Origin: Alphaproteobacteria bacterium UBA6411
GTDB taxonomy: Bacteria; Pseudomonadota; Alphaproteobacteria; CAAGCB01; CAG-977
DNA length: 64,000 nucleotides
Assembly: GCA_002438565.1 (NCBI GenBank)
Contig: DJPN01000021.1
Coordinates: 61,684 to 125,683, forward strand
Reading direction: 5' to 3'
Part shown: piece by piece, positions 1-64,000 of the stretch
Layout of the letters: each line of letters opens with the position of its first letter
Numbering within the stretch: the stretch's first letter is position 1
Translations under genes and position numbers: made by a program
Notes under the pieces: model-generated
Database searches by the model: none
Seen by the model: only the letters and a program-made list of their open reading frames with translations
What the model was told of the DNA's origin: nothing

Positions 1-201
1 GCAGAGCCGCAAAGCCCTTTTCAATGTCCCACACCATACGGCGCGCCGTCCGTTCACAGAAATCCGTTTCAATATAGTCGCCCAATTCGGGAAAAAACGC
101 CGACAACGTATCCCAAAGCATGTCGATTTCCTCGACGGCTTCCATCGGCGTATTCATGTAATCCGCCTGTTCATCGGTAACGGTATTCATATCAATCATG
201 A
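1..201 (-). CDS. Partial CDS running off the left edge, hypothetical protein (N-terminus MIDMNTVTDEQADYMNTPMEAVEEIDMLWDTL...)
   Basis: Minus-strand ATG at 201-199 preceded by ggagaaaaatc RBS; open frame continues to the window edge; not in the ORF track because it is truncated. Confidence 0.35.
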
Positions 202-249
202 TTTTTCTCCTTCTCAAATTCAATACAGTTATTATAAAATAATGATGTG

Positions 250-1533
250 TCAAAACTTGTCGCGCTTGTAAACGGTTCGCCAAAGCATTGCTTCATTTTC
301 ATAGATTAGATTACCGAACCCTTCCAGAAACGGCAGATACTCGTTTTCTCGGATACCGACGGGATCGGCGCCGAACAGTTCCGCCAATTTTCGGCTTAAA
401 TAAGAACAATATTCCTCAACGTTTTCTTTTGGTTGGTTCGCTCTGATTAAAACACTCCGTTTGACCGTCTGTTTCATCCAAAACAGACATTTATATAAAA
501 ATTGGCAGAGATTTCTGATTTGTATAATCTGATTTTCGGAAATGGATGTGTTCTGTTGCGCCGAAAGGGAAAAATAGAAATCGTCCTTTGGTTTCGAGAG
601 AGTCAAAACTTCCTCGTGACACGTTTCCAACAACATGAACAAATCGGGCTTCACGTCGAACGCTTCCGCTTTTTTGTCGTTCATCAGTTGATTAAAAATT
701 TGAAAAGACGCTTTGTATTTCTTTGAATTTTTCCTGAAATAGACCCGATTGAGTTTGTAAAACAAATCACTCAAACCGTTTCGTTTTTTTTATCGAAGCG
801 ATGTATTCAACATTATCGGACAAAGACGCATCCGGATATATGAAACGATATGACTGCTTTTTTACCAGCTGTTGTCCCGCAAAAACGGTTTTATCCAGAA
901 ATTCCAGCTGTCGGCAAACCGTATCGACAGCCTGCCGATCGACAACGACACGCGTTCCGTCATAATATGGATAACCGGCCCATTTCCCGTCTTTCTTTTT
1001 TTCAAAGCCGACCACATTCTTATGCCATAAAGAAGGCGTGCCGTTAATAAACCTGAAAAACGGCTCAAAATCATAGGAAACGTTCATCACTCCGTAGGAA
1101 TCGTCTTTTTCACGAATGGCGGCATATCCGCACTTTTCCAAAGTCGGAATGATCTTTTCGGCGAACTTTTGCGTTGCTTCCGTATAGCCCATCCAATCCC
1201 GTGTGACCAATCCGATTTTTGACGTTTCCTTCCGGAATACTTTTCCGTGAACATCTTCATCGACGAAGACGTGAACGATTTCATGCGCGATAATCTCTGC
1301 AACATGCACCCCGTCGTTTTTATACCGGTTGTTGATGACGGACGCGGTTTTTTGTATGTAGCACACCAACCGCCAGACGATTCCAACGGCTTCATTTCAA
1401 TGCTGAACGTCAGTTCTTTATCGGAAAAAAAGGTTTCGACAACACCCGATACCAGCGTTTTAAACCATTCGTCCGTTGTTTTGAAAATGATTGTGCTTTT
1501 GGCAACGGATACCGTTTCTTCTATTTGCCGCAT
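250..1533 (-). pseudogene. Frameshifted paralog of the 426-aa gene at 2041-3321, split into three ORFs (1087-1533, 767-1369, 250-774)
   Basis: The three ORF products align colinearly to the N-terminal, middle (AHEIVHVF vs VHEIIHIV) and C-terminal (EEYCSYLSRKLAELFGADP identical) parts of the 426-aa protein, but lie in different frames. Confidence 0.6.
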
Positions 1534-2048
1534 AGTTTTTTTCTTTCTTCCTGTTCGCGTTCAATGGAAAAATCTATGTAAAAATCCATCAGTTGTCCCG
1601 ACAAAGAACGCAGTTCGCCGGTGATTTTTTCAATATTCAAACTGAATTTCGGATTTTTCTGTTTTATTTCATTCAACGGTAAAAACGCATGAGAGAAGCG
1701 TTCAATCTCTCCGCTCACGATTTTTTGTTCCGCCGTACTCCAAAACGAACAGGAATTCATGCCTGACAAAGGCGAACCCGCCATGTGAATCAGGTATCTG
1801 GTATCTTCGCCCTGATTGAATTTCCACGCGTCCTGATATAACAGCATCAATTCCCCCAGACAAGCGGAGCATTCTCCCAAAAACAGACCGCAAATTCCCA
1901 TTCCGGAAATCGGTATGCGATACAGATCTTCACATTGCAGAATTTGTTCCTTATGGTTCAGGAAATTCTCTAAGTGTTTGAAGAAAAACTCAATACCCGC
2001 GTAATCCTTTTCCGGCGAGATCGCATAGATTTTTATAGCTTTAGACAT
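1521..2048 (-). CDS. Hypothetical protein, 175 aa, in the minus-strand paralog array
   Basis: ORF with 8-nt overlap to the upstream gene (coupling); no recognisable motif. Confidence 0.45.
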   Translation of the reverse strand: MSKAIKIYAISPEKDYAGIEFFFKHLENFLNHKEQILQCEDLYRIPISGMGICGLFLGECSACLGELMLLYQDAWKFNQGEDTRYLIHMAGSPLSGMNSCSFWSTAEQKIVSGEIERFSHAFLPLNEIKQKNPKFSLNIEKITGELRSLSGQLMDFYIDFSIEREQEERKKLCGK

Positions 2049-3321
2049 AATGTCCTCCCTTTAGTTGATGATTAACGTGCGCAACAAGCGAAGCCAAATC
2101 CGCACGATTTAAGTTGGAATATGCCGCGGATGTGCGACGAAATCTGACGTATCTGTAAACAGGCCGCTTATAAACAAGGTAAGGAAAGAATCTTTTTTCC
2201 TTTGCAACGAACAAATCGCCGAAATCATCCAGAAACGGCAGATACTCGCTTTCACGGACGCCGGCGGGATCGGCGCCGAACAGTTCAGCAAGTTTTTTGC
2301 TTAAATACGAACAGTATTCCTCAACGCTTTCTTTCGGATGATTGATCCGAAGCAAAACGTCGGATTTGACCGGCTGTTTTGAGGGAAACAAACATTCGGT
2401 TAAAAACCGGCATAACGCCCTGATTTGATCAATCGGAACCATCGAGAGATTCGTCTGTATTTGCGGCAAAAGCAAAAAATCGTTAGCCTGGCGGGACAAA
2501 GACAGAAATTCCCCGACGGGTCTTTTTTCCAATACCGAAACAAATTCTGGTTTTTCATCGTTCAATTCATCGCTTTTATCTTTTATCAGTTGCTCGAATA
2601 TCCGACGCGCTTCTTCTTTTGATGATTTCTGCTGAAAATACAAATCGTTGAGCGATTGAAACAAACCGGTGAAATCCGTGTTTTCCAATCTGTATGATGT
2701 GAAAAAGGAAAATCGCAAATAGAACGGATCAATTTTCCCCTTCATAAAACGGAAGACGTTTTTATCAAGGAATTCAAGTCGGCGGCAAACTTTTTCTATG
2801 GCGTCCTTGTTGTAATGCGAATATGAACCGCTCCATTTTCCGTTATCGTTTTTGACAAAACAAACGTTGTCTTCGTTTGTCTTGTCTTTATCTTCAATCA
2901 GACAATGATTTTCCAAAAAACCGCTTTTTTCTAAAATCGGAATCACTTTTTCGCCGAATTCCTGCGATGGTACCGTATAGCCGTTCCAATGCGCCATGAT
3001 CAATCCGGCTTTACGCGCTTCTTTTTCAAAAGCAACAGTATGATCTCCTTTGACAACAATATGAATGATCTCGTGAACGATTACCCCCGCCAAACGTATT
3101 CCGTCATATTTCTGCCGCCAGTCTATCAGGATTTGATTATCCTCCGTATCGCATTCCCCGCCATGAAACGACAAGCTTGAAAAATCTATACCGAATGTCA
3201 TTTTCCGATCGGGGAAAAACGTTTCGACAAGCCCCGATACAAGCGTTACAAACCACGGCGTTTTTGTTTTGAAAATGATCGTGCTTTTGGCGACAGTGAC
3301 CTTTTCTTCTTTTTTCGGCAT
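2041..3321 (-). CDS. Hypothetical HExxH-motif protein, 426 aa (VHEIIHIV ... E ~18 aa downstream, zincin-like); intact member of a duplicated family
   Basis: Long ORF with an HEIIH motif and a paralogous degraded copy downstream. Confidence 0.55.
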   Translation of the reverse strand: MPKKEEKVTVAKSTIIFKTKTPWFVTLVSGLVETFFPDRKMTFGIDFSSLSFHGGECDTEDNQILIDWRQKYDGIRLAGVIVHEIIHIVVKGDHTVAFEKEARKAGLIMAHWNGYTVPSQEFGEKVIPILEKSGFLENHCLIEDKDKTNEDNVCFVKNDNGKWSGSYSHYNKDAIEKVCRRLEFLDKNVFRFMKGKIDPFYLRFSFFTSYRLENTDFTGLFQSLNDLYFQQKSSKEEARRIFEQLIKDKSDELNDEKPEFVSVLEKRPVGEFLSLSRQANDFLLLPQIQTNLSMVPIDQIRALCRFLTECLFPSKQPVKSDVLLRINHPKESVEEYCSYLSKKLAELFGADPAGVRESEYLPFLDDFGDLFVAKEKRFFPYLVYKRPVYRYVRFRRTSAAYSNLNRADLASLVAHVNHQLKGGHYV

Positions 3322-3571
3322 AAGAAGTTCCTTTCACAAATATAGGTGATTAAAGCATACGGAAGCGTCAAAAGCCGACGTTTCATTTTGACGGTATGCT
3401 GAAAATCCCGTCAAATGCGGGAACGGCATTTCCCTGCCAGAAAACGCGGACGATGCCGTCTTCTTCCCGCAAATCCAAACCTTTCACTTTAGCGGCTTTA
3501 AGATTTTCCGCCGAAGAAAAAGCGTGATCGACCTTGCCGCTTTTCGGGAAAGTTTTTTCAAAATCCGGCGC

Positions 3572-4357
3572 TTAGTTTTTTTCAATCATTCGCACCCAAG
3601 CGGCATATCTGCCTTCGTTGAAATAAATCCGCCGCAACGGGGCGATCAGGCGTTCGCGGTCTGGAAAACGCGCGGCGATCAGGTATCGGAAAAAACACAA
3701 AGCAAAACGTTCGAACCGTCCGGAACAACACGAATGAAGTACAAGCTTTTTTTGTTTCAAATCGTAATCCGGCAAAGGTTCCGTTTCGTTAAACCGAAAA
3801 TCCCGAACGACCGAAGGCCAAAATTCCCACGCCCCGATTTCATCGATGGTTCCGTCCGCAAAATCCGATATCCAGGCATCAAACTCCGCATCGCTTCCGC
3901 CCCAATACGGTCTGACAAAGTTTTTAAAATCCACCCCCCATTTCTTCAGGATATACGTTTTTCTTTTCTTCAGCCGTTCTTCGTAAAAGGACGTGTCCAG
4001 CGTTTCCGGTTTTGCGTAATAACTGTCCCGCGCGGCGTTAAAAGCCTGTTTTTCGGGATAAAAGACCTGTTCGATTTTGTTTCTCTGATTGCAAAACGCG
4101 ATCCAGTATTCCGGCTCGTTCACGAAAACGCGACCAAGATGACGATTGATTCTGTATCCTTTAAACGGCACATGGGAAAACGCTATCCTGCACCCATGCG
4201 ACAAATGCGTTAAATCGGCAAAACCTCCCGATCCTCTGTTTATCCGCAACAAAAAGTAATTGCACAAGCTTGACAAATCATCACCGACATAACGCACAAA
4301 AGCCGGACATTGCTCTTTCAGCCATTGATGGATTTCTTCTTGCGTTTCCAAAATCAT
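3572..4357 (-). CDS. Hypothetical protein, 261 aa, paralog of 4399-4941 (shared N-terminus MILETQEEIHQWLKEQCP)
   Basis: The first ~25 aa are near-identical to the neighbouring ORF; the antisense ORF 3524-4213 is therefore rejected. Confidence 0.5.
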   Translation of the reverse strand: MILETQEEIHQWLKEQCPAFVRYVGDDLSSLCNYFLLRINRGSGGFADLTHLSHGCRIAFSHVPFKGYRINRHLGRVFVNEPEYWIAFCNQRNKIEQVFYPEKQAFNAARDSYYAKPETLDTSFYEERLKKRKTYILKKWGVDFKNFVRPYWGGSDAEFDAWISDFADGTIDEIGAWEFWPSVVRDFRFNETEPLPDYDLKQKKLVLHSCCSGRFERFALCFFRYLIAARFPDRERLIAPLRRIYFNEGRYAAWVRMIEKN

Positions 4358-4398
4358 GTTTCACCTCTCAATTTTTTTCAGAATAGCATTCCACTGCA

Positions 4399-4941
4399 TC
4401 AGAACCTGACGCCGCGGCGATGCCGTTTCTTTTTCTTCTTTTCGGGAGGTTTCCTTTTATAGAAACGAAGATGAAGTCTTTTGAACATTTTTCTTATGTC
4501 GCGCTCACTTTCTTCGCTCATTCTTCTTTCGTAAAAAGAAGTGTCCAGCGTTGTCGGAACCGAATAAAAATCCACCGTCTTTTCGAAATCCTCTTTGCCG
4601 TCCTCTTCGCGGAAACGAACGGTTTCTACATTGTTTTCCTGATTAAGAAAATAAATAACGTATTCCGATTGATCCTTCCGCCAACGCCCGAACATATTAC
4701 AGACAACCCCGTGATACGGCCATTCCCGTCCGGTCATTCTCCGCCCGTGCGATAAATGGGTTAAATCGACAAGCGTTCCCCTGCGTTCTTTGATCAAACA
4801 AGACGTTAAATCACTCACTCCGATTCTGCGTTTCAAAACGTAATCGATTAACCAGTCCAAATCATCGCCGAGCCACCGCACATACACGGGACATTGCTTT
4901 TTCAGCCATTGATGGATTTCTTCTTGCGTTTCCAAAATCAT
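4399..4941 (-). CDS. Hypothetical protein, 180 aa, paralog of 3572-4357; lysine-rich C-terminal tail
   Basis: Shared N-terminus MILETQEEIHQWLKKQCP; first gene of the leftward-transcribed array. Confidence 0.5.
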   Translation of the reverse strand: MILETQEEIHQWLKKQCPVYVRWLGDDLDWLIDYVLKRRIGVSDLTSCLIKERRGTLVDLTHLSHGRRMTGREWPYHGVVCNMFGRWRKDQSEYVIYFLNQENNVETVRFREEDGKEDFEKTVDFYSVPTTLDTSFYERRMSEESERDIRKMFKRLHLRFYKRKPPEKKKKKRHRRGVRF

Positions 4942-5124
4942 GTTTCGCCTCTCAATTTTTTTTCAGGCTAACATCTTGGCGCGACAGAACATGTCGTTTG
5001 AAAAACGGCGTTCCGGTTTTTGAAAGACGACTGTTTTTGTCGCATCGTTATCCCATACTGTTGAAAAGAACGCTTTACGGAAAGCTTGTCGCCCGTTATC
5101 ATTTTTAACAGAAAGGAAAACCTC

Positions 5125-6450
5125 GTGTATTTATCCAAATCGAATTTTTTAGACGGCTTGTTTTGCCCGAAACGGTTATGGCTTTCAAAAAACCGCAAAG
5201 ACCTGATTCCCGATTTTGATGATGCGACTTTGGCGCGCTTTGACGCGGGCGAAAAGATCCACTTGTTGGCGCGCCGTTTCTTTGGCGAAGGCGCCGATTT
5301 GGAAGGCGAATTATGGGACATTGTGAACAACGCCCAAAAAACCGCCGAAGCCGCAAAGGAAAACAATCTTTTGTTTGAAGCGACGGCGTTGACGGAAGAC
5401 GGGTGTTTCTGCCGGATTGACGTTCTGGAAAAGAACGGTCGCGGGTGGGATATGATTGAAATCAAATCGTCTTCCAAAGTCAAAGATTACCACATCGACG
5501 ACTTGTCCTTTCAAGGCTATGTCTATGAACAGACCGGTTATAAAATCAAAAACTTTTACGTTTTGCATTTGAATTCCGACTATGTCCGCGGCAAAAGACT
5601 GAACGTTAAGAAGCTGTTTGAAAAGCGGGACGTCACACGGGAAGTCCGTGAACGACAAGACGAAAACATTGCGAAAATCCCGTCCTTTCTGAAATTGATT
5701 CATCAAAAGAAAGAATCCGTCGCCGAAACGGACAAACGTTGCGCGGATTGTCCTTTTGCCGGATATTGCGGCTATGAAGCTGAACCGAGCGACGAAAAAA
5801 GCCGGTGCGACAAAGCGGCGTTAAAGGAATGGCTGAACGAACTGGAATATCCGCTTTATTATCTGGATTACGAAACGGTTATGCTCCCCGTTCCCGAATT
5901 TGAAGGAACAAACCCGTATCAGCAGGTTCCGTTCCAGTTCTCTCTGCATATTCAACAGGAAAAAGGCGGAAAGGCCGAACATTCAGGCTACTTGCACAAA
6001 GACCGCTCCGATCCCCGCCGCGCGTTGGCGGAAGCTCTGGTCAAACAGTGCGGAAAGAAAGGTTCCGTCATCGTGTATAACGCCGCCTTTGAACGGACGA
6101 GAAACAAGGAATTGGCGGAGGCTTTTCCCGATTTGAAAAAGCAAATCCTCGCAATCAACGACCGCATGATCGATCAGCTTGCGCCTTTCAAAAAAAGAAT
6201 GCTGTATTCCAAAAAACAGGACGGCTCCGCGTCAATCAAACGCGTCTTGCCCGCCTTTACGAAATTGAGCTATGACAATCTCGGCATTAAAAACGGCGGG
6301 GAAGCAACCGATCTGTACGCGGCGTTCCTGAACGGCGTTTTGTCGGAAGCGGAAACGAAAGAGATGTTTAAAAACCTTGACATTTATTGCGGTCAGGACA
6401 CTTACGCGATGGTACTGTTAATGAACGTTTTGTACCAAAAAGCAAAATAA
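5125..6450 (+). CDS. DUF2779-like protein: Cas4/PD-(D/E)xK-type nuclease N-domain with an Fe-S cysteine cluster (CADCPFAGYC) and a C-terminal DEDD/RNaseH-like region (YYLDYETV)
   Basis: N-terminal YLSKSNF..G.FCPKRLWL motif; four-Cys cluster; the ORF opens at TTG 5086 but GTG 5125 has an aaaggaaaa RBS 7 nt upstream. Confidence 0.6.
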   Translation: MYLSKSNFLDGLFCPKRLWLSKNRKDLIPDFDDATLARFDAGEKIHLLARRFFGEGADLEGELWDIVNNAQKTAEAAKENNLLFEATALTEDGCFCRIDVLEKNGRGWDMIEIKSSSKVKDYHIDDLSFQGYVYEQTGYKIKNFYVLHLNSDYVRGKRLNVKKLFEKRDVTREVRERQDENIAKIPSFLKLIHQKKESVAETDKRCADCPFAGYCGYEAEPSDEKSRCDKAALKEWLNELEYPLYYLDYETVMLPVPEFEGTNPYQQVPFQFSLHIQQEKGGKAEHSGYLHKDRSDPRRALAEALVKQCGKKGSVIVYNAAFERTRNKELAEAFPDLKKQILAINDRMIDQLAPFKKRMLYSKKQDGSASIKRVLPAFTKLSYDNLGIKNGGEATDLYAAFLNGVLSEAETKEMFKNLDIYCGQDTYAMVLLMNVLYQKAK

Positions 6451-6532
6451 CCCCCAAATTGGTAAATCGATAATTTTGTATATGAAAACCAGTCGGTTGT
6501 CGGGTGGTTCCTTTTGCAAAAGGACATATACA

Positions 6533-6853
6533 ATGTTTGAAAAGAAATTTAACAACTACAGTTATGTCGGGTGCGGAGAATGCGGCATCACAGGGAAAAA
6601 GAAATCCGCTCAAACCCTTTATCGTAATCAGGATTTGAAAACGTATCTGACAAGATATCAATGGGCTTACAGGAACGGGTGTTTTCTCCCCCGTTTGCCT
6701 GACAATTTACGGGAAATCTTTTATGAACTCAAAGGCATGTTCAATGTCGCGGCGGCTTCTATTGATGAAATGCTTGAAGCCGGTCGTTGGTTAAGGCAAG
6801 CCGCTTCTGAAAGTGCAAAACGCAACAAGAGAGTTCAAGGAAAAAGGAGATAA
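6533..6853 (+). CDS. Hypothetical small protein (about 106 aa from MFEKKF)
   Basis: ORF with an aaagga RBS-like sequence upstream of the internal ATG; weak support. Confidence 0.25.
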   Translation: MFEKKFNNYSYVGCGECGITGKKKSAQTLYRNQDLKTYLTRYQWAYRNGCFLPRLPDNLREIFYELKGMFNVAAASIDEMLEAGRWLRQAASESAKRNKRVQGKRR

Positions 6854-6858
6854 CAGCC

Positions 6859-7371
6859 ATGACACAATATAAACAAATGGAAGACCTGTTCGGGTCTTAT
6901 TTTTTAAGCAAACGCGATACGGATATCGCTTTTCGGAACATAAACAAAAACGCGTTACTCAAAGTCGTCAAAGGATATAATGATTATCTGAGTGGAAAAC
7001 TTATGTTTCCTGAAGACACTTACTACGAGGGAATCGGGATAGAAAGCAATGATGAGCAGATTTTGTTTTCGATAAACAATTTGTACCGTTTGTGGGAGAA
7101 ATCACCCTACTGGCTGCAGAAGAAAGACGGGCAAACCTTATACGTCTTCGGCATTAGTTTTTGCGAAAAGCTGAACTCTTTTATTATCGGCGGATACCTT
7201 GAAAACAAAAAAGACGAAGGGCGATTTGTTGCAATCGCGTGGAGTCAACCTGTAAATACCATAGGACTTTTGGGGGACGCTATCATTGCCGATTATATTC
7301 CGGATGGCGTTCGCCTCAAAAAGCGGACTCCGCTTTATCGGCTGTTCACATTCGCTTGCATTGAAAAATAG
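6859..7371 (+). CDS. Hypothetical protein, 170 aa
   Basis: Strong aaggag RBS 9 nt upstream of the ATG; no recognised domain. Confidence 0.5.
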   Translation: MTQYKQMEDLFGSYFLSKRDTDIAFRNINKNALLKVVKGYNDYLSGKLMFPEDTYYEGIGIESNDEQILFSINNLYRLWEKSPYWLQKKDGQTLYVFGISFCEKLNSFIIGGYLENKKDEGRFVAIAWSQPVNTIGLLGDAIIADYIPDGVRLKKRTPLYRLFTFACIEK

Positions 7372-7552
7372 CAACCTATTGAAAACAGACGATAATTTGA
7401 CTTTTCGGAAAACTTTTGATATACTATACCTACCATCGAAAAATCGGTGGTAGGTATTTTTTTGGAGCAATCACGCACAATTTGGAACTGAAACAACCGC
7501 ATTCGCGCGGCAGGATACTTTTGTGCGTTTTTCAGTGGTGGGGGTTAAAAAT

Positions 7553-7906
7553 ATGACTGATAAAAACGAACGTCATTTTGACGAAAAAACACTAAAAATA
7601 CAGGCATTAAACGATCGGTTTCGACGAACGTTTAATGGGGGAAAGGTTTTGATGAGCTCCTGTGTGAGCGAACTCCCTTTACCGCAGCAAATAACACTGA
7701 TGAACCTCGTCCGAACTTTTGACGATTTCAGTGAAAACAACGATCCGTACGGCGAGCACGACTTTGGGAAAATCGAATTCAAGGGCACAGCTTACTTTTG
7801 GAAAATCGACTATTACGACATGGATTTTGAGTGTTTGTCTCCCGACCCAAGCGATGAAACCGTTACCAACCGCGTTTTAACAGTGATGAGGGCCGATGAG
7901 TATTAA
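7553..7906 (+). CDS. DUF3768-like protein (plasmid/ICE-associated family; DPYGEHDFG ... WKIDYYD signature)
   Basis: Motif match to DUF3768 recalled from plasmid annotations; start at the internal ATG with an upstream G-rich RBS. Confidence 0.45.
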   Translation: MTDKNERHFDEKTLKIQALNDRFRRTFNGGKVLMSSCVSELPLPQQITLMNLVRTFDDFSENNDPYGEHDFGKIEFKGTAYFWKIDYYDMDFECLSPDPSDETVTNRVLTVMRADEY

Positions 7907-8429
7907 GCCGTACAAACAAGGAACATTCGACCGACTTTGCAGCATTTACGCCCTGCTCAATGCGGTTCAATCTATGGGGTTTAAACTGACACACACGCAA
8001 GCGCAGAGCCTTATGGACGGTATTATTGAAAATATCCCTTCGAGCGATTTAACGGCGTTGATGCTGGGCGGAGCCGAACACAAAGACCTAATGAAATTGG
8101 CACGCCGCTTAAACAAAGCGCTTAACGCTCTGTTTGACAAGCAGGTTGAACTGACGCGTCCCTATAAACGCACTCGGCCGGATCTTTCGACGGCTTTGCG
8201 GGAAATGACCGAAGCGCGGTTAAACAATGCGGGGGTTATCGTGCGAATATCTTCCGACAGGTTTGACCACTATTCGGTTTTTAATCAAATTGAACGGGAA
8301 AAGGTGCGTTTTATCGACAGCGACCACATGCCGAGTTTGCCTTTGAACGAGTTATCGGTCGACGGGAAGAAAAAGTATGAGCTGCACCTTGAAAATATTT
8401 ACTGTCTGCAAATCAGAAAATCTGAATAA
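7896..8429 (+). CDS. Hypothetical protein, 177 aa, translationally coupled to the DUF3768 gene (11-nt overlap)
   Basis: ORF overlapping the upstream stop. Confidence 0.4.
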   Translation: MSIKPYKQGTFDRLCSIYALLNAVQSMGFKLTHTQAQSLMDGIIENIPSSDLTALMLGGAEHKDLMKLARRLNKALNALFDKQVELTRPYKRTRPDLSTALREMTEARLNNAGVIVRISSDRFDHYSVFNQIEREKVRFIDSDHMPSLPLNELSVDGKKKYELHLENIYCLQIRKSE

Positions 8430-8567
8430 ATGCACATTAATTCAGATTTTTGAGGTTTTTCGCAGAATCCTGCGGTTTTTTGAAAGGTCAAAAACAGGGG
8501 TAAAAAACGACACATTCATTAACGTCAAGTTTTTTTACTTTAATGAAGATTTTAGGGAGGCAAAGCC

Positions 8568-9164
8568 ATGAAACGAGGCAAGGCCAAGTTATTAAGTGAA
8601 ATCGATATCAAAAACTGTTTGCGGTACATTGATATGATGCCCAACGGAGAACGCAACCGCGCAATGTTTGAAATGATGCTGAACACGGCTCTGCGGATTC
8701 ACTCGATTCAAAAATTGACCATCGGTCAGGTCTATGACGACGATTTCAAACCGCGCGACAGCTTCCTGCTGCAACCGGAGCAAAACAAGGGGCATAAAAA
8801 GGCGTTACAGGTTTATATAAACGACGCGTTGAGCAAAGAGCTGAAACGATATGCAAAGCATCTGACAAGTTTGCACCCGTCGGTTATTCCTGATGATTAC
8901 CTGTTTCGGTCGAACAAGGGCGGCGGCTTCCTATCCAAGCAGCAAATCATATACACGTTCCGGCAAATATTTGACGGTGTGGGGCTTGATAAACAATATC
9001 GGTGCCACAGTCTTCGCGCGACCACTCTGACCAAGTTGATGGATGCCGGATACCCTTTGCCATTGATTAAAGAAATCTCCGGTCATTCATCGATTTCGAC
9101 ACTCTCGATCTATTACCGTGCTAACCCCAGAAATATCATGGAAGCTTTAAAGGTTATCGGGTAG
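8568..9164 (+). CDS. Small tyrosine recombinase (catalytic domain only, 198 aa)
   Basis: C-terminal phage-integrase catalytic motifs: ALRIHS (R), HSLRAT (HxxR), GHSSISTLSIYY (H...Y); gggagg RBS. Confidence 0.6.
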   Translation: MKRGKAKLLSEIDIKNCLRYIDMMPNGERNRAMFEMMLNTALRIHSIQKLTIGQVYDDDFKPRDSFLLQPEQNKGHKKALQVYINDALSKELKRYAKHLTSLHPSVIPDDYLFRSNKGGGFLSKQQIIYTFRQIFDGVGLDKQYRCHSLRATTLTKLMDAGYPLPLIKEISGHSSISTLSIYYRANPRNIMEALKVIG

Positions 9165-9341
9165 TCCGCAGTACACAGGAAGAAAACACGCGCATGAAAT
9201 TTCGTATATACCGGTAATGACAGACACTGTCATCGGGTAAAATGAACAAATCCTTAGTTGGAGGGTTAAAACGGTATGTCAGGGGCAAAGAAGCGGTAAA
9301 TGATGTCGAATTTTGATTGAACACAAGGGTATGGCAAAACC

Positions 9342-10010
9342 CTATACCGAACCCCTTTTTTTCTTTGTCTGTATCTTCAGAAGGCCCAGTTCCCGCATCA
9401 CCATTTTGACAATTCGTCGATTTGTTGAGCCTCCGTAAATATCGACTGACCTAGATGTCGTTTTTCCAATTAAAACAATGAAGTTTTCATCCGCATTTTT
9501 GAATTTTGTTATAGATCGCGCTTTTTTTCTGAAGCCGGGTATTTTTTGAATAGGTCGATCATTTTTTTCTGTCAAATACTGCTGGTGGAGTTTGGCAATG
9601 CCCTTTTCCGATAACTGCCGTGACAATTCGACGACAGTCCAGTTATGCTTGAGGGCGAAGGATAAAATTTTTGCATATTTTGTTTCGGTATTCTTTTTAA
9701 ACCTCCCTGAAAACAAGCCTCGTATGATGACCAAAGGCTTATTCATTTTCCCTCGCGATTTTCTCGCTACTGTATTGGGAAAAAGAGTGTCCAATTTCTT
9801 TTTGCACGCTCTTTGATATAGAATATATGACAGACAGATCGCTTCATATGAAGAAGCGTTTCGGGTATATTTTTCTAATTCTGTTTTCACTCCTCTTAGG
9901 TTTTTCAATGATTGGCATGCCAAAGTTATTTTCGCTAAATCCATAAGCCACATCTCCATTTTTATCCTAGGATAAAATATAAAAATCCAGCTGAAAAGAA
10001 ATTTTTGCAA
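9342..10010 (-). CDS. Hypothetical protein, 222 aa, basic C-terminus
   Basis: ORF convergent with the recombinase gene; no motif recognised. Confidence 0.35.
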   Translation of the reverse strand: MQKFLFSWIFIFYPRIKMEMWLMDLAKITLACQSLKNLRGVKTELEKYTRNASSYEAICLSYILYQRACKKKLDTLFPNTVARKSRGKMNKPLVIIRGLFSGRFKKNTETKYAKILSFALKHNWTVVELSRQLSEKGIAKLHQQYLTEKNDRPIQKIPGFRKKARSITKFKNADENFIVLIGKTTSRSVDIYGGSTNRRIVKMVMRELGLLKIQTKKKRGSV

Positions 10011-10137
10011 ATCGCTCGCTCGCGGTTGTCAAAAATATCCCAGGATATAATTTTCCAAAAAACCGAAAAAACAAAAATTGTAAATAACGCCACAGTTGCA
10101 ATGGCTGTGATGTTAAATTTTTGATGAAAGAAAAAAC

Positions 10138-10719
10138 ATGACTAAAAAAAGCAATAACAGGTTGGAACAAACCTGTATCAAATCCATCAACGAAATCTGC
10201 GAATGCAGAAAAACATGCCGCCAGGCCGCATTGAAATTTGTGTGCCAGGTTACGGTGCTCGCCGTGAAACGCAAGGCATCGACTCCTGCTTCAATCGATA
10301 AGTTGCTAAAGGAGCTTTTTACTAAAGCAAGAAGAAAACTGTCGTCGGATTTAAAGACGAGATATCGTCAGGCGGTTTTGTATCTTTTTTTAAAAAAGGG
10401 GCTTGGAACCGAGCAAGCGCTGTGGGAACTATGCCACAAGCTGAGCTTGACTTCTTGTCGGAAATTGTCAGACGCTTACACAAGCCAAACGAAAAAAGTT
10501 CCGGCTGCGACATCGGGCAAGTCTGCAAAGGCAAAACATACAAGCTCTGCCAGCAAGTCCTCTGCAAGTTTGAAAAAGGTGCCGCAAACGGCTGAAAAAT
10601 CGATGGCGGACAGCTTTAAACAGGTGAAAAGGCTTATACAACAGGTTTCCAAGACCAAAAAGAAGGGCTCGTTCGTTCTGAAAAAGATGAATCTCAAAAT
10701 CACCGTTACGCCTGTGTAA
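10138..10719 (+). CDS. Hypothetical lysine/serine-rich protein, 193 aa
   Basis: ORF immediately upstream of the Rep/RecQ-like gene; low complexity. Confidence 0.3.
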   Translation: MTKKSNNRLEQTCIKSINEICECRKTCRQAALKFVCQVTVLAVKRKASTPASIDKLLKELFTKARRKLSSDLKTRYRQAVLYLFLKKGLGTEQALWELCHKLSLTSCRKLSDAYTSQTKKVPAATSGKSAKAKHTSSASKSSASLKKVPQTAEKSMADSFKQVKRLIQQVSKTKKKGSFVLKKMNLKITVTPV

Positions 10720-10780
10720 ACAGGACTGCTCCGAAGGGCGGAACTCTCGCCCTTTGGAGCTTATCAAAGAGGAACTTGGG

Positions 10781-12784
10781 ATGAAAAAATATAATACCGA
10801 AACAGAGCTGAACCAGCGTATTGCAATGTTAGATTACGAAATAAATCGGACAGAAGCCGGCAGCAACCGAAAAACCGCATTACTGAAACTAACGAAAAAA
10901 CTCGCAAAAGGAGAAGAAACCTTTGCCAATCCGATATATGCCGAACAGTTTCAACGGGAATGTCTGAATAAAGCCTGGCCTTTGTTCAATCGTGCGTTAA
11001 AAGAAGGCATTCCTGTTTGTTTTTCAACAGTCAACATTTGTCGGGGGCAGGGAAAAAACAAAGCGACGCATTGGCTGTCTTGTGATGATATCGAATCTTT
11101 CAACGTGCGACAGGCAGTCAATACGCTGCGAAAGCAACTTGGGTCTTTGCCAGAATGTTGCGGTTTCATTACTGTGGAAATCAAATGGGACGAGCGTTTT
11201 GAACGTTTCCTGCCGCACGTCCATATTTTGTCTTTTGGCGCGACGGCGACAAGTTTGAGAAAAATGTTCAAAACATTATATCCGACCCAAGAAACAAAAC
11301 GAATATGCCGTTCGTTTTACGATAAAAAGAACGAACGGAACTACATCGATCCGCTAGCTTTACAGTATCCGACACCGATTAAATTGGCACTTGTCGAGGA
11401 TGTCGTTTCGAAAAAAAGGGATTTTCACCGAGTCTCGACTTACATGACCAAATTGAAGAGCTATTGTTCCAAATATTGGATTCGACATTTAAAACCGATT
11501 CAATACAAGCACAAGGCCTGTCGCCCGGCTCCGAAAGTGCATAACACGCATTTGTTATTTTTGGATAGCTTGCCGTCCACAGCCGTTTTTGCGCCATTCA
11601 ATGCGCAATTGATGCAGTCAATGACGACGGCCATCGGTCAGGCTGACGGATTTGACGACAGCCCCTTGACTGAAAAAAACGCTTTGCATTTATTGGGGTG
11701 TTCCTTTTTTCGTTCGGAACAAAAGGCTGTTATCGCCCGTATATTGAAATATAACCGAACTTTTTTTCGGTTGCGAACCGGATTTGGGAAAAGTTTATGT
11801 TTCCAAATGGCGGCTCTTTGCCAAAGCGGCGTGTGTGTCGTAATCGAACCTTTGATCGCCGTAATGAACGATCAAGTCGAGAAACTGAATACGGTTTTAC
11901 CGCATAGTGCCGTAACAATCAACGGCAACACCGGCGATAAAAAGGCGATATATAAGCAGATCAAGCAGGGAAAATACAAGTTTCTATACGTTACGCCCGA
12001 GACGTTTTGTCAGGATGCCTTTCAAGACGTTCTTCGGCAAACAGAAACATGCCAAATCGTTGTCGACGAAGCTCATTGCATTGCTTTTTATGGAGAGAAT
12101 GACTTTCGCCCGAAATACCTGAAAATCGGAGAAACCATTCAAAAGATGAAGTCGTCCGCAAAAGTCGTAGCTCTTACAGGAAGTGCTGACGCAAGAACAA
12201 TAAAAGTGATCCGGAAATCTTTGAAAATTTCTGAAAAAGCCTGCTTTGTCGGGAACATTGATCGTCCGGAAATAACCTATTTGGTAAAAAAGCGAAAAGG
12301 AAACGGACGAAAACAACTGTGTCGCATGGTAGAAAGTTGTGCAGGAACCGTAATTGTTTTTTGCACTTTGCGTGATACGGCAATGGCAGTTTCGGCAATG
12401 CTTCGCAAAAAAGGGATTGCAACAGAGTTGTTTTTGGGAAAAGGAAAAAACAATGCCGACATTATCGCAAAAAGTAAAAGAGAACGGTTGGTAATTGTTG
12501 CAACTTCGGCTTTGTGCATGGGCGTTGATATTCCCCACGTCGAGTTGGTTATTCACTTTGAGCCGCCTTTGTCGTTAGCCGAATACTCTCAAGGTTCTGG
12601 TCGCGGGGCACGAGAACAGGGCTCCTGCGCAAAAGCCGTTATGATGTACACGGAAAACGATTTAACATATATCCGCAAATGTTTTTGCAAGACAAAATCC
12701 GACAACAGATCGTTTGATTCGGTGTGCCGCTATATTGAAAAAACGGGGAATCACAGGCGGATGCTGTCGGACGCTTTAAATTAA
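10781..12784 (+). CDS. RecQ-family SF2 helicase core fused to a ~300-aa N-terminal domain carrying an HUH-like motif (PHVHILSF) and a Y..K/Y motif (STYMTKLKSYCSKY); putative replication/mobilisation protein
   Basis: RecQ motifs TGFGKSLCFQ (motif I), VVDEAHCIAFYGENDFRPKY (DEAH), VATSALCMGVDIPHVELVIHFEPP...YSQGSGRGAR (motifs V-VI); agagga RBS before ATG 10781. Confidence 0.65.
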   Translation: MKKYNTETELNQRIAMLDYEINRTEAGSNRKTALLKLTKKLAKGEETFANPIYAEQFQRECLNKAWPLFNRALKEGIPVCFSTVNICRGQGKNKATHWLSCDDIESFNVRQAVNTLRKQLGSLPECCGFITVEIKWDERFERFLPHVHILSFGATATSLRKMFKTLYPTQETKRICRSFYDKKNERNYIDPLALQYPTPIKLALVEDVVSKKRDFHRVSTYMTKLKSYCSKYWIRHLKPIQYKHKACRPAPKVHNTHLLFLDSLPSTAVFAPFNAQLMQSMTTAIGQADGFDDSPLTEKNALHLLGCSFFRSEQKAVIARILKYNRTFFRLRTGFGKSLCFQMAALCQSGVCVVIEPLIAVMNDQVEKLNTVLPHSAVTINGNTGDKKAIYKQIKQGKYKFLYVTPETFCQDAFQDVLRQTETCQIVVDEAHCIAFYGENDFRPKYLKIGETIQKMKSSAKVVALTGSADARTIKVIRKSLKISEKACFVGNIDRPEITYLVKKRKGNGRKQLCRMVESCAGTVIVFCTLRDTAMAVSAMLRKKGIATELFLGKGKNNADIIAKSKRERLVIVATSALCMGVDIPHVELVIHFEPPLSLAEYSQGSGRGAREQGSCAKAVMMYTENDLTYIRKCFCKTKSDNRSFDSVCRYIEKTGNHRRMLSDALN

Positions 12785-12849
12785 ACGGCCGGAACTAAAC
12801 CGAATTACGGAGAGGCTTTGAAAAAAAAGCCTCCCTTCCCGTTTAAGGA

Positions 12850-13415
12850 TTATTCCCTCTTAATCCCGAAACGTTTTGCAACAGCTTTAAAATCGTCATC
12901 GGTGATGTTTGCACCTTTGCCGTTGACCAATGCGGTGTGTTCGCCGTTAATCCCCTCGGACGGCGTTAAATCATAGGCGGGCGACATTTTCCATTCGCCA
13001 TCTTCATTCATCACAAAAGAAAAATTCTTGCTGTGGTCGTCTTTGTTGCCGATGCGCACGTTAAACATCATCAAGCGGAACATTTTTTCGACTTCGCGAA
13101 CGTCACGGGTCAGAGCCTGCGTCAGCCGCAAAAGCCCTCAGTCCGAAAACTTTGGCAAAATACTCGTGCGTCGGCGGCGGACCGAAGTTCCGCAAGTTCG
13201 GCAGAATGCGCGTCGTCTATAAAATCGCCGACTTGGACGAATGGATTGAGCAGCGACTGTCCAATACTTTTGCGGCGACAAATATCCTTTGTAACGACGC
13301 GTCAAGTGTGCGAAATAAGGAATAGCAAGTTTGCGATGTATTTTTTCCCGGAAAACAATTCCCAAAGTTTTCTTTTGATTGCTCAAAATCAACCTGAAAC
13401 AATTCCTTGTACCCA
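12850..13415 (-). pseudogene. HipA-like kinase remnant; the intact C-terminal 93 aa at 12850-13131 carry NKDDHSKNFSF and SPAYDLTPS motifs
   Basis: HipA_C-type motifs in a 93-aa ORF lacking the N-terminal two-thirds; upstream sequence is broken into short out-of-frame ORFs. Confidence 0.5.
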
Positions 13416-14309
13416 TCAACCGTCGTTTTTATCCCAATCGACAGGAAAGCCCATTTGAAGCGGCTTGACGATATCCGAAAATTCATTGATTGTTTCTTTC
13501 AGGCGTAGCGTCCAGGTCGGCGTCTGAACAATTCTGTTTAACAAGATATCGATGATTAAAGCAAAACAGTAAAACCGTTCCGCTGTGTCCAGTTCCGGAA
13601 AAGCGTTCGCCTTTTTGATTTTGAACGGATATTTTCTGTTCCAGATACGGGAATGATGCGCGCATGAATTACGCAAAACGGACAAGGCGTGAAACCACGA
13701 TTGCAAAATGGATTCCTCTATGCCGAATTTTTCTGCCACAGCTTTTCTGTAAGGACGTTTCAGATTTTCGTAAATTCGGGAAACGCATCCGAACGGCAGT
13801 ATTTCAAAAACAATCCACGCCGGAGGGATTTCGGGGGTGGAATACGTTTGATAATAATGCTCCAGGCTCGGAGCGGTTTTCTGCTGTTCAATCTGTTTTC
13901 GGATTTCTTCAAGCATGGACGCTTGCGTGTTGCGTTTATTCTTATCGTGAAAACAATCCGGATTTTCCAGCCAGAACGCACCGCATTTTTCAGACAGACA
14001 ATTTACGATCACGGTTCTGAACGCGACTTCAATCCGCTCCAAAGCGTCCATAGATAAAAGACGCAACCGGCGATCAAACGAATAAAGCCGCAAAATCTTT
14101 TCAAACGAAACGGGCGTTTTGAAAGAGTGGCGTTCTTCTTGGAACGGAAACATATAAACGGATAAGCGGTAATACGATATGAAATCCAAGTAATGTTCCG
14201 CCCGTTCCGGATTGTCAATAATCATTCCCCGTTCGGACAGCAGACGGATTATTTCTTTGTTGGATAAAGGCGTTTTGTCAAACGGAATGCCGAACGGATT
14301 GTTTTTCAT
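13416..14309 (-). CDS. Abi_2 family (AbiD/AbiF-like) abortive infection protein
   Basis: N-terminal signature ...LSERGMIIDNPERAEHYLDFISYYRLSVY... typical of Abi_2. Confidence 0.65.
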   Translation of the reverse strand: MKNNPFGIPFDKTPLSNKEIIRLLSERGMIIDNPERAEHYLDFISYYRLSVYMFPFQEERHSFKTPVSFEKILRLYSFDRRLRLLSMDALERIEVAFRTVIVNCLSEKCGAFWLENPDCFHDKNKRNTQASMLEEIRKQIEQQKTAPSLEHYYQTYSTPEIPPAWIVFEILPFGCVSRIYENLKRPYRKAVAEKFGIEESILQSWFHALSVLRNSCAHHSRIWNRKYPFKIKKANAFPELDTAERFYCFALIIDILLNRIVQTPTWTLRLKETINEFSDIVKPLQMGFPVDWDKNDG

Positions 14310-14601
14310 AGATTTTTTCCAAAAAAAGACTCGGGGTGGTGCGCATTGTTAAGAGGCGTCCCGAGTGTTGTTACAGATTATATAACCGATTCCGATGAAA
14401 AAATCAACTGCTTTTTTAGGGAAAAATTAGTAGGTTCTTTATGCTACATAATTTACTCCCTTTTAGTTTTTTTTAAAATAAGTCATGAAAGCTTCAATGT
14501 TTTGTTTTGTAGAAAAAAGAAAAAATAAATCAAATTTTGTTGTGTTTGATTCTATTTAATAAAATTTATATGGAAATCGTTTTCAGAATAATTATCTTTT
14601 T

Positions 14602-15366
14602 CTAAACACTTAAAAAGTCTTTGTATTGTTTTTCTAGGTAATCCCGATTTGGAATAAACCGATTTGGCAATCTGATTTTTGAATTGTTCCGTTCAAGGAA
14701 AAGACGTGAAAATTCAGGATCATTTGTTTTTTCTTTCTCAAATTTTTTAGAAACAACAAATTTGAAATCCGGAGAAATTGAGAAAATACCAGCATCATAC
14801 GCTTTATGATAGAGGGTGCTCATACATAAGCCGTTATGCGGATTTGTTCTTAAATCAACTTCATTAGCCCACCCTAAAATATGTGCCGCTTCTAGTAATG
14901 ACGTAACGGATAAATTTGAAATACAGCATTTGTTTTCATAAGAAGAAAGAACCATTTGTCTGAAAAAAGACTGATTTACGCGTCGCTTGGTTATTGTTTC
15001 GCGGTCTTCTCCTTTTGGGAAATCAATTCTTTCTATATCTTCAATATGGTTTCGTTCTTTGTATAAAGTCAGAAGCTTTTCTGATTTAAAAGCTAATTCA
15101 TCCCAATTTTTTGAAAATTCTTCCCAAATTTGTTGATCTAATACACTTGTGTTAGTTAATCCTGTTACACCTCTTGCTTTTAGTTCTGGATCAAACGCTC
15201 CAAAATTTCCAAGTTTCATAGCTACGGCTGATGGTGTTCTTCCAATCAATTTTGCTACTTCAATAACTTTAGGATTTGTTTTTACACATTGGCTAAAAGG
15301 AATTTTGCAATAGAGATTGAAGGCTAATATTTCTTCGTCTCTTGTCCATTTTTTTCTTTCATTCAT
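14602..15366 (-). CDS. HNH endonuclease family protein (HNH_2-like), 254 aa; AT-rich gene
   Basis: C-terminal ...LEAAHILGWANEVDLRTNPHNGLCMSTLYHKAYDAGIF... HNH motif; markedly lower GC than its neighbours, with an AT-rich flanking spacer. Confidence 0.55.
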   Translation of the reverse strand: MNERKKWTRDEEILAFNLYCKIPFSQCVKTNPKVIEVAKLIGRTPSAVAMKLGNFGAFDPELKARGVTGLTNTSVLDQQIWEEFSKNWDELAFKSEKLLTLYKERNHIEDIERIDFPKGEDRETITKRRVNQSFFRQMVLSSYENKCCISNLSVTSLLEAAHILGWANEVDLRTNPHNGLCMSTLYHKAYDAGIFSISPDFKFVVSKKFEKEKTNDPEFSRLFLERNNSKIRLPNRFIPNRDYLEKQYKDFLSV

Positions 15367-15616
15367 CTGGCGGCACCCTTTTAGAGAAACATCTCTAAAA
15401 CTCTATCAATGTTTTACAATTTTGCAAGTTTGATGTCGCCTAAGAATTTAAAATATTCTGCGGCTTTGAGAGACCGCGAACGGATATTCATTCTGTTTGC
15501 GATCCCGTTTATATGTTCCTGTTCGGTTGCTGTAATACACCGCTACCAAGTTATGAATCTCCGTTCGGAGATTGGCAAACCCATTGCAAATCCCGCCATG
15601 TTTTTTCTTCGAGAGA

Positions 15617-15856
15617 TTACTTTTTCATCAGCGTTGTGTTCAATATGCGGACGGTTTGATAGGTGTTGATACCGACCTTTCGGACTTGTTCTTCAAGTTT
15701 TGTCAGCAAGAGGATTTCGTCATAATGCGGAATTTTTATCTGATCCTCCCTGCAAAAATGGACAACCGGATCAGGCGGGACAAGGCATTGTTTTTCGGCG
15801 ATAAGAGTGTCCCAGATTTCTTGTTCTATTCTGAACGACTTGACAATACGCGCCAT
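15617..15856 (-). CDS. Possible ribbon-helix-helix (CopG/antitoxin-like) small protein
   Basis: N-terminus MARIVKSFRIEQEIWDTL resembles RHH beta-strand/helix patterns; it conflicts with an overlapping plus-strand ORF, so the call is weak. Confidence 0.25.
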   Translation of the reverse strand: MARIVKSFRIEQEIWDTLIAEKQCLVPPDPVVHFCREDQIKIPHYDEILLLTKLEEQVRKVGINTYQTVRILNTTLMKK

Positions 15857-16080
15857 AAATGCCTCGCAGAGTTAAGCGTTCAAATGTGTGTGACAAAAGT
15901 ATTATAGCCGAACGAAAATTTGAACACAACGCCCGCTTTTCGTCATACGAAAAGGCTATCCTGCCCAAAGACCACCCTCAATAAAATCAATCACTTGCGG
16001 CGGGGCGGAAAAGGCGTTTTTTTCGTTTTGTCGGACAAACGGGGTATCCCGCACCGACAAAACACCCCGTTTGCTTCTTG

Positions 16081-16401
16081 TCATATTTCCATCAATTCCG
16101 CGATTTTTTCACTGACAATGTTTGCGGCTTGAATGACAGGTTTCAGCGACAAATGCGTGTAGCGGTGCGTGATCGAATTGATGCTGTGTCCCAACATTCC
16201 CGCAATAATGTTATCCGAATATCCCATTTCCGCCGCCATCGTCGCGAAACTGTGCCGCAACGCGTGAGGGCAAAATTCCGCTTGTCCGACCGCCGCTTTG
16301 ATATGCTTTTCAAAGAACGCGACCAACGCCATCTTTTGCGGTTTGCCGAAGACGTATTCGTCCGCCGCCGGCGGCTGTTTTTCCTCTTTCAGCTTTTCCA
16401 T
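16081..16401 (-). pseudogene. C-terminal fragment of a second tyrosine recombinase (HALRHSFATMAAEMG ... GHSINSITHRYTH)
   Basis: Catalytic HxxR and H...Y motifs present, but the ORF is only 106 aa. Confidence 0.5.
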
Positions 16402-16622
16402 AAACCGCTTTGCCCCGGAGCCGAAAGGTCTGTCTTGCGCTCCGGTTTCTGATCGGAGACAAACAAGTTTTCAAAATCGCCAAGCCGTCCCAACGCGTTC
16501 GCCAAACGCAATAACGAATCAAAAGCGATCAGTCCTGTTCTTTCAAACCAGCGCAAAGACGCAAGCGTAACATCGGAACGGTCGCAAAGTCCTTGCTGAG
16601 ACAGGTTTTGCTCCAACCGCAA
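16389..16622 (-). CDS. XRE-type helix-turn-helix protein (possibly N-terminally truncated)
   Basis: LEQNLSQQGLCDRSDVTLASLRWFERTG resembles the XRE HTH; the start context is unclear. Confidence 0.35.
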   Translation of the reverse strand: MRLEQNLSQQGLCDRSDVTLASLRWFERTGLIAFDSLLRLANALGRLGDFENLFVSDQKPERKTDLSAPGQSGLWKS

Positions 16623-16844
16623 CGCCGAACGCCGGTCACAATCTTGACCAGATCATTTTGCCCCGCCCATTTCGATAAATCCTGAAGGTATTTAGGTCTG
16701 TCAATAAGCTGTATCGAAGCGTTTCCCATTGAAGAATCCTCCATTTATATAAGCACTTGACACTTTGTACTTTTTGTAAAATCAATGGTTTCGTAAAACG
16801 CAGTTTACAAAATATGATTTTTATCGTTTTTGAAAAGCGGTCCT

Positions 16845-18584
16845 TTATTCCCGATACAAGTGGCTTAAATCCAACCCGTCGTATTTCAGCTTGCAATTCA
16901 CCGTTTCGCGCAGGACTTTAAGGCTGACTTCTCCATAATGTTCGGAAAGGCTTGAGCCGCGCTCCCATCCTTGAATACGCGTTACAAACTCCGGATTGGC
17001 TTCATTATTCCGAAACTCGGTACGCACCGTATGACGGAAACTGTGGAAGACGTGACCTTCTTCAAACTTATCCGCTTTGGCTTTGATCCCTTTGTTCAAG
17101 CTGTCTAAAAAACGACCGAACCATTTGGAAATATCATCGGAATAATGTCCTCGTGCATTGACGCGCAGTTCGGGAAACAGCCTCTTTTCTTTGCGCATTT
17201 CTTTCACATAGTTCAAAAAACCGATCTTTATCAATTCATTGTGTAGGGGAACAAGGCGAATCCCCGCCTTTGTTTTGACATGCTTTTCTCCTTCATCGTT
17301 AATGCTGATGACCCAAACATCGTCAATTTGTCGGACATCGTTCGGGCTCAGTTGGCATAATTCGTTACATCTCGCGCCTGTGAAAATCCCCAACAACGGA
17401 ATCCAAAAACGCGCATGTCTCGGATGTGCGTTGCCTTTGATTGCATATCCACGTTTGTCGTCCCGACACCCTGTGTAAATTGGAGCGTTGAAGATATAAC
17501 TCAGTTGCCTTGCCGAAAAAGACAAACGTTTTATTTCGTCTTTTTCATTGGTTGCACACGGAACATCAACCGTATCATACGGATTCTCGATCAGATATTT
17601 ATACTTAACCGCCCAATCGAAAAAGCGTTTGATGACAACGAAGTAATCACCCAATGTTTTTGATCCGATGCATTCCGTCGGGTGTTTCTTTCCCCGTTCT
17701 ATATCTTTCAATACGTTGTATGTATCAGGTTTGCTGCGCGCGCTGTTTTTCGTGATGAACGGTAACAGTTCGACGGCATGTTGCAAGTCTTCCGTCGTTA
17801 CGGAACGCACCGTTTTATCTTTGCCCAAGATCTCTTGTAAAATATGGATTTTCTTGCTGACACGGTTTTTGGAATCGGCGGATTTGTTCTTGCGGGAATT
17901 CTGGTTGTTGTACACCTCCGCCAATGCGTCCAATGTCATATCGGGTTTTAACGGCGTTCTTAACAACATCGGAGAAGAAACGATATTCTCCCCGGTCAGT
18001 CCCGAAGGGACGCCCACAGTCAGACGTTGAGGAGGAATATCTGCTAATCCGATAGCGCAATGATGCATAAAATCGCAAAACTGCATTTCAGCGCGCATAA
18101 ATGCTTCTTCTAAGACTCGTTTGGAAGATTCTGTGGGAAACGGATAATTATTCCGCAGTAAAAAGGACTGACACTTCCGTTCAATAATCACGTAATCCGC
18201 CACGGCATATTTTGAACGCAACTGCGCAAACCGTTCCATATACGGTTCCGGTAACAACGGTTTTCCTGCGCAATTTTCCCGTTCTTCCGCAATTCGGGTC
18301 AGCAAATATTCGTATGCGAACGTTTCCGCTTGACTGCGGTCATAATCCAGCGTGTGTTCGTCCTTGTCGTATCCCATTTTTTTTGCCGTTTTTCCTCTGA
18401 AGTCCAACCGTTCGTACAAGTCCGACATTACCATGATATAGCGTCTTTGCGCAATTTGCTTATTCTTGGTTCTGAGGGACACCCACAGTTGTCTTTTGCC
18501 GACCAGACTACGGAAAGCAGTCGGTACATTCAATACCGCATAATACGATGTCCCACGATTATAAAGGCTCATCGTTACCTGCAA
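16845..18584 (-). CDS. int: Tyrosine integrase (phage/island integrase) adjacent to the tRNA-Gln 3' end
   Basis: N-terminal arm-type DNA-binding-like region; C-terminal HSFRHTVRT ... SEHYGE catalytic motifs; located ~100 bp from the tRNA 3' end, the classic island arrangement. Confidence 0.7.
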   Translation of the reverse strand: MQVTMSLYNRGTSYYAVLNVPTAFRSLVGKRQLWVSLRTKNKQIAQRRYIMVMSDLYERLDFRGKTAKKMGYDKDEHTLDYDRSQAETFAYEYLLTRIAEERENCAGKPLLPEPYMERFAQLRSKYAVADYVIIERKCQSFLLRNNYPFPTESSKRVLEEAFMRAEMQFCDFMHHCAIGLADIPPQRLTVGVPSGLTGENIVSSPMLLRTPLKPDMTLDALAEVYNNQNSRKNKSADSKNRVSKKIHILQEILGKDKTVRSVTTEDLQHAVELLPFITKNSARSKPDTYNVLKDIERGKKHPTECIGSKTLGDYFVVIKRFFDWAVKYKYLIENPYDTVDVPCATNEKDEIKRLSFSARQLSYIFNAPIYTGCRDDKRGYAIKGNAHPRHARFWIPLLGIFTGARCNELCQLSPNDVRQIDDVWVISINDEGEKHVKTKAGIRLVPLHNELIKIGFLNYVKEMRKEKRLFPELRVNARGHYSDDISKWFGRFLDSLNKGIKAKADKFEEGHVFHSFRHTVRTEFRNNEANPEFVTRIQGWERGSSLSEHYGEVSLKVLRETVNCKLKYDGLDLSHLYRE

Positions 18585-18647
18585 AATTCAAAGAGTGTTT
18601 ATTAGCAGGTCTATTAACAGTGCTAATAGATTCCACAGTACAAAAAA

Positions 18648-18682
18648 GCCAAGTTCGTTTTTTTTCAACGACTTGGCCTTTG
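18648..18682 (-). terminator. Rho-independent terminator downstream of tRNA-Gln
   Basis: Imperfect hairpin gccaagttcg/cgacttggc followed by a T-run on the minus strand. Confidence 0.45.
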
Positions 18683-18685
18683 AAG

Positions 18686-18760
18686 TGGCTGGGGCGGCTG
18701 GACTCGAACCAGCGAATGACGGAGTCAAAGTCCGTTGCCTTACCGCTTGGCTACGCCCCA
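18686..18760 (-). tRNA. tRNA-Gln (anticodon UUG)
   Basis: Manual fold: 5' TGGGGCG acceptor, GTAGCCAAGCGGTAAGGC D-arm, anticodon loop CTTTGAC, TTCGAGTCC T-arm, 3' CGCCCCA-G-CCA; 75 nt. Confidence 0.85.
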
Positions 18761-18875
18761 ACAAAGTTATTTTTCTGTATCCTATTTTCCCAATGCCGTC
18801 AAGCATTTTTATGCTTTTGGAAAAATTTTGATTGTTTTTTCCGCCAAATCGGCTATTGTGTCTGTTATTCAAAAC

Positions 18876-18952
18876 GCGCTCGTAGCTCAGCTGGATAGAG
18901 TATCGGCCTCCGAAGCCGAGGGTCGTGGGTTCGAATCCCGCCGAGCGCGCCA
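18876..18952 (+). tRNA. tRNA-Arg (anticodon CCG)
   Basis: Manual fold: GCGCTCG acceptor, GTAGCTCAGCTGGATAGAGT D-arm, anticodon loop CTCCGAA, GTGGGTTCGAATCCCGC T-arm, CGAGCGC-G-CCA; 77 nt. Confidence 0.85.
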
Positions 18953-18956
18953 ACTT

Positions 18957-18985
18957 AAAAAAAATCCCCAAAAGGGGATTTTTTT
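18957..18985 (+). terminator. Rho-independent terminator after tRNA-Arg(CCG)
   Basis: aaaaaaaatcccc-aaaa-ggggattttttt perfect hairpin with a T-run. Confidence 0.6.
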
Positions 18986-19000
18986 GTTGGGGCAAAACGG

Positions 19001-19113
19001 CGCGGAGAAGAACCCGCGGCCGTGGGTTCGGTGAGCGTCAGCGAACGACGCCGTCAGGCGGTCCCGTCAGGGACGAAGCGCATAGCGATGAGCAATCCCG
19101 CCGAGCGCGCCGA
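19001..19113 (+). repeat. tRNA-Arg-associated structured element, copy 1 (homologous to 24411-24517); ends with a copy of the cognate tRNA 3' end
   Basis: Contains ccgtgggttcgg (T-arm-like) ... conserved core gcgaacgacgccgtcaggcgg-hairpin-gacgaagcgcatagcga-gagc ... aatcccgccgagcgcgcc (18/18 identical to the tRNA-Arg(CCG) 3' end). Confidence 0.6.
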
Positions 19114-19126
19114 CTTTTCTCGTTTT

Positions 19127-19879
19127 TTATGCTTTCAGACTTTTTTCAATCGCTTTGACAGCCGCGGGCAGCTGAGAAAACGCCATGATTTCGGCGTCGG
19201 CTTTCGTGCCGCAGTATTCCTGTTCGCCTTGATTTGACCTAAACAGCACCGTTTTAATTCCCAGTTGCGCCGCCCCGAACACGTCGCGGTACATATCGTT
19301 GCCGACAAAGACGACCTCGTCCGCCGTCATTTCCATTTTTTTCAGCGCTTTTTTAAACAACCGTTCGTCGGGCTTGCGGTATCCGTAATCCCCCGACACG
19401 ACAAACGGCCGGAAATAACCGCCCAATCCGACGGAAGCCAATTCCGCCTCCGCCCATTGAGCCTGCCCGTCCGACACGGCCGCCAGTTTGTATTTCTTTT
19501 TCAACCCGTCCAGTGTTTTTTTCACATCGGGATACAGCTGCAGCCGGCGGCGCGACGCCGCGCGAAACACTTCGGCGGTGATTGCGGGCAAAAGCTTGCG
19601 TTTTTTGTGCGGCAATTTGCGGGTGAAATCCGTCGCATGCCCCTCAATCACTTCGGCGAACAAAGCAACTATGTCGAATTCGGGATACGGTTCGTTACTG
19701 TCCGCGCGCTGCCGCTTGTTGATTTCAAAGTATAATTCTTTGAGCTTCTCGGGCTTGATTTTAATCCCTTGATAATCCAGAAAAACAGACACCATGCGGT
19801 AAGCATCCAAGCTTTCCTCGTCCGTCCAAATGTCGCTCAGCGTTCCGTTGATATCAAAAATCAAACCGCGAATCATGCC
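19127..19879 (-). CDS. HAD-superfamily hydrolase (motif I FDINGTL variant)
   Basis: HAD motif I near the N-terminus (MIRGLIFDINGTL); start taken at the internal ATG. Confidence 0.6.
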   Translation of the reverse strand, partial: GMIRGLIFDINGTLSDIWTDEESLDAYRMVSVFLDYQGIKIKPEKLKELYFEINKRQRADSNEPYPEFDIVALFAEVIEGHATDFTRKLPHKKRKLLPAITAEVFRAASRRRLQLYPDVKKTLDGLKKKYKLAAVSDGQAQWAEAELASVGLGGYFRPFVVSGDYGYRKPDERLFKKALKKMEMTADEVVFVGNDMYRDVFGAAQLGIKTVLFRSNQGEQEYCGTKADAEIMAFSQLPAAVKAIEKSLKA

Positions 19880-20940
19880 TGCAGTCCTCCTTGCAGGCAT
19901 TTTTCCGCCTCGTCAATCAAACGGCGGCGATAACCGCGGTCAATCCAAAAATTGCGTCCGATGCGCAACAAAGTCGTTCCCATATAAAACGGCACGCGTT
20001 TTGTTACGGCGTTGAATGCGGCTTCCGCATCGGGAAAGCGGCTGGCATATTCGCGCAAAAAGTGGTCAATGAACGGCTCGGCGGCCAGTCCGTCTTCCTT
20101 GGCGGACATAAAAAAATGCTTCAGCTCGCCCGCCATGCGTCCGATATCCGACGCGCGGTCTGCATACTGGCAGCGTTCCAAATCAAACGTTTTCACAACG
20201 TCGAAATCCCCGAAAACAAAGTTCGCGGGCGTTGCGTCGCCGTGTATCAGAACTTGGCAGTCTTCGCCCATTTCCGTTTTATCGCGCCATTGATCGCGCA
20301 AAGCGTAAAGAACATCTGCTTCGCCGTCCGCCAGCAAACTTTCATCCTGTTCAATGACTCGGTTCATATATTGGCACGCTTCGCTAAAGTCGGCGGGAAC
20401 ATCTATCGCCGTCCTGTTGTGCAGCTCCGCAAAGAAATGCGCCAGCGCGCCCAGTTTGTCATACAGCAACTGTTCGTCCTTGTCGTCAATGGCGCGGGAA
20501 ATGATATCGCCCAGCAGTTCGCCCGTACAAAATTCGACCGCCAGAAAGTTGCTCAAATTTTCATTTTTGCCCAAAGGCGCGGCAACGTAAAACGGTTCTT
20601 CGTCAAAGCCGTACGACCGCACTTTGACCAAATTTCCGTATTCGCGTTCCAAGCGTTTTTCGTCCTCGAAAAACTTGCCGATGATGCGCGCGCCCGTTTG
20701 GCGTTCTTCGTACAAAAACACGTCGTTCGATCCGTTCAGCCGCCAGACGTGATAACAGGGGTCTTCACAAAAATCCGCAATTTGCGGCTGAATGTCGTAT
20801 TTCAAATAGCCGTACAAATCATCGTCCGTTTCAACCGTACCCAAATAAATCATTGCCGTCCTCCTGTTTAGAAAGCGTATTGAACCGCCGCAGACAAAGT
20901 TGATATCACATTGTTGTCCGACCTTTTTTGATCCGCCCAC
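19873..20940 (-). CDS. Phosphotransferase-family (APH/choline-kinase-like) kinase
   Basis: Brenner-type catalytic motif VLIHGDATPANFVF and a D..D..G pattern characteristic of APH-fold kinases. Confidence 0.55.
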   Translation of the reverse strand: MGGSKKVGQQCDINFVCGGSIRFLNRRTAMIYLGTVETDDDLYGYLKYDIQPQIADFCEDPCYHVWRLNGSNDVFLYEERQTGARIIGKFFEDEKRLEREYGNLVKVRSYGFDEEPFYVAAPLGKNENLSNFLAVEFCTGELLGDIISRAIDDKDEQLLYDKLGALAHFFAELHNRTAIDVPADFSEACQYMNRVIEQDESLLADGEADVLYALRDQWRDKTEMGEDCQVLIHGDATPANFVFGDFDVVKTFDLERCQYADRASDIGRMAGELKHFFMSAKEDGLAAEPFIDHFLREYASRFPDAEAAFNAVTKRVPFYMGTTLLRIGRNFWIDRGYRRRLIDEAEKCLQGGLQA

Positions 20941-23900
20941 AGTTTCAGCCGCGTCCTGCGCGACAGATTGCTTTCCAGCCCGACCGACAAGGATAAATAG
21001 TCTTTGTCCGCGTCTTCCGCAAGCGATTCAAAGCTTGTCCGCGACGCGTCGTTGATAAAGTAAGCGGTCGTTGTCGGATTTCCGCCTGTCAGCAGTCTTT
21101 GCCAGCCGGCATCCAAAGTCAGAACGGCGTCCGCCCATATATAGCTCAGCTGCACCCCGGGCTGAATGGAAACGGACGTGTCGTTCGCGTCCGAAACCGA
21201 CAGGTTGATTGCGGACACTTCGCCTTTTTCCTTATAAGCGTCTTGATGCGTATAAGCTACATTCGCGCCGACATAAGGCCTCAATCCGAATGAATGGTCG
21301 CGGCGCGGCAAGAGCCCCAAAGTGTAACCGGCATTGATTCCGCCCTCGACCGTGTATCCGTTATATGACGATTTGCTGATGGCGGAAAGTCCCGTGATAT
21401 CGGTTTTGCGTCGTCCTTCGTAACGCTGGACGCCGCCCAAAACAACCGCATCCACATTGACGCGGCCAAAGCGCGTCCCTGCGTAAACGCCCGCGCGGTA
21501 ATCCTGCACAATCATTCTGTCGCCGTCTTGGGCCGAACGCGTATGGGCGAATCCCGCCGTCAAACCAAGCAAAAAGTCGTCGGACGATTGCCAATCAAAT
21601 CCGAACTGTCCGCCGACCGTATCCGATTTTTGCGTGCTGCGGCTTGTCTTTCCGGACACGCCGAAACGCGCATGACCGCCCAAAGCTTGCGCCCAAATTT
21701 TTGCCGTCGAAACGTCGTCGCCGCCCGACCTGCCGCGGTAATAACGCCCCCGATACCGGAATTGCGGCGTTTGATTGCGCAAAGCGGGAATGACTTCGCG
21801 CTGACTGCGGATTTGAAACAAATGCGAATAAACGTTGTTCGCCACAGTCCCCGACAGCGGCAGGCTTTGATTCCGCACGGCTTGAATTTGGTCGCGCACG
21901 GTGTTTATCGTTTTTTTCAGTTCCGTTCCCGATTGATAATAATAGCCGCGGAATTCTTTGTTGCCGTCCGTTTTAAACATTTTGTCGATTGCTTTGGCAA
22001 CGGACAGTTCTTTCGCGTCCAGTTCGGGCATGTTTGCCGGATCGCTCATATTCAAATAGGTAACCGTCATATTCAAACTGTTCCCGCTTTTGACCATCTT
22101 GCCGTCAACCAGCCCGATTAAGCGGATGGAGTCTTTGAAACCGCTCCCCACGGTCAAAGAGGACGACGCTTCCAGCACAGTATAAGTCTTTTCATCGTTG
22201 TACATCGCCAAAACCGATGTCGCCGCCGTAAATTGGCCTTTTGTCAAGACCGCCTCTTCCACGGTCATTTTCAGCAAATCGCCGTTCGCGTCGGTCAGCA
22301 AGGCGATATTGCCTTCGTTCGTAAACTTTTTCACGGAAAACGACGAACCGATTGTCGCCCCTTCCTTGTTGTTCAGCTCGCCGCCGGAAACGGCGACGGT
22401 TTCAAGCACGCCGTGGTTGTTGAAAACCGCCGAATCCGTATTTTGAATCGTCCCGCCCAAAGTTCCCGCATAATAATTGAACGTTCCCTCGTTAATCAAA
22501 ACCGCCGTTTCGGACGCCGTCGCCGCAAGCGAACCACCTTTCATCGTAAACGCCGATTGATTTTTCAAACCGCCCGTCAGCGCGCCGCCCGTCATGGTCA
22601 AAACGCCCGCGTTGCCGACTTCCCCCGACAATGTTCCGCCGGAAACTTCGGTTTTGCCCGAATTGCTCCACGCCCCCGCAACCGAACCTTTGCTGATTGA
22701 AGCCGTCGTTCCCGCCGCGATGTCCACCGCGCCCGCAATCGCCGCGCCGTCGACAACCAGTTTTCCCGTTCCGCCTGTTTTTGCGCCGCCTTCCAAAGCT
22801 CCAGTCAGCTTCAACGTTCCCGCGGAAACGGACGTGTCACCTTTATAAGTGTTTTTGCCGCTCAGCGTCAGCGTTCCCTCGCCCGTTTTTTCAAAACCCA
22901 ATTCCTCTGTCGTGTTTCGCTGGGAAATATCATTTGAAAACACAACGTCGAATTTCGTCGGAATTTCCAGCGTATATACGGCGGAATCCATGCGCGAACC
23001 GTCCAAAGCCCCCAATCCTTTCAAAGCTTTGCCGACATCCAAAATGCCCGCGCCGTACGCCTGCGCATAAGTAATTGACGCAAATTCGTACATTTCTCCG
23101 TCTTTCGTGCAGGATGTCTTTCCTTCGTTGCAGGTCAAGCCCAACTGCTTGATAACATCGTCTTGCGTAACAACCGCTTCGTTTTCGCCCGCCTTGTTGT
23201 CCGTAAAATAAACAATTCTGTATGCCGTATCGCCGTCTTCATCGGTCAGCTGCTGTTCCGCATAGGCCGAAAAGCCCGAAAAATCATTATTGGCCGTCGT
23301 CAGCAATACGTCACCGATTTGCTTGCCGCTCAGAAACGAAAACTTTTCCTGCACCAAAGCCGCCGCGCCCGATACAATCGGAGCCGCCGCCGACGTCCCG
23401 CTGACAGCCTCGTAACCGTTATTCCCTTCTCCGCCCGTTGCCGCGTAAATACCGACACCGGGGGCGGAAATCGTCCAATTCGCCGCATCCCCCGCCAAAT
23501 TTGTAAAGCTTGCCAAAAAAGAGGAACTGCTTTTGTCTTGCGAGGAATCAAACGCGACAACGTTAATCACATTTTTCAGCGTGCCGTCTGCAATCGGCGC
23601 CGCCGCGGGCAATAACGGATTGACGCCCATTTCGTTTCCCGCAGAAGCGACCAGCAGCTTGTTGGACACTTTACGCGCCAAATCCGCATATGCCTTTTTT
23701 GCCTCTTCGGTCAAAGAACTGCCCCAACTGGCATTAATAATTTTAACGTCTTTGTACGCATCCGACGCCAATGTATCGAAAATAGAGCTTATCGTCTGAC
23801 AGGTCGTGCAAACCGAATTGTCTTCGCTGGCTATGTCCTTTCCCGAAAAAGCCAGCAAATACGAATTGTACGCCACCCCCTGCAAACCCAGATCGTTTTG

Positions 23901-24185
23901 CGCCGCACCGATAACCGAAGCAACCGCCGTGCCGTGATTTTGCCGATGATCGCCCGACAGCGTCATTTTGTCCTTAAATTCCTGATGCGTCGCCCAAAAA
24001 CCGTTGTCAACGATTGCGACGCGCACATCCTTGCCGGACAGCCCTTCTTCATACGCCGAGGACAAGTTGATGGCGTCCCACGCGGATTTATTGACATTGT
24101 ATTCGGCATCCGAAGCCGACGCGGCGGCGGGGAACACCAACAAAGACAAAACAAACGGCAGTTTATTCATAGCGGCAACTTTCAA
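20868..24185 (-). CDS. Subtilisin-like (S8) serine protease autotransporter, NalP/AspA-like, 1105 aa
   Basis: Signal peptide; S8 catalytic triad motifs VAIVDNGF (D), HGTAVASVIGA (H), GTSAAAPIVSGAAAL (S); C-terminal beta-barrel ending ...AAVQYAF. Confidence 0.8.
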   Translation of the reverse strand: MKVAAMNKLPFVLSLLVFPAAASASDAEYNVNKSAWDAINLSSAYEEGLSGKDVRVAIVDNGFWATHQEFKDKMTLSGDHRQNHGTAVASVIGAAQNDLGLQGVAYNSYLLAFSGKDIASEDNSVCTTCQTISSIFDTLASDAYKDVKIINASWGSSLTEEAKKAYADLARKVSNKLLVASAGNEMGVNPLLPAAAPIADGTLKNVINVVAFDSSQDKSSSSFLASFTNLAGDAANWTISAPGVGIYAATGGEGNNGYEAVSGTSAAAPIVSGAAALVQEKFSFLSGKQIGDVLLTTANNDFSGFSAYAEQQLTDEDGDTAYRIVYFTDNKAGENEAVVTQDDVIKQLGLTCNEGKTSCTKDGEMYEFASITYAQAYGAGILDVGKALKGLGALDGSRMDSAVYTLEIPTKFDVVFSNDISQRNTTEELGFEKTGEGTLTLSGKNTYKGDTSVSAGTLKLTGALEGGAKTGGTGKLVVDGAAIAGAVDIAAGTTASISKGSVAGAWSNSGKTEVSGGTLSGEVGNAGVLTMTGGALTGGLKNQSAFTMKGGSLAATASETAVLINEGTFNYYAGTLGGTIQNTDSAVFNNHGVLETVAVSGGELNNKEGATIGSSFSVKKFTNEGNIALLTDANGDLLKMTVEEAVLTKGQFTAATSVLAMYNDEKTYTVLEASSSLTVGSGFKDSIRLIGLVDGKMVKSGNSLNMTVTYLNMSDPANMPELDAKELSVAKAIDKMFKTDGNKEFRGYYYQSGTELKKTINTVRDQIQAVRNQSLPLSGTVANNVYSHLFQIRSQREVIPALRNQTPQFRYRGRYYRGRSGGDDVSTAKIWAQALGGHARFGVSGKTSRSTQKSDTVGGQFGFDWQSSDDFLLGLTAGFAHTRSAQDGDRMIVQDYRAGVYAGTRFGRVNVDAVVLGGVQRYEGRRKTDITGLSAISKSSYNGYTVEGGINAGYTLGLLPRRDHSFGLRPYVGANVAYTHQDAYKEKGEVSAINLSVSDANDTSVSIQPGVQLSYIWADAVLTLDAGWQRLLTGGNPTTTAYFINDASRTSFESLAEDADKDYLSLSVGLESNLSRRTRLKLWADQKRSDNNVISTLSAAVQYAF

Positions 24186-24287
24186 AAATTTTTTAGGATT
24201 ATTATAAAATCAAAGAGGATAACAAAAACTTAAAAATCAAAAAAAGCTTGCGCTTGTGAATAAAACGGGCTAAAAACAACAGCGGTG

Positions 24288-24364
24288 CGGTCCCGTAGCT
24301 CAGCTGGATAGAGCAACAGCCTTCTAAGCTGTGGGTCCCGCGTTCGAATCGCGGCGGGATCACC
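24288..24364 (+). tRNA. tRNA-Arg (anticodon UCU)
   Basis: Manual fold: GGTCCCG acceptor, GTAGCTCAGCTGGATAGAGC D-arm, anticodon loop CTTCTAA, CCGCGTTCGAATCGCGG T-arm, CGGGATC-A-CCA; 77 nt. Confidence 0.85.
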
Positions 24365-24410
24365 AAAATAAAAACCCTCGACTTGTTCGGGGGTTTTTGT
24401 TTTATGTGAA

Positions 24411-24517
24411 ATCCGCCGGCGAGAAGGACGCGGGACGCGTTCGGCCGCCCTTGGCGACGACGCCGTCAAGCGGGGGCGAAAGCCCCGAGCGTTAGCGAGC
24501 AACCGCGGCGGGGTGAT
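24411..24517 (+). repeat. tRNA-Arg-associated structured element, copy 2 (homologous to 19001-19113)
   Basis: gcgagaaggacgcgggacgcgttcgg ... gcgacgacgccgtcaagcgg-hairpin(gggggcgaaagcccc)-gagcgttagcgagc ... aaccgcggcggggtgatac (degenerate copy of the tRNA-Arg(UCU) 3' end). Confidence 0.6.
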
Positions 24518-24548
24518 ACTTTTTATTTTTTGATTTTGGCTCTAAAAT

Positions 24549-24560
24549 CAAAAAAAAAAA
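24549..24560. repeat. Homopolymeric A12 tract within an AT-only inverted repeat (ttttttgatttt / aaaatcaaaa)
   Basis: Direct count of 12 consecutive A. Confidence 0.8.
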
Positions 24561-24819
24561 ACGCACTTAAATCAAAGCGTTACAACTAATCAGATTTAAC
24601 GTCCGTTTGATTCGGGAATTTCGGGCAAAATCTGCCGCCACTCGAAATGATAGAAAATTTGTCATTCTTGCAAAATATTATTGCAATCAAAAGCTAAGTT
24701 TGCTATATGCAATAAAAACGGAGGATATCTTTGAAAAAATCTTTCGTTCAAACGAGGAAGGCAGGGGGATAAAATCGAATGAACACAGCATTTGTCAGAT
24801 ATTGCGGATATATAAAATG

Positions 24820-24831
24820 CCCCCCCCCCCC
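24820..24831. repeat. Homopolymeric C12 tract ~120 bp upstream of hldE, just downstream of a TTGTCA-15-TAAAAT promoter-like sequence
   Basis: Direct count of 12 consecutive C; lies in the intergenic/5' leader region of the heptose operon. Confidence 0.8.
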
Positions 24832-24951
24832 TATACGAACGGGAAGCCCCGCTTATGTCCAGAGCAATCAGCTTAAAACACGGGGGAAAAGTGCCGTCAA
24901 CGCGCTTCTCAATCTAAATCCCGTTCACTTGATAAATTGAGGAGAGGCTTC

Positions 24952-26424
24952 ATGCCCTTACTGGCTTCGTATATTAGAAATTTCAAAAATTTACGCATTC
25001 TGGTTATCGGAGACATTATGCTGGATCGTTTCGTATACGGCAAAGTCGAACGCATTTCGCCCGAAGCGCCTGTCCCCGTGTTTGATTTCAAAAAATCGTC
25101 CGACATGCTGGGTGGAGCGGGAAACGTTGTCGCAAATTTAGTGTCTTTGGGGGTGAAGACCTCTTTTATCGGCGTGGTCGGGCAAGATGACAGCGCGCGG
25201 GAAATTTCATCCTTGTTGGGAAAATTGGGGGCGTGTCATCATTTGATTCGGCTGAAAAACTATCCGACAATCGTCAAAACGCGCTTGATTGCCGGCAACA
25301 CGCATTTGCTGCGCGTCGATTGCGAAGAAAAATGGTTTACGCCGGATTCTGTTTTGCCGACCATTCGTTCCATTATTGAAAAAGCGGTAAAAAATGCGGA
25401 TTTGGTTCTTTTGTCGGATTATGCCAAGGGTGTTTTGGCCAAATCGACGGCGCAGGCGATTATCGCCGAATGTTGCAAAGCGGGTAAAAAAGTCCTTATA
25501 GATCCGAAAGGTTCCGATTGGTCGAAATACGAAAACGCAACTCTGGTCAAGCCGAATTTGAAAGAATTCAAAGAAGTGTGCGGACTTTCCGTCAATCCGT
25601 CGGATTCCGATTTTACGAAACATCTGTCCGACGGCGCAAAGCTGATTTTTAAACGCTATAAAATCAAAAGCCTGCTGATTACCTTGTCCGAACACGGTAT
25701 GGCGTACATTCATTCGTCCTCTCCCGACGAGGTTTATCAAATTCCCACCCAAGCCAAAGAAGTTTTCGACGTATCGGGTGCGGGGGATACGTCTTTGGCG
25801 ACCTTTGGCGCGGCATTCGGCGCGGGCGCTTTGCCCAAGGATGCGATGAAGCTGGCAAACACGGCGTCGGGCATAGTCGTCGGCAAAGTCGGAACGGCGT
25901 GCATTTCCGCAAACGAATTGGAAAACGCCCTGTCCGAACGCAATCCGGCCGCCGTGCCGAAAAGCAAAATCGTATCGCCGGAACAAGCCGCCGAAATCGC
26001 CGTTGAATTAAAGAAAAGCGGCAAAAAAACGGGCTTTACCAACGGCTGTTTCGATTTATTGCATTTGGGACATTTGCGATCGTTTGAAAATGCCAAAAAG
26101 GAATGTGACGTTTTGTTCGTCGGCGTGAATTCGGATGCGAGCGTCAAGCGCCACAAAGGCGATTCCCGCCCGATCCAAGATGAAAAAACGCGCGCTTTGC
26201 TGGTCGCTTCATTGGAAACGGTGGATTATGTCATCGTTTTTGACGACGACACGGCGCTTCCTTTGGTCGAAAAAATCCGTCCCGACGTTATCGCGAAAGA
26301 GGGTTATTTGCTTCAAAACTGGCCGGAGGCGCAATTCGTCGTTTCTTACGGCGGCCGCGCCGTTACGTTAAAGCGCGTTGACGGCTATTCCACCACGCAA
26401 ACCGTTGAAAGGATTAAACACTGA
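24952..26424 (+). CDS. hldE: Bifunctional D-beta-D-heptose 7-phosphate kinase / D-beta-D-heptose 1-phosphate adenylyltransferase
   Basis: N-terminal PfkB-like kinase domain and C-terminal cytidylyltransferase-like domain (GCFDLLHLGHLRSFENAKKECDVLFVGVNSD); gaggagagg RBS before the internal ATG. Confidence 0.85.
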   Translation: MPLLASYIRNFKNLRILVIGDIMLDRFVYGKVERISPEAPVPVFDFKKSSDMLGGAGNVVANLVSLGVKTSFIGVVGQDDSAREISSLLGKLGACHHLIRLKNYPTIVKTRLIAGNTHLLRVDCEEKWFTPDSVLPTIRSIIEKAVKNADLVLLSDYAKGVLAKSTAQAIIAECCKAGKKVLIDPKGSDWSKYENATLVKPNLKEFKEVCGLSVNPSDSDFTKHLSDGAKLIFKRYKIKSLLITLSEHGMAYIHSSSPDEVYQIPTQAKEVFDVSGAGDTSLATFGAAFGAGALPKDAMKLANTASGIVVGKVGTACISANELENALSERNPAAVPKSKIVSPEQAAEIAVELKKSGKKTGFTNGCFDLLHLGHLRSFENAKKECDVLFVGVNSDASVKRHKGDSRPIQDEKTRALLVASLETVDYVIVFDDDTALPLVEKIRPDVIAKEGYLLQNWPEAQFVVSYGGRAVTLKRVDGYSTTQTVERIKH

Positions 26425-26990
26425 TGCAGCAGGAAATCATTGCTTCGTTTCAGGAAAACGTTGCCGGTTTTACGGAAATCCAAACTTTGGCGCCCGTTAT
26501 CGAAAAAATCGCGCTGATATGCATTGACGCGATCCGCAACAACCGCAAAGTGATGTTTTGCGGCAATGGCGGTTCGGCGGCGGATTCGCAGCATTTGGCG
26601 GCGGAGCTGGTCGGGCGGTATAAAATGAACCGCCCCGCAATGAATGCGATAGCTTTGACAACGGACAGTTCGATTTTGACGGCGATCGGGAACGATTACG
26701 GTTATGACACGATTTTTGAACGCCAGGTCGAAGGCTTGGGGCAAAAAGGCGACGTTTTGGTCGGCATATCGACTTCGGGCAATTCAAAAAATGTGCTGCG
26801 CGCTTTTGAAATGGCGCGCAAAAAAGGCGTTTCGACGGTTGCTTTTACGGGAAAATCGGGCGGCAGAATGAAAGAAACGGCCGATATTTGCGTCAACGTG
26901 CCGTCCGACGTCACAAACCATATTCAAGAAATGCACATTGCCGTCGGGCATTTGATTTGCGGATTGGTCGAAAGGGTTGTCAATGGCTAA
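26424..26990 (+). CDS. gmhA: Phosphoheptose isomerase (SIS domain)
   Basis: SIS-domain motifs ...VMFCGNGGSAADSQHLAAEL ... GISTSGNSKNV...; start overlaps the hldE stop. Confidence 0.85.
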   Translation: MQQEIIASFQENVAGFTEIQTLAPVIEKIALICIDAIRNNRKVMFCGNGGSAADSQHLAAELVGRYKMNRPAMNAIALTTDSSILTAIGNDYGYDTIFERQVEGLGQKGDVLVGISTSGNSKNVLRAFEMARKKGVSTVAFTGKSGGRMKETADICVNVPSDVTNHIQEMHIAVGHLICGLVERVVNG

Positions 26991-27495
26991 AGCTTTGTTT
27001 TTGGATCGCGACGGTACAATCAACATTGATTACGGATACGTTTTTGAACCCGAACGGTTTGAATTCGTTGACGGAATCTTTGATTTATGCCATGCGGCGC
27101 AATCCAAAGGCTTTAAAATCATTGTTTGCACGAACCAATCGGGCATTGCGCGCGGGTATTTCACCGAAGCCGACTTTCAAAAAATTACGGCGCATATGGT
27201 GAAAAAGTTTTCTGAACAACGCATTGAAATCGCGGACGTTTTTCATTGTCCGACATTGGACGGCATTGACCGCAAGCCCAATACGGGAATGTTCGTCAAA
27301 GCGCGCGACAAACACGGAATCAATATGGCGGCAAGTATTTCCTTGGGTGACAGCGAACGCGACGTGATTGCGGGAATAAACGCAGGCGTCGGAACAAATT
27401 ATTTGTTGTCGAAAAAGAAAATCGCCGCTCCGATTTGCCCCGTTGTTTCAAGCTGCCGCGAATTGGCGGAACTCATTGAAAAAGGTGTCGAATGA
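26977..27495 (+). CDS. gmhB: D,D-heptose 1,7-bisphosphate phosphatase (HAD, histidinol-phosphatase-like)
   Basis: ALFLDRDGTIN motif I, CTNQSGIARGYF motif; overlaps the gmhA end. Confidence 0.8.
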   Translation: MSMAKALFLDRDGTINIDYGYVFEPERFEFVDGIFDLCHAAQSKGFKIIVCTNQSGIARGYFTEADFQKITAHMVKKFSEQRIEIADVFHCPTLDGIDRKPNTGMFVKARDKHGINMAASISLGDSERDVIAGINAGVGTNYLLSKKKIAAPICPVVSSCRELAELIEKGVE

Positions 27496-28616
27496 ATTAT
27501 TTTGACAAGCTGGACCATCGATCCGCCCGCATGCGCGAAAAATATCCGACTCGTCCGCGCAAAGCCGCCGCGTCAATGTTGATGTGGACTGTTAAAAACC
27601 TGTTTCCAAAGGCGGACAAAACCGTTTTTACGGATGGCAGGCTGCATATTGCCGTCAGCGTTTTGGGCGGATTGGGCGATTTGTTTTTTGCCGCGCGGTA
27701 TGTCGAAAGGCTGTCCCGTTATTTTGGACAAAAAGTTACCGTTTGCATGGAAAATAGCGCGGCGTACGCTCAGCCTGTTTTTGGCGGATTAAGCGGCGTT
27801 GAAGCGATTGTTGCCCCAAACGGCGCGCCGTGCGATATTAAAATTCGATTGGTTCGTTTTCCGGAAATCGTTTTTTGCGACTTTAAACGCTTAAAAGCCG
27901 TCGGCGACAGCAAAATCAAAGCTTATGTGCAGTCTTTGCTTGATTTTCGATCCGGCTTTCCTCTGGTATACAACAACGATTATTTTGGGTATCGCTATGC
28001 CCAAGCAAAGGGCAAAAAACGCGAAGATCAACCGGATATTGACGGGATTTTGCATTTGGCGGACGTTTCGCTGAACATACCTGCGGCCGATCCGCAAATT
28101 GGCAAGCCTTTTATCACGATTCAAACTGGATACGGCGAACATTTTAAGGGTGTGGAATCCGAAACGCGCCAATGGGGTGTCGAAAAATATGAACGGCTGA
28201 TTGAATTGCTAAAGCAGGAATACCCGCGTTTTAAGACTGTTCAAATCGGGGCGGATTATCATCCGCGCATCCAAGAAACGGATTTCGATTTGCGTGGCAA
28301 AACATCAATTCCGGAAGTGTTCGGTTTGCTGAAAAACGCCGCTCTGCATATTCAGCAGGAAGGCGGATTTGCAATCGCGCGGCACTATTTGTGCGGCAAA
28401 CCGTCGGTCGTTTTGTTCGGCCCGACGGATGAAAAATTCTTGGGGTTTCCGGAAAATTTAAATCTTCGCGCGCCGGGATTCGAATGCATATGCGAAGGAC
28501 TGACCCAAAAATGGTATCAAAAATGTTTGAAAACGGGCGGTTGCGCGGCGTGCATGCGGGCGTTGTCCGCACAAACCGTGTTTGAAAAAATCAAAGAAAG
28601 CAAAATATTGGAGTAA
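27492..28616 (+). CDS. Glycosyltransferase family 9 (LPS heptosyltransferase-like) with a ~60-aa N-terminal extension
   Basis: GT9-type C-terminal region (...LRGKTSIPEVFGLLKNAALHI...GPTD...); operon position after gmhB. Confidence 0.65.
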   Translation: MNYFDKLDHRSARMREKYPTRPRKAAASMLMWTVKNLFPKADKTVFTDGRLHIAVSVLGGLGDLFFAARYVERLSRYFGQKVTVCMENSAAYAQPVFGGLSGVEAIVAPNGAPCDIKIRLVRFPEIVFCDFKRLKAVGDSKIKAYVQSLLDFRSGFPLVYNNDYFGYRYAQAKGKKREDQPDIDGILHLADVSLNIPAADPQIGKPFITIQTGYGEHFKGVESETRQWGVEKYERLIELLKQEYPRFKTVQIGADYHPRIQETDFDLRGKTSIPEVFGLLKNAALHIQQEGGFAIARHYLCGKPSVVLFGPTDEKFLGFPENLNLRAPGFECICEGLTQKWYQKCLKTGGCAACMRALSAQTVFEKIKESKILE

Positions 28617-28619
28617 TTT

Positions 28620-29828
28620 ATGAAAAATTATTTTGAAAAACTTGAACGCAGAGTTCAAAAATATAAAACAAAATATGCAAATCGCCCGCGCAAAGCCGCA
28701 TTCAAACTCGCCTTGTGGAATACATTGTGCGTGTTTAAACGGCACAAACGTCAAGATATCGTTGATTTACAAAGCATAACAAAACCTGTCAACAAAATTG
28801 CACTTGCAATTAACGGCGGCATAGGCGATTACATCACAGCAATAAATTATGCTGCATACCTTTATAATTTTTTAAACAAACAAACACCGATAGATATTTT
28901 TGTAAAAAATCCCAAAAGCATGAAAACTCTTTTCAGCAAATCTGTCAATTTTGATTTTTTTGAACGGGATTCCATTCATGAAAAAAAGGAATATCCGCTT
29001 AAACTGAATTTGAATAGATTTCCAGAGATACTATACTGCAATGAAACCGCCCTGCATGAAATGATGCCGAATGTTATTCCTTTGCTCAACGCTTGGGAAA
29101 AAATTAAAAAAGAAGCGGGGTTGTATTTTGAAATTGACCCCCGCGCAGACGCCTTAACCGTGCAGTACGCGCAAGTTAACGGTGCCAAAAAAAGAATACA
29201 GCAACCGGATATTGACGGAATATTAGGTGTTAAGGAAGAACACCTTATAAAACTTTATCCCGAAAGTACAACGGAAGTTTTAGAAAAATTCGGATTAAAC
29301 GATTGCGTTTTTATCACAATGAACCGCGGAACGGATACAGGCAACAAAGATAACGAAGTTACGCGTATGTGGCCCTTGGAAAATTATGCAAAACTTGTAA
29401 AATTGATAAAAAACAAATATCCTCGATGCAAAATCGTGCAGTTGGGATATTCCCCCGAATGGTGCAGGCTCATAGACGGCATTGATATTGATTTGCGCGG
29501 AAAAACAACGCTTTTTGAACTGAAGTCCCTGCTTTTTGCATCCGCCTTGCACATAGATTACGAAGGAGGAATGGTTCATTTACGAAAAGCGTTAGGGGTG
29601 GGAAAATCCATAGTCCTGTTTGGTCCGACAAACCCTAACTGGCTAGGATATGATACAAATATCAATATCTGCACAAACAAATGCTGTTTTTGTGAAAATC
29701 TCACTCCGAATTGGCAAAAATATTGCTCGAATCATAAATTTCCACACATTTGCATGGAAAGCATAACTCCTGAAATGGTATTCAATAAAGTCAACGCAGT
29801 TTTATCTTCTGTAAAAAGCCGAGTGTAA
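28620..29828 (+). CDS. Second, paralogous GT9-like glycosyltransferase; AT-rich codon usage
   Basis: N-terminus MKNYFEKLERRVQKYKTKYANRPRKAAFKLALW parallels the N-terminus of the upstream gene; noticeably lower GC. Confidence 0.65.
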   Translation: MKNYFEKLERRVQKYKTKYANRPRKAAFKLALWNTLCVFKRHKRQDIVDLQSITKPVNKIALAINGGIGDYITAINYAAYLYNFLNKQTPIDIFVKNPKSMKTLFSKSVNFDFFERDSIHEKKEYPLKLNLNRFPEILYCNETALHEMMPNVIPLLNAWEKIKKEAGLYFEIDPRADALTVQYAQVNGAKKRIQQPDIDGILGVKEEHLIKLYPESTTEVLEKFGLNDCVFITMNRGTDTGNKDNEVTRMWPLENYAKLVKLIKNKYPRCKIVQLGYSPEWCRLIDGIDIDLRGKTTLFELKSLLFASALHIDYEGGMVHLRKALGVGKSIVLFGPTNPNWLGYDTNINICTNKCCFCENLTPNWQKYCSNHKFPHICMESITPEMVFNKVNAVLSSVKSRV

Positions 29829-29842
29829 AACACTCGGCTTTT
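29812..29842. terminator. Bidirectional rho-independent terminator (agccgagtg-taaaa-cactcggct flanked by A- and T-runs)
   Basis: Perfect 9-bp stem with a 5-nt loop between convergent genes. Confidence 0.6.
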
Positions 29843-29849
29843 CCCTGTT

Positions 29850-30206
29850 TCAGTATGGATATTTCAGACGAATTTCCGCTTTTGTGTTCAGCCACAGCGT
29901 TTTCTTTTCATCCGCATCCGGACTGTTTGTCGCAACCGCTTCATCATAGTCGAATTTCAACGGATCGGCGAATGTGCAAAAAGCTTGCTGTCTGTTTTTG
30001 CGGGCGGTTTCCCTCGCGATTTCAAGCGGAACGGACGGCAACGCGCTTTTCGCATAATATCCGCCGTCATATCCGACAACGATTTCTTCATCGGTTTGCG
30101 ACACGGTGAAATCGTTTAATCCGATAATTTTGCAGTTTTCGGTCAATTCCGCTTCCGTTTTGTTAAAAGCGACGATTTTCCCGTTTTTGGTTGCTGTATG
30201 CATCAG
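29850..30206 (-). CDS. Small protein (~118 aa from MHTATKNG) translationally coupled to the tail-fibre gene; possible tail-fibre chaperone/assembly factor
   Basis: TGATG stop/start overlap with the upstream tail-fibre gene; the longer ORF-track version (start 30380) overlaps the fibre gene and is unlikely. Confidence 0.4.
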   Translation of the reverse strand: MMHTATKNGKIVAFNKTEAELTENCKIIGLNDFTVSQTDEEIVVGYDGGYYAKSALPSVPLEIARETARKNRQQAFCTFADPLKFDYDEAVATNSPDADEKKTLWLNTKAEIRLKYPY

Positions 30207-31072
30207 TTGTTTTCCCCTTGTGCGTAAATAAATCTGAACACGTTTGTTTTGCCCTGCAGGCTGTAGCCGATTGCAACGGAACTTCCTTTTCGCGCAGGCA
30301 AAGCCACAGAGAGCTCGTATCCCGCATGCGACGATACGATGTTGTATCCCAAATTCGACATGTCTTTGATACACACCCATTCACCGGCGTATTTGGCGTC
30401 TTTTGCCAACACGAACCACCCGTCCGCGGGTGCCGTGTAAAAATGCCCGCTTTCCTGCAATGTCAAATCAACGTATTTACCGCTCGGCATGCTTAAATTT
30501 GAAACAACGGATTTCCCCTCTGCTGTCAAATTGCCCAAATCCGCATTTGCTTTTGTTTCCAGCATCGCCGCCGTATTGACCTCCGATGACGCGGCGTTCG
30601 CTGCAGACGCTGTTGCGGCGGCCGCTTTCTCGACAGCCGTTTGGGCGGCCGCAGTGCAATCGGAAACCGCTTTTCTAATGCTGGGAATCAAGCTGTCCGC
30701 CGCCGTGTCGTCGAAAATATCCACTGTTACGGCGCGCGCGGATTTTTCCGCCAGCTGTTGCACCTGCATCGTCAGCTTGTCAAAGTTGCGTTCCAGCGTT
30801 TCGGCGTGCAAAATCTCGTTGTCGCGGTAGTCCGTTTCCTGCGTCAAAGGCACTTCGCGCACAATCGCGATTTCCGCCCCGTTTTCGGGAGCGTCCGCAA
30901 ACACCAGATTGCCGCCTTTGACCGTCCAGTCCGTCCGTTCCGTCTGTATGTCGTTCTTTTTCTGCCTGACTTTGATATGCTCCTTTTCCAAAAAGGAAAA
31001 CGGGATTGCAAACTCTTTCGCAACCCCGTTTCCGATATAAATCACCTTGTTTGTTTGACTGCTTACCGTCAT
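30203..31072 (-). CDS. Phage T7-type tail-fibre protein (N-terminal Phage_T7_tail-like domain, Ala-rich shaft, C-terminal tip), 289 aa
   Basis: KVIYIGNGVAKEFAIPFSFLEKEHIKV and DNEILHAETLERNFDKLTMQVQQLAEKSA resemble the T7 gp17 N-terminal region as recalled from memory; gagagga RBS 7 nt upstream. Confidence 0.6.
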   Translation of the reverse strand: MTVSSQTNKVIYIGNGVAKEFAIPFSFLEKEHIKVRQKKNDIQTERTDWTVKGGNLVFADAPENGAEIAIVREVPLTQETDYRDNEILHAETLERNFDKLTMQVQQLAEKSARAVTVDIFDDTAADSLIPSIRKAVSDCTAAAQTAVEKAAAATASAANAASSEVNTAAMLETKANADLGNLTAEGKSVVSNLSMPSGKYVDLTLQESGHFYTAPADGWFVLAKDAKYAGEWVCIKDMSNLGYNIVSSHAGYELSVALPARKGSSVAIGYSLQGKTNVFRFIYAQGENN

Positions 31073-31086
31073 TTTTTATCCTCTCA

Positions 31087-31112
31087 ATAAAAAAGCGGGG
31101 ATTTTCCCCGCC
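31087..31112 (-). terminator. Rho-independent terminator after the adenosine-deaminase gene (gcgggga-tttt-ccccgc plus T-run on the minus strand)
   Basis: Hairpin plus T-run read on the minus strand. Confidence 0.55.
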
Positions 31113-31182
31113 GTTCACAGTCAACGCACTTTCTCAATCTTACAGCATATTGTGATTATTTTTTCATGGATGTCAAGGCGCT

Positions 31183-33447
31183 TTACTTAAACCGGCAATC
31201 ATTTTGATTTTCTTCCTTGACAAAGCTTTGTTCCAGCGAGCTTTTGCGCAGGTATTCCACAAAATCGTACACTTCTTCCGCAGAAGCTCCGTTTTCCAAC
31301 AAAGTTTTGGCAATCACGGCATATTCCATCCCCAAACTGGTCTGGAACACCGCGCTGTCATCCGTGTTGACGCATACCGGCACATCGCAATCCGCCGCGG
31401 CCAAAGAATAAAGGCCGTGCCTGTTCAGCGCAAACAGCGGCAAATCCGCAAAGTTGTCTATCGGCGATATTTTCCGGTTTGACGACGGATTGGCTTCAAC
31501 GGCTATTCCTTTTTCCGCAATCAGCTTTTTCAGAAAAGACTGACATTCGGACAGAACTTTCAAATACGTTTCGTCAACGCGGATTTTAACCTCTTTGTTC
31601 CTTTGTTTTTTATATTTTTCATCGTAAAAATAGCACCAATTCAGCTTGCGCGCCGTTTCGCTTCGGACAGCTTCGCGATAAGCGGCATTTCCACCGTTTT
31701 GCCGCCAAACTTCGAGAGAATTCGGGGCGTCCCCTTCTTGATTGTACAGTTCGGGATCATCCGCCCTCAACCGCCATGAAGCCAGATAAGTGTCTATATC
31801 CACGGCGCAAAAATCGCCCCGTCCTTCAAAAATCACATTTCTGATTTCCGTAAAGCGGTTTGAAACCTCAAACGACAGCAAAGGGTCAGCCCCCTGTTTC
31901 CTCAGCATGAAAAACAGCCACGCCAGATTGTCCAGATATTCCCCCGCCGGTATGACGACACATTCCATTCGTGTTTGCGCCAGCTGCCGCGGGCATGCCC
32001 CCAAAGCCAATGCATGTCCCAATCTGTCCCCGCGCCGGAAATTAAAGAAATCAATCACTTCATAGATGGCGCGCAAACCGGAACACAGCGACGTGTACAC
32101 TTCCCCGACATGGTAAGTAAACGATAAATCCGCCTTTTCGGCGCGGCATCGTCTGAAATACGGCGCATACAATTCGGGCTTCACGCACAATTCATCCCCC
32201 GCCGCGTCAATGCCGACGACATATTGAGAATAGGAACTGTTCAGCAGTCCTAAAATTTTTCTTGATTGATTGTTTATATCGCTTGTTTGGTGTAAAAGCG
32301 TTTTTCCTTTTTTCTTTATAAAGTGAAATATATACCCGCAATTCGGTTTGTTTTCGCCGTAAACGGATGTCAGCGAAGCGTCCATTTCGCTTTGAATATA
32401 TTTGAACTTTCTTTTTGTTTGAGGTGCGATTCTGAATTCGATTTTTGAAACAATATTTTCTTCGCTATACTTTTCAGCTATGCTTTTGTAAAGTTCTCCT
32501 TTGCCGCTGAACAGCAAATCTTTTTTAGCTTGACACTTTTGGAATTTTTCAAACCCCATGCCTATATTGTCCTGTGTAAACATAAAGAATTTTTGCACAA
32601 AACCTGTCAGATACAGATTGAATAAATCTCTGAACAATGGCTGAAAATCGTCTGTTTTTAAAAAACAGTTTTTCAAAAATCGCCGCTCACATTCGTAAAT
32701 TTGTCCGTTTTTATTTTTTTCGTCCAAACAATGCTGCATCCAGCGAAAATTATCCATATATTGCGCAACATTTCCATAATCTTTCGCGTCAAGAATGTTC
32801 ATGATGTCTTTCCGCGATAAAAAATTTTCATTCATAATATAATATTCAAGATATATTCTCAGCATTTTTAATTTCAGAGAAAAAATATCATCAAATTCTT
32901 TTATTTTGCAATAAAATGGCTTTTTGTAAATAAACGCGTACCAATTCAGCTCCGTCGAATATCCCGAAGCGTTCAAATGCATGTGGTTTTCGGCAACACC
33001 TTTTTCTTTCAAAGTGCTGCACAGCCGATGATTGTCATGTCCCGGCAAAAAAGAAAGCGGCAAATCTTTGGACGGGAACGCTGCGATATAAATATCGGCG
33101 GGCGCAACATTGATAAAATCATTCCATTCCAATAAATTGTCAAAGTTGATTTCGAGCTTTCTCCCTTTCGGGATCAAGTATTTTTTTGCCGCTTTAACAA
33201 ACATCTCATCGGCAAAGAAATGTTGCTTATCCCCGATTTTTTCATTGATGATGTTGTCCAGCAAAGCTTCCGAATAATTGTTTGGAAACAGCCTCAAGTA
33301 CCGGTCTTTAACCGTTTGATACGTTTTTTCATCTTTTAAATCAAAAGCCTCGCCGTCCGTATAGTCCGCGGAAACAATCCGTTCGCACAGATTGTTAAAA
33401 TCCGCGTCCTTATACGCACAACGAATCAATCGCTCCAAGTTCCTCAT
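31183..33447 (-). CDS. Large divergent adenosine-deaminase-family protein (RADAR RdrB-like), 754 aa
   Basis: All four ADA-fold metal/catalytic motifs in order: NHMHLNAS (HxH), YHVGEVY (HAGE-like), DRLGHALALG (GH), CVNTDDSAV (SLNTDD); large insertions and a ~130-aa N-terminal extension; AT-rich. Confidence 0.7.
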   Translation of the reverse strand: MRNLERLIRCAYKDADFNNLCERIVSADYTDGEAFDLKDEKTYQTVKDRYLRLFPNNYSEALLDNIINEKIGDKQHFFADEMFVKAAKKYLIPKGRKLEINFDNLLEWNDFINVAPADIYIAAFPSKDLPLSFLPGHDNHRLCSTLKEKGVAENHMHLNASGYSTELNWYAFIYKKPFYCKIKEFDDIFSLKLKMLRIYLEYYIMNENFLSRKDIMNILDAKDYGNVAQYMDNFRWMQHCLDEKNKNGQIYECERRFLKNCFLKTDDFQPLFRDLFNLYLTGFVQKFFMFTQDNIGMGFEKFQKCQAKKDLLFSGKGELYKSIAEKYSEENIVSKIEFRIAPQTKRKFKYIQSEMDASLTSVYGENKPNCGYIFHFIKKKGKTLLHQTSDINNQSRKILGLLNSSYSQYVVGIDAAGDELCVKPELYAPYFRRCRAEKADLSFTYHVGEVYTSLCSGLRAIYEVIDFFNFRRGDRLGHALALGACPRQLAQTRMECVVIPAGEYLDNLAWLFFMLRKQGADPLLSFEVSNRFTEIRNVIFEGRGDFCAVDIDTYLASWRLRADDPELYNQEGDAPNSLEVWRQNGGNAAYREAVRSETARKLNWCYFYDEKYKKQRNKEVKIRVDETYLKVLSECQSFLKKLIAEKGIAVEANPSSNRKISPIDNFADLPLFALNRHGLYSLAAADCDVPVCVNTDDSAVFQTSLGMEYAVIAKTLLENGASAEEVYDFVEYLRKSSLEQSFVKEENQNDCRFK

Positions 33448-34076
33448 TGGTCTTCCGGCATAAACTGCGGGTATTTTTTCAGAAGTTCTGTCAAATCTTT
33501 ATAATACCAGCTTTTGTATGATTTTTTACCGACATTTTTCAAATGGTTTGAAATATTCTTCGCTTTTGAAGCATCATCGTCTAAAAGAGCTTTAGACATT
33601 TTGTTTGAAATATCTTTCCAATCTTCGAACGTGATATTTACCAAGAAGTTTCTTACTTTTTCTTCATCAGCACTAAGAATAGGATTATCAAGTTTCATAT
33701 TTTCAAGAATTCTAACATCATGTATATTAAATAATTCACTACAATTATCTTGGCAAAATTTCATTTTTGACAACATTTTTTTTAAACCGATCTCATATTG
33801 AGAATGATTTTTAGAATCTCCTTTCTCATCCAGCAACCAGTTAATTTTTTCATAAATTTTCTCAACAAAGCAACTTTTCTTATTATAAAATGTAACTCGC
33901 ATAAACACATCCACATCAAACAAAGAATAAAACAAATATCCGCCATTCTGAATGGCTTTCAACAGATAATTTTTCTTCAGAACAGCGCTCAACGGATCCG
34001 ACCTATAATTTATGTTATTATTATCATTCCATTCAGATTTTTCATCATTTTCAATAACTATTTGATCATGATACAT
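33444..34076 (-). CDS. Hypothetical 210-aa protein within the RADAR-like cassette (no TM segment, no known motif)
   Basis: ORF overlaps the upstream NTPase gene by 19 nt and the downstream deaminase gene by 4 nt; very AT-rich. Confidence 0.45.
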   Translation of the reverse strand: MYHDQIVIENDEKSEWNDNNNINYRSDPLSAVLKKNYLLKAIQNGGYLFYSLFDVDVFMRVTFYNKKSCFVEKIYEKINWLLDEKGDSKNHSQYEIGLKKMLSKMKFCQDNCSELFNIHDVRILENMKLDNPILSADEEKVRNFLVNITFEDWKDISNKMSKALLDDDASKAKNISNHLKNVGKKSYKSWYYKDLTELLKKYPQFMPEDQ

Positions 34077-35986
34077 ATGTTTTTAAAGCTTGAGAAATCT
34101 CTCTTTTCCGAAAAACTTTTAGGACGAGCTGATTTCCACGTTCTTTCATTCTTTATTCTTGAATAGCAAATTTGCTTTACAATTTGCTTCAAACCTTCAG
34201 CAGTTTTATGCGTTTTTAAAACAGAAACATGGTCAACAAGATTACTATCCTTTTGAGCATAAAAATAATCATCAGGCATAAATTTGCAATTTACAAGTTT
34301 ACTGTAAGCATTGTCAGGCAAACAATATTCGTCTCCATCACGTCCAATATCTTCATTAGATTTTATTAAATCTGCATTTGTACTTTCGTCTTTATTTTTT
34401 TCTTCATCTTTTTCATTTTTAACATTTTCTATATCATGCTTTTCATCATCCAAAAAATCATCTGCATCAACAGGAGCTTCTTTATTTTCAGTCAAATCAT
34501 CTTCTTTTAGAAGCATTAAATTGTTCAACAAAGAAATTGAGTAAAGCAATTTTATTAAATAGCAAAAATACATAACCTGTTCATCAAAAGGAATGCATCT
34601 CTTTACAACTCCCGTGAATTGAATTACATCACCCAACATAACATTGTACGGTTCCGTTCGTTCAATATAAATCAAATCGCCGTTATGGTATTTTTCAACC
34701 AGCACTCCGTATTCACTTTCACCTTGGGATGCATAGTAATCTCTAAGCAATTTATCCAATTTTGAGCACATGTAATAATTTTTATTTTCAACACTTGTTT
34801 TGATCCACTCATCTAAAACAGAATAATATTTATCGTCCAAATTAGCTTTTGCTCTGGAAAGTACATAATTTTGATAATTTTTCAAATTTTGTTGTAAGCT
34901 TTCTTTTAAAACACTTCCCTTTTCATCTCGCATTTCGGGCATTTCAACCAACATACGGACAAAGGCCAACATTTCGCGCAACCCGTTCGGATAAATCAAA
35001 TGCACGCGTTCCTTTTCATCTACAGGATCCAAAGGAAGTGCGACTTTGTCCCGAACCAGCTTTTCCATAAAATCATGAAAATTTGTTTTTTCGTATTCTT
35101 TTTGTTTTTCATCGGAAATTTTATTAACAAACGGCTTCAAAATATCCCATGAGGTTTCATTGAAAAATTCTTTCTGCCCCTTCAAGTAGATGCGGCGGGA
35201 AACGGGCATTTGTTTTTCATAAAATTGAATGGCTTGATCTCTGATTTCCGAAATTGAAATAATTTCTTTATCAATCAAATTTATATTCTGTTTTATGAAT
35301 TGATCTTGAATGATATTCAAAAGCTGAACTTCGCGAAATGACAGAATCACGATGCAGTTTTTATTCAGCCATTTTTGAATATCTTCAATCATGCGGTAAA
35401 CATATTTGTTCGACACCAAATCCAAATCGTCGATGCAAACAATCATTTTCGTATCTTTGTCTTTTCCGATTGCTTTGTAAAAGCTTGTTATCAATTCTTT
35501 TAATAATTCGTCAAAGCGGTAACGCTTTTGGATCGTCCGTACAATATCGGAAGGATGATTGTCTTCGTAAAAACGTTCCTTGTTTGATTTGATATGTGAA
35601 ATCACTTCCATGATTTCATTCAATTTTTTATGGAATTCAGCAAATTCACCACTACCGTTTTCTTTAGACTTTTCAACCTGTTGAGCCAAAACACTGATGA
35701 AAAATTCCGGAATCAACAAAGTATCGTCAAAAATGCTGGGATCTATCGTATCAGTTACATAAAAGTTTTTATTTTCATCAAAATGTTTTTGAACAGCTTT
35801 AATCAAGGATGTTTTGCCGCATCCGCGATTGCCGACAATGCTGATGACATTGCTGCTGTTCTTTTCAAAATCATATCCTTTGCAAAGCTTTTCAATCCGC
35901 TCTATTTCATCTTTGAAAATATCTTCGGTTTCGCCCAACGGCCCCGTGATTTTTTCCCAATCGAATTGAACAGCATTTTCAGCCAT
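34058..35986 (-). CDS. P-loop NTPase (RADAR RdrA-like/KAP-like), ~642 aa, with an acidic low-complexity C-terminal region
   Basis: Walker A GNRGCGKTSL; Walker B IVCIDDLDLV (DDLD as in KAP NTPases); start assigned to the MAENAV ATG (gaaagg RBS 9 nt upstream) rather than the ORF-track start, which overlaps a terminator. Confidence 0.65.
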   Translation of the reverse strand: MAENAVQFDWEKITGPLGETEDIFKDEIERIEKLCKGYDFEKNSSNVISIVGNRGCGKTSLIKAVQKHFDENKNFYVTDTIDPSIFDDTLLIPEFFISVLAQQVEKSKENGSGEFAEFHKKLNEIMEVISHIKSNKERFYEDNHPSDIVRTIQKRYRFDELLKELITSFYKAIGKDKDTKMIVCIDDLDLVSNKYVYRMIEDIQKWLNKNCIVILSFREVQLLNIIQDQFIKQNINLIDKEIISISEIRDQAIQFYEKQMPVSRRIYLKGQKEFFNETSWDILKPFVNKISDEKQKEYEKTNFHDFMEKLVRDKVALPLDPVDEKERVHLIYPNGLREMLAFVRMLVEMPEMRDEKGSVLKESLQQNLKNYQNYVLSRAKANLDDKYYSVLDEWIKTSVENKNYYMCSKLDKLLRDYYASQGESEYGVLVEKYHNGDLIYIERTEPYNVMLGDVIQFTGVVKRCIPFDEQVMYFCYLIKLLYSISLLNNLMLLKEDDLTENKEAPVDADDFLDDEKHDIENVKNEKDEEKNKDESTNADLIKSNEDIGRDGDEYCLPDNAYSKLVNCKFMPDDYFYAQKDSNLVDHVSVLKTHKTAEGLKQIVKQICYSRIKNERTWKSARPKSFSEKRDFSSFKNICIMIK

Positions 35987-36043
35987 TATCATCATCCTTT
36001 CGTTGATATGCAACTTATCGGATGATGATAAGACGTTTTGTCG

Positions 36044-36065
36044 CCATTGACTATATAGGCAATGG
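36044..36065. promoter_or_regulatory. Inverted repeat CCATTG-N10-CAATGG surrounding a TATATA -10-like element, 58-80 bp upstream of the NTPase start
   Basis: Perfect 6-bp arms; positioned in the only intergenic space that can hold the cassette promoter. Confidence 0.35.
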
Positions 36066-36093
36066 TTGTACGCCTTTCGGCTATATTGGCGCA

Positions 36094-36130
36094 CAAAAAA
36101 AACGCGGGCAAACAAAACCCGCGCTTTTTA
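36094..36130. terminator. Bidirectional rho-independent terminator (cgcgggcaaacaaaacccgcg flanked by A8 and T5)
   Basis: Perfect 7-bp GC-rich stem between the PfkB kinase 3' end and the RADAR-like cassette. Confidence 0.6.
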
Positions 36131-36144
36131 TAACGAAAGCCTTC

Positions 36145-37167
36145 TTACGGGCGCATGCTGTCCAAGTAACCTTTCAGCTTTTCGGCCAAGCTGCTTTCGG
36201 GTCTGCCGCCCCAAATGTGGATGATTTCCGCCGCAGACAGCGCCGCCAGCTTGCCCGCCGCGGGCAGACTGAAGCCCTGCGCCAATCCGAACAGGAAACC
36301 GCCCGCGAACGCGTCGCCCGCGCCCGTACTGTCCACAACGGATTGATGGTTTTCGGATGCAATCGCCGCTACCCCTTCGTCCGAGAAAATGCACGCGCCT
36401 TTCGCCCCGCGCGTCATTGCCAAAATTTGATGACGGCTGTGCAGAATTTCCATAAAGGAATTTAAATCCGTGTTTTCCTTGTCAATATCGAAACAGCCGC
36501 GAATCTCGCGTTCGTTGCCGATAAGGATATCCGCCTGCGTGCGGATTGTTTCGATGACTTCCTGCACCGCCACCGCGCGGAAATTCAAGTCGTGCATGTT
36601 GAAAGCGACCTTGATGCCCGCCTGCTTTGCGGTTTCCAAAGCCAGCGTCACGGCGGCGCGGGCGCGGCGGGACACCAGCATTTGCCCGTCGATGAACAAA
36701 ATCTTGGACGCGCGAATCGTTTCGATGTCGATGTCGGCTTCGTCGATTTCCTCGCAAACGCCGAAGTTGAAAGCAAATGTGCGGTCGTGGTCGGGGGTCA
36801 CCAGCACCAGACAGCGCGCCGTCGCTTTGTCGATGTCGCGGTCGAACTGCACCAAAGGCACGCAGGATTTCACGCCATCCTTGTCAAAAGCGGCTTTGAA
36901 GTTGTCGCCCGTCGTGTCGTTGCAGGCTTTGCCGATGAAAGCCGCCTTGCCGCCCAAGGAAGCGACCGTCGCGACGGCGTTCGCCACCGTGCCGCCCGGA
37001 ATGACGCGGGAATCGGTCAGTTCGCGGCGAATGTCGCGCAAAACAGGAATGGGTAGGACGTTGCCCTGTCCTTTGATTAAGGAATAGCGTTCCAGAAAAT
37101 CTTCCGTAACATTGGCTACGACATCGACAAATGCTGTCCCGATTGCGGTGACGTCAAAATTGGTCAT
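36145..37167 (-). CDS. PfkB-family carbohydrate/nucleoside kinase (ribokinase/adenosine-kinase-like)
   Basis: N-terminal GG motif region and C-terminal DSTGAGDAFAGGF anion-hole motif. Confidence 0.8.
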   Translation of the reverse strand: MTNFDVTAIGTAFVDVVANVTEDFLERYSLIKGQGNVLPIPVLRDIRRELTDSRVIPGGTVANAVATVASLGGKAAFIGKACNDTTGDNFKAAFDKDGVKSCVPLVQFDRDIDKATARCLVLVTPDHDRTFAFNFGVCEEIDEADIDIETIRASKILFIDGQMLVSRRARAAVTLALETAKQAGIKVAFNMHDLNFRAVAVQEVIETIRTQADILIGNEREIRGCFDIDKENTDLNSFMEILHSRHQILAMTRGAKGACIFSDEGVAAIASENHQSVVDSTGAGDAFAGGFLFGLAQGFSLPAAGKLAALSAAEIIHIWGGRPESSLAEKLKGYLDSMRP

Positions 37168-37251
37168 AAGGAAACTCCGTTTGATTCGCGTTATCGGGAT
37201 TTCTTTATACAGTCCCCCGATACAAAAGGCGAGTCAAAAAACGAAAAAGTT

Positions 37252-39504
37252 TCACAGCAGCATCAATTCTTCCTCGGCTTTCGCGTTTTTGCGCGGGGCA
37301 AGGGGCGGACGGCAGACGACCAGCAGCTTGCCGTCTTTGGCGGAAATGCGGACGCGCCCGCCTTTGGTCAACTGCCCGAACAGCATTTCTTCGGCAAGGG
37401 GCTTTTTGATATGCTCTTGAATCACCCGCGCCAGCGGACGCGCGCCGTTTTTGTCGTCGAATCCTTTTTTCAGCAGCCATTCTTTTGCCGAAAAAGCGAC
37501 GTCAAGCGTGATTTTCTTTTCGCTCAGCTGTTTTGCCAGCTGGTCAAGGAATTTGTCCGCGACGCGGCGCATGATTTCCGCGTCCAGCTTGGCGAACGGA
37601 ATCACCGCGTCCAAACGGTTGCGGAATTCGGGCGTGAACAGGCGTTCAATCGCTTCCTTGTCGTCGCCCGTGCGTTCCATGCTGCCGAAGCCCATGGCGG
37701 GTTTCGCCATATCCGCCGCGCCCGCGTTTGTCGTCATAATCAAAATCACGTTTGAAAAATCGACCGTTTTGCCGTTGGAGTCGGTCAGTTTGCCGTAATC
37801 CATGACTTGCAGCAAAATGTTGTATAAATCGGGATGCGCCTTTTCGATTTCGTCCAGCAGCAAAACCGCGTAAGGGTGCTGGTCGGCCGCGTCGGTCAGC
37901 AAACCGCCCTGTTCAAACCCGACATACCCCGGCGGCGTGCCGATTAAGCGCGACAAAGAATGCTTTTCCATATATTCCGACATATCGAAGCGCAGAAGTT
38001 CGACGCCCAAAGTTTTCGCCAGCTGGCGCGCGGCTTCGGTTTTGCCGACCCCCGTCGGCCCCGAAAACAGATAACAGCCAATCGGTTTGCCCGCGTCGCG
38101 CAACCCCGCCCGCGCCATTTTAATCGAGGACGACAAAGCCTCCAATGCCTTATTCTGTCCGAACACCGCTTTTTTCAAGTCCTGTTCCAAGTTCCGCAAA
38201 GCTTCGCGGTCGTCGGAGGAAACGGCTTTAGCGGGTACGTTCGCGATTTTGGAAACGACTTCCTCGATGTCGTGCGCGGTGATTTGCTTTTTCTTTTTGC
38301 GCGACAAAGCGAACGCCGCCCCCGCTTCGTCCAAAACGTCAATTGCCTTGTCGGGCAGTTTGCGGTCGTGAATGTAGCGCACCGACAAATCGACGGCGTT
38401 TTTCAACGCGTCCGCCGTAAACACAACCCCGTGATGCTTTTCATAAGCGGCTTTCAGCCCGCGCAGGATTTTCAGCGTTTCGTCCGCGCTGGGTTCGTTG
38501 ATGTCGATTTTCTGAAAACGGCGCAGAAAAGCGCGGTCTTTTTCCATGTGGTTGCGGAATTCCTTGTACGTCGTCGACCCGATGCAGCGCACCCGTCCTT
38601 CGCTCAGCGCGGGCTTCAGCAGATTCGACGCGTCCATCGTGCCGCCTGTCGTCGCCCCCGCGCCGATAAGCGTGTGAATTTCGTCCACGAACAGCAGAAT
38701 ATTCGGGTCGGCTTCCAGTTCTTCCAGCACCATTTTCAGGCGTTCTTCAAAATCGCCGCGATACCGCGTCCCCGCCAGCAAAGCCCCGACGTCCAGCTGG
38801 TAAATCACCGCGTTTTTCAGCTGGCTCGGCACTTTTCCGTTTTCGATTTTCAGCGCCAAGCCCTCCGCCAGCGCGGTTTTGCCGACCCCCGGATCGCCGA
38901 TAAGCAGCGGATTGTTCTTCGTGCGGCGGCAAAGCACCTGCATCATGCGTTCGATTTCGCGTTCCCGTCCGATAAGCGGATCGACCCTGCCCGCTTTGAC
39001 TTTTTCGTTCAGATTGATGCAGAATTCCTCCAGCGGATCAATGTCGTCCATATAGTCGTCATCCACGCCCGAAACGGGGGAGGAATCGCTTAAAAAGTTC
39101 ATGACGGCAAGGCGTTCGACCCCGTATTTTTGCAAAAAGTAAACGGCGTAAGAATCCTTTTCGGCGAACATTGCGATAATCAGATGCAAAGCCGTCACCA
39201 TGTCGCGCCCGCTGGACTGCACCTGCAGCGCCGCGCGCTGAAACACCCTTTGCATGGCGACCGTGGGTTTCGGCTGAACATCGGCGTTTTTCAAAACCAG
39301 ATAAGACAAATCCTTGTCAATGAAATCGGTCAGTTCCTGTTCCAGCTTTTCCAGCGGCAGCTTCATTTTCATAAAGAACGGCACGGCGTCCCTGTCATCC
39401 AGCATCGCCAGCAGCAAATGTTCCAAAGTCGCGAATTCCTGATTGCGTTCGCCCGCGAACGTCAACGCCAGCTGTAAAGTTTGTTCCAAGCTCGGGGACA
39501 GCAT
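37252..39504 (-). CDS. clpA: ATP-dependent Clp protease ATP-binding subunit ClpA
   Basis: Two AAA modules ([18 protein letters not shown] Walker A motifs), N-domain repeats; clpS immediately upstream. Confidence 0.9.
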
Positions 39505-39507
39505 TGT

Positions 39508-39831
39508 TTATTCCTTTTCGACTTTGCAGCGCAAGGGGTGCTGCGACCGCTTCGCCATTTCGATTGTCTGCGCGGCTTTGGTTTCGGCGACTTCCAGCGT
39601 GTAAACGCCAGCGACGCCCGCGCCCGAACGGTGCACCTGCAGCATGATGTCGGTCGCTTCCGCCGCCGATTTGTCAAACACGCTTTGAAGCACGGAAATC
39701 ACGAAATCCATCGGCGTAAAGTCGTCGTTCAGAATGACCACGCAGTACAAAGGCGGACGCTTTGTCTGCGGCTTCGCTTTTGTCGCAACGCCGCCTTGAG
39801 TTTCCGTATCGGGATTCGACCGTTTCGCCAT
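39508..39831 (-). CDS. clpS: ATP-dependent Clp protease adaptor ClpS
   Basis: YCVVILNDDFTPMDFVISVLQSVF conserved ClpS core. Confidence 0.85.
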   Translation of the reverse strand: MAKRSNPDTETQGGVATKAKPQTKRPPLYCVVILNDDFTPMDFVISVLQSVFDKSAAEATDIMLQVHRSGAGVAGVYTLEVAETKAAQTIEMAKRSQHPLRCKVEKE

Positions 39832-39897
39832 TTCCAGCTCCTTTCTGTGAAACCCCTTGCCAAAAAAAGGGAAAACCGCGTATGATGGTGTCGGAAA

Positions 39898-40920
39898 ATG
39901 TTTAAATTAGAGTATAGAAAAGTGCTTTTTTTTCGCTTCCTGCTCGCTTTTTTGCTGATGACCGCGACCGCCAACGCGCAAAGCCGCCAGTCGTCCCTGC
40001 TGATTGAAGCGGAAACGGGGCGCGTCCTGCAATCCGAAAACGCGACCGAAAAGCGCTATCCCGCGTCTTTGACCAAAATGATGACGCTGTACATGGTCTT
40101 TGACGCTTTGGAAAAAAAGGAAATCCAAATCGACCAGCTGCTGCCCGTGTCCGTCCACGCCGCCAAACAGCCGAAATCGCGCATGGGACTGAAAGCGGGG
40201 ACAACAATCTCCGTCGAAAACGCGATTTTCGCCATGATTTCACGTTCCGCCAACGATGCCGCCGTCGTGGTGGCGGAGGGATTGGGCGGCTCGGAAGCGC
40301 AATTCGCCGACAAAATGACGCGCGTCGCCCATGAATTGGGCATGAAAGACACGCGGTTCAAAAACGCGTCGGGACTGCATAACAAAGACCAAGTCACTTC
40401 CGCCCGCGACATGGCGATTCTGTCCATGGCCTTGATTCAGCATTTTCCCAAGTATTACAAGCTGTTTTCCGTCAAAGGCTTCCGCTACGGCAGACGCTAT
40501 TACGGCAACCACAACCTTGTCGCGCGGTTTTACAAGGGCGGCGACGGATTGAAAACAGGCTATGTTGACGCGTCGGGCTATCACGTCGTCGGTTCGGCCA
40601 AGCGCAACGGCAAACGGCTTATCGGCGTGGTTATGGGACGCAATTCGGTTCGCGAACGCGACCGGCATATTTTCAAACTGCTGGATTTCGGTTTTGCCGC
40701 CTTGAAAAAAGAAGCGCCAACCCTAGCCACCATGAACGAAGAGCCGCTGTTTTCGTCAACCCCCGTCCCGCCCAAAACGGAACGGGAATACAGACAGTCG
40801 CGCATCAAAGCCCGCCAAATCACCGAAGAGCTTGACGCCGTCGCGTCCCTGTCCGACAGCTTGACGATGCAGGACAAGGACAAAATCACCAAAAAAGCAA
40901 TTGTCGAGTGGCGGTATTAG
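39898..40920 (+). CDS. D-alanyl-D-alanine carboxypeptidase (S11 penicillin-binding protein)
   Basis: SxxK (ASLTKMMT), SxN (SRSAND), KTG (LKTGY) motifs; signal peptide. Confidence 0.8.
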   Translation: MFKLEYRKVLFFRFLLAFLLMTATANAQSRQSSLLIEAETGRVLQSENATEKRYPASLTKMMTLYMVFDALEKKEIQIDQLLPVSVHAAKQPKSRMGLKAGTTISVENAIFAMISRSANDAAVVVAEGLGGSEAQFADKMTRVAHELGMKDTRFKNASGLHNKDQVTSARDMAILSMALIQHFPKYYKLFSVKGFRYGRRYYGNHNLVARFYKGGDGLKTGYVDASGYHVVGSAKRNGKRLIGVVMGRNSVRERDRHIFKLLDFGFAALKKEAPTLATMNEEPLFSSTPVPPKTEREYRQSRIKARQITEELDAVASLSDSLTMQDKDKITKKAIVEWRY

Positions 40921-41402
40921 TCGCGGAAATTCACAAATTGCAGCGGCTGATCGATGCCCAGCGTTTTCACGAAAGCGATAACCGCCTGCAAATCGTCGCG
41001 TTTTTTGCCCGAAACACGCAGTTCGTCGCCTTGGATTGACACCTGCACTTTGGCTTTGGAATCTTTAATCGCTTTGGAGATTTTCTTGGCGATTTCCTGT
41101 TCGATGCCCTGCTTGACGGCAACGGCTTGGCGCACCATCGCGCCGGCGGCTTTTTCCTCTTTGCCGAAGCTCAAAGCCGACGTGTCCAGCTTGCGCCGCG
41201 TAACATAAGTCACCAGCAATTCATGCAGCTGTTTCAGCTTTAAATCGTCGTCGGCAAGCAGAATGATTTCCTTGTCTTTCAGTTCAACCGAGCTTTTCGA
41301 CCCTTTGAAATCGAAGCGGGTTGAAATTTCGCGCGCCGCGCCGTTGACGGCGTTTTGAATTTCGGTCATATCGGTTTTGGATACAATATCGAATGAAGGC
41401 AT
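40917..41402 (-). CDS. yajQ: YajQ-family nucleotide-binding protein
   Basis: MPSFDIVSKTDMTEIQNAVNGAAREISTRFDFKGS conserved YajQ N-terminus. Confidence 0.8.
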   Translation of the reverse strand: MPSFDIVSKTDMTEIQNAVNGAAREISTRFDFKGSKSSVELKDKEIILLADDDLKLKQLHELLVTYVTRRKLDTSALSFGKEEKAAGAMVRQAVAVKQGIEQEIAKKISKAIKDSKAKVQVSIQGDELRVSGKKRDDLQAVIAFVKTLGIDQPLQFVNFRD

Positions 41403-41484
41403 GATGCTACTCCTGTCAGTTTTTCGACATCATACCCGTCAATCGTTCCGCCGTCAAGCCGCCGAGCCGAAACGCGGCGCCGCT

Positions 41485-43584
41485 TTAGCCGTTGTCTAAA
41501 AACGAACGCAGTTTGCGTGAACGGCTGGGATGTTTCAGCTTGCGCAACGCTTTGGCTTCGATTTGGCGGATGCGTTCGCGGGTAACCGAAAACTGCTGTC
41601 CGACTTCCTCCAGCGTATGATCGGTGTTCATCCCGATGCCGAAGCGCATGCGCAGCACGCGTTCTTCACGCGGGGTCAAACTGGACAGAACCGCCGTGCA
41701 GGTCTGGCGCAAGTTCGTCTGAATCGCCGCGTCCAAAGGCTGAATGACGTTGCGATCCTCGATGAAATCGCCCAAATGGCTGTCTTCCTCGTCGCCGACG
41801 GGGGTTTCCAAAGAAATCGGTTCTTTGGCGATTTTCAGCACTTTGCGCACTTTTTCCAAAGGCATGGACAGCTTTTCGGCCAATTCTTCCGGCGTCGGTT
41901 CACGCCCGATTTCGTGCAGCATCTGGCGGCTGGTGCGAACCAGCTTGTTGATTGTTTCAATCATGTGAACGGGGATGCGGATGGTGCGCGCCTGATCGGC
42001 AATCGACCGCGTAATCGCTTGGCGAATCCACCATGTCGCATAGGTCGAAAATTTATAGCCGCGGCGGTATTCAAATTTATCGACGGCTTTCATCAAGCCG
42101 ATGTTGCCCTCTTGAATCAAATCCAAAAACTGCAGACCGCGGTTTGTGTATTTCTTCGCAATGGAAATCACCAAACGCAGATTGGCCTCAATCATTTCCT
42201 TTTTGGCGCGGGTGGATTCCTGTTCACCCTTTTTGACCATCGAGCAAACGCGGCGATATTCAAAAATCGGCATGCCGATTTCGTCCGCCATTTGCGAAAT
42301 TGCCGTTTGAATTTCTTGAATTTCCTTGGAATACTTTTCGACAAACACCTTCCAGTATTTGCCCGACATCTTTTCAATCCAATGCGAATCGAATTCTGAA
42401 TTCTTGTAGGCTTCCAAAAAGTCTTCGCGCTTGATGCGGCAGCTTAACGCCAGACGCAGCAGCTTGCCTTCAAACGTCATCAAACGTTTGTTGTAGTCGT
42501 TCAGCTGATCGACCAGCATTTCAATGCGCGCGGGGTTCAGCTGGACTTCCTCCATCAGCGCAATCAATTCCTGTTTGATTTTCTGGAATTTCTTTTCGGT
42601 CGCGGCAGGAACGGGTTTGGACGTGCGCAGACAGGACAAGCGCTGATCCTGCACTTTTTTCAGTTTTTGATAAGTGGTGGAAATCTGTTCAAACTGTTCC
42701 AGCACTTTGGGCATCAAAGACTGTTCCATTTGCTGCAGGGATACCGCAGCGGGTTCGTCTTCATCGTCCGCATCGGCGGATTCGTCGTCCGAGGAGGAGT
42801 CTTCCTCTTCCTCATCATCGATAAAATCGTCGGCGGATTCGTCGCCGTCGTCTTCGCCGTCGGAATCTTCATCATCGTCAAAACTGTTCTGCGGTTCGGG
42901 AATATCCTCGCTTTCCTCGTCCTCTTCAGCTTCCTCGGGTTCTTCGTGTTTTTCCTCAACGACGGCCGGCGCCGCTGTTTCGGGAATGGTTGACGTGAAC
43001 GTCGCCGACAAAGGCAGTTCCCCGTCCCCCGAATCTTCGCCCGAACCGTACGTCGCGTCCAAATCGATAATGTCGCGCAGCAGCATCTTGCCCGACACCA
43101 AAGCGTCATGCCAGCCCGTCAAAGCTTTAATCGTCAGCGCGCTTTCGCACAATCCGCCGATCATCAAATCGCGGCCGGCTTCGATTCGTTTCGCAATGGC
43201 GATTTCGCCTTCGCGCGACAGCAGTTCGACCGCGCCCATTTCGCGCAGGTACATGCGGACGGGATCGTCCGTGCGCGACGTTTCGACTTCGTCCAATTTA
43301 AAGCCGTCATCCTCGGGTTCGTCGGCGGAATCGGACGAATCGTCGTCCGTTTCTTCGTTTTCGACCAAATTGATTCCCATATCGGAAATCATGGTCATCA
43401 CGTCTTCGATTTGTTCCGACGATTCTTTTTCGGGGGGCAAAGCCGCGTTCAATTCGTCCACGGTGATATAGCCGCGCGATTTTCCTTTGTTCAGCAGTTT
43501 TTTTAACGAAGCGCTGAGCGAATCCAACAAAGCGTCTTCATTGTTTTCGTTTTCGCCGATTTCATCGTCCGCAGTCGTATTCAT
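41485..43584 (-). CDS. rpoD: RNA polymerase sigma-70 factor RpoD (alphaproteobacterial type with an acidic non-conserved region)
   Basis: Regions 1.2-4.2, e.g. [30 protein letters not shown], ...[67 protein letters not shown]... Confidence 0.95.
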
Positions 43585-43724
43585 AGAAAAATCCCTTCCG
43601 TTGCGTCACGCGCATATCACAAAGCACCGATTTTTTGATAAATCGGATAATCTTGCAACATTTAGGGCGTTGACACCAATTTGTCAACCTTTAAATAGGT
43701 TGACTTGGCTTTTTATTCAAGGTC

Positions 43725-45485
43725 TTATCCGCTTTTGGACAGGGTTTGATATTTTTCCCACAGGGCTTTGGCTTTGTCGGCATCCGTTTCCGATTCGATT
43801 TGCCGCGCCAAAGCGGACAGTTCGGCTTTCAAGGCTTTTTGCCGTTCGCCCTCCAGCAAAGCGGCAAAATCGGCTTTGATGTCGGCGGGCGTTGTTTTTT
43901 TGCGCTTCAGCATTTCGATTTCGTCGGCGACGGCATCGTACAGTCTGCCGTTTTGATTGGCGCGGAAATAATCCTCCAGCTCCGCCGCCGTCAAGTCGGG
44001 ATTATCCGCCAGCGCATTGATGATGCTGCGAAACGCATCCGCCAAAAAAGCGTCGGCGGGGGTGATGTCCGCCAGCTCCTCCAGAGAATCGGAAGCAATA
44101 TCCGGATACAGCAGGACATAGGCCAGAATCATTCTGTCCTCGCCCGCCTGCGGTCTGGGTTTTGCGGGTTTGACATAGTCCTGCTTTGCAACGGATTTGG
44201 AACTTTTTTTGTTAAAAACGGGGGCGGTCGCCTCCCACAGTTCGGCGCGGAAAGTCTGCCTGTAATAAGAACGCACGGATTCGTCGGCGATTTTTGCCAG
44301 CGTTTCGTTCACATCCTTTTCCAAAGCGGCTTTGCGTTCCGGCGTGTCAAGGCTTTTGCCCTGCAGCAGCATTTGCCACAGCTGCCGGAACAAGGGGCGG
44401 CTTTGGGTGCGGATGAAATCCTCGAACGCCTGTTTGCCGCGTTCTTGAATGAATTCGTCGGGATCGTCGTCGTCGGGCAAAGTCATAAAACGCAGGGACT
44501 TGCCCGCTTTCAATAAAGGAAGCACCCTGTCCGCCGCGCGGTTCGCCGCCCGAATCCCCGCGCCGTCGCCGTCGAAACAGCAAATCGGTTCCGGCGCGTA
44601 TTTCCACAGCTGTTCGATTTGGCGTTCGGTCAAAGCCGTGCCGCACGACGCAACCGCGCGCGTTATCCCGACGCTGTGAAGCGCGATGACGTCCATATAG
44701 CCCTCGACGACCAAAATTTCCTGCATTTTGCGCGCCTGTTCCGCCGCAAAGTGCGCTGCGTAAAGGGTGTCGCCTTTGGAAAACAGCGCCGTTTCGGGGG
44801 AATTCAAGTACTTCGGTTCGCCATCGCCCAGCACGCGCCCGCCGAAAGCGATGACGCGCCCGCGCTTGTCGCAAATCGGATACATCACGCGGTCGTGGAA
44901 ATAGTCGTAAGCCCGCCCGTCCGACGAAACGCCGATAACGCCCGTCTGCTTCAGCTGTTCGACGGTCAAACCTTCGCGTTCCAGCATCGCTTTGACGGGA
45001 TTGCCGTTCGGCGCAAAACCCAAGCGGAAATGCTTGATGACCTCGTCGGTCAGCCCGCGCCGCTGCAGGTAAAACAAGCCGTCGCGCCCGACGGGTTTGT
45101 ACAGCTGTTCTTGATAATAGGCGCAGACTTTTTCCAAAACGTCGTACAGCGTGCCGCGTTTTTTTTCGCGTTCGACCTCGGCGGCGGACGCTTTGGGCAT
45201 TTCCAGCCCCGCCTCGTTCGCCAACTGTTCAACCGCGTCGACAAAGCTCAGTCCCTGCGATTTCATCACGAACGTAATCGCGTCGCCGTGTTCGCCGCAG
45301 CCGAAGCAATGAAAAGCCTCGCGTTCGTCGCTGACGGTGAACGACGGCGTTTTTTCGTGGTGAAACGGACAGCACCCCCAGTATTCCTTGCCTTTGCGCG
45401 TCAGTTTGACGGCTTTGCCGACAATCGAAACAATCGACAGTCTTGAACGCAGCAGTTCCAGAAATTCGGGGGTGATTGTGGGCAT
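43725..45485 (-). CDS. dnaG: DNA primase DnaG
   Basis: Zn-ribbon CCPFHHEKTPSFTVSDEREAFHCFGCGEHGD, TOPRIM domain (EGYMDVIALH...); upstream of rpoD. Confidence 0.9.
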   Translation of the reverse strand: MPTITPEFLELLRSRLSIVSIVGKAVKLTRKGKEYWGCCPFHHEKTPSFTVSDEREAFHCFGCGEHGDAITFVMKSQGLSFVDAVEQLANEAGLEMPKASAAEVEREKKRGTLYDVLEKVCAYYQEQLYKPVGRDGLFYLQRRGLTDEVIKHFRLGFAPNGNPVKAMLEREGLTVEQLKQTGVIGVSSDGRAYDYFHDRVMYPICDKRGRVIAFGGRVLGDGEPKYLNSPETALFSKGDTLYAAHFAAEQARKMQEILVVEGYMDVIALHSVGITRAVASCGTALTERQIEQLWKYAPEPICCFDGDGAGIRAANRAADRVLPLLKAGKSLRFMTLPDDDDPDEFIQERGKQAFEDFIRTQSRPLFRQLWQMLLQGKSLDTPERKAALEKDVNETLAKIADESVRSYYRQTFRAELWEATAPVFNKKSSKSVAKQDYVKPAKPRPQAGEDRMILAYVLLYPDIASDSLEELADITPADAFLADAFRSIINALADNPDLTAAELEDYFRANQNGRLYDAVADEIEMLKRKKTTPADIKADFAALLEGERQKALKAELSALARQIESETDADKAKALWEKYQTLSKSG

Positions 45486-45495
45486 AAGCCGTCCT

Positions 45496-45954
45496 TTATT
45501 TCTGCGCCAAAATTGTCTTGACCACGCCCGACGCCTGACCGAAGTCCATGCGTCCCGCGTACTGTTCGCGCAAAGCCGCCATGACCGCGCCCATGTCTTT
45601 CAATCCCGCCGCGCCCGTTTTGGCGACGATTTCGCGCACGGCGGCTTCGGTTTCGGCCGCGTCCATCTGTTTGGGCAGGAACGAACGGATGATGTCGATT
45701 TCCGCCTGTTCGCTGTCGATTAAGTCTTGACGGCCTCCCTTTTGATACATGGCGATGCTGTCGTTGCGCTGTTTAATCATGGACTGCAGCAGCTGCAAAA
45801 TGTCGTCGTTGGTGATTTGGCCGTCCTTCGCCGACCCGCGGGAAGCGATGTCGCGGTCTTTGATTGCCGCCAAAATCAGACGCAAAGTGGATACTTTCGC
45901 GGTATCTTTTTCCAACATGGCGTTTTTCAACGCGGCTTTCAACTGTTCACGCAT
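45496..45954 (-). CDS. GatB/YqeY domain protein
   Basis: MREQLKAALKNAMLEKDTAKVSTLRLILAAIKDRD typical of the YqeY family. Confidence 0.75.
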   Translation of the reverse strand: MREQLKAALKNAMLEKDTAKVSTLRLILAAIKDRDIASRGSAKDGQITNDDILQLLQSMIKQRNDSIAMYQKGGRQDLIDSEQAEIDIIRSFLPKQMDAAETEAAVREIVAKTGAAGLKDMGAVMAALREQYAGRMDFGQASGVVKTILAQK

Positions 45955-46131
45955 AACGAATACTCCTCATAGATAAAAAACTTTCCGTCATAAAACACCG
46001 TTTTTTTGTTTTTGGCAAGTTACGCTTGAAGAAAAAAACAAAGCCTTGTATGATGCGCGGCAGATGAAATTGCTTCTTTCGCCCGAAACGGGGTGAAAGG
46101 GGTGTTTTTTTATTATTATGAGGATGTCGAA

Positions 46132-46605
46132 ATGCAAAAAGTACCGATGACCAAAAAGGGCGCGGAACGCCTGCAACAGGAATTGACCAATCTGAAAAGC
46201 GTGGAACGTCCCGCCATTATCGCGGCGATTGCCGAAGCGCGCGAACACGGCGATTTGTCCGAAAACGCCGAATACCACGCCGCCCGCGAAAAACAAAGCT
46301 TTATCGAAGGCCGTATTCAGGAACTGGAATCCGCAATGTCCTGCGCCGACATTATCGACACGGCGGCTTTGTCGGGCGACACCGTCGTTTTCGGCGCGAC
46401 CGTGTCCTTGATGGATGAAGACACCGAAGACGAACTGAAATATCAAATCGTCGGACAGTACGAAGCCGATTTGGAACACGGCCGCATTTCCGTTTCCGCC
46501 CCGCTGGCGCGCGCTTTAATCGGAAAATCCGTCGGCGACACGGCGGAACTGGCTTCGCCCAAGGGTAAAAAATCTTACGAAATTCTGGAAATCGAATACA
46601 TTTGA
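46132..46605 (+). CDS. greA: Transcription elongation factor GreA
   Basis: [18 protein letters not shown]...[35 protein letters not shown] closely parallels canonical GreA. Confidence 0.9.
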
Positions 46606-47087
46606 TGGTCAAAAAGGCAAACAGGGATTTGATTGCGGGAACAGCGGCTTTACTGACCGTCGCTTTGCTGTTTTGCGCCATCAGCTTCAAACGGGACATC
46701 GGCCGGCGTTCGACGGCCGGCTATACGCTGTCCGCCCGATTCAACCACACGGACGGGCTGAACACGGGCGCGCCCGTGCGTCTGGCGGGAATCGAGGTCG
46801 GCAAAATCACCGGTTTGACTTTGGACGAGGATTATGGCGTAACAGTCCGCTTTTCTTTGCCCGAATCCGTGCAGCTGCCCGATGACAGCGGCGTTTCCGT
46901 CCAATCCCAAAGTTTGTTGGGAAACAAGTATTTGGAACTGACCCCCGGCGGATCGGAGGACATGCTGTCCGACGGCGATTTTATGGACTTTACCGAAGAT
47001 TCCCCCGATTTGGTCAAGCTGTTGGACAAGGTGGTTTCCGCCGCCAAAGCCAATCGTAAAAACAACACATGCGCCAAAGGAAAATAA
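46602..47087 (+). CDS. MCE/MlaD-family protein (single TM plus MCE domain)
   Basis: N-terminal TM then MCE-domain motifs ([20 protein letters not shown]...LLGNKYLEL). Confidence 0.7.
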
Positions 47088-47540
47088 ATGAAAAAAAATC
47101 CGATTGAAACCGTGCTGGGCATACTGGTGATTTTGGTCGCGGGGCTGTTCGTTTATTATGCCGAACAGCGGCTGTCCGTGCGTCCTCAGCAGGGATACAC
47201 GCTGACGGCGACGTTTTTAAAGTCGGGCGGACTGGAAAGCGGCAACGACGTGCGCATCAACGGCATCAAAGTCGGCTCTGTTACAGGCATCGAGCTGACG
47301 CCCGATTATACGGCGCGCATCAGCATTGACGTCAAAAAATCCGTTTCCCTGCCCGCCGATACGGTTGCGGCGGTTGTTTCGGACGGATTGATGGGCGGCA
47401 TTTTCCTGCAGCTGGAACCGGGGAAATCGGCCGACATGTTAAAAGACGGCGATGCGATAAAGCAGACGCGCGATTTCAAATCGCTGGAAAGCATGATCGG
47501 CGACGTTATCTTTTTGGCAACGGGCAAAGAGGACGAATAA
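47088..47540 (+). CDS. Second MCE/MlaD-family protein (tandem paralog)
   Basis: Same architecture (LESGNDVRINGIKVGSVTGIEL...); ATGA-type junction with the previous gene. Confidence 0.7.
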   Translation: MKKNPIETVLGILVILVAGLFVYYAEQRLSVRPQQGYTLTATFLKSGGLESGNDVRINGIKVGSVTGIELTPDYTARISIDVKKSVSLPADTVAAVVSDGLMGGIFLQLEPGKSADMLKDGDAIKQTRDFKSLESMIGDVIFLATGKEDE

Positions 47541-48224
47541 ATGAAAAAATCCGTGTTTTCCGCAGTCTTGTTAGGGATGTGCGCGGCGACTCTGCCCGCA
47601 AAGGCCGAAGACCTGTCTTTGGAACAGGTGGTTTTGCGCGGACTTGACAAAGTAACGGGACGCATCAGCACGATGACCGTCAACGTCGGCGAAAAGGCGC
47701 AATTCGGCGCTTTGGATGTTTATGTGCGCGTCTGCTACGCTCACCCGCCCGAAGAAACGCCCGAAAACGCCGCCTATCTGGACATTGTCGAAAAAAAGCA
47801 GGAAGGACAGCTGAAACTGTTTTCGGGGTGGATGTTTTCATCGTCGCCCGCGCTGTCCGCCATGGAACACCCCGTTTTCGACGTTTGGGTAATCCGGTGC
47901 CAGGGCGAACAAATCACGCCGCCCATTCCCGAACCGCTGATGCTGGAAAACCAAATCGAAGCCGTCCCCGTTCAGCCCAAAGTCAAAATCGTGCTGGATG
48001 AAAACGAGGAAAACATCGAAAAACCCGTCAATCCCGAAGAATTGCCTGCGGAACCGTCCGATTCGGATGAAAACGATTCGGACGCGGCGGTGTTGGTTCC
48101 TTTGCCGGAACCCGCCGAAGAAAACGACATTCCGCCCGAAACGGCAGAACAGCCGTCCTCCGAACCGGTTAATGCTCCGGCTGAAGAGTTTTCTGACGAA
48201 GACGCAACGGAAAACGACATTTAA
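47541..48224 (+). CDS. Secreted DUF2155-like protein with an acidic proline-rich disordered tail
   Basis: Signal peptide MKKSVFSAVLLGMCAATLPAKA; LRGLDKVTGR motif; common MCE-DUF2155 neighbourhood in alphaproteobacteria. Confidence 0.5.
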   Translation: MKKSVFSAVLLGMCAATLPAKAEDLSLEQVVLRGLDKVTGRISTMTVNVGEKAQFGALDVYVRVCYAHPPEETPENAAYLDIVEKKQEGQLKLFSGWMFSSSPALSAMEHPVFDVWVIRCQGEQITPPIPEPLMLENQIEAVPVQPKVKIVLDENEENIEKPVNPEELPAEPSDSDENDSDAAVLVPLPEPAEENDIPPETAEQPSSEPVNAPAEEFSDEDATENDI

Positions 48225-48241
48225 CGACGAAAGGCTTTTCA

Positions 48242-49900
48242 ATGCCGCATGCCCGCTTTCAGCCCCGTTTTCAAATTTCCAGCCGTTTTTTAATTCTGTC
48301 GTCAACTTTGTATTTCGGGTTGGTTTTGAATTGCGCCTTGTGGCGTTATCTGTTTGAAAAGCTGAATTTTTCAAGCTTTTTGGAATGTTCTTTGGCAATT
48401 GTTGTGCCGGTTCTGGTTTGTATTCCGCTGTATCTGGCGTTCAATCTGCTGCTGATGCCCAAAACGGCAAAACCTTTGCTGATTGTCTTGCTACTGATTT
48501 CAAGCACGACAAATTATCTGATGACAAATCTGGGCGTTTACATCGACAGCGATATGATTCGCAACGCGTTTGAAACAAACACGCGCGAAGCTTTGGATTT
48601 GGCGACATGGTCGGGCTGTTTGTGGGTGTTTTTCACGGGTGTTCTGCCGGCGGTCGCTTTGGTGTTCACGCGCGTTGAATTCGATTCGTTCAAAACCGAA
48701 TGTAAAAGCCGCCTTTTCGGACTGCTGATTGCGCTGGCAATCGTCGGAAGCATCGGCGCAACGTCGTATAAAACGCTGTCCGCCGTCGGACGCAACAACA
48801 AAGCCGCGCGCAAAATCATCAACACGCAAAACTACATTTATTCGACGTTCCGCTATATCCAGCGCAAAATCAACAGCCGCCGTCCCTTTGTCCCGCTGGA
48901 TGAAAACGCTCAAATCACCCCTTACGAAGACCACACTAAAACCGTTTTGGTTTTCGTACTGGGCGAAACGGCGCGGTCGGCGAATTTTTCACTGCAAGGG
49001 TATGAACGGCAAACCAATCCGCTGTTGGCGAAACAAAACATCGCCTACTTTAAAAACGTAACGTCGTGCGGAACGGCAACGGCGATTTCCGTACCGTGCA
49101 TGTTTTCGTCCGTACCGCGCGCCGCTTTTGACGTCGACGACGCGCCGTATACGGAAAATCTGATTGATTTGCTGCGAAAAGCGGGCTACGACATCCTGTG
49201 GCGCGACAACGACGACGGCTGCAAAGGCGTGTGCCAGCGCGTTCGCAACGAAGAAATGAAATACTCCAACCACCCGAAATACTGCTTCGGCAGCTACTGC
49301 CATGACGAAGTTTTGCTGGACGGACTGGAGGACATCATCAAAAACATCAAACAGGATACGGTGATTTTTCTGCACACCATGGGCAGTCACGGCCCGACGT
49401 ATTTCAACCGTTATCCCGATAAATTCAAAAAGTTTTTGCCGACGTGCGACACGGCGGACATGCAGAAATGCACGAAAGAACAGATTGTCAACACATACGA
49501 CAACACGATTTTGTATACAGATTTTATCGTTTCGTCGGCAATCGATATTTTGAAAAAGTTTCCGCAGTACGAAGCGGGACTGATTTATGTTTCCGACCAT
49601 GGCGAATCTTTGGGTGAAAACAATATGTACCTGCACGGTTTCCCGTACGCCCTTGCCCCGAAAGAACAAATCGAAGTTCCGATGCTGGTTTGGATGAACG
49701 GCACCATGAAAAAATGGGATTATATTGACTTTTCATGTTTGAAAAAAGAAGCCGCATCCCAATCTTTTTCACACGACAACATCTTTCATTCGCTGGTCGG
49801 GCTGTTGGAAATCGACACAAAAGAATATGACAAAAACTTGGATATGTTCAATCCGTGCCGCAAAAAGAAACTGCCTTTTATGGAAAGGGATAAGAAATGA
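48242..49900 (+). CDS. eptA: Phosphoethanolamine transferase (EptA/LptA family, lipid A modification)
   Basis: Five N-terminal TM helices and a sulfatase-fold periplasmic domain (...TMGSHGPTYFNRYP..., ...YVSDHGESLGENN...). Confidence 0.8.
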   Translation: MPHARFQPRFQISSRFLILSSTLYFGLVLNCALWRYLFEKLNFSSFLECSLAIVVPVLVCIPLYLAFNLLLMPKTAKPLLIVLLLISSTTNYLMTNLGVYIDSDMIRNAFETNTREALDLATWSGCLWVFFTGVLPAVALVFTRVEFDSFKTECKSRLFGLLIALAIVGSIGATSYKTLSAVGRNNKAARKIINTQNYIYSTFRYIQRKINSRRPFVPLDENAQITPYEDHTKTVLVFVLGETARSANFSLQGYERQTNPLLAKQNIAYFKNVTSCGTATAISVPCMFSSVPRAAFDVDDAPYTENLIDLLRKAGYDILWRDNDDGCKGVCQRVRNEEMKYSNHPKYCFGSYCHDEVLLDGLEDIIKNIKQDTVIFLHTMGSHGPTYFNRYPDKFKKFLPTCDTADMQKCTKEQIVNTYDNTILYTDFIVSSAIDILKKFPQYEAGLIYVSDHGESLGENNMYLHGFPYALAPKEQIEVPMLVWMNGTMKKWDYIDFSCLKKEAASQSFSHDNIFHSLVGLLEIDTKEYDKNLDMFNPCRKKKLPFMERDKK

Positions 49901-50265
49901 AGTCGCCTTATCACGGCATCCGCCGCATTTTAAACGCTTTTGCATACTCCGCCGCGGGTTTTGCCGCCGCGTTCAAAAGCGAAGCCGCTTTCCGTCAAGA
50001 CTTGGCGGTGTTTGTCATCGGAACGGGCGTCGCGCTGTATTTGCCATTGTCGTTTATCGAACGGGTGTGTCTGATTTCGCCGCTGCTGCTGGTTTTGCTG
50101 ATGGAACTGGCCAACACCGCGATTGAAGCCGTCGTCGACCGTATTTCGGACGATTTTCATCTGCTCAGCAAAAAAGCCAAAGACATCGGCAGTTTGCTGG
50201 TGCTAATCGCTTTTATCAATGCAATTTTGTGGTGGACGGCCATATTATGTCCTCTGTTCATCTGA
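49897..50265 (+). CDS. dgkA: Diacylglycerol kinase
   Basis: 122-aa three-TM protein with conserved ...ELANTAIEAVVDRIS... motif; ATGA overlap with eptA. Confidence 0.8.
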   Translation: MKSPYHGIRRILNAFAYSAAGFAAAFKSEAAFRQDLAVFVIGTGVALYLPLSFIERVCLISPLLLVLLMELANTAIEAVVDRISDDFHLLSKKAKDIGSLLVLIAFINAILWWTAILCPLFI

Positions 50266-50711
50266 TTTGCGGCTTTATGGGAACGGGCAAGACAACGATT
50301 GCCCGCAGGCTGGCCATGCAAATGAACGCCGTTCGGCTGACGCATGACGAGTTTATGGCGGATTTGTACGGGAACGACATTCCCGAATCCGAATTTCAAG
50401 CCAAATGGAATAAAGTGGACAAGCTGATTTGGAATCTGGCGGAACAAATCGTTTGCGCCGGCGGAAACGTCATTTTGGATTACGGATTTTGGAGCCGTGA
50501 AAGCCGCCGAAAAGCGGCGGAACGCGCAAAAATCTTTTGCGACAATATTACGTTTCATCAAGTCGAATGTGACTTTGAAACCGCCAAACGGCGTTTGCGC
50601 GAACGCGACGCGGGACGATTGGACGAAGAAGCGTTCAACGCTTTGGCGAAAAAATACGAACCGATAGACACCGACGAACGTTTTGATGTGATTTATTATC
50701 GCAACGTTTAA
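50247..50711 (+). CDS. P-loop ATPase/kinase (AAA_33-like)
   Basis: Walker A GFMGTGKTT near the N-terminus; start moved to the internal ATG. Confidence 0.5.
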   Translation: MSSVHLICGFMGTGKTTIARRLAMQMNAVRLTHDEFMADLYGNDIPESEFQAKWNKVDKLIWNLAEQIVCAGGNVILDYGFWSRESRRKAAERAKIFCDNITFHQVECDFETAKRRLRERDAGRLDEEAFNALAKKYEPIDTDERFDVIYYRNV

Positions 50712-51613
50712 ACGCATATTTCAATTTGGTTCAGCCGTCCATCTTCGGACATATTTTTCAGATGCTGAATCAAGGCTTGGATTTTCGGCGTTTTTTCGGA
50801 AGCCGTATTGCATACGCCGTAAAACGGACGGGTCAGTCCGAAATCCAAATTCAGCCGCGTCAGCTCGGGATTGCGCGCCGCATCCCAATCATGCAGCAAG
50901 GCGATGCCGTCGCCCGAACGAATCAATGAAAAAACGACGGCTTCCGAATCGGATGTCGTGTTCAGATGTTTGGCTTTTTTCAAAATCAATCGGCAGGACG
51001 GATCGTCCAAATGGCGCTGCTGCACGCATATATCGAAATTCTGCACCAAATCCGCCATATCCCGCGGCACACCGTGTTTATCCAAATAGCTTTTCGATGC
51101 GTACAGGCTCATTTTGCTTTCGGTTTTAAAAACCATTTTGCCTTTCATCGGAAACGACAAATCACTGACAATCGCGAAATCGATATCGGGCGGATTGACT
51201 TTTGCGTTCGTCACAATATCCAGTCTGATTTTTAAATGGCGCGCATAAAACAACGACAGTTCTTTCAGCAGTCCGTTTCCCAAAAAACCGTCCGAAACAT
51301 AAACCGTTACATAACCCGCCAAATCTTCGGCGGCTTCAAACATTTTTGAAATCCGGTCCAGACTTTTGACAATGTTGTCGATATCCGTATACAGCAGGCG
51401 GGCGGTATTTGTCGGTTCGACGCCCTTTGGCGAACGCTGCAGCAGCGTCGTGTTCATCGAACTTTCCAAATCCGTAATGATTTTCGACAAATTGGACTGT
51501 TTGATGCCGTTTCTGCGCGCCGCGCCTTGAATCCGCCCGGCGTCAATCACTTCTTTAAGGGCAAGCAGATCCCTTAAAAAAGACAACCTGGATTTGAATG
51601 TCGCCATAAACAT
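50708..51613 (-). CDS. LysR-family transcriptional regulator
   Basis: N-terminal HTH (LRDLLALKEVIDAGRIQGAARRNGIKQSNLSKIITDLE) plus LysR substrate-binding domain; start trimmed to MFMATFKS. Confidence 0.75.
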   Translation of the reverse strand: MFMATFKSRLSFLRDLLALKEVIDAGRIQGAARRNGIKQSNLSKIITDLESSMNTTLLQRSPKGVEPTNTARLLYTDIDNIVKSLDRISKMFEAAEDLAGYVTVYVSDGFLGNGLLKELSLFYARHLKIRLDIVTNAKVNPPDIDFAIVSDLSFPMKGKMVFKTESKMSLYASKSYLDKHGVPRDMADLVQNFDICVQQRHLDDPSCRLILKKAKHLNTTSDSEAVVFSLIRSGDGIALLHDWDAARNPELTRLNLDFGLTRPFYGVCNTASEKTPKIQALIQHLKNMSEDGRLNQIEICV

Positions 51614-51871
51614 ATACCCCTTATATAAAAGCAGGGACTTTTCAAAGCCCGTGCCATCCCCTACAGTGTAGTTATGGTGTTTCATTTCGAGGCGGTTGTC
51701 AATCGGAAATAAACGCTTTTCCGGCAAAGCGGAGGGGAAAAAGATTGCTTTGCTGACGCCGCCTTGAACACCTGCTTTGCATTGACTTGACTTTTATTCC
51801 TTGAATATCGGTTGGACATCCGAATTATCGGCGCGTTTTCGCGCGTGCAAAAAACAGAAAAGGGGAAGGAA

Positions 51872-52069
51872 ATGACCTGTCATTTGACACCAAAACAGCT
51901 GGAAGTTTTACATTGCTTGTCGCAAGGCATGCAAAACAAGCAAATCGCTTCGGAAATGGGCGTCAGCTTGTCTACGGTTAAAATCCACTTGAACAGGATT
52001 TACATGCGGTTGAATGTTTCTAACCGGTTGCAAGCCCTGTTGTGGATGAACGACAACGATTTGGTCTGA
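51872..52069 (+). CDS. Solo LuxR-type C-terminal HTH protein (65 aa)
   Basis: LTPKQLEVLHCLSQGMQNKQIASEMGVSLSTVKIHLNRIYMRL is a canonical LuxR/GerE HTH; aaggggaagga RBS. Confidence 0.55.
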   Translation: MTCHLTPKQLEVLHCLSQGMQNKQIASEMGVSLSTVKIHLNRIYMRLNVSNRLQALLWMNDNDLV

Positions 52070-52082
52070 CACGAGTAAAAAA

Positions 52083-52110
52083 ACACCCCGTCAAAGGGGT
52101 GTTTTTTTTA
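52083..52110. terminator. Bidirectional rho-independent terminator (aacacccc-gtcaaa-ggggtgtt plus T-run)
   Basis: Perfect hairpin between convergent genes. Confidence 0.65.
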
Positions 52111-52123
52111 TTTGCCGTCTTTT

Positions 52124-52318
52124 TTATTCGGCGGCGTGATCCAAACAGGCGCATTTTTCAACAGCCAGAGATTCCTTGAAATAGCGGCGTTCGGCAAATT
52201 CGCTTTTTTTACCGATGTTGAATTCGGACATCGGACGGAAATACCCCATAACGCGCGTCCAGATTTCGCAGGGCTGGCGTTCTTCGTCTTTGAGGGTGAT
52301 TTCTGCGTTTTCAGTCAT
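52124..52318 (-). CDS. Stand-alone NrdD-C-terminal-like glycyl-radical domain protein (~64 aa)
   Basis: CEIWTRVMGYFRPMSEFNIGKKSEFAERRYF matches the class III RNR C-terminal glycyl radical loop (RVxGY ... N.GK..E...R); no nrdD body upstream. Confidence 0.45.
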   Translation of the reverse strand: MTENAEITLKDEERQPCEIWTRVMGYFRPMSEFNIGKKSEFAERRYFKESLAVEKCACLDHAAE

Positions 52319-52458
52319 TTGCAAGGTCTTTCAGTTAAGTGTTCAAAATCAATCTTTGGGGACGTCTTGTCGTCTGTAACCACTATATATGGGGTTTTAC
52401 GGAAATGACAAGAGGTATTTTCGACTATTTTGCAACACGTTGAAATCACTGTCCTTTT

Positions 52459-55400
52459 TTAAAACATAAAGCGCAGCGTCGCCGTCAGAGTGTGCGACAG
52501 CCAATCGGGGCGTGCTTCCAACCCGTAGCGTGCTGAAATATCCCAGTTGTCCCCCAGAATATACGCCAGCGAAGCGCCCAATTCGGCACCGTAAGGATCC
52601 ATATCCTTGCCGGTTACCGTATAACTGGCTCCGTTGGGCAGGTTAACCGTCGCCGAATCTTCGGAACGTGAAAAATCATACGTCAGCCCCGCCGACAATT
52701 CGCTCAGCCAGACGCCGTTTTCCGATTGCGACAGCATATATTCCTTACGGATTTCCGCCACCGCCGAAAACACGGAATTTGAAAACGACTGAATATTCTG
52801 TCCGACGGAGTCTTCGTGCGCGGCGCGTGAAACGGACGCGTAGCGCACGCCGATTTCCGGACGCCACGCCGCCGCATCGTATCCCCACATCAGCTGACCG
52901 CCGGTTGTTTTGACATCGTAGTTGTCCGCAACCGTTATCCCCGACACGTCTTTTGTTTCATCAAAACTGCTTTTTGTATAATCCAGAACCGCCGACAAAT
53001 ACCAGTCCGCGGGTTTGTACATGCCGTACAAAAAGAACGTATCGCCCGAAACATCCGTTGTTCTTTGCAGTGTTTTCAAATCGGACGAAGTGCGCGCATA
53101 GCCGACCCCGACGGCGAACACGTCGGCGAATGTGGCGTCCAGCCCCATAGCCACGCCCGTCGAATCGCCGCTGAAGCCGTCTTCGTCGGAATCGGATTTG
53201 TATTCGTTCGTATTGTACAACGCCTGCGCCCACATTCCGATTGCGGGACGAACGCCATAGAACGCACCGTAGTTCGCCTGTCTTTGCGAACGATACTTGG
53301 CGACTTTGGGCGCGGGTTCGGCGTCTTCGTATCCGAACGAACGGTATTCGCGCTTCTGCTGCGACGGCTGATACGTCGGATAAGCCCGCCCCGTCGACGG
53401 CATATCATCGTACGAACGGTATTCGCGCGTCGACCGCGACGGCTGATATGTCGGATAAGCCCGCCCCGTCGACGGCATATCACCGTATCCCGCTTGTTTA
53501 TAGTAGTCTTTTGTCCGCATCACACGGCTTTTGTAAGGCGAACCGCCGGAACGCCCGTACATTTCGCGCATTTTGCGGTATTTGTCGGAACGGTTGCCCA
53601 TTTTTTTCTGCAAACCTCGCATCCGCTTGAACGCCATGCCCGCGACCTGCGTTTGCGTCTGCAAAGACCGAGCCGTCATCGACCCCGACACGTCTGGCGC
53701 AATCGCCGTCAAAGCGTTCAAATAAGCGCGGCTTCCCTTTTGCGACAAAGCATCCAAATGTTTTGCCACGGCAAACAGTTTGTCGTTTTCGTTGAACAGC
53801 CCGCCGTCCAAAATCGCCGCCGCCGTATTTTGATTGTTTTGCGAACCCTTTTCGATAATGACGACTTCCTGCGCGTTGGACGCTTGAATTAAATTATAGC
53901 ACAGCCCTTTGCCCGAAGCGCAGTCGACTTTTTCCAGTTTGTAGCGGCTGTTCGCAAACGAAAATTCGCCGGAATCGACCGTTCCCGAAATCAGCTCGAA
54001 CGTTGTGCCATTTTCCGCCGTGTGCAACCCGTAATCGACCGTCATGTCCAGCCGCGCGTTTTTGCTGATTTTAACGGTATCGGCATCGATATGCCCGAAG
54101 CCGCCGCCCCGCAATTCGCCCGCGTCGTTTGTCGCCCCCGCCGAAAAGCGCAGCTTCAACACGGAATTGTCCGCAAATTCCAACCCGCCCGTCACGGTCA
54201 GATTTCTAACGCCGATATCCAGCGTGCCGCCGATGAGCGCCCCGTTGGAAACCGTTGCGTTGTGATTGAACGTCGCTTTGCCCGCGCCCGTCATCGACAG
54301 TCTGCCGATTGTCGTATTCGCGCCGTCAAAAACCACATCGCCCGCGCCGACGGTCAAAGAATCTGAAATGTCCGCATTGCTTCCGAAATACGCCGTTCCG
54401 TTCCCGACAAAAACGTTTTTGACGGCAACGTCTTTGGTGAACGTCAAAACCCCCGAATTCGTCGCGATTGTTCCGAAGCCGGACAGCGTTTTTTGGAAAG
54501 CGCCGCCGTTTTCCAGCATCAGCGTGCCATTTCCCGCCAAGTTGCCCGTTACATTCAATTTATCGGAAACCGTCAAAGTTTTTCCCGTTTCGACGTTCAG
54601 CGTACCGTTTCCGGATTCAAAGACCAACGCGCCCGCTGCGGAATTGCCGGCTATGTCGACCGTTCCCGAACCGACATATACAGCCCCGATGCGGTTTCCG
54701 CCCGTCGACAGCTTGCCGCCTTTGATTTTCAGCACCCCGCCGCCCGACAGAGTCCCGAGTGTTCCGCTTTTTTGAACCAAATCGGAAATCGACAGTTCCG
54801 CGCCGTTTTCGATGATTGCCGAACCGCCTTCAAACGTCAGTTTATCCACATTTGCGTTTTTGTTAAAGCTTGCACTGCCGCCGCTGATGTAAATTTCGCC
54901 CAAGGACGCAATCGGCGCATTGAACACACTGCCCGAACCGTTCAGCCGCAAAGTCCCCGCGCCCGTTACGGTATTGGACGCCGCGGTTGAAATGGTCGAC
55001 AAGCTTAACGTTTTACCCTGCCCGACGGACAGCGTGCCATTGTTTCCGGAAAAAGCGACGGATGCCATTGTCGTATCGCCCGTAAAACTTGCCGTTCCCG
55101 AACCGACAATCAAATGCCCGCTTGCAAACGAAGCCGCCGTGGCAAACGAACCGTTCGCGCCGCCCGACAGCTTAATCGTTCCCGAACCGTTTACCATGTT
55201 TGCGCCCGCGTTGATATTTTGAGTGATATTCAGCGTTTTGTTGACGGTCAGCGTCGAACCGCTGTTCGCGCCGAAAGAAACCGTCCCGACCGTCATGTCT
55301 GCGTTTTGAATCAAACCCGCCCCGTTTGCGATTGAAACAGTGCCCGCCTGCGCCGCGGCATTGACGGTCAAGGTTGCGCCGCCCGCCGCCGTGATTGTGC

Positions 55401-58400
55401 CGACTTGCGCCGTATTGGCCAATGTCGCCGATTGATTGACGGTCAAAGTTCCCAAACCGGAAAGCTTTGAATTGACGGTCATGCCGTTTTGGTTCAAAGA
55501 CAGAACGCCCGCGCCCGTAAACAGGCTGCTGCCGTCCGCGCCGACGGCATCCTGCGCCAAAGTCAAAGTTGCCCCGCCGTTGATTGAAACAGCGGAATTT
55601 GCCGCCAAATCCAGTTTCTTTAGCGCATTATTGCCCGCGAATGTCGCTTTTGCGCCATTCGACAAAGACAGCGCGTTCGTTTGCACCGCATTTGCGGCAA
55701 ACGTTCCCGTCCCCGCCAAAATCAAGGTATCCCCCGTAAACGCCGCGCCGTTTGCCGTCGAAAGCGTTCCCGAAACGGTCAGCGTTTTCGCGATGTTGAT
55801 TTTAGCGTTTTCCAAAGCGCTCAAATCCTTGACAGCGGAAGTGTCCGTCAGCGAAACGTTTCCGCCCGTCGTCAGCCGCAAAGCGCCGTTCGCCGCGAAA
55901 GTTCCGCCGTCCGTCAGCGACAAAACGCCGCCGCCCGACACCGTTCCGCCGTTGACGGTCAATCCGTCTGCCACATTCAGCGTGCCGTTGACCGTCAAGT
56001 TTCCGCCCGTCAAGGTCAGTCCGTTCGACACGCTCAGAGTGCCGTTGTTGACGGCCATGTCCGCCGTTCCGGAAATCGTGCCAACGGTCGACGTTTGCCC
56101 GTAATTGAAATCGACTTTTCCCGAAAATTCCAGTTCACCCAAATCCTTGACCTGCCCGCCGAACGTTGACGCTCCGGTCAAGCTCAGCTTCCCTTTGCCG
56201 GTAACAACGTTTTTCCCCGCCGTCGTGATTTCTTTCAACTCCAACGTTTTACCCTTGGCAATGCTCAAAGTGCCGCCTTCCACCGTTCCGAACTTGACCG
56301 CGCCAATGCCGATTGTTCCCGAAATCGTCGCCGTTCCCGTGCCGATTTCCAGCGTTCCCAATCGGTTGATAAGGTTGTTGCCGCCGAAGTTGACGCTGGT
56401 ATTGTCGACCAGCCGTAGAGTACCCTCGCCGCCGATGCTACCCGTCCCGGAAATAATGTCCGTCACATCGTCCTTGCCGCTGGCATCCAAAGCCAGCGTC
56501 CCGCCCAAAGCGATGTCGATGTTGCCGTCCGTTCCCGTTCCGAATGTCAAGCTTTTAACCGTTAAAACACCGGCGTTCAGCGTCAAGTTTGTTTTGTTGC
56601 TTCCCGTAAAAACCAGCTTGTCCAGCGTGGCGTCGCCCGTCTGGCCTGCGTAATTCAGCATAACTTCCTTGGCCGAACCGTCGATTTGCAAAGTGCCGAA
56701 ATTGTCGAATTTGCCGTTAAACGTTGACAAAGTCCCCGTTACTTTCAGCGTTCCCTTGCCTTTAAAAGTGGAAGCCGTGGCGGTATTGCCCAAAACTTCC
56801 CCGCTGTTCAGAATCAGCGTTCCCTTTTCGGCGATATTGAATTCCGATCCCAGCGCCGCAGAAATTTGACCAACACTCACGGAAACGCCGTCGGCAATAT
56901 TGACAACCGTTTTTTGGGATTCGTTCGCTTGCCCTATTTGGGCGAAACTGAACGCCGAATCCCCTTTGTTAAAATTCAATGTCGCTTGCGAAGCCGACAA
57001 TTCATCCAAGGTCACGCCCAGTTCTTGATTGAAATTGACAATTGTTCCTTTTTCGACGATCAAGCTGAGACGGTCGTTTTCAAATTTTTTGGAAACGCCC
57101 TGTTTGTCATTGAAATTCAGCGTCCCGCCCGTAAACTGCAAAGTGCCGTAAACGTTTTCGGCAAAAGTGAATGACGCGTCGTTTGTAATTGTCGAATCCG
57201 CCGACAAAGTCAGCTTTGAACCGTTTTTGGCAAAATTTATCGTCCCGCTGTCAAAATTCAAGGACGACACAATCAGCTCTTGCGTGATATTGGCAACGGC
57301 TTGATTTTCCAACACCAGAGTACCCACGGTCACTTGAGCCTTGATGTCCAATGTTCCCTTGTCTATCGTAATGTTGTCAACGGACGACTGTGCTTCAAAG
57401 GTCAAAGTCCCTTCGTGCGCGATAATCGTTCCGAAGTCGCTTAATTTTTTGAACGTGGCGTCTGCGCCATTTTGCAGGTTCAGCGTTCCTTTGCCGCTCA
57501 AAGACGAGTTTGACTCCATTATAAAATCGGACGTAACAGTCAGCGTATTGTCCTTCTCAATCGTCAGCGCCCCGCTGTCAAAATCGAACTTTTTAACGGA
57601 TACGTCGGCTTTTAAATCCATTGATCCGCCGGCCAAACGCAAATTCCCCGTATCCCATGAAATTTTGGATGAAATCGTCGTCGCACCGTCAAATGAAAGC
57701 GTTCCCGTCCCGTCCAAAAAAATGGTTTTTCCGCCCGTGCTTTCAAAGGTAATGTTTTGTCCCTGCAAATTCAGCGTGCCGTTAATATAATACCGTCCGC
57801 CGGAAACGGACAAATCCTGCAGATATTCCCCTGTTGTCGACCTTGCGCCCGACCCGATTGTTACCAAAACCCTGTCGTTGACAACAAATTCGCCGCCCGT
57901 CAAAGAAAAGGAACCCGTCGCGCTTCTTTTCATCAACAGTTCGCTTGTATCCGTAAAATCAAAAGTCCCACCGCTGATTCGGAAATTTCCGGCGGAAATG
58001 ACATCGGCGTCTTGTTCTTCTTGGGCGTCTTTCGGCAAGAATTTAACCGTATCGACATCCAGCCCTTTATACATTTTGATTGCGCCGCGAAATTTACCGC
58101 CCTCAATTTCAAAATCGCTGGTAATGCTCTCGTTCCCCGTAAGAGAAGTGTTGGCATATCCCCCTACCGAAACAGTCGGGGACGACCCTTCGCCGCCCGT
58201 GCGGTAACCGGCATAATCCCAAATCACACCGCCGTCGAAAGTCAAATCCGCATTATCATAAATTTGAATACCGCCGGATTCCGCCCCGTTAAACTTATCT
58301 ATTGTTTCCGCCGCATTAAACTCTCTTGCGCTCGCTTCATACGGAAGCGCTACGGTCAAAGCGGTTGTCAGCAGCAAAAATTTTTTCAAGGCGCGCATCA

Positions 58401-58404
58401 TCAT
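52459..58404 (-). CDS. Giant autotransporter adhesin (type Va), 1981 aa, with a highly repetitive Gly/Thr-rich beta-helical passenger and a C-terminal beta-barrel
   Basis: Signal peptide MMMRALKKFLLLTTALTVALPYEASA; hundreds of GTL/GxxT repeats; C-terminal ...ATLRFMF terminal Phe typical of OMP barrels. Confidence 0.8.
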   Translation of the reverse strand: MMMRALKKFLLLTTALTVALPYEASAREFNAAETIDKFNGAESGGIQIYDNADLTFDGGVIWDYAGYRTGGEGSSPTVSVGGYANTSLTGNESITSDFEIEGGKFRGAIKMYKGLDVDTVKFLPKDAQEEQDADVISAGNFRISGGTFDFTDTSELLMKRSATGSFSLTGGEFVVNDRVLVTIGSGARSTTGEYLQDLSVSGGRYYINGTLNLQGQNITFESTGGKTIFLDGTGTLSFDGATTISSKISWDTGNLRLAGGSMDLKADVSVKKFDFDSGALTIEKDNTLTVTSDFIMESNSSLSGKGTLNLQNGADATFKKLSDFGTIIAHEGTLTFEAQSSVDNITIDKGTLDIKAQVTVGTLVLENQAVANITQELIVSSLNFDSGTINFAKNGSKLTLSADSTITNDASFTFAENVYGTLQFTGGTLNFNDKQGVSKKFENDRLSLIVEKGTIVNFNQELGVTLDELSASQATLNFNKGDSAFSFAQIGQANESQKTVVNIADGVSVSVGQISAALGSEFNIAEKGTLILNSGEVLGNTATASTFKGKGTLKVTGTLSTFNGKFDNFGTLQIDGSAKEVMLNYAGQTGDATLDKLVFTGSNKTNLTLNAGVLTVKSLTFGTGTDGNIDIALGGTLALDASGKDDVTDIISGTGSIGGEGTLRLVDNTSVNFGGNNLINRLGTLEIGTGTATISGTIGIGAVKFGTVEGGTLSIAKGKTLELKEITTAGKNVVTGKGKLSLTGASTFGGQVKDLGELEFSGKVDFNYGQTSTVGTISGTADMAVNNGTLSVSNGLTLTGGNLTVNGTLNVADGLTVNGGTVSGGGVLSLTDGGTFAANGALRLTTGGNVSLTDTSAVKDLSALENAKINIAKTLTVSGTLSTANGAAFTGDTLILAGTGTFAANAVQTNALSLSNGAKATFAGNNALKKLDLAANSAVSINGGATLTLAQDAVGADGSSLFTGAGVLSLNQNGMTVNSKLSGLGTLTVNQSATLANTAQVGTITAAGGATLTVNAAAQAGTVSIANGAGLIQNADMTVGTVSFGANSGSTLTVNKTLNITQNINAGANMVNGSGTIKLSGGANGSFATAASFASGHLIVGSGTASFTGDTTMASVAFSGNNGTLSVGQGKTLSLSTISTAASNTVTGAGTLRLNGSGSVFNAPIASLGEIYISGGSASFNKNANVDKLTFEGGSAIIENGAELSISDLVQKSGTLGTLSGGGVLKIKGGKLSTGGNRIGAVYVGSGTVDIAGNSAAGALVFESGNGTLNVETGKTLTVSDKLNVTGNLAGNGTLMLENGGAFQKTLSGFGTIATNSGVLTFTKDVAVKNVFVGNGTAYFGSNADISDSLTVGAGDVVFDGANTTIGRLSMTGAGKATFNHNATVSNGALIGGTLDIGVRNLTVTGGLEFADNSVLKLRFSAGATNDAGELRGGGFGHIDADTVKISKNARLDMTVDYGLHTAENGTTFELISGTVDSGEFSFANSRYKLEKVDCASGKGLCYNLIQASNAQEVVIIEKGSQNNQNTAAAILDGGLFNENDKLFAVAKHLDALSQKGSRAYLNALTAIAPDVSGSMTARSLQTQTQVAGMAFKRMRGLQKKMGNRSDKYRKMREMYGRSGGSPYKSRVMRTKDYYKQAGYGDMPSTGRAYPTYQPSRSTREYRSYDDMPSTGRAYPTYQPSQQKREYRSFGYEDAEPAPKVAKYRSQRQANYGAFYGVRPAIGMWAQALYNTNEYKSDSDEDGFSGDSTGVAMGLDATFADVFAVGVGYARTSSDLKTLQRTTDVSGDTFFLYGMYKPADWYLSAVLDYTKSSFDETKDVSGITVADNYDVKTTGGQLMWGYDAAAWRPEIGVRYASVSRAAHEDSVGQNIQSFSNSVFSAVAEIRKEYMLSQSENGVWLSELSAGLTYDFSRSEDSATVNLPNGASYTVTGKDMDPYGAELGASLAYILGDNWDISARYGLEARPDWLSHTLTATLRFMF
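53346..53495. repeat. 75-bp x 2 perfect-ish tandem repeat inside the autotransporter gene (encodes YDDMPSTGRAYPTYQPS...REYRS twice)
   Basis: Direct DNA repeat cgaacggtattcgcgc...gtcgacggcatatca read twice in tandem. Confidence 0.7.
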
Positions 58405-58466
58405 TCTCCGTCGGTAGACGCATTTTTGCCCTATCTTAAACAGGAATGATTAAAAGAATGGAAAAA

Positions 58467-59210
58467 TCAGCCCGAAAATCGCCCCAGTAGCAAAAATTCG
58501 GTGTTGCCTTCGGCACCTTTTATCGGACTTTCGACAATGCCCGCAACCGTCCAGCCCGCGCGCGAAGAAAGCCAGTCCCGCATATCGTCGCAAACCTGTT
58601 TGTGCAAAGCGGGATCGCGGACGATTCCGCCTTCGCCCACTTGGTATTTTTCGACCTCGAACTGCGGTTTTATCAGCGCAATCAAATACGCGCCGTTCGG
58701 ATCGGCGAAGCTCAACGGCACGTCCAAAACGGTGCGCAATCCGATAAAGCTCGCGTCGCAGACAATCATCCCGACGGGTTCGTGGATTTGTTCCTTGGTC
58801 AAGTATTTCGCGTTGGTGCGTTCCAAAACGACGACGCGCGAATCGACCCGCAGCTTTTGCGCCAGCTGCCCGTAACCGACATCGACGGCGTAGACTTTCT
58901 TTGCGCCGTTGTACAGCAAAACGTCCGTAAAGCCGCCCGTTGAACACCCGACGTCCAAACAAACCAATCCCGCCGGGTCGAAACCCGATTCGCTCAATCC
59001 CTTAACCAGCTTGAAGCCCCCGCGCGACACCCACGGAATCGCCTTGCTTTTCAGCCGCAGCTGCGTTTCGGGCTTCAGCATTTCGCCCGCCTTTTCAATG
59101 CGGCGTTCGGCGGCGCAAACCTGCCCCTCCATAATTAAAGCAGCGGCTTTGGCTTGATTTTCAGCCAATCCTTGGGCAACCAGCAGCACATCGGCGCGCT
59201 GTTTTTTCAT
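58467..59210 (-). CDS. tlyA: TlyA-family rRNA 2'-O-methyltransferase (hemolysin A-like)
   Basis: S4 domain ([31 protein letters not shown]) plus FtsJ-like MTase ([16 protein letters not shown]). Confidence 0.8.
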
Positions 59211-61117
59211 CGCACCATTTCCAACACGCGGTCGGCAATCGAACGCGCGTCCAATCCCGCCTGTTCGTATTGCCTGTCCATGCTCGCCTGTTCGATAAAG
59301 CGGTCGGGAATCGTCAAAAAACGCACTTTCGTTTTTTCCAACAGCCCGTTGTTCGCCAGCCACGTCATCACCAAAGAACCGAATCCGCCCTCGACGCCCT
59401 CTTCAACCACGGCCAGGCCTTGATGCCCCTCCGCCAGTTCGCGCAGCAGCTTTTCGTCAAACGGCTTGGCAAAACGCGCGTCGGCAACGGTTGCGGAAAC
59501 GCCCTCCAGCGCCAGCATATCCGCCGCGGCAAGGCACGCTTCCAACCGCGTCCCAAGGCTTAAAATCGCGACGCGGTTGCCCTCGCGCACGATACGTCCT
59601 TTGCCGATTTCCAACGGCTGCGGGTCGTCAAGCAGTTCGAACAGACTGCCCGACCCGCGCGGATAGCGCACGGCGGACGGACGGTCGTTGATCTGTCCCA
59701 TGGTTATCAGCATCCGTTGCAGTTCGGCTTGGTCGCTGGGCGCCATGACAACCATATTCGGCACGGGGCACAGCATCGCCAAATCGAAAATGCCGTGATG
59801 CGTCGCGCCGTCTTCGCCGACAAAGCCCGCGCGGTCTATCGCGAAACGGACGGGCAGGTTTTGCAAAGCGACGTCGTGCAGCACTTGGTCGTACGCGCGC
59901 TGCAAAAAGCTGGAATACAAAGCGACGAAAGGCTTAACGCCCTCGCACGCCAATCCCGCCGCGAACGTTACCGCGTGCTGTTCGGCAATGCCCACATCGA
60001 AAAACCGTTCGGGGTAATGTTCCGCAAAAGCGTCCAGTCCCGTCCCCGACGGCATCGCCGCCGTAATCGCCGCTATGCTTTTATCCTGTTCCGCCATTTT
60101 CAACAAAGTTTGCGAAAACGCTTCGGTATACGTCGGCTTGTTGTTCTTTTTCGGCGCGAATTCCCCCGTTTCAATGTCAAAGCACGACACGCCGTGATAC
60201 TTGGACGGCGCTTTTTCGGCGGGTGCATAGCCGTGTCCCTTTTTGGTCACAACGTGAACCAGAATCGGGTAATCTTCGGGCGCGTCGCGGATGTTGGTCA
60301 AAATCGGAATCAACTGGTCAAAGCTGTGTCCGTCAATCGGTCCGATATAGTACAGCCCCATTTCCTCGAACAGCGTGCCGCCCGTTACAAAACCTTTGGC
60401 GTGGTGTTCGACTTTCAGCGCCGCGCGCTTGACAAACTGAGGCAGACGGTCGGAAATGTCCAAAGCGACCTGACGCAGAGTCATATACTGCTTGGACGAC
60501 AGGATTTGCGACAAATGGTGGCTGAGCGCGCCGACGGGACGCGCAATCGACATGTCGTTGTCGTTTAAAATGACAATCATGCGGCGGTTGGTGTCGCCCG
60601 CGTTGTTCAGTGCTTCAAAGACCATGCCCGCGCTCATCGAGCCGTCGCCGATGACGCTGATGACGTTGTTTTTTCGCCCCTGCAAATCGCGTCCCGCCGC
60701 CATGCCGACCGCCGCCGAAACGGACGTCGAGCTGTGTCCCGCGCCGAACGGGTCGTACACGCTTTCGGAACGTTTGGTAAAGCCGGACAAGCCGCCCTCA
60801 CGCCGCAAACCGTCAAAGCGGTCTTTGCGTCCCGTCAGCAGCTTGTGGGCGTAGCATTGATGCCCGACGTCCCAAATCAGTTTGTCGTCGGGGGTATTGA
60901 AAACATAATGAAGCGCAATCGCCAGTTCGACAACACCCAAGCTCGCGCCCAGATGTCCGCCGTTTTTGGAAACAACGCGGATGATTTCATCGCGGATTTC
61001 CTGCGCCAGTTCGGGCAGCCGTTCCGTCGGTAAAGCGCGCAAATCGACAGGGGACGCGATTTTATCCAAAAGCGACGTTTCGGATTGACCCCCGTCCGCC
61101 TTTTTTTTGAAACTCAT
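59207..61117 (-). CDS. dxs: 1-deoxy-D-xylulose-5-phosphate synthase
   Basis: MSFKKK... start parallels E. coli Dxs; TPP motif [18 protein letters not shown], transketolase C-domain. Confidence 0.95.
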
Positions 61118-62004
61118 GCCTTGCGTTCCACGATAAAGCGCGCCAAATCGCGCAAACAATCGGCTTTTTCGTCAAAACATTCCAAAGACGCAATCGCTTG
61201 ATACGACAGGGCGTTCGCCTGTTCTTTCGCCTGTTCCAATCCCAGCAGGGAAATAAAGGTCGCCTTGTGCGCGTCCAAATCCTTGCGCACCGCCTTGCCC
61301 ATGGATTCGGCGTCGCCTTCGACGTCCAGAATGTCATCCGCAATTTGGAAAGCCAGCCCGATATCGCGCGCATACGCTTTCAGCACCTGCCGCTGTTCAT
61401 AGCCCGCTTTGCCCATAATCGCGCCCGCTTCGCACGCGTAAGCGAACAAACGTCCCGTTTTCATCTGCTGCAAACGGATGATTTCGGGCAAATCCATATC
61501 GTCCATGTGTTCCGCCAGAATGTCCAGCATCTGACCGCCGATCATGCCGCTCATCCCCGCGGCTTTGGACAATTCCGCAACCAGCTGGCAGCGAACGGCG
61601 GGCTCAAACAGGCAATCGTCGCTGGCAATCACGCCGAACGCGCGGGTCAGCAAAGCGTCGCCCGCCAAAATCGCGGTCGCTTCGTCGAATTTTTTGTGGC
61701 AGGTCGGCTGTCCGCGGCGCATGTCGTCGTTGTCCATCGCGGGCAAATCGTCGTGAATCAAAGAATAGCAATGCACCATTTCCAGCGCCACCGCAACGCG
61801 CAAAGCTTTCGCCCGTTCAACGCCGAACAGCCCCGCGCTCTGCATCACCAAAAACGGACGCAACGCCTTTCCGCCCGCCAGAACGGAATAGCGCATGGCC
61901 TCGACGACGCGTTTTTCGGGCGTCGACGGCACGGGCAGCAGGCGGTCGATTTCGGCGCGGACTTCGGCGGCGGTTTCTTTGATTTCGGCTAATAAATTCG
62001 GCAT
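61114..62004 (-). CDS. ispA: Farnesyl diphosphate synthase (polyprenyl synthetase)
   Basis: FARM motif [17 protein letters not shown] and SARM motif FQIADDILD. Confidence 0.9.
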
Positions 62005-62008
62005 AGTT

Positions 62009-62254
62009 TTACTCCATAGGCAGAGGGGAAATTCCGGTTGCCTCCCCGTTCGGGGAAGCGGTGATTTTGTCGATTTTCAAACGCGCGTCCGCCAGTTTTT
62101 TTTCGCAGTGCTTGCGCAGCATCGTGCCCTGTTCGTAACAAGCAATGGCATCATCCAGCTTGACCTTGCCCGTTTCCATGCGGCGCACGATTTCCTCCAA
62201 AGCGGCCAAAGCCTCTTCAAAGCTCATCTGTTCAACGGTCGCGTTATCAATCAT
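62009..62254 (-). CDS. xseB: Exodeoxyribonuclease VII small subunit
   Basis: 81-aa protein SFEEALAALEEIVRRMETGKVKLDDAIACYEQG; classic xseB-ispA-dxs operon. Confidence 0.85.
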   Translation of the reverse strand: MIDNATVEQMSFEEALAALEEIVRRMETGKVKLDDAIACYEQGTMLRKHCEKKLADARLKIDKITASPNGEATGISPLPME

Positions 62255-62314
62255 CGATTATAATCCTTTTGCTTGATTGTAATCCCACCCAAGGGGGGTA
62301 GGTCAAAGACTTTT

Positions 62315-63283
62315 TTAAACAATATCCTTTTTTTGCGACAAAGCGAAAACTTCGGGCGGTTTGATGCCCTTTTTCCACAACTTGCGCTCACGATACAGTT
62401 TTATCCACATATCCTTTGAATCCGGCCAGCGTTTATGCACCCACAGCCATTGTTCGGGTTTCAGCCGTATCCAGTTTTCGACGATTTTGTTCGCTTTGGT
62501 CATATAGGCTTCAACATCTTTTTCCATGTCGCCCGTTCTTTCAATCGTCAGCAGCGGCTCGGGAGTCAAACGGAAATGCGCGCCTTTCAGCCGTTCGCAC
62601 CGCATCGGCAAAGCGGGATAATCGTATTTCAGAACCAGCTTTGCCAAAGACGGCGTCGTTTTGACGGGAAAGCCGAAGAAATCCACCCAAATTCCTTCGT
62701 TCATCTTTTGGTCGATAAGCAGCGCGAAATGCCCGCCTTTGCGCATTTCGGACACGATTTGGCGGAAACCGCTTGTGCCTTTTTGCACCAAATCGCCCTT
62801 GATTTTCAGACGGAAATAGCGAAAAGCCCATTCGACGTAAGGGTTGTTCGCCCCGCGGTAAACGCGGTGCAAAGGCATATTCAGCTTGCATCCCAAAACG
62901 GACGCGATTTCCCAGTTGCCGATATGGGCGGAAAACAAAATGCCCGCCTTTCCGTCATCGCGCATTTGAACGCTTTTTTCATAATCGACAAATTCGATTC
63001 TGTCGTCGTAATGCGAACACAAACGGCGCAAATGCGGATATTCGGCAAACGTTCTGACCAGATTGTCCCACATCCCCACGACTATCGCGTCGATTTCGGC
63101 AACCGTTTTTTCGGGAAACGCTTTCATCAGGTTATAGCGCGCAACCCACGACACTTTCAGCTTCGGGCCGATTTTGCGCCCCAGAAAACCGCCGACGCCC
63201 GACGCCCAATCCAGCGGCATCAGCCGGAACACAACGCAGAAAAACACCATTCCGACAAATTCGATCGGATAGCGAACAGTCAT
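62315..63283 (-). CDS. lpxL: Lipid A biosynthesis lauroyl/myristoyl acyltransferase (LpxL/HtrB family)
   Basis: N-terminal TM, HxxxxD-type acyltransferase region (SAHIGNWEIA), C-terminal EQWLWVHKRWP motif. Confidence 0.8.
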   Translation of the reverse strand: MTVRYPIEFVGMVFFCVVFRLMPLDWASGVGGFLGRKIGPKLKVSWVARYNLMKAFPEKTVAEIDAIVVGMWDNLVRTFAEYPHLRRLCSHYDDRIEFVDYEKSVQMRDDGKAGILFSAHIGNWEIASVLGCKLNMPLHRVYRGANNPYVEWAFRYFRLKIKGDLVQKGTSGFRQIVSEMRKGGHFALLIDQKMNEGIWVDFFGFPVKTTPSLAKLVLKYDYPALPMRCERLKGAHFRLTPEPLLTIERTGDMEKDVEAYMTKANKIVENWIRLKPEQWLWVHKRWPDSKDMWIKLYRERKLWKKGIKPPEVFALSQKKDIV

Positions 63284-63314
63284 ATTGAACAAATGTTTTA
63301 GCCGCCGCACCAAA

Positions 63315-64000
63315 TCAATCTTTCCTGTTCAAAAAACGGGACAACAATCCGCACAGCACGTCCGGCGTATCCCAAACGGTGTACGCTTCCACAATGCGGA
63401 TTTCCGGCAAAAAGCGTTTGGGAACGCGCACGGCGTCTTTGGCCGTCGTCACCAAAACGGCGTTTTGTTCGCGCGCCATATCCGCCAGCTTTATCAAATC
63501 GTCGTCCGTATACGGATAATGATCCGAAAACGCCTGCGTTCCGACAACATCGCATCCGTAGTCTTTAAGCATGTCAAAAAACTTGGCAGGCAATCCTATT
63601 CCCGCAAAAGCGAACAGTTTTTTGCCCAACAGCGGCTGAATGATTTTTTGATCCTGCTCGATATGCACGGCGGCAAACGGCAAAGCGGGAAAATCCGCGG
63701 CTATTTTTTCCTTGACGCCCGCCAAATCCTTGCCGACGACAATAAAAGCATTCGCGCGCGCCAATCCGTCCGCCAACGGTTCGCGCAGCGGCCCCGCAGG
63801 AAACACTTTGCCGTTGCCGCAGCCGTACCGCCCGTCAAACACGGCGAACGACAAATCCTTTTCCAGCTTCGGATTTTGGAATCCGTCATCCATAATAATG
63901 ACTTCCGCGCCGATTTTTTCAGCAAAAGCAGCGCCTTTCGCACGATCGGCATTAACAACCGTCGGAGCGACGCGCGCCAAAATCATCGCTTCATCGCCGA
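63315..64000 (-). CDS. lpxK: Tetraacyldisaccharide 4'-kinase (C-terminal part; the gene continues past the right edge)
   Basis: ...VIIMDDGFQN..., ...GNGKVFPAGPLREP... LpxK core motifs; the open frame continues to the window end. Confidence 0.75.
   Translation of the reverse strand, partial: GDEAMILARVAPTVVNADRAKGAAFAEKIGAEVIIMDDGFQNPKLEKDLSFAVFDGRYGCGNGKVFPAGPLREPLADGLARANAFIVVGKDLAGVKEKIAADFPALPFAAVHIEQDQKIIQPLLGKKLFAFAGIGLPAKFFDMLKDYGCDVVGTQAFSDHYPYTDDDLIKLADMAREQNAVLVTTAKDAVRVPKRFLPEIRIVEAYTVWDTPDVLCGLLSRFLNRKD

What the first reader, a model, noticed from the sequence alone, without database searches (positions are those of the whole stretch)
29850..31112. Orphan T7-type tail-fibre gene with a coupled downstream small gene, in the same islet as the RADAR-like cassette and far from any prophage
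The 289-aa protein has the conserved N-terminal tail-attachment domain of T7 gp17-type fibres, then an Ala-rich shaft and a C-terminal tip. A ~118-aa gene follows it via a TGATG stop/start overlap, which is typical of fibre chaperones. No other phage structural genes occur within 30 kb on either side. Possible readings are a leftover from a decayed prophage, a fibre supplied in trans to a tailocin or gene-transfer agent (common in alphaproteobacteria), or a host-range cassette carried by a satellite or defence islet.
Basis: partly seen in the sequence, partly recalled or inferred. Interest (0 to 1): 0.5.

Follow-up and report, generated by a model that had tools for sequence, protein, structure and literature searches.

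The report
Detached fibre of a domesticated phage
This intact phage tail-fibre gene pair is not junk: it appears to be one of several scattered fibre cassettes that share a control switch with a fibre-less, terminase-less phage head-and-tail gene cluster fixed in the chromosomes of gut Alphaproteobacteria, which would be a previously undescribed gene-transfer-agent-like particle whose fibres are inherited together with sugar-coat gene clusters.

Summary
Window 30203-31072 (-) encodes a 289-aa fibre with a T7-gp17-type N-domain, translationally coupled (TGATG) to a 117-aa gene. No phage structural gene was found in the parts of the 64-kb window that I tested.

It is not a decaying remnant. More than 300 homologues of about 290 aa occur in gut and rumen Alphaproteobacteria MAGs, 3-5 dispersed copies per MAG. 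The N-domain is nearly invariant (dN/dS about 0.15) and the tips are hypervariable.

Every copy carries one control module: a TTGAC-N16 promoter with a conserved ACA-N3-TGT box, then a GC hairpin plus T-run 11-16 nt before the ATG. The same module precedes an orphan terminase gene. A recognisably related copy precedes a syntenic 7.7-10.6 kb portal-capsid-tail-tube-endolysin cluster that lacks fibre, terminase, integrase and repressor.

The fibre cassette is almost always convergent with a glycan-biosynthesis operon. Tip class tracks that operon, not the upstream side.

Best reading: a trans-supplied receptor-binding fibre of a dispersed, podovirus-derived, GTA-like element under antitermination-type control. 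This parallels RcGTA, whose fibre genes also sit beside capsule genes. Particle production, host-DNA packaging and the receptor are untested. The head-tail cluster is linked to this genome only by shared sample and matching composition.

The parts
31139..31177 (-). Promoter-like block of the control module. It reads CTTGACA (-35 at 31176-31171), a 16-nt A-rich spacer, then CACAAT (-10 at 31154-31149) inside the conserved box AAAAAATAATCACAATATGCTGTAAG (31164-31139).
   Evidence: The sigma-70 scan gives 10 of 12 matches. An nhmmer profile built from 40 family leaders hits here and nowhere else in the window, with E=1.9e-6 for the promoter part and 1.8e-20 for the full module. The block is conserved across all family loci.
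31089..31112 (-). Leader hairpin GGCGGGGAAAATCCCCGCT followed by a T6 run. This is an intrinsic-terminator-like element between the promoter and the ribosome-binding site.
   Evidence: The terminator scan reports 8 pairs, 6 of them G-C. RNAfold predicts the hairpin with a z-score of -2.45. All 41 distinct family leaders have such a hairpin: median -12.9 kcal/mol, 36 different stem sequences, and a T5-9 run ending 11-16 nt before the ATG.
31078..31085 (-). Ribosome-binding site GAGAGGAT, 5 nt upstream of the fibre ATG.
   Evidence: Read directly from the sequence.
30728..31072 (-). Fibre aa 1-115: the T7-gp17-type N-terminal tail-attachment domain.
   Evidence: Pfam PF03906 scores above its cut-off and PHROG 1640 scores 9e-35. 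PDB profile search finds the Dpo31/Carin-1 fibre N-domain at 1.3e-10. Foldseek matches in-situ podovirus fibre N-domains. The domain is nearly invariant across the family, with median dN/dS 0.15.
30548..30700 (-). Fibre aa 125-175: the Ala-rich helical shaft, presumably a trimeric coiled coil.
   Evidence: AF2 predicts a helix at aa 125-175. This segment varies in length between family members.
30221..30487 (-). Fibre aa 196-284: the hypervariable C-terminal beta-sandwich tip, presumed to bind the receptor.
   Evidence: pLDDT is 80-92 in this region. There are weak fold matches to CBM6, C1q/TNF and LecB-type jelly rolls. The segment is 35% identical to the tip of a Desulfovibrio phage fibre. 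The family has more than 20 tip classes.
30203..31072 (-). The complete fibre CDS, 289 aa.
29850..30203 (-). A 117-aa gene coupled to the fibre by a TGATG overlap. It is presumed to be a tip-specific assembly factor and belongs to PHROG 2432.
   Evidence: Its type co-varies with the tip type across loci: PF16778-type or PHROG-2432-type. Homology to PF16778 is not established (hhalign probability 12%).
29813..29838 (-). Hairpin GCCGAGTGTTTTACACTCGGC plus T-run after the small gene. It lies between the two convergent transcription units.
   Evidence: Read from the sequence. The terminator scan did not report it.
24937..29828 (+). The convergent glycan operon: HldE-like kinase/cytidylyltransferase, SIS isomerase (GmhA-like), HAD phosphatase (GmhB-like) and two GT9-like transferases. 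This is the linked partner locus of the cassette, by inference.
   Evidence: Pfam assignments are. The arrangement fibre and chaperone facing a glycan operon recurs in about 45 of 50 related loci. Tip class tracks the glycan side (odds ratio 22.8, Fisher p=1.6e-9) and not the upstream side.

Best explanation
The two genes are a working receptor-binding module: a short trimeric fibre plus a tip-specific helper. It serves a phage-derived particle whose other genes lie elsewhere in the chromosome.

Shown:
- The fibre is intact and under purifying selection.
- It belongs to a family found in gut and rumen Alphaproteobacteria MAGs, with 3-5 dispersed copies per MAG, a nearly invariant T7-type tail-attachment domain and hypervariable tips.
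- Each copy starts with the same module: a promoter with a conserved ACA-N3-TGT box, then an intrinsic-terminator-like hairpin and T-run placed just before the ribosome-binding site.
- In related genomes the same module precedes an orphan large-terminase gene. A recognisably related copy precedes a syntenic, selection-maintained cluster of portal, scaffold, capsid, tail-tube A, tail-tube B, gp14-like protein and endolysin. That cluster has no fibre, terminase, integrase or repressor.

Inferred:
- A dedicated regulator binds the box and lets RNA polymerase read through the leader terminator, in the manner of lambda Q or Caulobacter GafZ. All loci would then fire together.
- The fibre's N-domain docks on the tail-tube A/B junction of the particle.
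- The particle packages DNA with the orphan terminase and is released by the cluster's endolysin. That makes it a gene-transfer-agent-like element of podovirus ancestry (HTVC010P- and epsilon15-like).
- Because each fibre cassette is inherited together with the glycan operon it faces, its tip probably recognises, or is matched to, the surface glycan specified there. RcGTA shows the same pattern: its fibre and head-spike genes lie beside capsule genes.
For: Family and selection:
- 333 homologues of about 290 aa lie on chromosomal contigs up to 652 kb.
- 56 loci were found in species-representative genomes, 3-5 per MAG.
- The N-domain is nearly invariant and the tip hypervariable.
- Median N-domain dN/dS is 0.15.
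- A decayed copy in L018 shows what decay looks like: a stop at codon 31 and truncation near aa 63.

Orphan status:
- No podovirus structural gene lies within 10 kb on either side in about 50 loci, except L032.
- There is none in the window.
- The closest IMG/VR fibre N-domain is only 46% identical, and the promoter pattern is absent from IMG/VR.

Control module:
- It is conserved in all 41 distinct leaders, with 36 different but always paired hairpin stems.
- 12 of 14 metagenome matches to the promoter pattern are fibre cassettes.
- The same module sits upstream of the orphan TerL in L021, L023 and L158-160 (TerL identity).
- A related copy starts the head-tail cluster. The L168 sequence TTGACA-N16-ACATATTGTTA matches the fibre L035 promoter at 21 of 22 core positions, followed by a hairpin, T7 and RBS.

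Partner cluster:
- Searches give the contexts. PHROG assignments are capsid 4e-81, tail A 2e-52 and tail B 2e-197.
- The position is conserved (hisD...tig; tgt-DUF6782).
- dN/dS is 0.04-0.17 with synonymous sites saturated.

Compatibility:
- epsilon15 carries homologues of the cluster's portal and tail-tube A and B together with a tailspike whose N-domain is 40% identical to this fibre.

Link to this genome:
- The cluster contig L169 comes from the same sequencing run as the window-identical contig L143.
- Its tetranucleotide correlation with the window core is 0.978, against 0.965 for the two halves of the window.

Glycan linkage.

Precedents:
- RcGTA fibre and head-spike genes are orphan loci next to EPS/CPS genes (PMC5026251), and they bind CPS (PMC10218006).
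- The Caulobacter GTA is controlled by GafZ antitermination (PMC11150451).
Against: - The head-tail cluster and TerL were not seen in this genome itself. The evidence is the same sample, matching composition and close relatives.
- No small terminase, no antiterminator or regulator gene, and no gp15/gp16-type ejection proteins were identified.
- The module upstream of the head-tail cluster is only weakly matched by the fibre-derived HMM (E about 0.002-0.02). Its identity rests on the shared geometry and the core box.
- The hairpin could stabilise the mRNA or control translation rather than terminate transcription.
- Copy numbers come from MAGs, which can merge strains.
- Tip-glycan linkage may reflect co-transfer only. 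In epsilon15 the glycan genes beside the tailspike make the cell resistant to it, so the sign of any functional relation is open.
- No particles, packaging or transfer have been observed.
Confidence: 0.6

Rival explanations
1. The fibres serve true phages. The chromosomal cassettes would be a reservoir of alternative fibres, or an in-trans supply, for temperate podophages that infect these bacteria. They would be switched on by the phage's late regulator and either built into progeny or captured by recombination through the conserved 5' part.
For: Temperate podophages with a related TerL (79% identity) exist in these communities (L161). L032 has a prophage end 1 kb upstream of a cassette. The family is mosaic, with shared N-domains and swapped tips. 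A truncated copy looks like a recombination scar.
Against: The module is absent from the intact phage L161, and the promoter pattern has no match in IMG/VR. The closest viral N-domain is 46% identical. The fibre in the L032 prophage has a divergent N-domain. The module is shared with a chromosomally fixed head-tail cluster and an orphan TerL, neither of which a self-sufficient phage would need.
Confidence: 0.15
2. It is a decayed prophage remnant. The two genes would be the last surviving piece of an epsilon15-like seroconverting prophage, left beside glycan genes and without present function.
For: It is orphan within 64 kb. epsilon15 places its tailspike convergent with O-antigen genes. At least one decayed copy exists in the family.
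Against: Both ORFs are intact and coupled. N-domain dN/dS is 0.05-0.24 against relatives, with dS 0.24-0.55. There are hundreds of homologues of conserved length and several per genome. The promoter and structured leader are conserved, with compensated stems.
Confidence: 0.05
3. It is a host-encoded decoy or retargeting fibre used in defence. It would be expressed on infection, occupy the tail sites of an invading podophage, and so disable or misdirect the progeny.
For: The conserved attachment domain is paired with short tips. Defence genes are next door in this window. Antitermination-type control could respond to a phage regulator.
Against: The defence cassette is a separate low-GC insertion that related loci lack. 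A dedicated assembly partner and hypervariable, glycan-linked tips fit real receptor binding. A decoy needs neither the co-regulated terminase nor the head-tail cluster. There is no PADLOC hit.
Confidence: 0.05
4. It is cargo of the defence islet or of a satellite. The fibre cassette would have moved in together with the KAP-NTPase/RdrB-like cassette as one mobile unit.
For: The two are adjacent on the same strand, with only 5 nt between the RdrB-like stop and the fibre's -35 element.
Against: GC is 0.37 for the defence cassette against 0.50 for the fibre cassette. No related locus pairs the two. Tip class follows the glycan side and not the upstream side. No integrase or satellite hallmark flanks the pair.
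Confidence: 0.03

Closest known systems
RcGTA multilocus 'genome' of Rhodobacter capsulatus (tail fibre rcc00171, head spikes rcc01079/rcc01080)
   Same: The receptor-binding genes are orphan loci far from the head-tail cluster. They are co-regulated with it, lie directly beside EPS/CPS biosynthesis genes, evolve faster than the cluster, and bind capsule (PMC5026251; PMC10218006).
   Different: RcGTA is siphovirus-like with an HK97-type head. Its fibre has a DUF2793 domain, not PF03906, and there is one fibre locus rather than 3-5. Its terminase lies inside the main cluster. Here the ancestry is podoviral and the control module is a promoter plus leader terminator repeated at each locus.
Caulobacter CcGTA control by GafY/GafZ, and lambda Q at pR'-tR'
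   Same: A promoter carrying a regulator-binding element is followed by a terminator that must be bypassed for expression (PMC11150451). The window has a conserved box at the -10 region and an intrinsic-terminator-like hairpin in the leader.
   Different: No GafZ-like or Q-like gene has been identified here. GafZ acts at a single promoter, whereas here the module is copied at every dispersed locus. Termination and antitermination are untested.
epsilon15 / phiV10 tailspike gp20 with its adjacent O-antigen conversion genes
   Same: The N-domain is homologous (40% over aa 1-107). The tailspike is its own transcription unit and is convergent with glycan genes. The same phage has homologues of the partner cluster's tail-tube A and B and portal.
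   Different: epsilon15 is a complete temperate phage. Its tailspike is 1070 aa with an enzymatic beta-helix. Its glycan genes are 2-3 conversion genes that block re-adsorption, not a full biosynthesis operon.
T7 gp17 and the short adaptor proteins of K1E/SP6-type podoviruses
   Same: There is a PF03906 N-domain that docks on the adaptor-nozzle junction, followed by a helical shaft. The overall size of about 300 aa is like that of the adaptor proteins.
   Different: It has its own hypervariable jelly-roll tip and a coupled helper gene. It is chromosomal, multi-copy and not part of a phage genome.
FpGTA of Faecalibacterium prausnitzii
   Same: It is a gut-commensal GTA-like element split over more than one locus, thought to be podovirus-like, with the RBP and lysis genes in a second operon (PMC12946183).
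   Different: The host phylum differs (Firmicutes). FpGTA has been shown experimentally to package host DNA. No sequence comparison between the two was made here. No multi-fibre, glycan-linked arrangement is reported in the passages I read.
HTVC010P-type pelagiphages
   Same: These are the closest cultured relatives of the partner cluster and the orphan TerL: capsid 52%, portal 37%, tail-tube A 41%, tail-tube B 33-39% and TerL 37% identity. The gene order is the same: TerL, portal, scaffold, capsid, tail A, tail B, then endolysin.
   Different: They are complete lytic phages. The chromosomal element has lost the roughly 13 kb of internal-protein and fibre genes from the cluster and has moved TerL and the fibres to other loci.

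Membership tests
Phage_T7_tail (PF03906) fibre/tailspike N-terminal anchor | The HMM match reaches Pfam's gathering threshold. | tested here: met
   28.6 bits against a cut-off of 25.2, covering aa 9-124. PHROG 1640 also scores 9e-35.
Phage_T7_tail (PF03906) fibre/tailspike N-terminal anchor | The fold matches the gp17 N-domain as seen docked on podovirus tails. | tested here: met
   Foldseek finds 8ck1_B at E=6e-5, and 7ey7_a (T7), 7y1c (Kp9) and 8vbx (PhiM1) with probability 1.00. The PDB profile hit to Dpo31 scores 1.3e-10. The model's pLDDT in this domain is mostly 74-86.
Phage_T7_tail (PF03906) fibre/tailspike N-terminal anchor | The protein is encoded with, and physically attaches to, a tail adaptor/nozzle pair (gp11/gp12-like). 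| tested here: inconclusive
   No such genes are in the window. Related genomes hold a fibre-less cluster with tail-tube A and B. epsilon15 shows the two co-occurring. Physical attachment cannot be tested here.
Phage tail fibre assembly chaperone, PF16778 (Phage_tail_APC) | HMM match of the small protein. | tested here: not met
   There is no PF16778 hit at E<=1. Profile-profile comparison with the PF16778-type neighbours of other family members gives probability 12%. The protein matches PHROG 2432, function unknown. Most other family loci do carry a PF16778 protein in this position.
Gene transfer agent (GTA) / viriform | Phage-derived structural genes fixed in the host chromosome, vertically inherited and under purifying selection. 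| tested here: met
   Met in related genomes: the head-tail cluster is syntenic, dN/dS is 0.04-0.17 with dS saturated, and its composition matches the host (r=0.963). The fibre N-domain has dN/dS 0.15.
Gene transfer agent (GTA) / viriform | Genes split over several co-regulated loci, with no replication, lysogeny or integration module. | tested here: met
   The cluster lacks terminase, fibre, integrase and repressor. The orphan TerL and the fibre cassettes carry the same control module, and the cluster carries a related copy. Co-regulation is inferred from sequence only.
Gene transfer agent (GTA) / viriform | Particles package essentially random host DNA and cannot transfer their own full gene set. 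| not testable with these tools
   This needs particle purification and sequencing of the packaged DNA.
Gene transfer agent (GTA) / viriform | All components are present in the genome that carries this window. | tested here: inconclusive
   Only 64 kb is available, and it holds only the fibre cassette. The cluster contig L169 comes from the same run as the window-identical contig L143. Its tetranucleotide correlation with the window core is 0.978.
RcGTA-type GTA (Rhodogtaviriformidae) | HK97-type head-tail cluster (g1-g15 homologues) and a DUF2793 tail fibre. | tested here: not met
   The partner cluster has a T7-type portal (PF12236), Phage_capsid_2 (PF19821) and tail-tube A and B. The fibre has PF03906, and DUF2793 was not among its Pfam hits.
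Tailocin (R/F-type phage-tail bacteriocin) | A headless contractile or flexible tail cluster with no capsid, portal or terminase. | tested here: not met
   The co-regulated partner genes include portal, capsid and terminase. The fibre anchor is of the podovirus type.
Q/GafZ-type promoter-proximal antitermination unit | A promoter with a regulator-binding element, followed by a terminator ahead of the regulated genes. | tested here: met
   Promoter-like and terminator-like sites are found at 31176-31149 and 31112-31094. The box is conserved and the hairpin is compensated in 41 leaders.
Q/GafZ-type promoter-proximal antitermination unit | A cognate antiterminator protein, and demonstrated read-through. 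| not tested
   No candidate regulator gene was identified in the window or in the loci. Confirmation needs genome-wide search and reporter assays.

The most novel reading that the evidence does not exclude
Gut and rumen Alphaproteobacteria of this lineage would carry a previously undescribed, podovirus-derived gene transfer agent whose genome is scattered over the chromosome. The parts are a head-tail cluster, an orphan terminase and 3-5 fibre cassettes. All would be switched on through one copied promoter-terminator module by an unknown antiterminator. Each fibre would be genetically welded to a different surface-glycan operon, so that receptor and ligand are inherited as a pair. That would be a built-in kin-addressing (greenbeard-like) system for gene exchange in a host that varies its glycans.
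Probability: 0.3. Interest if true: 0.9.

Novelty: new variant of a known kind. Interest (0 to 1): 0.72.

Why it matters
GTAs are known from few lineages. A 2026 paper calls Faecalibacterium's FpGTA the first GTA-like element found in the human gut and the first with podovirus-like morphology (PMC12946183).

If this reading is right, a whole lineage of uncultured gut and rumen Alphaproteobacteria runs a second, independently domesticated podovirus as a dispersed gene-exchange machine. The work here also supplies a simple sequence signature, the copied promoter-terminator module, that finds its parts.

The repeated pairing of fibre tips with glycan operons offers a directly testable model of how particle targeting co-evolves with surface-glycan diversity. 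It extends the single RcGTA example to a multi-fibre system.

In practice, it explains why 'orphan' fibre genes break assemblies and get called prophage debris. It also gives a catalogue of natural tip and helper pairs with predicted glycan partners.

Tried and rejected
- Exact-protein look-ups for the fibre failed. I used homologues instead.
- Rfam has no family for the leader.
- RNAalifold on a MAFFT alignment predicted no structure because the stems were misaligned. I replaced it with per-sequence hairpin calling.
- A 10-nt repeat TGCGTTGACT on both sides of the cassette looked like a target-site duplication. It is part of a leader motif shared by some loci, and it has a third copy at 31573. 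I treated it as chance.
- I looked for Gin/Cin-type invertible-fibre logic because a resolvase precedes the cassette in L001-L005 and L014. I found no convincing inverted repeats and no second inverted tip, and the resolvase is absent from most loci.
- A covarying palindrome in the -35/-10 spacer did not hold up on inspection of the alignment. Only the ACA-N3-TGT box at the -10 region is consistently conserved.
- Within-genome homogenisation of the N-domains is weak: 83% identity within genomes against 74% between. Gene conversion is therefore not needed to explain their conservation.
- The promoter-pattern scan of metagenomes found no regulon member other than fibres. The pattern was too strict to catch the TerL and cluster variants.
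- Homology of the small protein to PF16778 is not supported.
- A PADLOC scan of the fibre and the small protein was negative.
Full report
**1. The observation**

Window 30203-31072 (-) encodes a 289-aa protein. Pfam Phage_T7_tail matches aa 9-124 at 28.6 bits, above the curated cut-off of 25.2. PHROG 1640 'tail protein' scores 9e-35. Against GenBank phages, aa 1-107/135 are 35-41% identical to the fibres or tailspikes of epsilon15, phiV10 and Tyrion. Aa 171-288 are 35% identical to a Desulfovibrio phage fibre.

An AlphaFold2 model (pLDDT 77) shows an N-terminal beta-sandwich, a long helix at aa 125-175 and a C-terminal beta-sandwich at aa 196-284. The N-domain matches fibre N-domains resolved on podovirus tails: T7, Carin-1, Kp7/Kp9 and PhiM1. 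The tip weakly resembles CBM6, C1q/TNF and LecB jelly rolls.

A 117-aa gene (29850-30203) starts at an ATG that overlaps the fibre's TGA. It is not a PF16778 chaperone. It belongs to PHROG 2432, a family that also follows the 750-aa fibre of a prophage in L032.

The neighbours are as follows. On the 3' side is a convergent heptose/GT9 glycan operon. On the 5' side is a KAP-NTPase, 210-aa and RdrB-like cassette, followed by PfkB and ClpA. The rest of the window holds an integrase/Abi/HNH island beside tRNA-Gln, two autotransporters and core genes such as RpoD, DnaG, Dxs and LpxL. tblastn with podovirus head, tail, terminase and temperate-phage proteins finds nothing in the window.

**2. A large, selected, multi-copy family**

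The protein database holds 333 homologues, almost all 280-310 aa, on chromosomal contigs up to 652 kb. The few that carry names are labelled Alphaproteobacteria or 'Acetobacter sp.' MAGs. In species-representative genomes there are 56 loci, confined to gut and rumen Alphaproteobacteria MAGs. Several MAGs have multiple dispersed copies: five in CALDOX01; four each in DEDN01, CALYBD01 and JAFYCE01; and three each in four others.

The first 140 residues or so are nearly invariant, while the last 100 or so fall into more than 20 classes. For the N-domain, median dN/dS is 0.15. Against the window's closest relatives it is 0.05-0.24, with dS 0.24-0.55.

Assemblies from two runs that contain the window's ClpA-to-RdrB stretch stop 24 codons into the fibre gene. 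That is what a repeated sequence would cause. One truly decayed copy exists, in L018: the module, then a fibre start with a stop at codon 31, truncated near residue 63. It shows how decay would look.

**3. Orphan everywhere, and tied to glycan operons**

I called and clustered ORFs in all loci. In nearly every locus the fibre and its small partner are followed by convergent glycan-biosynthesis genes, just as in the window. The upstream side differs from genome to genome: resolvase, integrase plus relaxase, HipA/HTH, terminase, or the RADAR-like cassette here.

The only neighbours with homologues near fibres on viral contigs are the fibre, the chaperone, a few integrases and one prophage end in L032.

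Loci from different genomes that share a tip class share glycan-side gene families in 13 of 19 pairs. For pairs with different tips the figure is 37 of 426 (odds ratio 22.8, Fisher p=1.6e-9; the pairs are not independent). For the upstream side the figures are 1 of 14 against 10 of 404, which is not significant. One example is the tip ending in ...YFIPLKG. It always faces GDPD and glycerophosphotransferase genes, in human-gut and sheep-rumen MAGs alike, although its upstream genes are unrelated.

GC content separates the window's fibre cassette (0.50) and core (0.53) from the defence cassette (0.37). The cassette therefore belongs with the glycan locus, not with the defence islet.

**4. A copied control module**

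Upstream of every family member lies the same block: CTTGAC(A/T), an A-rich spacer, and a conserved box AT(N)ACA-N3-TGT(N)AT at the -10 position. After about 45 variable nucleotides comes a GC-rich hairpin and a T5-9 run that ends 11-16 nt before the ATG. In 41 distinct leaders the hairpin has a median energy of -12.9 kcal/mol and 36 different stem sequences, so the structure is conserved rather than the sequence.

In the window the scan tool reports TTGACA-16-CACAAT at 31176-31149 and a terminator-like stem at 31112-31094. Rfam has no such family.

A profile of the module finds exactly one copy in the window. The strict promoter pattern has no match in IMG/VR. In metagenomes, 12 of its 14 matches are fibre cassettes.

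A terminator placed between a promoter and the ribosome-binding site suggests that expression needs antitermination, although an mRNA-stabilising or translational role is not excluded. This is the logic of lambda Q at pR'-tR'. It is also the logic of GafZ at the Caulobacter GTA promoter, where the regulator's palindromic site lies within the core promoter (PMC11150451). This step is inferred, not shown.

**5. The rest of the machine**

In L021 and L023 a 437-aa gene directly upstream of the fibre carries its own copy of the module. It is a large terminase. Its N-terminal half matches the P74-26 TerL ATPase domain in the PDB (E=2.7e-4). Several sources name close homologues 'phage terminase large subunit'. 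It is 37% identical along its full length to HTVC010P TerL.

An 87%-identical orthologue in a buffalo-rumen MAG is again orphan. It sits in the same position (Amidase_2, nitroreductase, YbaK-like, then TerL) and has the module. Its dN/dS is 0.05-0.07. A 79%-identical TerL sits in an intact temperate podophage that lacks the module.

Starting from that phage's portal, I found a family of 495-516-aa portals on chromosomal contigs up to 807 kb. Their context is a compact 7.7-10.6 kb cluster with these genes, in order:
- a 107-aa protein;
- portal (PF12236);
- a Bbp19-like protein;
- a scaffold- or protease-like protein;
- capsid (PHROG 3437, 4e-81);
- tail-tube A (PHROG 394, 2e-52);
- tail-tube B (PHROG 376, 2e-197);
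- a gp14-like internal protein;
- endolysin and two small proteins.

The cluster has no terminase, fibre, integrase, repressor or replication genes. It lies at a conserved chromosomal position (aroA-hisG-hisD ... tgt-DUF6782-[cluster] ... tig) in many samples. Its genes are 61-86% identical between lineages, with synonymous sites saturated and dN/dS 0.04-0.17.

The cluster begins with a related version of the module. In L168 the sequence reads TTGACA, 16 nt, ACATATTGTTAATAC, a leader, the hairpin GGCGCCTG...CAGGCGTC, T7, AGGAG and ATG. Its core matches the fibre promoter of L035 at 21 of 22 positions. The fibre-derived HMM detects it only weakly (E about 0.002-0.02).

The closest cultured relatives are HTVC010P-type pelagiphages, which have the same gene order but with TerL and fibres in place. 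epsilon15 contains homologues of the cluster's portal and tail-tube A and B together with a tailspike that carries this fibre's N-domain. That supports physical compatibility.

**6. Link to this genome**

The window itself holds only the fibre cassette. One copy of the cluster (L169) was assembled from run SRR1747021, the same run that yields a contig identical to the window's ClpA-RdrB stretch. The tetranucleotide profile of L169 correlates with the window core at 0.978. That is higher than the correlation between the two halves of the window (0.965), and the cluster alone gives 0.963. The closest fibre relatives (N-domain 97% identical) are in MAGs that also carry the orphan TerL. This is suggestive, not proof.

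**7. Interpretation**

Together the evidence points to a phage-derived particle system whose genes are dispersed: a head-tail cluster, a terminase and several alternative fibres. The loci share one control module, have been maintained by selection for a long time, and cannot form a self-contained phage genome. That matches the definition-level features of a gene transfer agent, except the decisive functional one: packaging and transfer of host DNA.

The closest precedent is RcGTA. Its tail-fibre and head-spike genes are orphan loci next to EPS/CPS genes (PMC5026251), and their products bind the capsule (PMC10218006). The differences here are the podoviral ancestry, the several fibres per genome, the separate terminase and the copied promoter-terminator module.

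The adjacency of fibres to glycan operons may be inherited from epsilon15-like seroconverting phages, where the tailspike is convergent with O-antigen genes. In that case the glycan genes block adsorption. So whether each tip binds, or is excluded by, its neighbour's glycan remains open.

**8. Rivals and limits**

- A reservoir or in-trans supply for true temperate phages remains possible (0.15). Such phages exist, and the family is mosaic.
- The pure-remnant, decoy and defence-cargo readings fit the data poorly.
- Missing pieces are a small terminase, gp15/gp16-type ejection proteins and the regulator.
- Copy numbers come from MAGs, which can merge strains.
- All regulatory claims rest on sequence alone.
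- Literature searches of the held library found no description of such an element in gut Alphaproteobacteria. A 2026 paper states that FpGTA is the first gut GTA-like element and the first that is podovirus-like.

Noticed in passing
window 31183-36115 (-): This is a three-gene low-GC (0.37) cassette: a KAP-family P-loop NTPase (685 aa), a 210-aa protein with no family, and a 754-aa adenosine-deaminase protein that matches PADLOC RdrB (1e-29). It resembles RADAR, but a KAP NTPase takes the place of RdrA. Its stop codon lies 5 nt from the fibre's -35 element.
   Followed up: partly
L165 12418-13869; L172 8516-9988 (also L164, L166, L171-L179): In one sub-lineage a histidine kinase (HisKA plus HATPase_c, about 485 aa) is inserted inside the head-tail cluster, between the scaffold and capsid genes. 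An extra 441-447-aa gene of unknown family follows the capsid. A sensor kinase embedded in a phage-derived structural operon is unusual.
   Followed up: no
L018 15152-15450: A second control module is followed by a dead fibre start, with a stop at codon 31 and similarity ending near residue 63. It is fused against the 3' end of an acetyltransferase gene of the glycan locus. This looks like a recombination or deletion scar inside the conserved 5' part of the fibre gene.
   Followed up: partly
L142 10929-11000; L143 9843-9914: Two independent assemblies of the window's ClpA-to-RdrB region end 24 codons into the fibre gene. That is consistent with the conserved module plus N-domain acting as a genomic repeat that breaks short-read assemblies.
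   Followed up: no
L001-L005 and L014, about 9058-9654: A 198-aa serine recombinase (Resolvase, PF00239) sits 350 bp upstream of the fibre cassette, just after a stretch that I took for a tRNA gene from its translated ORF. ARAGORN was not run on these loci. I found no inverted repeats that would suggest a Gin/Cin-type switch.
   Followed up: partly
window 1-18760: This is an integrative island next to tRNA-Gln (18686-18760). It holds two tyrosine recombinases (8568-9164 and 16845-18584), a DEAD/ResIII helicase, Abi_2, an HNH nuclease and a DUF2779 protein. It includes a low-GC stretch at 14-16 kb. No structural phage genes were found among the ORFs tested.
   Followed up: partly
L168 13244-13309; L167 13302-13371: A hairpin plus T-run plus RBS element resembling the 3' part of the control module lies between the capsid gene and the tail-tube A gene inside the head-tail cluster. 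It may be an internal attenuator that sets the capsid-to-tail stoichiometry.
   Followed up: no
L032 71-9000: A prophage end lies 1 kb upstream of an ordinary short-fibre cassette. It comprises a 1499-aa LPD3-domain protein, a 750-aa fibre with a divergent T7-type N-domain, a Gly-rich protein, a PHROG-2432-type helper and a lysozyme.
   Followed up: partly
L007, L011, L019 (CAVCSV01 contigs): A genome bin deposited as 'Limosilactobacillus gorillae' carries three of these alphaproteobacterial fibre loci and, judging by matching contig length only, the orphan TerL. The record looks mislabelled or contaminated.
   Followed up: no
window 20868-24185 (-) and 52459-58404 (-): There are two large autotransporters. 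One is 1105 aa with a subtilase passenger domain. The other is 1981 aa, with no family assigned to its passenger domain.
   Followed up: no

Follow-up and report, generated by a model that had tools for sequence, protein, structure and literature searches.

The working of RADAR is known from the systems of E. coli, Citrobacter rodentium and S. suis (PMC9994260). RdrA, a heptameric AAA+ ATPase whose unique helical C-terminal domain is the proposed phage sensor, attaches to the dodecameric shell of RdrB, whose deamination of ATP and dATP to ITP and dITP it stimulates; the resulting poisoning of the nucleotide pool aborts infection (PMC9994260). Between RADAR clades, similarity of RdrA is usually confined to the ATPase domain, at 22-25% identity (PMC9994260). 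The S. suis SS993 system, a two-gene rdrA-rdrB operon whose RdrA has been solved (SsRdrA, PDB 8FNU), was shown to protect E. coli (PMC9994260). Structures also exist for RdrA (8FNT/8HR8) and RdrB (8FNV/8FNW/8HR7) of the E. coli P0304799.3 and C. rodentium DBS100 systems. The published RADAR catalogue includes Carnobacterium and Enterococcus, and among its entries are fragmented rdrA and rdrB genes; our search for literature on truncated or split RdrA found nothing beyond PMC9994260.

Organisation of the locus

The window (the whole stretch of DNA analysed, 64,000 nucleotides) comes from an uncultured gut-type alphaproteobacterium. The original prediction placed in it a three-gene RADAR-like cassette: a P-loop NTPase, a 210-aa protein and a 754-aa deaminase. 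Three co-directional ORFs are indeed present on the minus strand, between pfkB and a later 6.7-kb insertion. The first two are one gene broken by a 2-bp insertion, and the locus is very probably a two-gene RADAR operon, divergent but typical, with a frameshifted rdrA that is probably inactive in this strain. Its features, in the direction of transcription, are as follows.

36095..36124 (-), terminator-like hairpin of the upstream pfkB (GCGCGGG, 9-nt loop, CCCGCG, T8), read directly off the sequence
36025..36053 (-), promoter-like site for rdrA (TAGTCA, 17-nt spacer, TATCAT), a consensus match only
34058-36115 (-), rdrA N-terminal ORF, 685 aa if begun at a TTG; the real start, ATG 35986, gives 642 aa
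34080..34084 (-), frameshift site, a run of five A where the intact 97%-identical allele has three (CTTTAAAAACATATG versus CTTTAAACATATG)
33444..34076 (-), rdrA C-terminal fragment (the "210-aa unknown protein"), 210 aa, in another reading frame than the N-terminal part
31183..33447 (-), rdrB, 754 aa, intact, by homology the RADAR adenosine (ATP/dATP) deaminase
31086..31112 (-), intrinsic terminator-like hairpin (GGCGGGG-AAAA-TCCCCGCT, then a T-run; hairpin at 31112-31094), 70 nt past the rdrB stop

The order is that of RADAR, rdrA followed directly by a co-directional rdrB, and the rdrB ATG overlaps the rdrA stop codon (ATGA at 33444-33447). A Shine-Dalgarno-like AAGGA lies 9-13 nt ahead of ATG 35986. 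The terminators claimed on both sides were found as hairpins, one after pfkB and one after the deaminase gene; the former, which stands between pfkB and the operon, was missed by the automatic scan because this takes only loops of ≤8 nt.

The locus had been described as an AT-rich islet of recent acquisition flanked by core genes. The compositional break is borne out by the GC content (rdrA 0.32, rdrB 0.42, remainder of the window 0.49), and GC values as low as these speak for the operon being of foreign origin. Recency fares less well, as relatives with flanks only ~90% identical carry the operon at the same pfkB-adjacent site. Of the two supposed core flanks, pfkB is a conserved chromosomal flank (the relative L008 shares clpS-clpA-pfkB). 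The GT9 genes are not, since they sit in the separate 6.7-kb insertion (24466-31206), which has no counterpart in the relatives L008 and L014, where an S8 autotransporter gene directly follows rdrB. With regard to an accessory RdrC/RdrD (SLATT) gene, the first gene downstream of rdrB in the window is phage tail-fibre-like. The two GT9 proteins gave no relevant match by phmmer against the PDB, so that a role as autotransporter heptosyltransferases of the TibC/Aah type is no more than a guess. An origin in Neisseria was rejected: the DNA uptake sequence GCCGTCTGAA has 0 matches and the nearest relatives are uncultured alphaproteobacterial MAGs.

The deaminase is an RdrB

The assignment of the 754-aa protein as an RdrB-type deaminase stands, as the protein is homologous to solved RdrB end to end. 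The claimed zinc-binding and catalytic motifs are all present, and their residues (HxH, H155/H157; HVGE, H446/E449; GH, H478; NTDD, D696/D697) are invariant in 45 homologues; H155 and H157 align with the catalytic H152 and H154 of EcRdrB, mutation of which abolishes activity. The protein matches the RdrB models of PADLOC (1.4e-29) and NCBIfam (5.5e-44, 151 bits against an equivalog cut-off of 800), and EcRdrB in the PDB as a single sequence (7e-27); the deaminase family profile aligns to 8fnv/8fnw with E ~1e-83 over profile positions 66-831 of 835. The AF2 model (pLDDT 91.6) has RdrB for all of its top 8 fold matches, with TM 0.70-0.76. Because the homology is end to end, the alignment spans the regions of RdrB's three insertions. 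On alignment and model, the protein appears to be a deaminase of RdrB size (~750-900 aa) carrying the RdrB-specific insertions, ~45 aa shorter than the E. coli and C. rodentium proteins.

Two other deaminases were considered as assignments and rejected. Cad1 (CARF-adenosine deaminase, the type III CRISPR effector) also has the ADA fold and converts ATP to ITP, but the likeness to it is weak and confined to the deaminase core (PADLOC CARF_ADA 2e-14, residues 322-490), its fold match is E ~1e-4 against 1e-27 for RdrB (Foldseek), the PADLOC match takes in no N-terminal CARF region, and the present deaminase is paired with an RdrA ATPase. Housekeeping adenosine deaminase (Add/ADA, Pfam PF00962), a single-domain protein of ~330 aa that acts in purine salvage, shares the TIM-barrel amidohydrolase core with its zinc and catalytic residues. 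However, the present protein is ~420 aa larger, is paired with RdrA in a defence-type operon, has its best Pfam A_deaminase stretch in the C-terminal ~110 residues only, and scores 55 bits with TIGR01430 against a cut-off of 216.6.

The ATPase is an RdrA

The NTPase, proposed as an RdrA analogue, turns out to be an RdrA homologue end to end by both profile and fold. Its Walker A (GNRGCGKTS) and KAP-like Walker B (DDLD, within CIDDLDLV) are present as claimed, and across the 37 sequences of the family alignment G52, G55, G57, K58, S60 and D186/D187/D189 do not vary. The ATPase ORF matches Pfam KAP_NTPase (3.8e-10). The intact protein of L008 matches S. suis RdrA (8fnu) with E = 4e-35, and the family profile does so with E = 2e-98, profile positions 5-827 of 832 aligning to chain residues 3-872 of 907. 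With the RdrA of E. coli and Citrobacter, the family profile aligns over the ATPase domain only (E ~7e-10). The top 20 PDB matches of the AF2 model of the L008 protein are all RdrA, with 8fnu first (TM 0.59/0.63). The intact allele and the family profile therefore appear, from sequence comparison and modelling, to have the large size (~800-950 aa), the AAA+/KAP-type ATPase and the unique helical C-terminal domain of RdrA. SsRdrA is the closest described counterpart: the homology runs the whole length of the protein, helical C-terminal domain included, and the sizes are similar (907 aa versus 846-866 aa here). The modelled L008 protein is only 19% identical to SsRdrA (Foldseek), whose host is a Firmicute while ours is an alphaproteobacterium, and, unlike the S. 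suis gene, rdrA of the window is frameshifted.

The annotation models for RdrA were uninformative as a membership test. The PADLOC models match no family member, and NCBIfam RdrA gives only 48.9 bits, in one relative. The PADLOC silence says little, because the same models also miss the RdrA-type proteins of Carnobacterium and Enterococcus, which are both genera of the RADAR catalogue and the nearest named relatives.

That the locus might instead hold another ATPase-deaminase system (a KAP NTPase with new partners) or a purine-salvage adenosine deaminase is suggested by the Pfam hits, which are only KAP_NTPase and a partial A_deaminase, by the missing PADLOC RdrA match and by the adjoining pfkB-family kinase gene. 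We regard this as extremely unlikely, since the matches to solved RdrA and RdrB extend from end to end of the two proteins, in profile and in fold, while ordinary ADA and Cad1 score ~20 orders of magnitude worse, and a terminator separates pfkB from rdrA. The original prediction had named homologues embedded in purine-salvage operons as an observation that would tell against it; the homologues' neighbours are instead integrases, relaxase, Fic, type I R-M or SIR2 genes.

A 2-bp insertion divides rdrA

In L008, which is 97.6% identical, one 866-aa ORF takes the place of the 642-aa and 210-aa ORFs of the window, and the 2-bp insertion (A5 versus A3) is the sole frame-changing difference between the two. 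The frame shifts at rdrA codon ~646, so that the 642-aa fragment (identical to protein cluster P0123) ends in an out-of-frame NICIMIK followed by a TAG stop; what it keeps is the AAA+/KAP-type ATPase, Walker A and B included, together with the helical insertions and the greater part of the helical lobe. In repaired or intact form it matches 8fnu. The 210-aa ORF agrees at every position with the 3' end of rdrA in L008, where the gene is intact (633/633 nt, 210/210 aa), aligns through the family profile to SsRdrA residues ~650-872, and has no family of its own in Pfam, NCBIfam or PHROG. By these alignments it corresponds to the last ~210 residues of the α-helical C-terminal domain of RdrA. It overlaps the ORF of the N-terminal fragment by 19 nt and has its own ATG, ahead of which there is no Shine-Dalgarno motif.

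Single-gene partners are the rule among relatives. In 69 of 80 related genome loci the deaminase gene is immediately preceded by a single ORF of 790-1050 aa that the RdrA HMM recognises, and in none is this ORF split; in L001, L003, L006, L008 and L009 a single 798-867-aa NTPase overlaps the deaminase start. The novelties that the original prediction saw in the locus therefore fall away, the three-gene appearance, the short ATPase and the new partner all arising from the one 2-bp frameshift. The ATPase, described as ~250 aa shorter than RdrA, is 846 aa once the gene is repaired; its "acidic low-complexity tail" is internal (residues 523-572 of the L008 model, pLDDT <50); and the 210-aa "soluble partner" of a possible new subtype is the 3' end of rdrA, no intact relative having a separate middle gene. 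A functional RADAR system needs both genes intact; here rdrB is intact and rdrA, through the 2-bp insertion, is not.

A sequencing or assembly error would leave rdrA truly intact and the system fully functional, and it is true that the indel falls in a homopolymer and that elsewhere the gene bears no sign of decay. We think such an error very unlikely. The same A5 allele is present in four other assemblies (L010-L013), 100% identical over 5.1 kb in L010 (GCA_002404635.1), L011 (SRR1747018) and L012 (SRR1747021), and across the 2.5 kb that L013 (ERZ808269) covers; the contigs from SRR1747018 and SRR1747021 were built separately, and short-read errors do not typically add 2 bp to a run of three bases. 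Programmed -1 frameshifting at the A5 run was rejected, as the zero-frame AGC TTT AAA AAC does not fit the X XXY YYZ heptamer pattern, and in close relatives the gene is simply in frame. A difference-free tract of 728 nt begins at the frameshift; its reading as a recombination junction is unsupportable, because the positions at which the window and L008 differ are strongly clustered, and further tracts of identity reach 320-480 nt.

Discussion

We consider that the locus is a two-gene RADAR operon in which the step from A3 to A5 would yield RdrA as a 642-aa protein without its last ~200 residues, leaving the remaining 210 codons as an orphan ORF with no ribosome-binding site beside an intact rdrB. 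This copy of RADAR would be inactive or crippled in phage sensing, and the loss of translational coupling may lower the expression of RdrB. Some reinitiation, with assembly of the C-terminal fragment in trans, is possible in view of the undegraded C-terminal ORF and its 19-nt overlap.

rdrA has been broken repeatedly. Independent frameshifts are found in three lineages of the alphaproteobacterial clade (at codon 646 in the window, ~655 in L096 and ~671 in L098), and there are stop codons at ~476 and ~487 (L096 and L097). All disrupted lineages retain an intact ATPase core and an intact rdrB, although the L098 contig holds only the first 159 rdrB codons. All five disruptions lie after residue ~460, which under a uniform distribution has roughly p = 0.02. 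Close relatives share 30-57% identity in the C-terminal half of RdrA and 90-97% in the N-terminal half.

These breaks bear on whether the split protein could be a genuine three-component variant of RADAR, in which the 210-aa protein is a sensor subunit that joins the 642-aa ATPase in trans and the system is functional. The undamaged 210-aa ORF with its own ATG and upstream overlap would suit such a variant, as would the sparing of the ATPase core and the frameshifts of L096 and L098, which lie no more than ~25 codons from the same domain boundary. However, only one strain-level allele has the split, the 97%-identical relative is intact and all 69 partners detected elsewhere are single ORFs. 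The 210-aa ATG has no Shine-Dalgarno motif, and the three frameshifts fall at different nucleotides, those of L096 and L098 in A-runs, which are hot spots of mutation and of sequencing error; L096 also has a premature stop, as expected of a decaying gene. We conclude that a functional three-component system is quite unlikely. A more general suggestion, that breakage at the start of the C-terminal domain either lets the proposed sensor domain act in trans or makes indels a reversible on/off switch of a costly abortive-infection system, is speculative and, in our view, unlikely.

Taking the locus as a two-gene RADAR operon with a frameshifted rdrA, the finding is in itself of little weight; what it contributes is a divergent clade of RADAR, found in uncultured Alphaproteobacteria of gut and rumen. 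As PADLOC gives no RdrA match and the NCBIfam scores are far under their cut-offs, the clade is probably missed by annotation pipelines. There is a practical lesson: before a gene in a defence operon is taken for a "novel extra" one, comparison with a close relative should rule out a frameshift. For RADAR specialists, the breakage of rdrA with rdrB left intact and the fast turnover of the C-terminal half are of modest interest. The rapid C-terminal turnover between near-identical genomic backgrounds agrees with the published proposal of a phage-sensing role for this domain, and the repeated breaks of rdrA fit selection against carrying a working system that becomes toxic once triggered.

The cassette is a divergent RADAR system

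The cassette comprises three co-directional minus-strand ORFs, placed where the original prediction had them, and terminator-like hairpins do bracket it, one after pfkB and one after the deaminase gene.

Features of the cassette (window coordinates)
~36124-36095, hairpin then T-run, 3' of pfkB
34058-36115, minus strand, N-terminal ORF of rdrA (685 aa counted from an upstream TTG)
33444-34076, minus strand, second ORF (210 aa)
31183-33447, minus strand, deaminase ORF, rdrB (754 aa)
31112-31094, strong terminator-like hairpin, 3' of the deaminase gene

Translation of rdrA really begins at the ATG at 35986, so its product is 642 aa long and equals protein cluster P0123. Computed GC content bears out an AT-rich islet (0.32 for rdrA and 0.42 for rdrB, versus 0.49 for the remainder of the window). 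The first ORF matches Pfam KAP_NTPase (3.8e-10) and the third A_deaminase (1.3e-13); the 210-aa ORF has no meaningful family match in Pfam, NCBIfam or PHROG.

The 754-aa protein models on an RdrB-type deaminase fold, as had been expected of it. It matches PADLOC RdrB (1.4e-29), NCBIfam RdrB (5.5e-44; 151 bits, where the cut-off is 800) and the E. coli RdrB structure in the PDB (7e-27 as a single sequence, ~1e-83 end to end with a profile). Its AF2 model (pLDDT 91.6) finds RdrB chains alone at TM 0.70-0.76, whereas ordinary ADAs and Cad1 fall ~20 orders of magnitude behind. The zinc and catalytic residues (H155, H157, H446, E449, H478, D696 and D697) are invariant among 45 homologues, and the HxH motif aligns to EcRdrB H152/H154, which are needed for ATP-to-ITP conversion (PMC9994260).

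The intact ATPase matches PDB 8fnu_A (E = 4e-35), the RdrA of S. suis, whose RADAR system protects E. coli against phage (PMC9994260). A 37-sequence ATPase-family profile matches the same chain at E = 2e-98 (profile 5-827 of 832, chain 3-872 of 907), taking in the motifs NY..DPLSAVLKK and FYSLFDVDVFMR, both of which lie within the 210-aa ORF, and it matches the E. coli and Citrobacter RdrA in the ATPase domain (~7e-10). The top 20 PDB matches of the AF2 model of the intact ATPase (pLDDT 73) are all RdrA chains, the best being 8fnu (TM 0.59/0.63); Cdc6/ORC-type AAA+ proteins come next, at only E ~1e-2. What had been described as an acidic low-complexity tail is an internal, low-confidence segment of the model (residues 523-572, numbered as in L008, a relative with an intact gene) and not a terminus.

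PADLOC gives no RdrA match for any intact member of the ATPase family, and NCBIfam RdrA matches in one relative only (48.9 bits). The RdrA-type partners of Carnobacterium and Enterococcus likewise escape PADLOC; both genera have entries in the RADAR catalogue already published (Table S1, PMC9994260). The divergence of RdrA seen here is normal for the family, since RdrAs of different RADAR systems share only 22-25% identity (PMC9994260). Judged by sequence, the cassette corresponds to RADAR in every respect other than gene integrity; fragmented rdrA and rdrB genes are recorded in the catalogue (Table S1, PMC9994260).

A frameshift splits rdrA

The three-gene layout is an artefact of a frameshift in rdrA, based on the following observations: L008 (GCA_002436595.1), which shares 97.6% DNA identity and the clpS-clpA-pfkB flank with the window, has a single 866-aa ORF in place of the 642 and 210 aa; alignment of the two reveals 2 bp inserted in the window sequence (CTTTAAAAACATATG versus CTTTAAACATATG; A5 run at 34084-34080); removing the two inserted bases regains an 846-aa rdrA ORF; and the 210-aa ORF corresponds to the 3' end of the unbroken gene in L008 without a single mismatch (633/633 nt, 210/210 aa). 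Each of the relatives L001, L003, L006, L008 and L009 carries a single NTPase gene (798-867 aa) that overlaps the start of the deaminase gene. When one genome was scanned for each species, 240 loci with a relative of the deaminase emerged, 80 of which were kept; in 69 of the 80, a single ORF of 790-1050 aa matching the ATPase-family HMM sits immediately upstream of the deaminase gene, and none of the 69 is split.

The frameshifted allele recurs across assemblies and is not a one-off. The A5 run is also present in GCA_002404635.1 and in SRR1747018 and SRR1747021 contigs, which are separate assemblies (100% identity, 5.1 kb), and in ERZ808269, which matches the window across the 2.5 kb covered by its contig. 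The mutation is recent, as the C-terminal ORF is undamaged. The RADAR-like assignment of the original prediction thus stands, and its non-canonical, three-gene, new-subtype reading falls with the frameshift: the cassette adds a new, divergent member to a known system, and its ATPase gene is disrupted in this strain.

Genomic context

The nearest relatives are uncultured alphaproteobacterial MAGs of human-gut and rumen origin (HGM16788, 88%; UBA3864; RUG12246; UBA6324). The operon also adjoins pfkB in L008, L014 and L096, so strains whose flanks are only ~90% identical share it. The distant copies are unrelated to purine salvage, the setting that had been named as contrary evidence, and lie beside mobile- or defence-type genes (L001: integrases, relaxase and Fic; L009: type I R-M system and Fic; L094: SIR2), settings typical of mobile elements or defence islands.

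A 6.7-kb insertion 3' of rdrB (24466-31206) is absent from L008 and L014, and separates rdrB from an S8 autotransporter gene. The GT9 genes, taken earlier as a core flank, are not one because they lie within it.

Features near the cassette (window coordinates)
24937-26424, HldE-like kinase/adenylyltransferase, in the insertion
26424-26990, GmhA-like SIS protein, in the insertion
26977-27495, GmhB-like HAD phosphatase, in the insertion
27492-28616, divergent GT9 glycosyltransferase with Cys-rich C-terminus, in the insertion
28620-29828, divergent GT9 glycosyltransferase with Cys-rich C-terminus, AT-rich, in the insertion
29850-31072, minus strand, tail-fibre-like gene and small ORF
13416-14309, minus strand, Abi_2 abortive-infection-like protein (4e-56)
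14602-15366, minus strand, HNH endonuclease
16845-18584, minus strand, DUF6538 tyrosine integrase

The insertion looks like a module for ADP-heptose synthesis and transfer, whose heptosylation target might be LPS or the adjacent autotransporter; a phmmer search of the PDB with the two GT9 proteins brought up nothing relevant. The gene directly 3' of the RADAR terminator resembles a phage tail-fibre gene (289 aa; T7 tail-fibre N-terminal domain in Pfam, 1.3e-6; phrog_1640 'tail protein', 9e-35) and stands alone: it is followed by a small ORF whose C-terminus matches PHROGs of unknown function (phrog_2432, 1.6e-5), and no further phage genes are adjacent. The short-read contigs L011 and L012 stop ~70 nt inside the tail-fibre-like gene. 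A probable mobile/defence islet lies ~12 kb from RADAR (13416-18584, minus strand). In L008 (227-6061), genes for an 839-aa UvrD-like helicase and a 136-aa protein with a pEK499_p136 domain are inserted between clpA, called there as two ORFs (668 and 243 aa), and pfkB. We take this as a sign that the clpA-pfkB-RADAR region is a hot spot for insertions.

Several Bacteroidales genomes (L049, L059, L062 and L054) have an RdrB-like deaminase without an RdrA partner. The deaminase gene (869 aa; PADLOC RdrB, 3.6e-33) comes third in a tightly packed operon (L049:6315-12601, Prevotella sp. 885, NZ_NOVE01000029.1), after genes for a radical-SAM/SPASM protein of 446-459 aa (partial match to PADLOC pVip, 3e-24) and a DpdE/ZorD-like SNF2 helicase (753-774 aa; 3e-108). 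A full-text literature search found no description of this operon, which may be a distinct system reusing a RADAR-type deaminase.

Probable consequences for RADAR function

In characterised RADAR, heptameric RdrA docks on dodecameric RdrB and enhances its activity; on infection ATP is turned into ITP and dATP into dITP, an active-site mutation in either protein abolishes in vivo ITP accumulation, and a sensor role has been proposed for the C-terminal helical domain of RdrA (PMC9994260). The frameshift in the window strips RdrA of the last ~200 residues of this domain, and we infer that this copy would be unable to sense phage, or badly impaired. The rdrA gene is preceded by a Shine-Dalgarno-like AAGGA, and no such motif precedes the orphan 210-aa ORF. 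The rdrB ATG normally overlaps the rdrA stop codon (ATGA); ribosomes now terminate ~610 nt short of it, and RdrB expression may be reduced.

Independent rdrA lesions are found in three related alphaproteobacterial lineages.

Lesions in rdrA of relatives
L096:6001-8525, stop at ~476 and frameshift in an A-run at ~655
L097:4352-6754, stop at ~487
L098:1058-3527, frameshift in an A8 run at ~671

Apart from its frameshift, the L098 gene is 99% identical to intact P0124. The rdrB ORF is full length in L096 and L097; the L098 contig holds just its first 159 codons. All five lesions, the window's included, lie beyond residue 460, after the ATPase core, a suggestive clustering, though a weak one (p of roughly 0.02 under uniformity). 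Runs of at least 6 A/T are found all along rdrA, and assembly error could account for some of the lesions. Between the RdrA of the window (33444-35986) and that of L014 (7503-10001), whose flanks are ~90% identical, the N-terminal 400 residues are 90-97% identical and the C-terminal half only 30-57%, a pattern that fits rapid change in the proposed sensor domain, by diversification or by exchange.

Follow-up and report, generated by a model that had tools for sequence, protein, structure and literature searches.

A gut alphaproteobacterial RADAR locus whose rdrA gene is split by a recent two-nucleotide insertion

Introduction

RADAR (rdrA-rdrB) is a two-gene anti-phage system with RdrA as its ATPase; a working system is characterised by protection against phage and by conversion of ATP to ITP through deamination upon infection. 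The closest described counterpart of the locus studied here is the RADAR system of Streptococcus suis, for which solved structures represent both RdrA (8FNU) and RdrB (8FNV/8FNW) (Duncan-Lowey et al. 2023, PMC9994260). In the heptamer, the lower ring is built by the C-terminal lobe of RdrA, for which a role as phage sensor has been proposed, and the S. suis system has been cloned into E. coli (PMC9994260). Two further kinds of arrangement resemble the present one at the level of the reading frames. In bacterial defence loci, genes split by homopolymer indels are likewise annotated as two separate, overlapping ORFs, and likewise carry multiple independent lesions across related strains. Programmed -1 frameshifting, as in dnaX, IS3/IS911 and at A_AAA_AAG sites, also involves an A-rich site followed by overlapping ORFs in the -1 frame. 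RADAR accessory genes of the RdrC/RdrD type, finally, are independent small genes without homology to RdrA that are kept beside rdrAB.

The window, i.e. the whole 64,000-nucleotide stretch analysed here, derives from Alphaproteobacteria bacterium UBA6411 (GCA_002438565.1 DJPN01000021.1:61684-125683). A first-pass annotation of this DNA had proposed that an NTPase gene and an overlapping 210-aa ORF may be a single RdrA-sized protein interrupted at a possible frameshift site, and had named a sequencing or mutational frameshift, programmed slippage and genuinely separate coupled genes as alternatives. The comparisons with protein homologues and with the DNA of intact alleles described below confirm the single-protein proposal.

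Results

A RADAR locus with a divided rdrA

The features on which the analysis rests all lie on the minus strand of the window:

34058..35986, minus strand: rdrA 5' fragment (NTPase ORF), 642 aa; Pfam KAP_NTPase and 8fnu matches, identical to P0003
33444..34076, minus strand: rdrA 3' fragment (210-aa ORF); equals P0001 residues 657-866
34080..34084, minus strand: frameshift site, A5 on the coding strand; from DNA alignment against intact alleles
31183..33447, minus strand: rdrB, intact adenosine deaminase, 754 aa; PADLOC, Pfam and PDB matches
36100..36132, minus strand: terminator-like hairpin followed by a T-run (gcgcgggttttgtttgcccgcgtttttttt), 3' of pfkB; read directly from the sequence

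The NTPase ORF matches Pfam KAP_NTPase (3.8e-10) and contains the P-loop motifs Walker A (GNRGCGKTS, 35833..35807) and Walker B (CIDDLDL, 35437..35417). Its best solved relative, searched as a single sequence, is 8fnu_A (907 aa, 'KAP NTPase domain-containing protein', 2e-36), which is S. suis RdrA (PMC9994260). The longest version of this ORF would open at TTG 36115; the true start is likely to be ATG 35986 instead, which is called in the public assemblies (P0003) and is the sole start with a well-spaced AAAGGA (8 nt ahead). PADLOC returned weak PifA and mad8 matches for the NTPase and no RdrA model, because the family is too distant from the E. coli-type RdrA. The neighbouring gene is recognised as rdrB by PADLOC (1.4e-29), by Pfam A_deaminase (1.3e-13) and by its match to the RdrB structures 8fnv/8fnw (7.2e-27), and its start is preceded by GGAAG. 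Both genes are on the same strand, the rdrA stop and the rdrB ATG overlapping as ATGA (33444-33447), and the adjacency of rdrA and rdrB was also found at all related loci examined. The locus thus shows RdrB homology, adjacency in one operon and RdrA homology, the last only when both ORFs are joined; unlike S. suis RADAR, it encodes no full-length RdrA, the uninterrupted frame being broken by +2 nt that truncate RdrA at 642 aa.

The rdrA-rdrB pair is a horizontally acquired island: rdrA has 32% GC and rdrB 42%, and the flanking clpA and pfkB have 55-57%. The hairpin and T-run at 36100..36132 mark its upstream edge. Related loci come from human gut and rumen, in MAGs that carry the label Alphaproteobacteria or Rhodospirillales; genome and metagenome scans, which contributed 5 extra loci each, served this host taxonomy and not the lesion census given below. 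The host, an uncultured gut alphaproteobacterium, and a variable acidic low-complexity insert in the family (P0001 residues ~517-577) further distinguish these systems from that of S. suis.

At the junction, the 3' end of the NTPase ORF reads ...AGC TTT AAA AAC ATA TGT ATC ATG ATC AAA TAG, its stop codon lying at 34060..34058. The 210-aa ORF begins just downstream of CTTTAAAAAC on the minus strand, with its ATG at 34076..34074, and overlaps the NTPase ORF by 19 nt in the -1 frame. This frame (tt TAA AAA CAT ATG TAT CAT GAT CAA) opens two codons ahead of the ATG. The overlap, the frame, the point of opening and the T3A5 sequence are all as the first-pass annotation had described them. It had placed the A5 run within 34040-34080; the run, which is T5 on the plus strand, occupies 34080-34084 and so touches or slightly exceeds the top of that interval. 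The ATG had also been said to have no obvious Shine-Dalgarno, and indeed no GGAG/AGGA-like sequence is present in the 20 nt upstream, in contrast to rdrA (AAAGGA) and rdrB (GGAAG). Fusing the two ORFs gives a protein of about 847-850 aa when counted from ATG 35986, in keeping with the ~850 aa that had been estimated.

Homology continues across the junction

If the two ORFs are parts of one gene, a fused product should resemble intact RdrA homologues on both sides of the junction. A search with a fused model (...SFKKHMYHDQ...) returned 53 clusters of proteins. The closest, P0001, is a single ORF of 866 aa (94% identical, 100% coverage), followed by P0002, also a single ORF, of 843 aa (85% identical, 100% coverage), and ~45 further clusters of 819-910 aa at 44-66% identity span 98-100% of the model. 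When 29 of these proteins are aligned, conserved columns occur to either side of the junction; examples of invariant positions (P0001 numbering) are Y628, S629, W637, R641 and P642 upstream, and D683, P684, K690, Y693, S707, F709, D712 and R716 downstream. The 29-protein profile matches S. suis RdrA end to end, covering residues 22-873 of the 907 in 8fnu in one stretch (E=4.8e-80). Its junction segment ...sfykfrplyhdeif... pairs with ...SVFRYRNLYSYLPL... of the S. suis protein, the downstream motif yvfyslFdvDvilR pairs with YFMSNMFHIDVFVR, and the part contributed by the 210-aa ORF falls at 8fnu residues ~650-873. Only the family profile extended the alignment this far: with the fused model alone, phmmer against the PDB ended at query residue 586 (8fnu 598), short of the junction.

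Continuation of the profile homology across the junction identifies the 210-aa ORF as the end of the RdrA C-terminal alpha-helical lobe. It is 100% identical to P0001 residues 657-866, on which ground we rejected a RADAR accessory gene of the RdrC/RdrD type. As a query on its own, the 210-aa ORF returned no homologues in a search of cluster representatives. It is no orphan: its protein, P0054, belongs to the 90% cluster of P0001, and only representatives were indexed. The region around the junction itself is poorly conserved. The 29-protein consensus has many x positions there, and in an AlphaFold2 model of P0001 built with 29 sequences (pLDDT 57.8, pTM 0.40) the junction lies inside a segment, residues 649-701, with pLDDT <50.

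Both findings that the first-pass annotation had said would refute its proposal were looked for, and neither was obtained: the orthologues exist as one gene, not as two overlapping genes with an independent start, and similarity runs on past the junction. The arrangement in the window, read as an evolved pair of coupled genes, is kept in none of the orthologues, and this reading is refuted.

Split and intact alleles differ by an AA insertion

We aligned the DNA of the window with that of 7 loci encoding intact P0001 and 4 loci encoding the split protein P0003. All seven intact loci read AGCTTTAAACATATG, which aligns as AGCTTT--AAACATATG and encodes S F K H M Y H D Q. In the window and 4/4 split loci the reading is AGCTTTAAAAACATATG, with two additional nucleotides (AA) in the AAA lysine codon, turning A3 into A5. 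The 180 nt shown upstream of this site are identical in 12/12 sequences (window, 7 intact, 4 split), the window and intact loci L001-L004 are identical over the 636 nt that extend downstream as far as the stop, and the order clpS-clpA-pfkB-rdrA-rdrB is common to intact and split alleles. Against a more distant intact locus, L014 (87% nucleotide identity), the A3/A5 difference is the sole indel whose length is not divisible by three. Set against the intact alleles, the frame-breaking indel falls precisely in the A-run; the junction is not a chance pattern, and the mutational frameshift that had been listed among the alternatives is the one borne out. The ATG of the 210-aa ORF is the ancestral internal Met codon (SFK-H-M-YHDQ), and the last seven codons of the 642-aa ORF (NICIMIK*) are an out-of-frame tail. 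This resembles other defence genes split by homopolymer indels, except that here the run is only A3 and the change is +2 nt, and that the 3' fragment starts at an ancestral Met and so mimics a translationally coupled gene. A gain of two nucleotides in a run of three A's is not the commonest type of slippage.

A sequencing or assembly artefact could be argued from the errors that some platforms make in homopolymers and from the low coverage of some contigs. The split protein is called on 12 contigs, and the four split loci read come from four samples (Logan SRR1747018 and SRR1747021, the NCBI MAG GCA_002404635.1 and ENA ERZ808269). As the same A5 was found at all four loci from these different samples, a sequencing artefact is excluded, and a 2-nt error in a 3-nt run would moreover be atypical, so that we give the artefact a next to negligible probability. 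Three of the four are the same strain as the window, since they are 100% identical to it over 10-11 kb; the fourth, L011, differs at 5/3441 positions, and there are at least two split haplotypes, P0003 and P0060, the latter differing at the N-terminus. The occurrence of the split allele on slightly different haplotypes implies that it is not strongly deleterious, as is expected for the loss of a defence gene. The insertion is recent, because the 3' fragment is without any substitution relative to the intact alleles. This zero divergence is uninformative on selection, in either direction. Taken together, the alignments indicate that the two ORFs are one rdrA gene, split by a real and recent +2 nt mutation in the A-run.

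The junction does not resemble a programmed frameshift site

The same A-run raises the question of whether full-length RdrA could be restored in a set proportion by programmed or fortuitous recoding, either by a -1 ribosomal slip on A_AAC (within U_AAA_AAC) or by RNA polymerase slippage on T3A5. The A ahead of the A-site codon AAC makes up an A_AAC tetramer with it, the open stretch of the -1 frame starts at precisely that point, and the product of a slip (...SFKNHMYHDQ...) would be only one residue longer than ancestral RdrA. In the 0 frame, however, the site is U_AAA_AAC and not an X_XXY_YYZ heptamer, which leaves the A_AAC tetramer only. In E. coli, tetramers without a stimulator perform at about background (0.147% vs 0.112%), A_AAC is not one of the six tetramers on which a pseudoknot has an effect, and A_AAA_AAC is called a low-efficiency site (PMC4066793). 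The 121-nt segment comprising the site and its downstream sequence folds no more stably than shuffled versions of it (-18.5 kcal/mol; mean of the shuffles -16.6; z=-0.63), which gives no sign of a stimulatory structure, and no Shine-Dalgarno-like element was found upstream of it. The frameshift arrangement is not conserved among orthologues either, ~50 clusters being single ORFs and the nearest alleles having an in-frame A3. The flanks are identical in alleles that need no frameshift, and therefore no signal has evolved. The site thus departs from those of dnaX and IS3/IS911 in having no in-phase canonical heptamer, no stimulator and no conservation. Transcriptional slippage in bacteria, for its part, is known from runs considerably longer than five A's. 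We consider recoding very improbable, and programmed slippage as it had been suggested for this junction is not supported. A trace of full-length RdrA, ~0.1%, could still arise from slippage and would probably not matter.

Recurrent rdrA lesions in the family

We placed short members of the 90% clusters on full-length relatives and read the sequence of seven more disrupted loci. Together with the window, the lesions and their positions in the protein are as follows:

window: +2, A3 to A5; aa 655 of 866
L012: +1, A7 to A8; aa 651 of 819
L013: nonsense and -1, A7 to A6; aa 476 and aa ~640 of 841
L027: +1, T6 to T7; aa 681 of 841
L026: -1, CC to C, called on 4 contigs; aa 555 of 833
L028: GAA to TAA nonsense; aa 513 of 896
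L029: +1, A7 to A8; aa 252 of 833
L030: -1, A6 to A5; aa 742 of 859

Seven other alleles thus carry independent rdrA lesions, mostly ±1 changes in A or T runs. The gene, at 32% GC, contains about ten homopolymer runs of at least 6 bases; rdrA is hit repeatedly, mostly through changes in run length. Beside each broken rdrA, rdrB is an intact ORF of 750-782 aa, and one locus, L005, shows the converse: its rdrA is intact and its rdrB carries a deletion of 32 nt. With L012 and L013 broken within ~40 codons of the window site, we considered a single frameshift hot spot and rejected it, as the lesions, surveyed in cluster members and five additional loci, scatter over aa ~252-742 and include nonsense mutations; a dedicated switch in rdrA was rejected on the same scatter. 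There is a mild excess at aa ~640-681 (4/9 lesions), in numbers too small to evaluate.

This distribution bears on whether the split gene might still work, with the 642-aa and 210-aa chains assembling non-covalently into active RdrA and the 210-aa chain made by termination-reinitiation. Such an arrangement would profit from the intact 3' ORF, from an ATG 16 nt ahead of the new stop, and from a break that falls in the poorly conserved stretch described above; the mild excess of lesions near this position and the presence of the allele in several samples would also fit. It is, however, kept in no orthologue, ~150 other members of the family being single ORFs or carrying different lesions, and the ATG of the 210-aa ORF has no Shine-Dalgarno. 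The unchanged sequence of the 3' part carries no signal of selection in either direction. The other lesions are spread along the gene, and the combination of a nonsense mutation and a frameshift in L013 indicates decay. A functional split is, in our judgement, distinctly unlikely.

Reversible changes in homopolymer length could alternatively switch RADAR on and off, in the manner of a contingency locus. Six of the seven frameshifts in the family are changes in homopolymer length, five in A-runs (the +2 of the window included) and one in a T-run, and intact (ERZ808252/275) and split (ERZ808269) alleles occur in neighbouring ENA analysis accessions. The tract in question is only A3/A5, far below typical contingency tracts, and the longer A7/A8 runs of the same gene are unchanged. 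Different lineages are broken at different sites, and their lesions include nonsense mutations and a non-homopolymer deletion. Among the homologues recovered, none is an intact protein with the haplotype of the window (which should have ~846 aa and ~100% identity), and the nearest intact allele is 94% identical and has other indels. Phase variation is accordingly given as little weight as recoding.

Discussion

The results of the current study place the locus within a known kind, i.e. a RADAR of the S. suis type with an ordinary frameshift, to which the recurrent loss of rdrA in the family is a modest extra. From the sequence comparisons we consider it very probable that rdrA has undergone a recent mutational split that probably inactivates RADAR, and we propose the following series of events. 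Two A's inserted in an AAA triplet (A3 to A5) shifted the frame after codon 635, so that a stop follows 7 codons later and the -1 frame now holds the last ~210 residues of the RdrA C-terminal lobe. The resulting 642-aa RdrA would retain the ATPase together with the beginning of the lobe, without the last ~210 residues. Heptamer architecture and sensing would probably be compromised, and RADAR would probably be inactive or crippled, because RdrA loses much of the lobe that forms the lower ring and is the proposed phage sensor. The 210-aa ORF would be at most weakly made, by re-initiation at the ancestral ATG ahead of the new stop. Translation of rdrB may also drop, because its coupling at the rdrA stop (ATGA) is lost. 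Such a split fits the repeated, independent rdrA lesions seen in the family.

As to the degree of inactivation, the 3' ORF is undamaged and its ATG stands where termination-reinitiation is physically possible. Together with the excess of lesions at aa ~640-681 and the intact rdrB beside every broken rdrA examined, these observations are the basis for a broader alternative, in which a split RdrA works, perhaps re-tuned, or indels in A/T-runs act as an on/off switch of RADAR at the level of the population. RADAR is described, in this alternative, as a costly, abortive-infection system. Judged on the same sequences, this broader alternative is unlikely, though slightly less so than the functional split taken singly, and we retain the recent, probably inactivating mutation as the best explanation.

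The main use of the finding is in annotation: here and in public MAGs such as GCA_002404635.1, the 210-aa 'hypothetical protein' and the 642-aa 'KAP NTPase' are best combined into one entry marked as frameshifted rdrA, and the locus should be counted as a probably non-functional RADAR. The two alleles form a natural A3/A5 pair with identical immediate flanks, which suits a clean test of whether RdrA requires its last 210 residues in cis. More broadly, the uncultured gut and rumen Alphaproteobacteria clade has a well-populated family of S. suis-like RADAR systems, in which the independent lesions of at least eight rdrA alleles, and that of one rdrB, make up a small natural data set on the frequency and position of losses in a costly defence system.

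Other broken rdrA alleles and the converse case

Beyond the allele of the window, seven independent rdrA-disrupting alleles were identified in the same protein family, and an intact rdrB adjoins each of them. Their lesions comprise five frameshifts (±1) in A or T runs, one CC -> C deletion and two nonsense codons. With the lesion of the window included in the count, four of nine fall within residues ~640-681 of RdrA.

Positions of rdrA lesions in the related loci
L012: 2990-3010
L013: 5425-5430 and 5915-5925 (two lesions)
L026: 5655-5665
L027: 6040-6050
L028: 5536-5538
L029: 2665-2675
L030: 6185-6195

The opposite arrangement to a broken rdrA with an intact rdrB was observed at L005, where rdrA is intact (protein P0001) and a 32-nt frame-breaking deletion lies close to the 5' end of rdrB (L005:3200-3235).

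Start and C-terminal lobe of RdrA

The length of 685 aa for the rdrA 5' ORF was rejected as an artefact of ORF listing, since the mechanical ORF begins at a TTG and the ATG that is probably the true start lies 43 codons further downstream (window 35986-36115, minus strand); this ORF also passes through the terminator-like hairpin of pfkB. Within the C-terminal lobe lies an acidic insert, which aligns only loosely and with gaps to the RdrA of S. suis and has a pLDDT <50 in the AF2 model.

Window 34300-34560, minus strand: acidic insert of low complexity, variable in length (KEDDLTENKEAPVDADDFLDDEKHDIENVKNEKDEEKNKDES...), P0001 residues ~517-577

Genomic setting of RADAR

In strains with intact rdrA (loci L001, L002 and L003), an additional gene pair that is missing from the window lies between clpA and pfkB; this hot spot may thus hold a further defence module.

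Within L001:1727-4658
UvrD-like helicase, 839 aa
pEK499_p136-family protein, 136 aa

In one relative, relaxase, HTH_17 and Fic/Bro-N genes adjoin the RADAR operon (L030:1-3740), which is on a mobilisable element and not at the clpA-pfkB site.

Beyond rdrB, a ~6.7 kb segment extends to an S8-peptidase autotransporter gene (window 24465-31207). It is missing from the intact-allele loci L001-L004 and encodes an LPS-heptose-like gene set.

Within window 24465-31207
HldE-like PfkB plus cytidylyltransferase
GmhA-like SIS protein
GmhB-like HAD protein
Unknown protein, 374 aa
GT9 heptosyltransferase
Besides the heptose-like set: 289-aa protein with an N-terminal Phage_T7_tail domain

This segment may represent strain-variable surface or phage-receptor chemistry beside the defence island.
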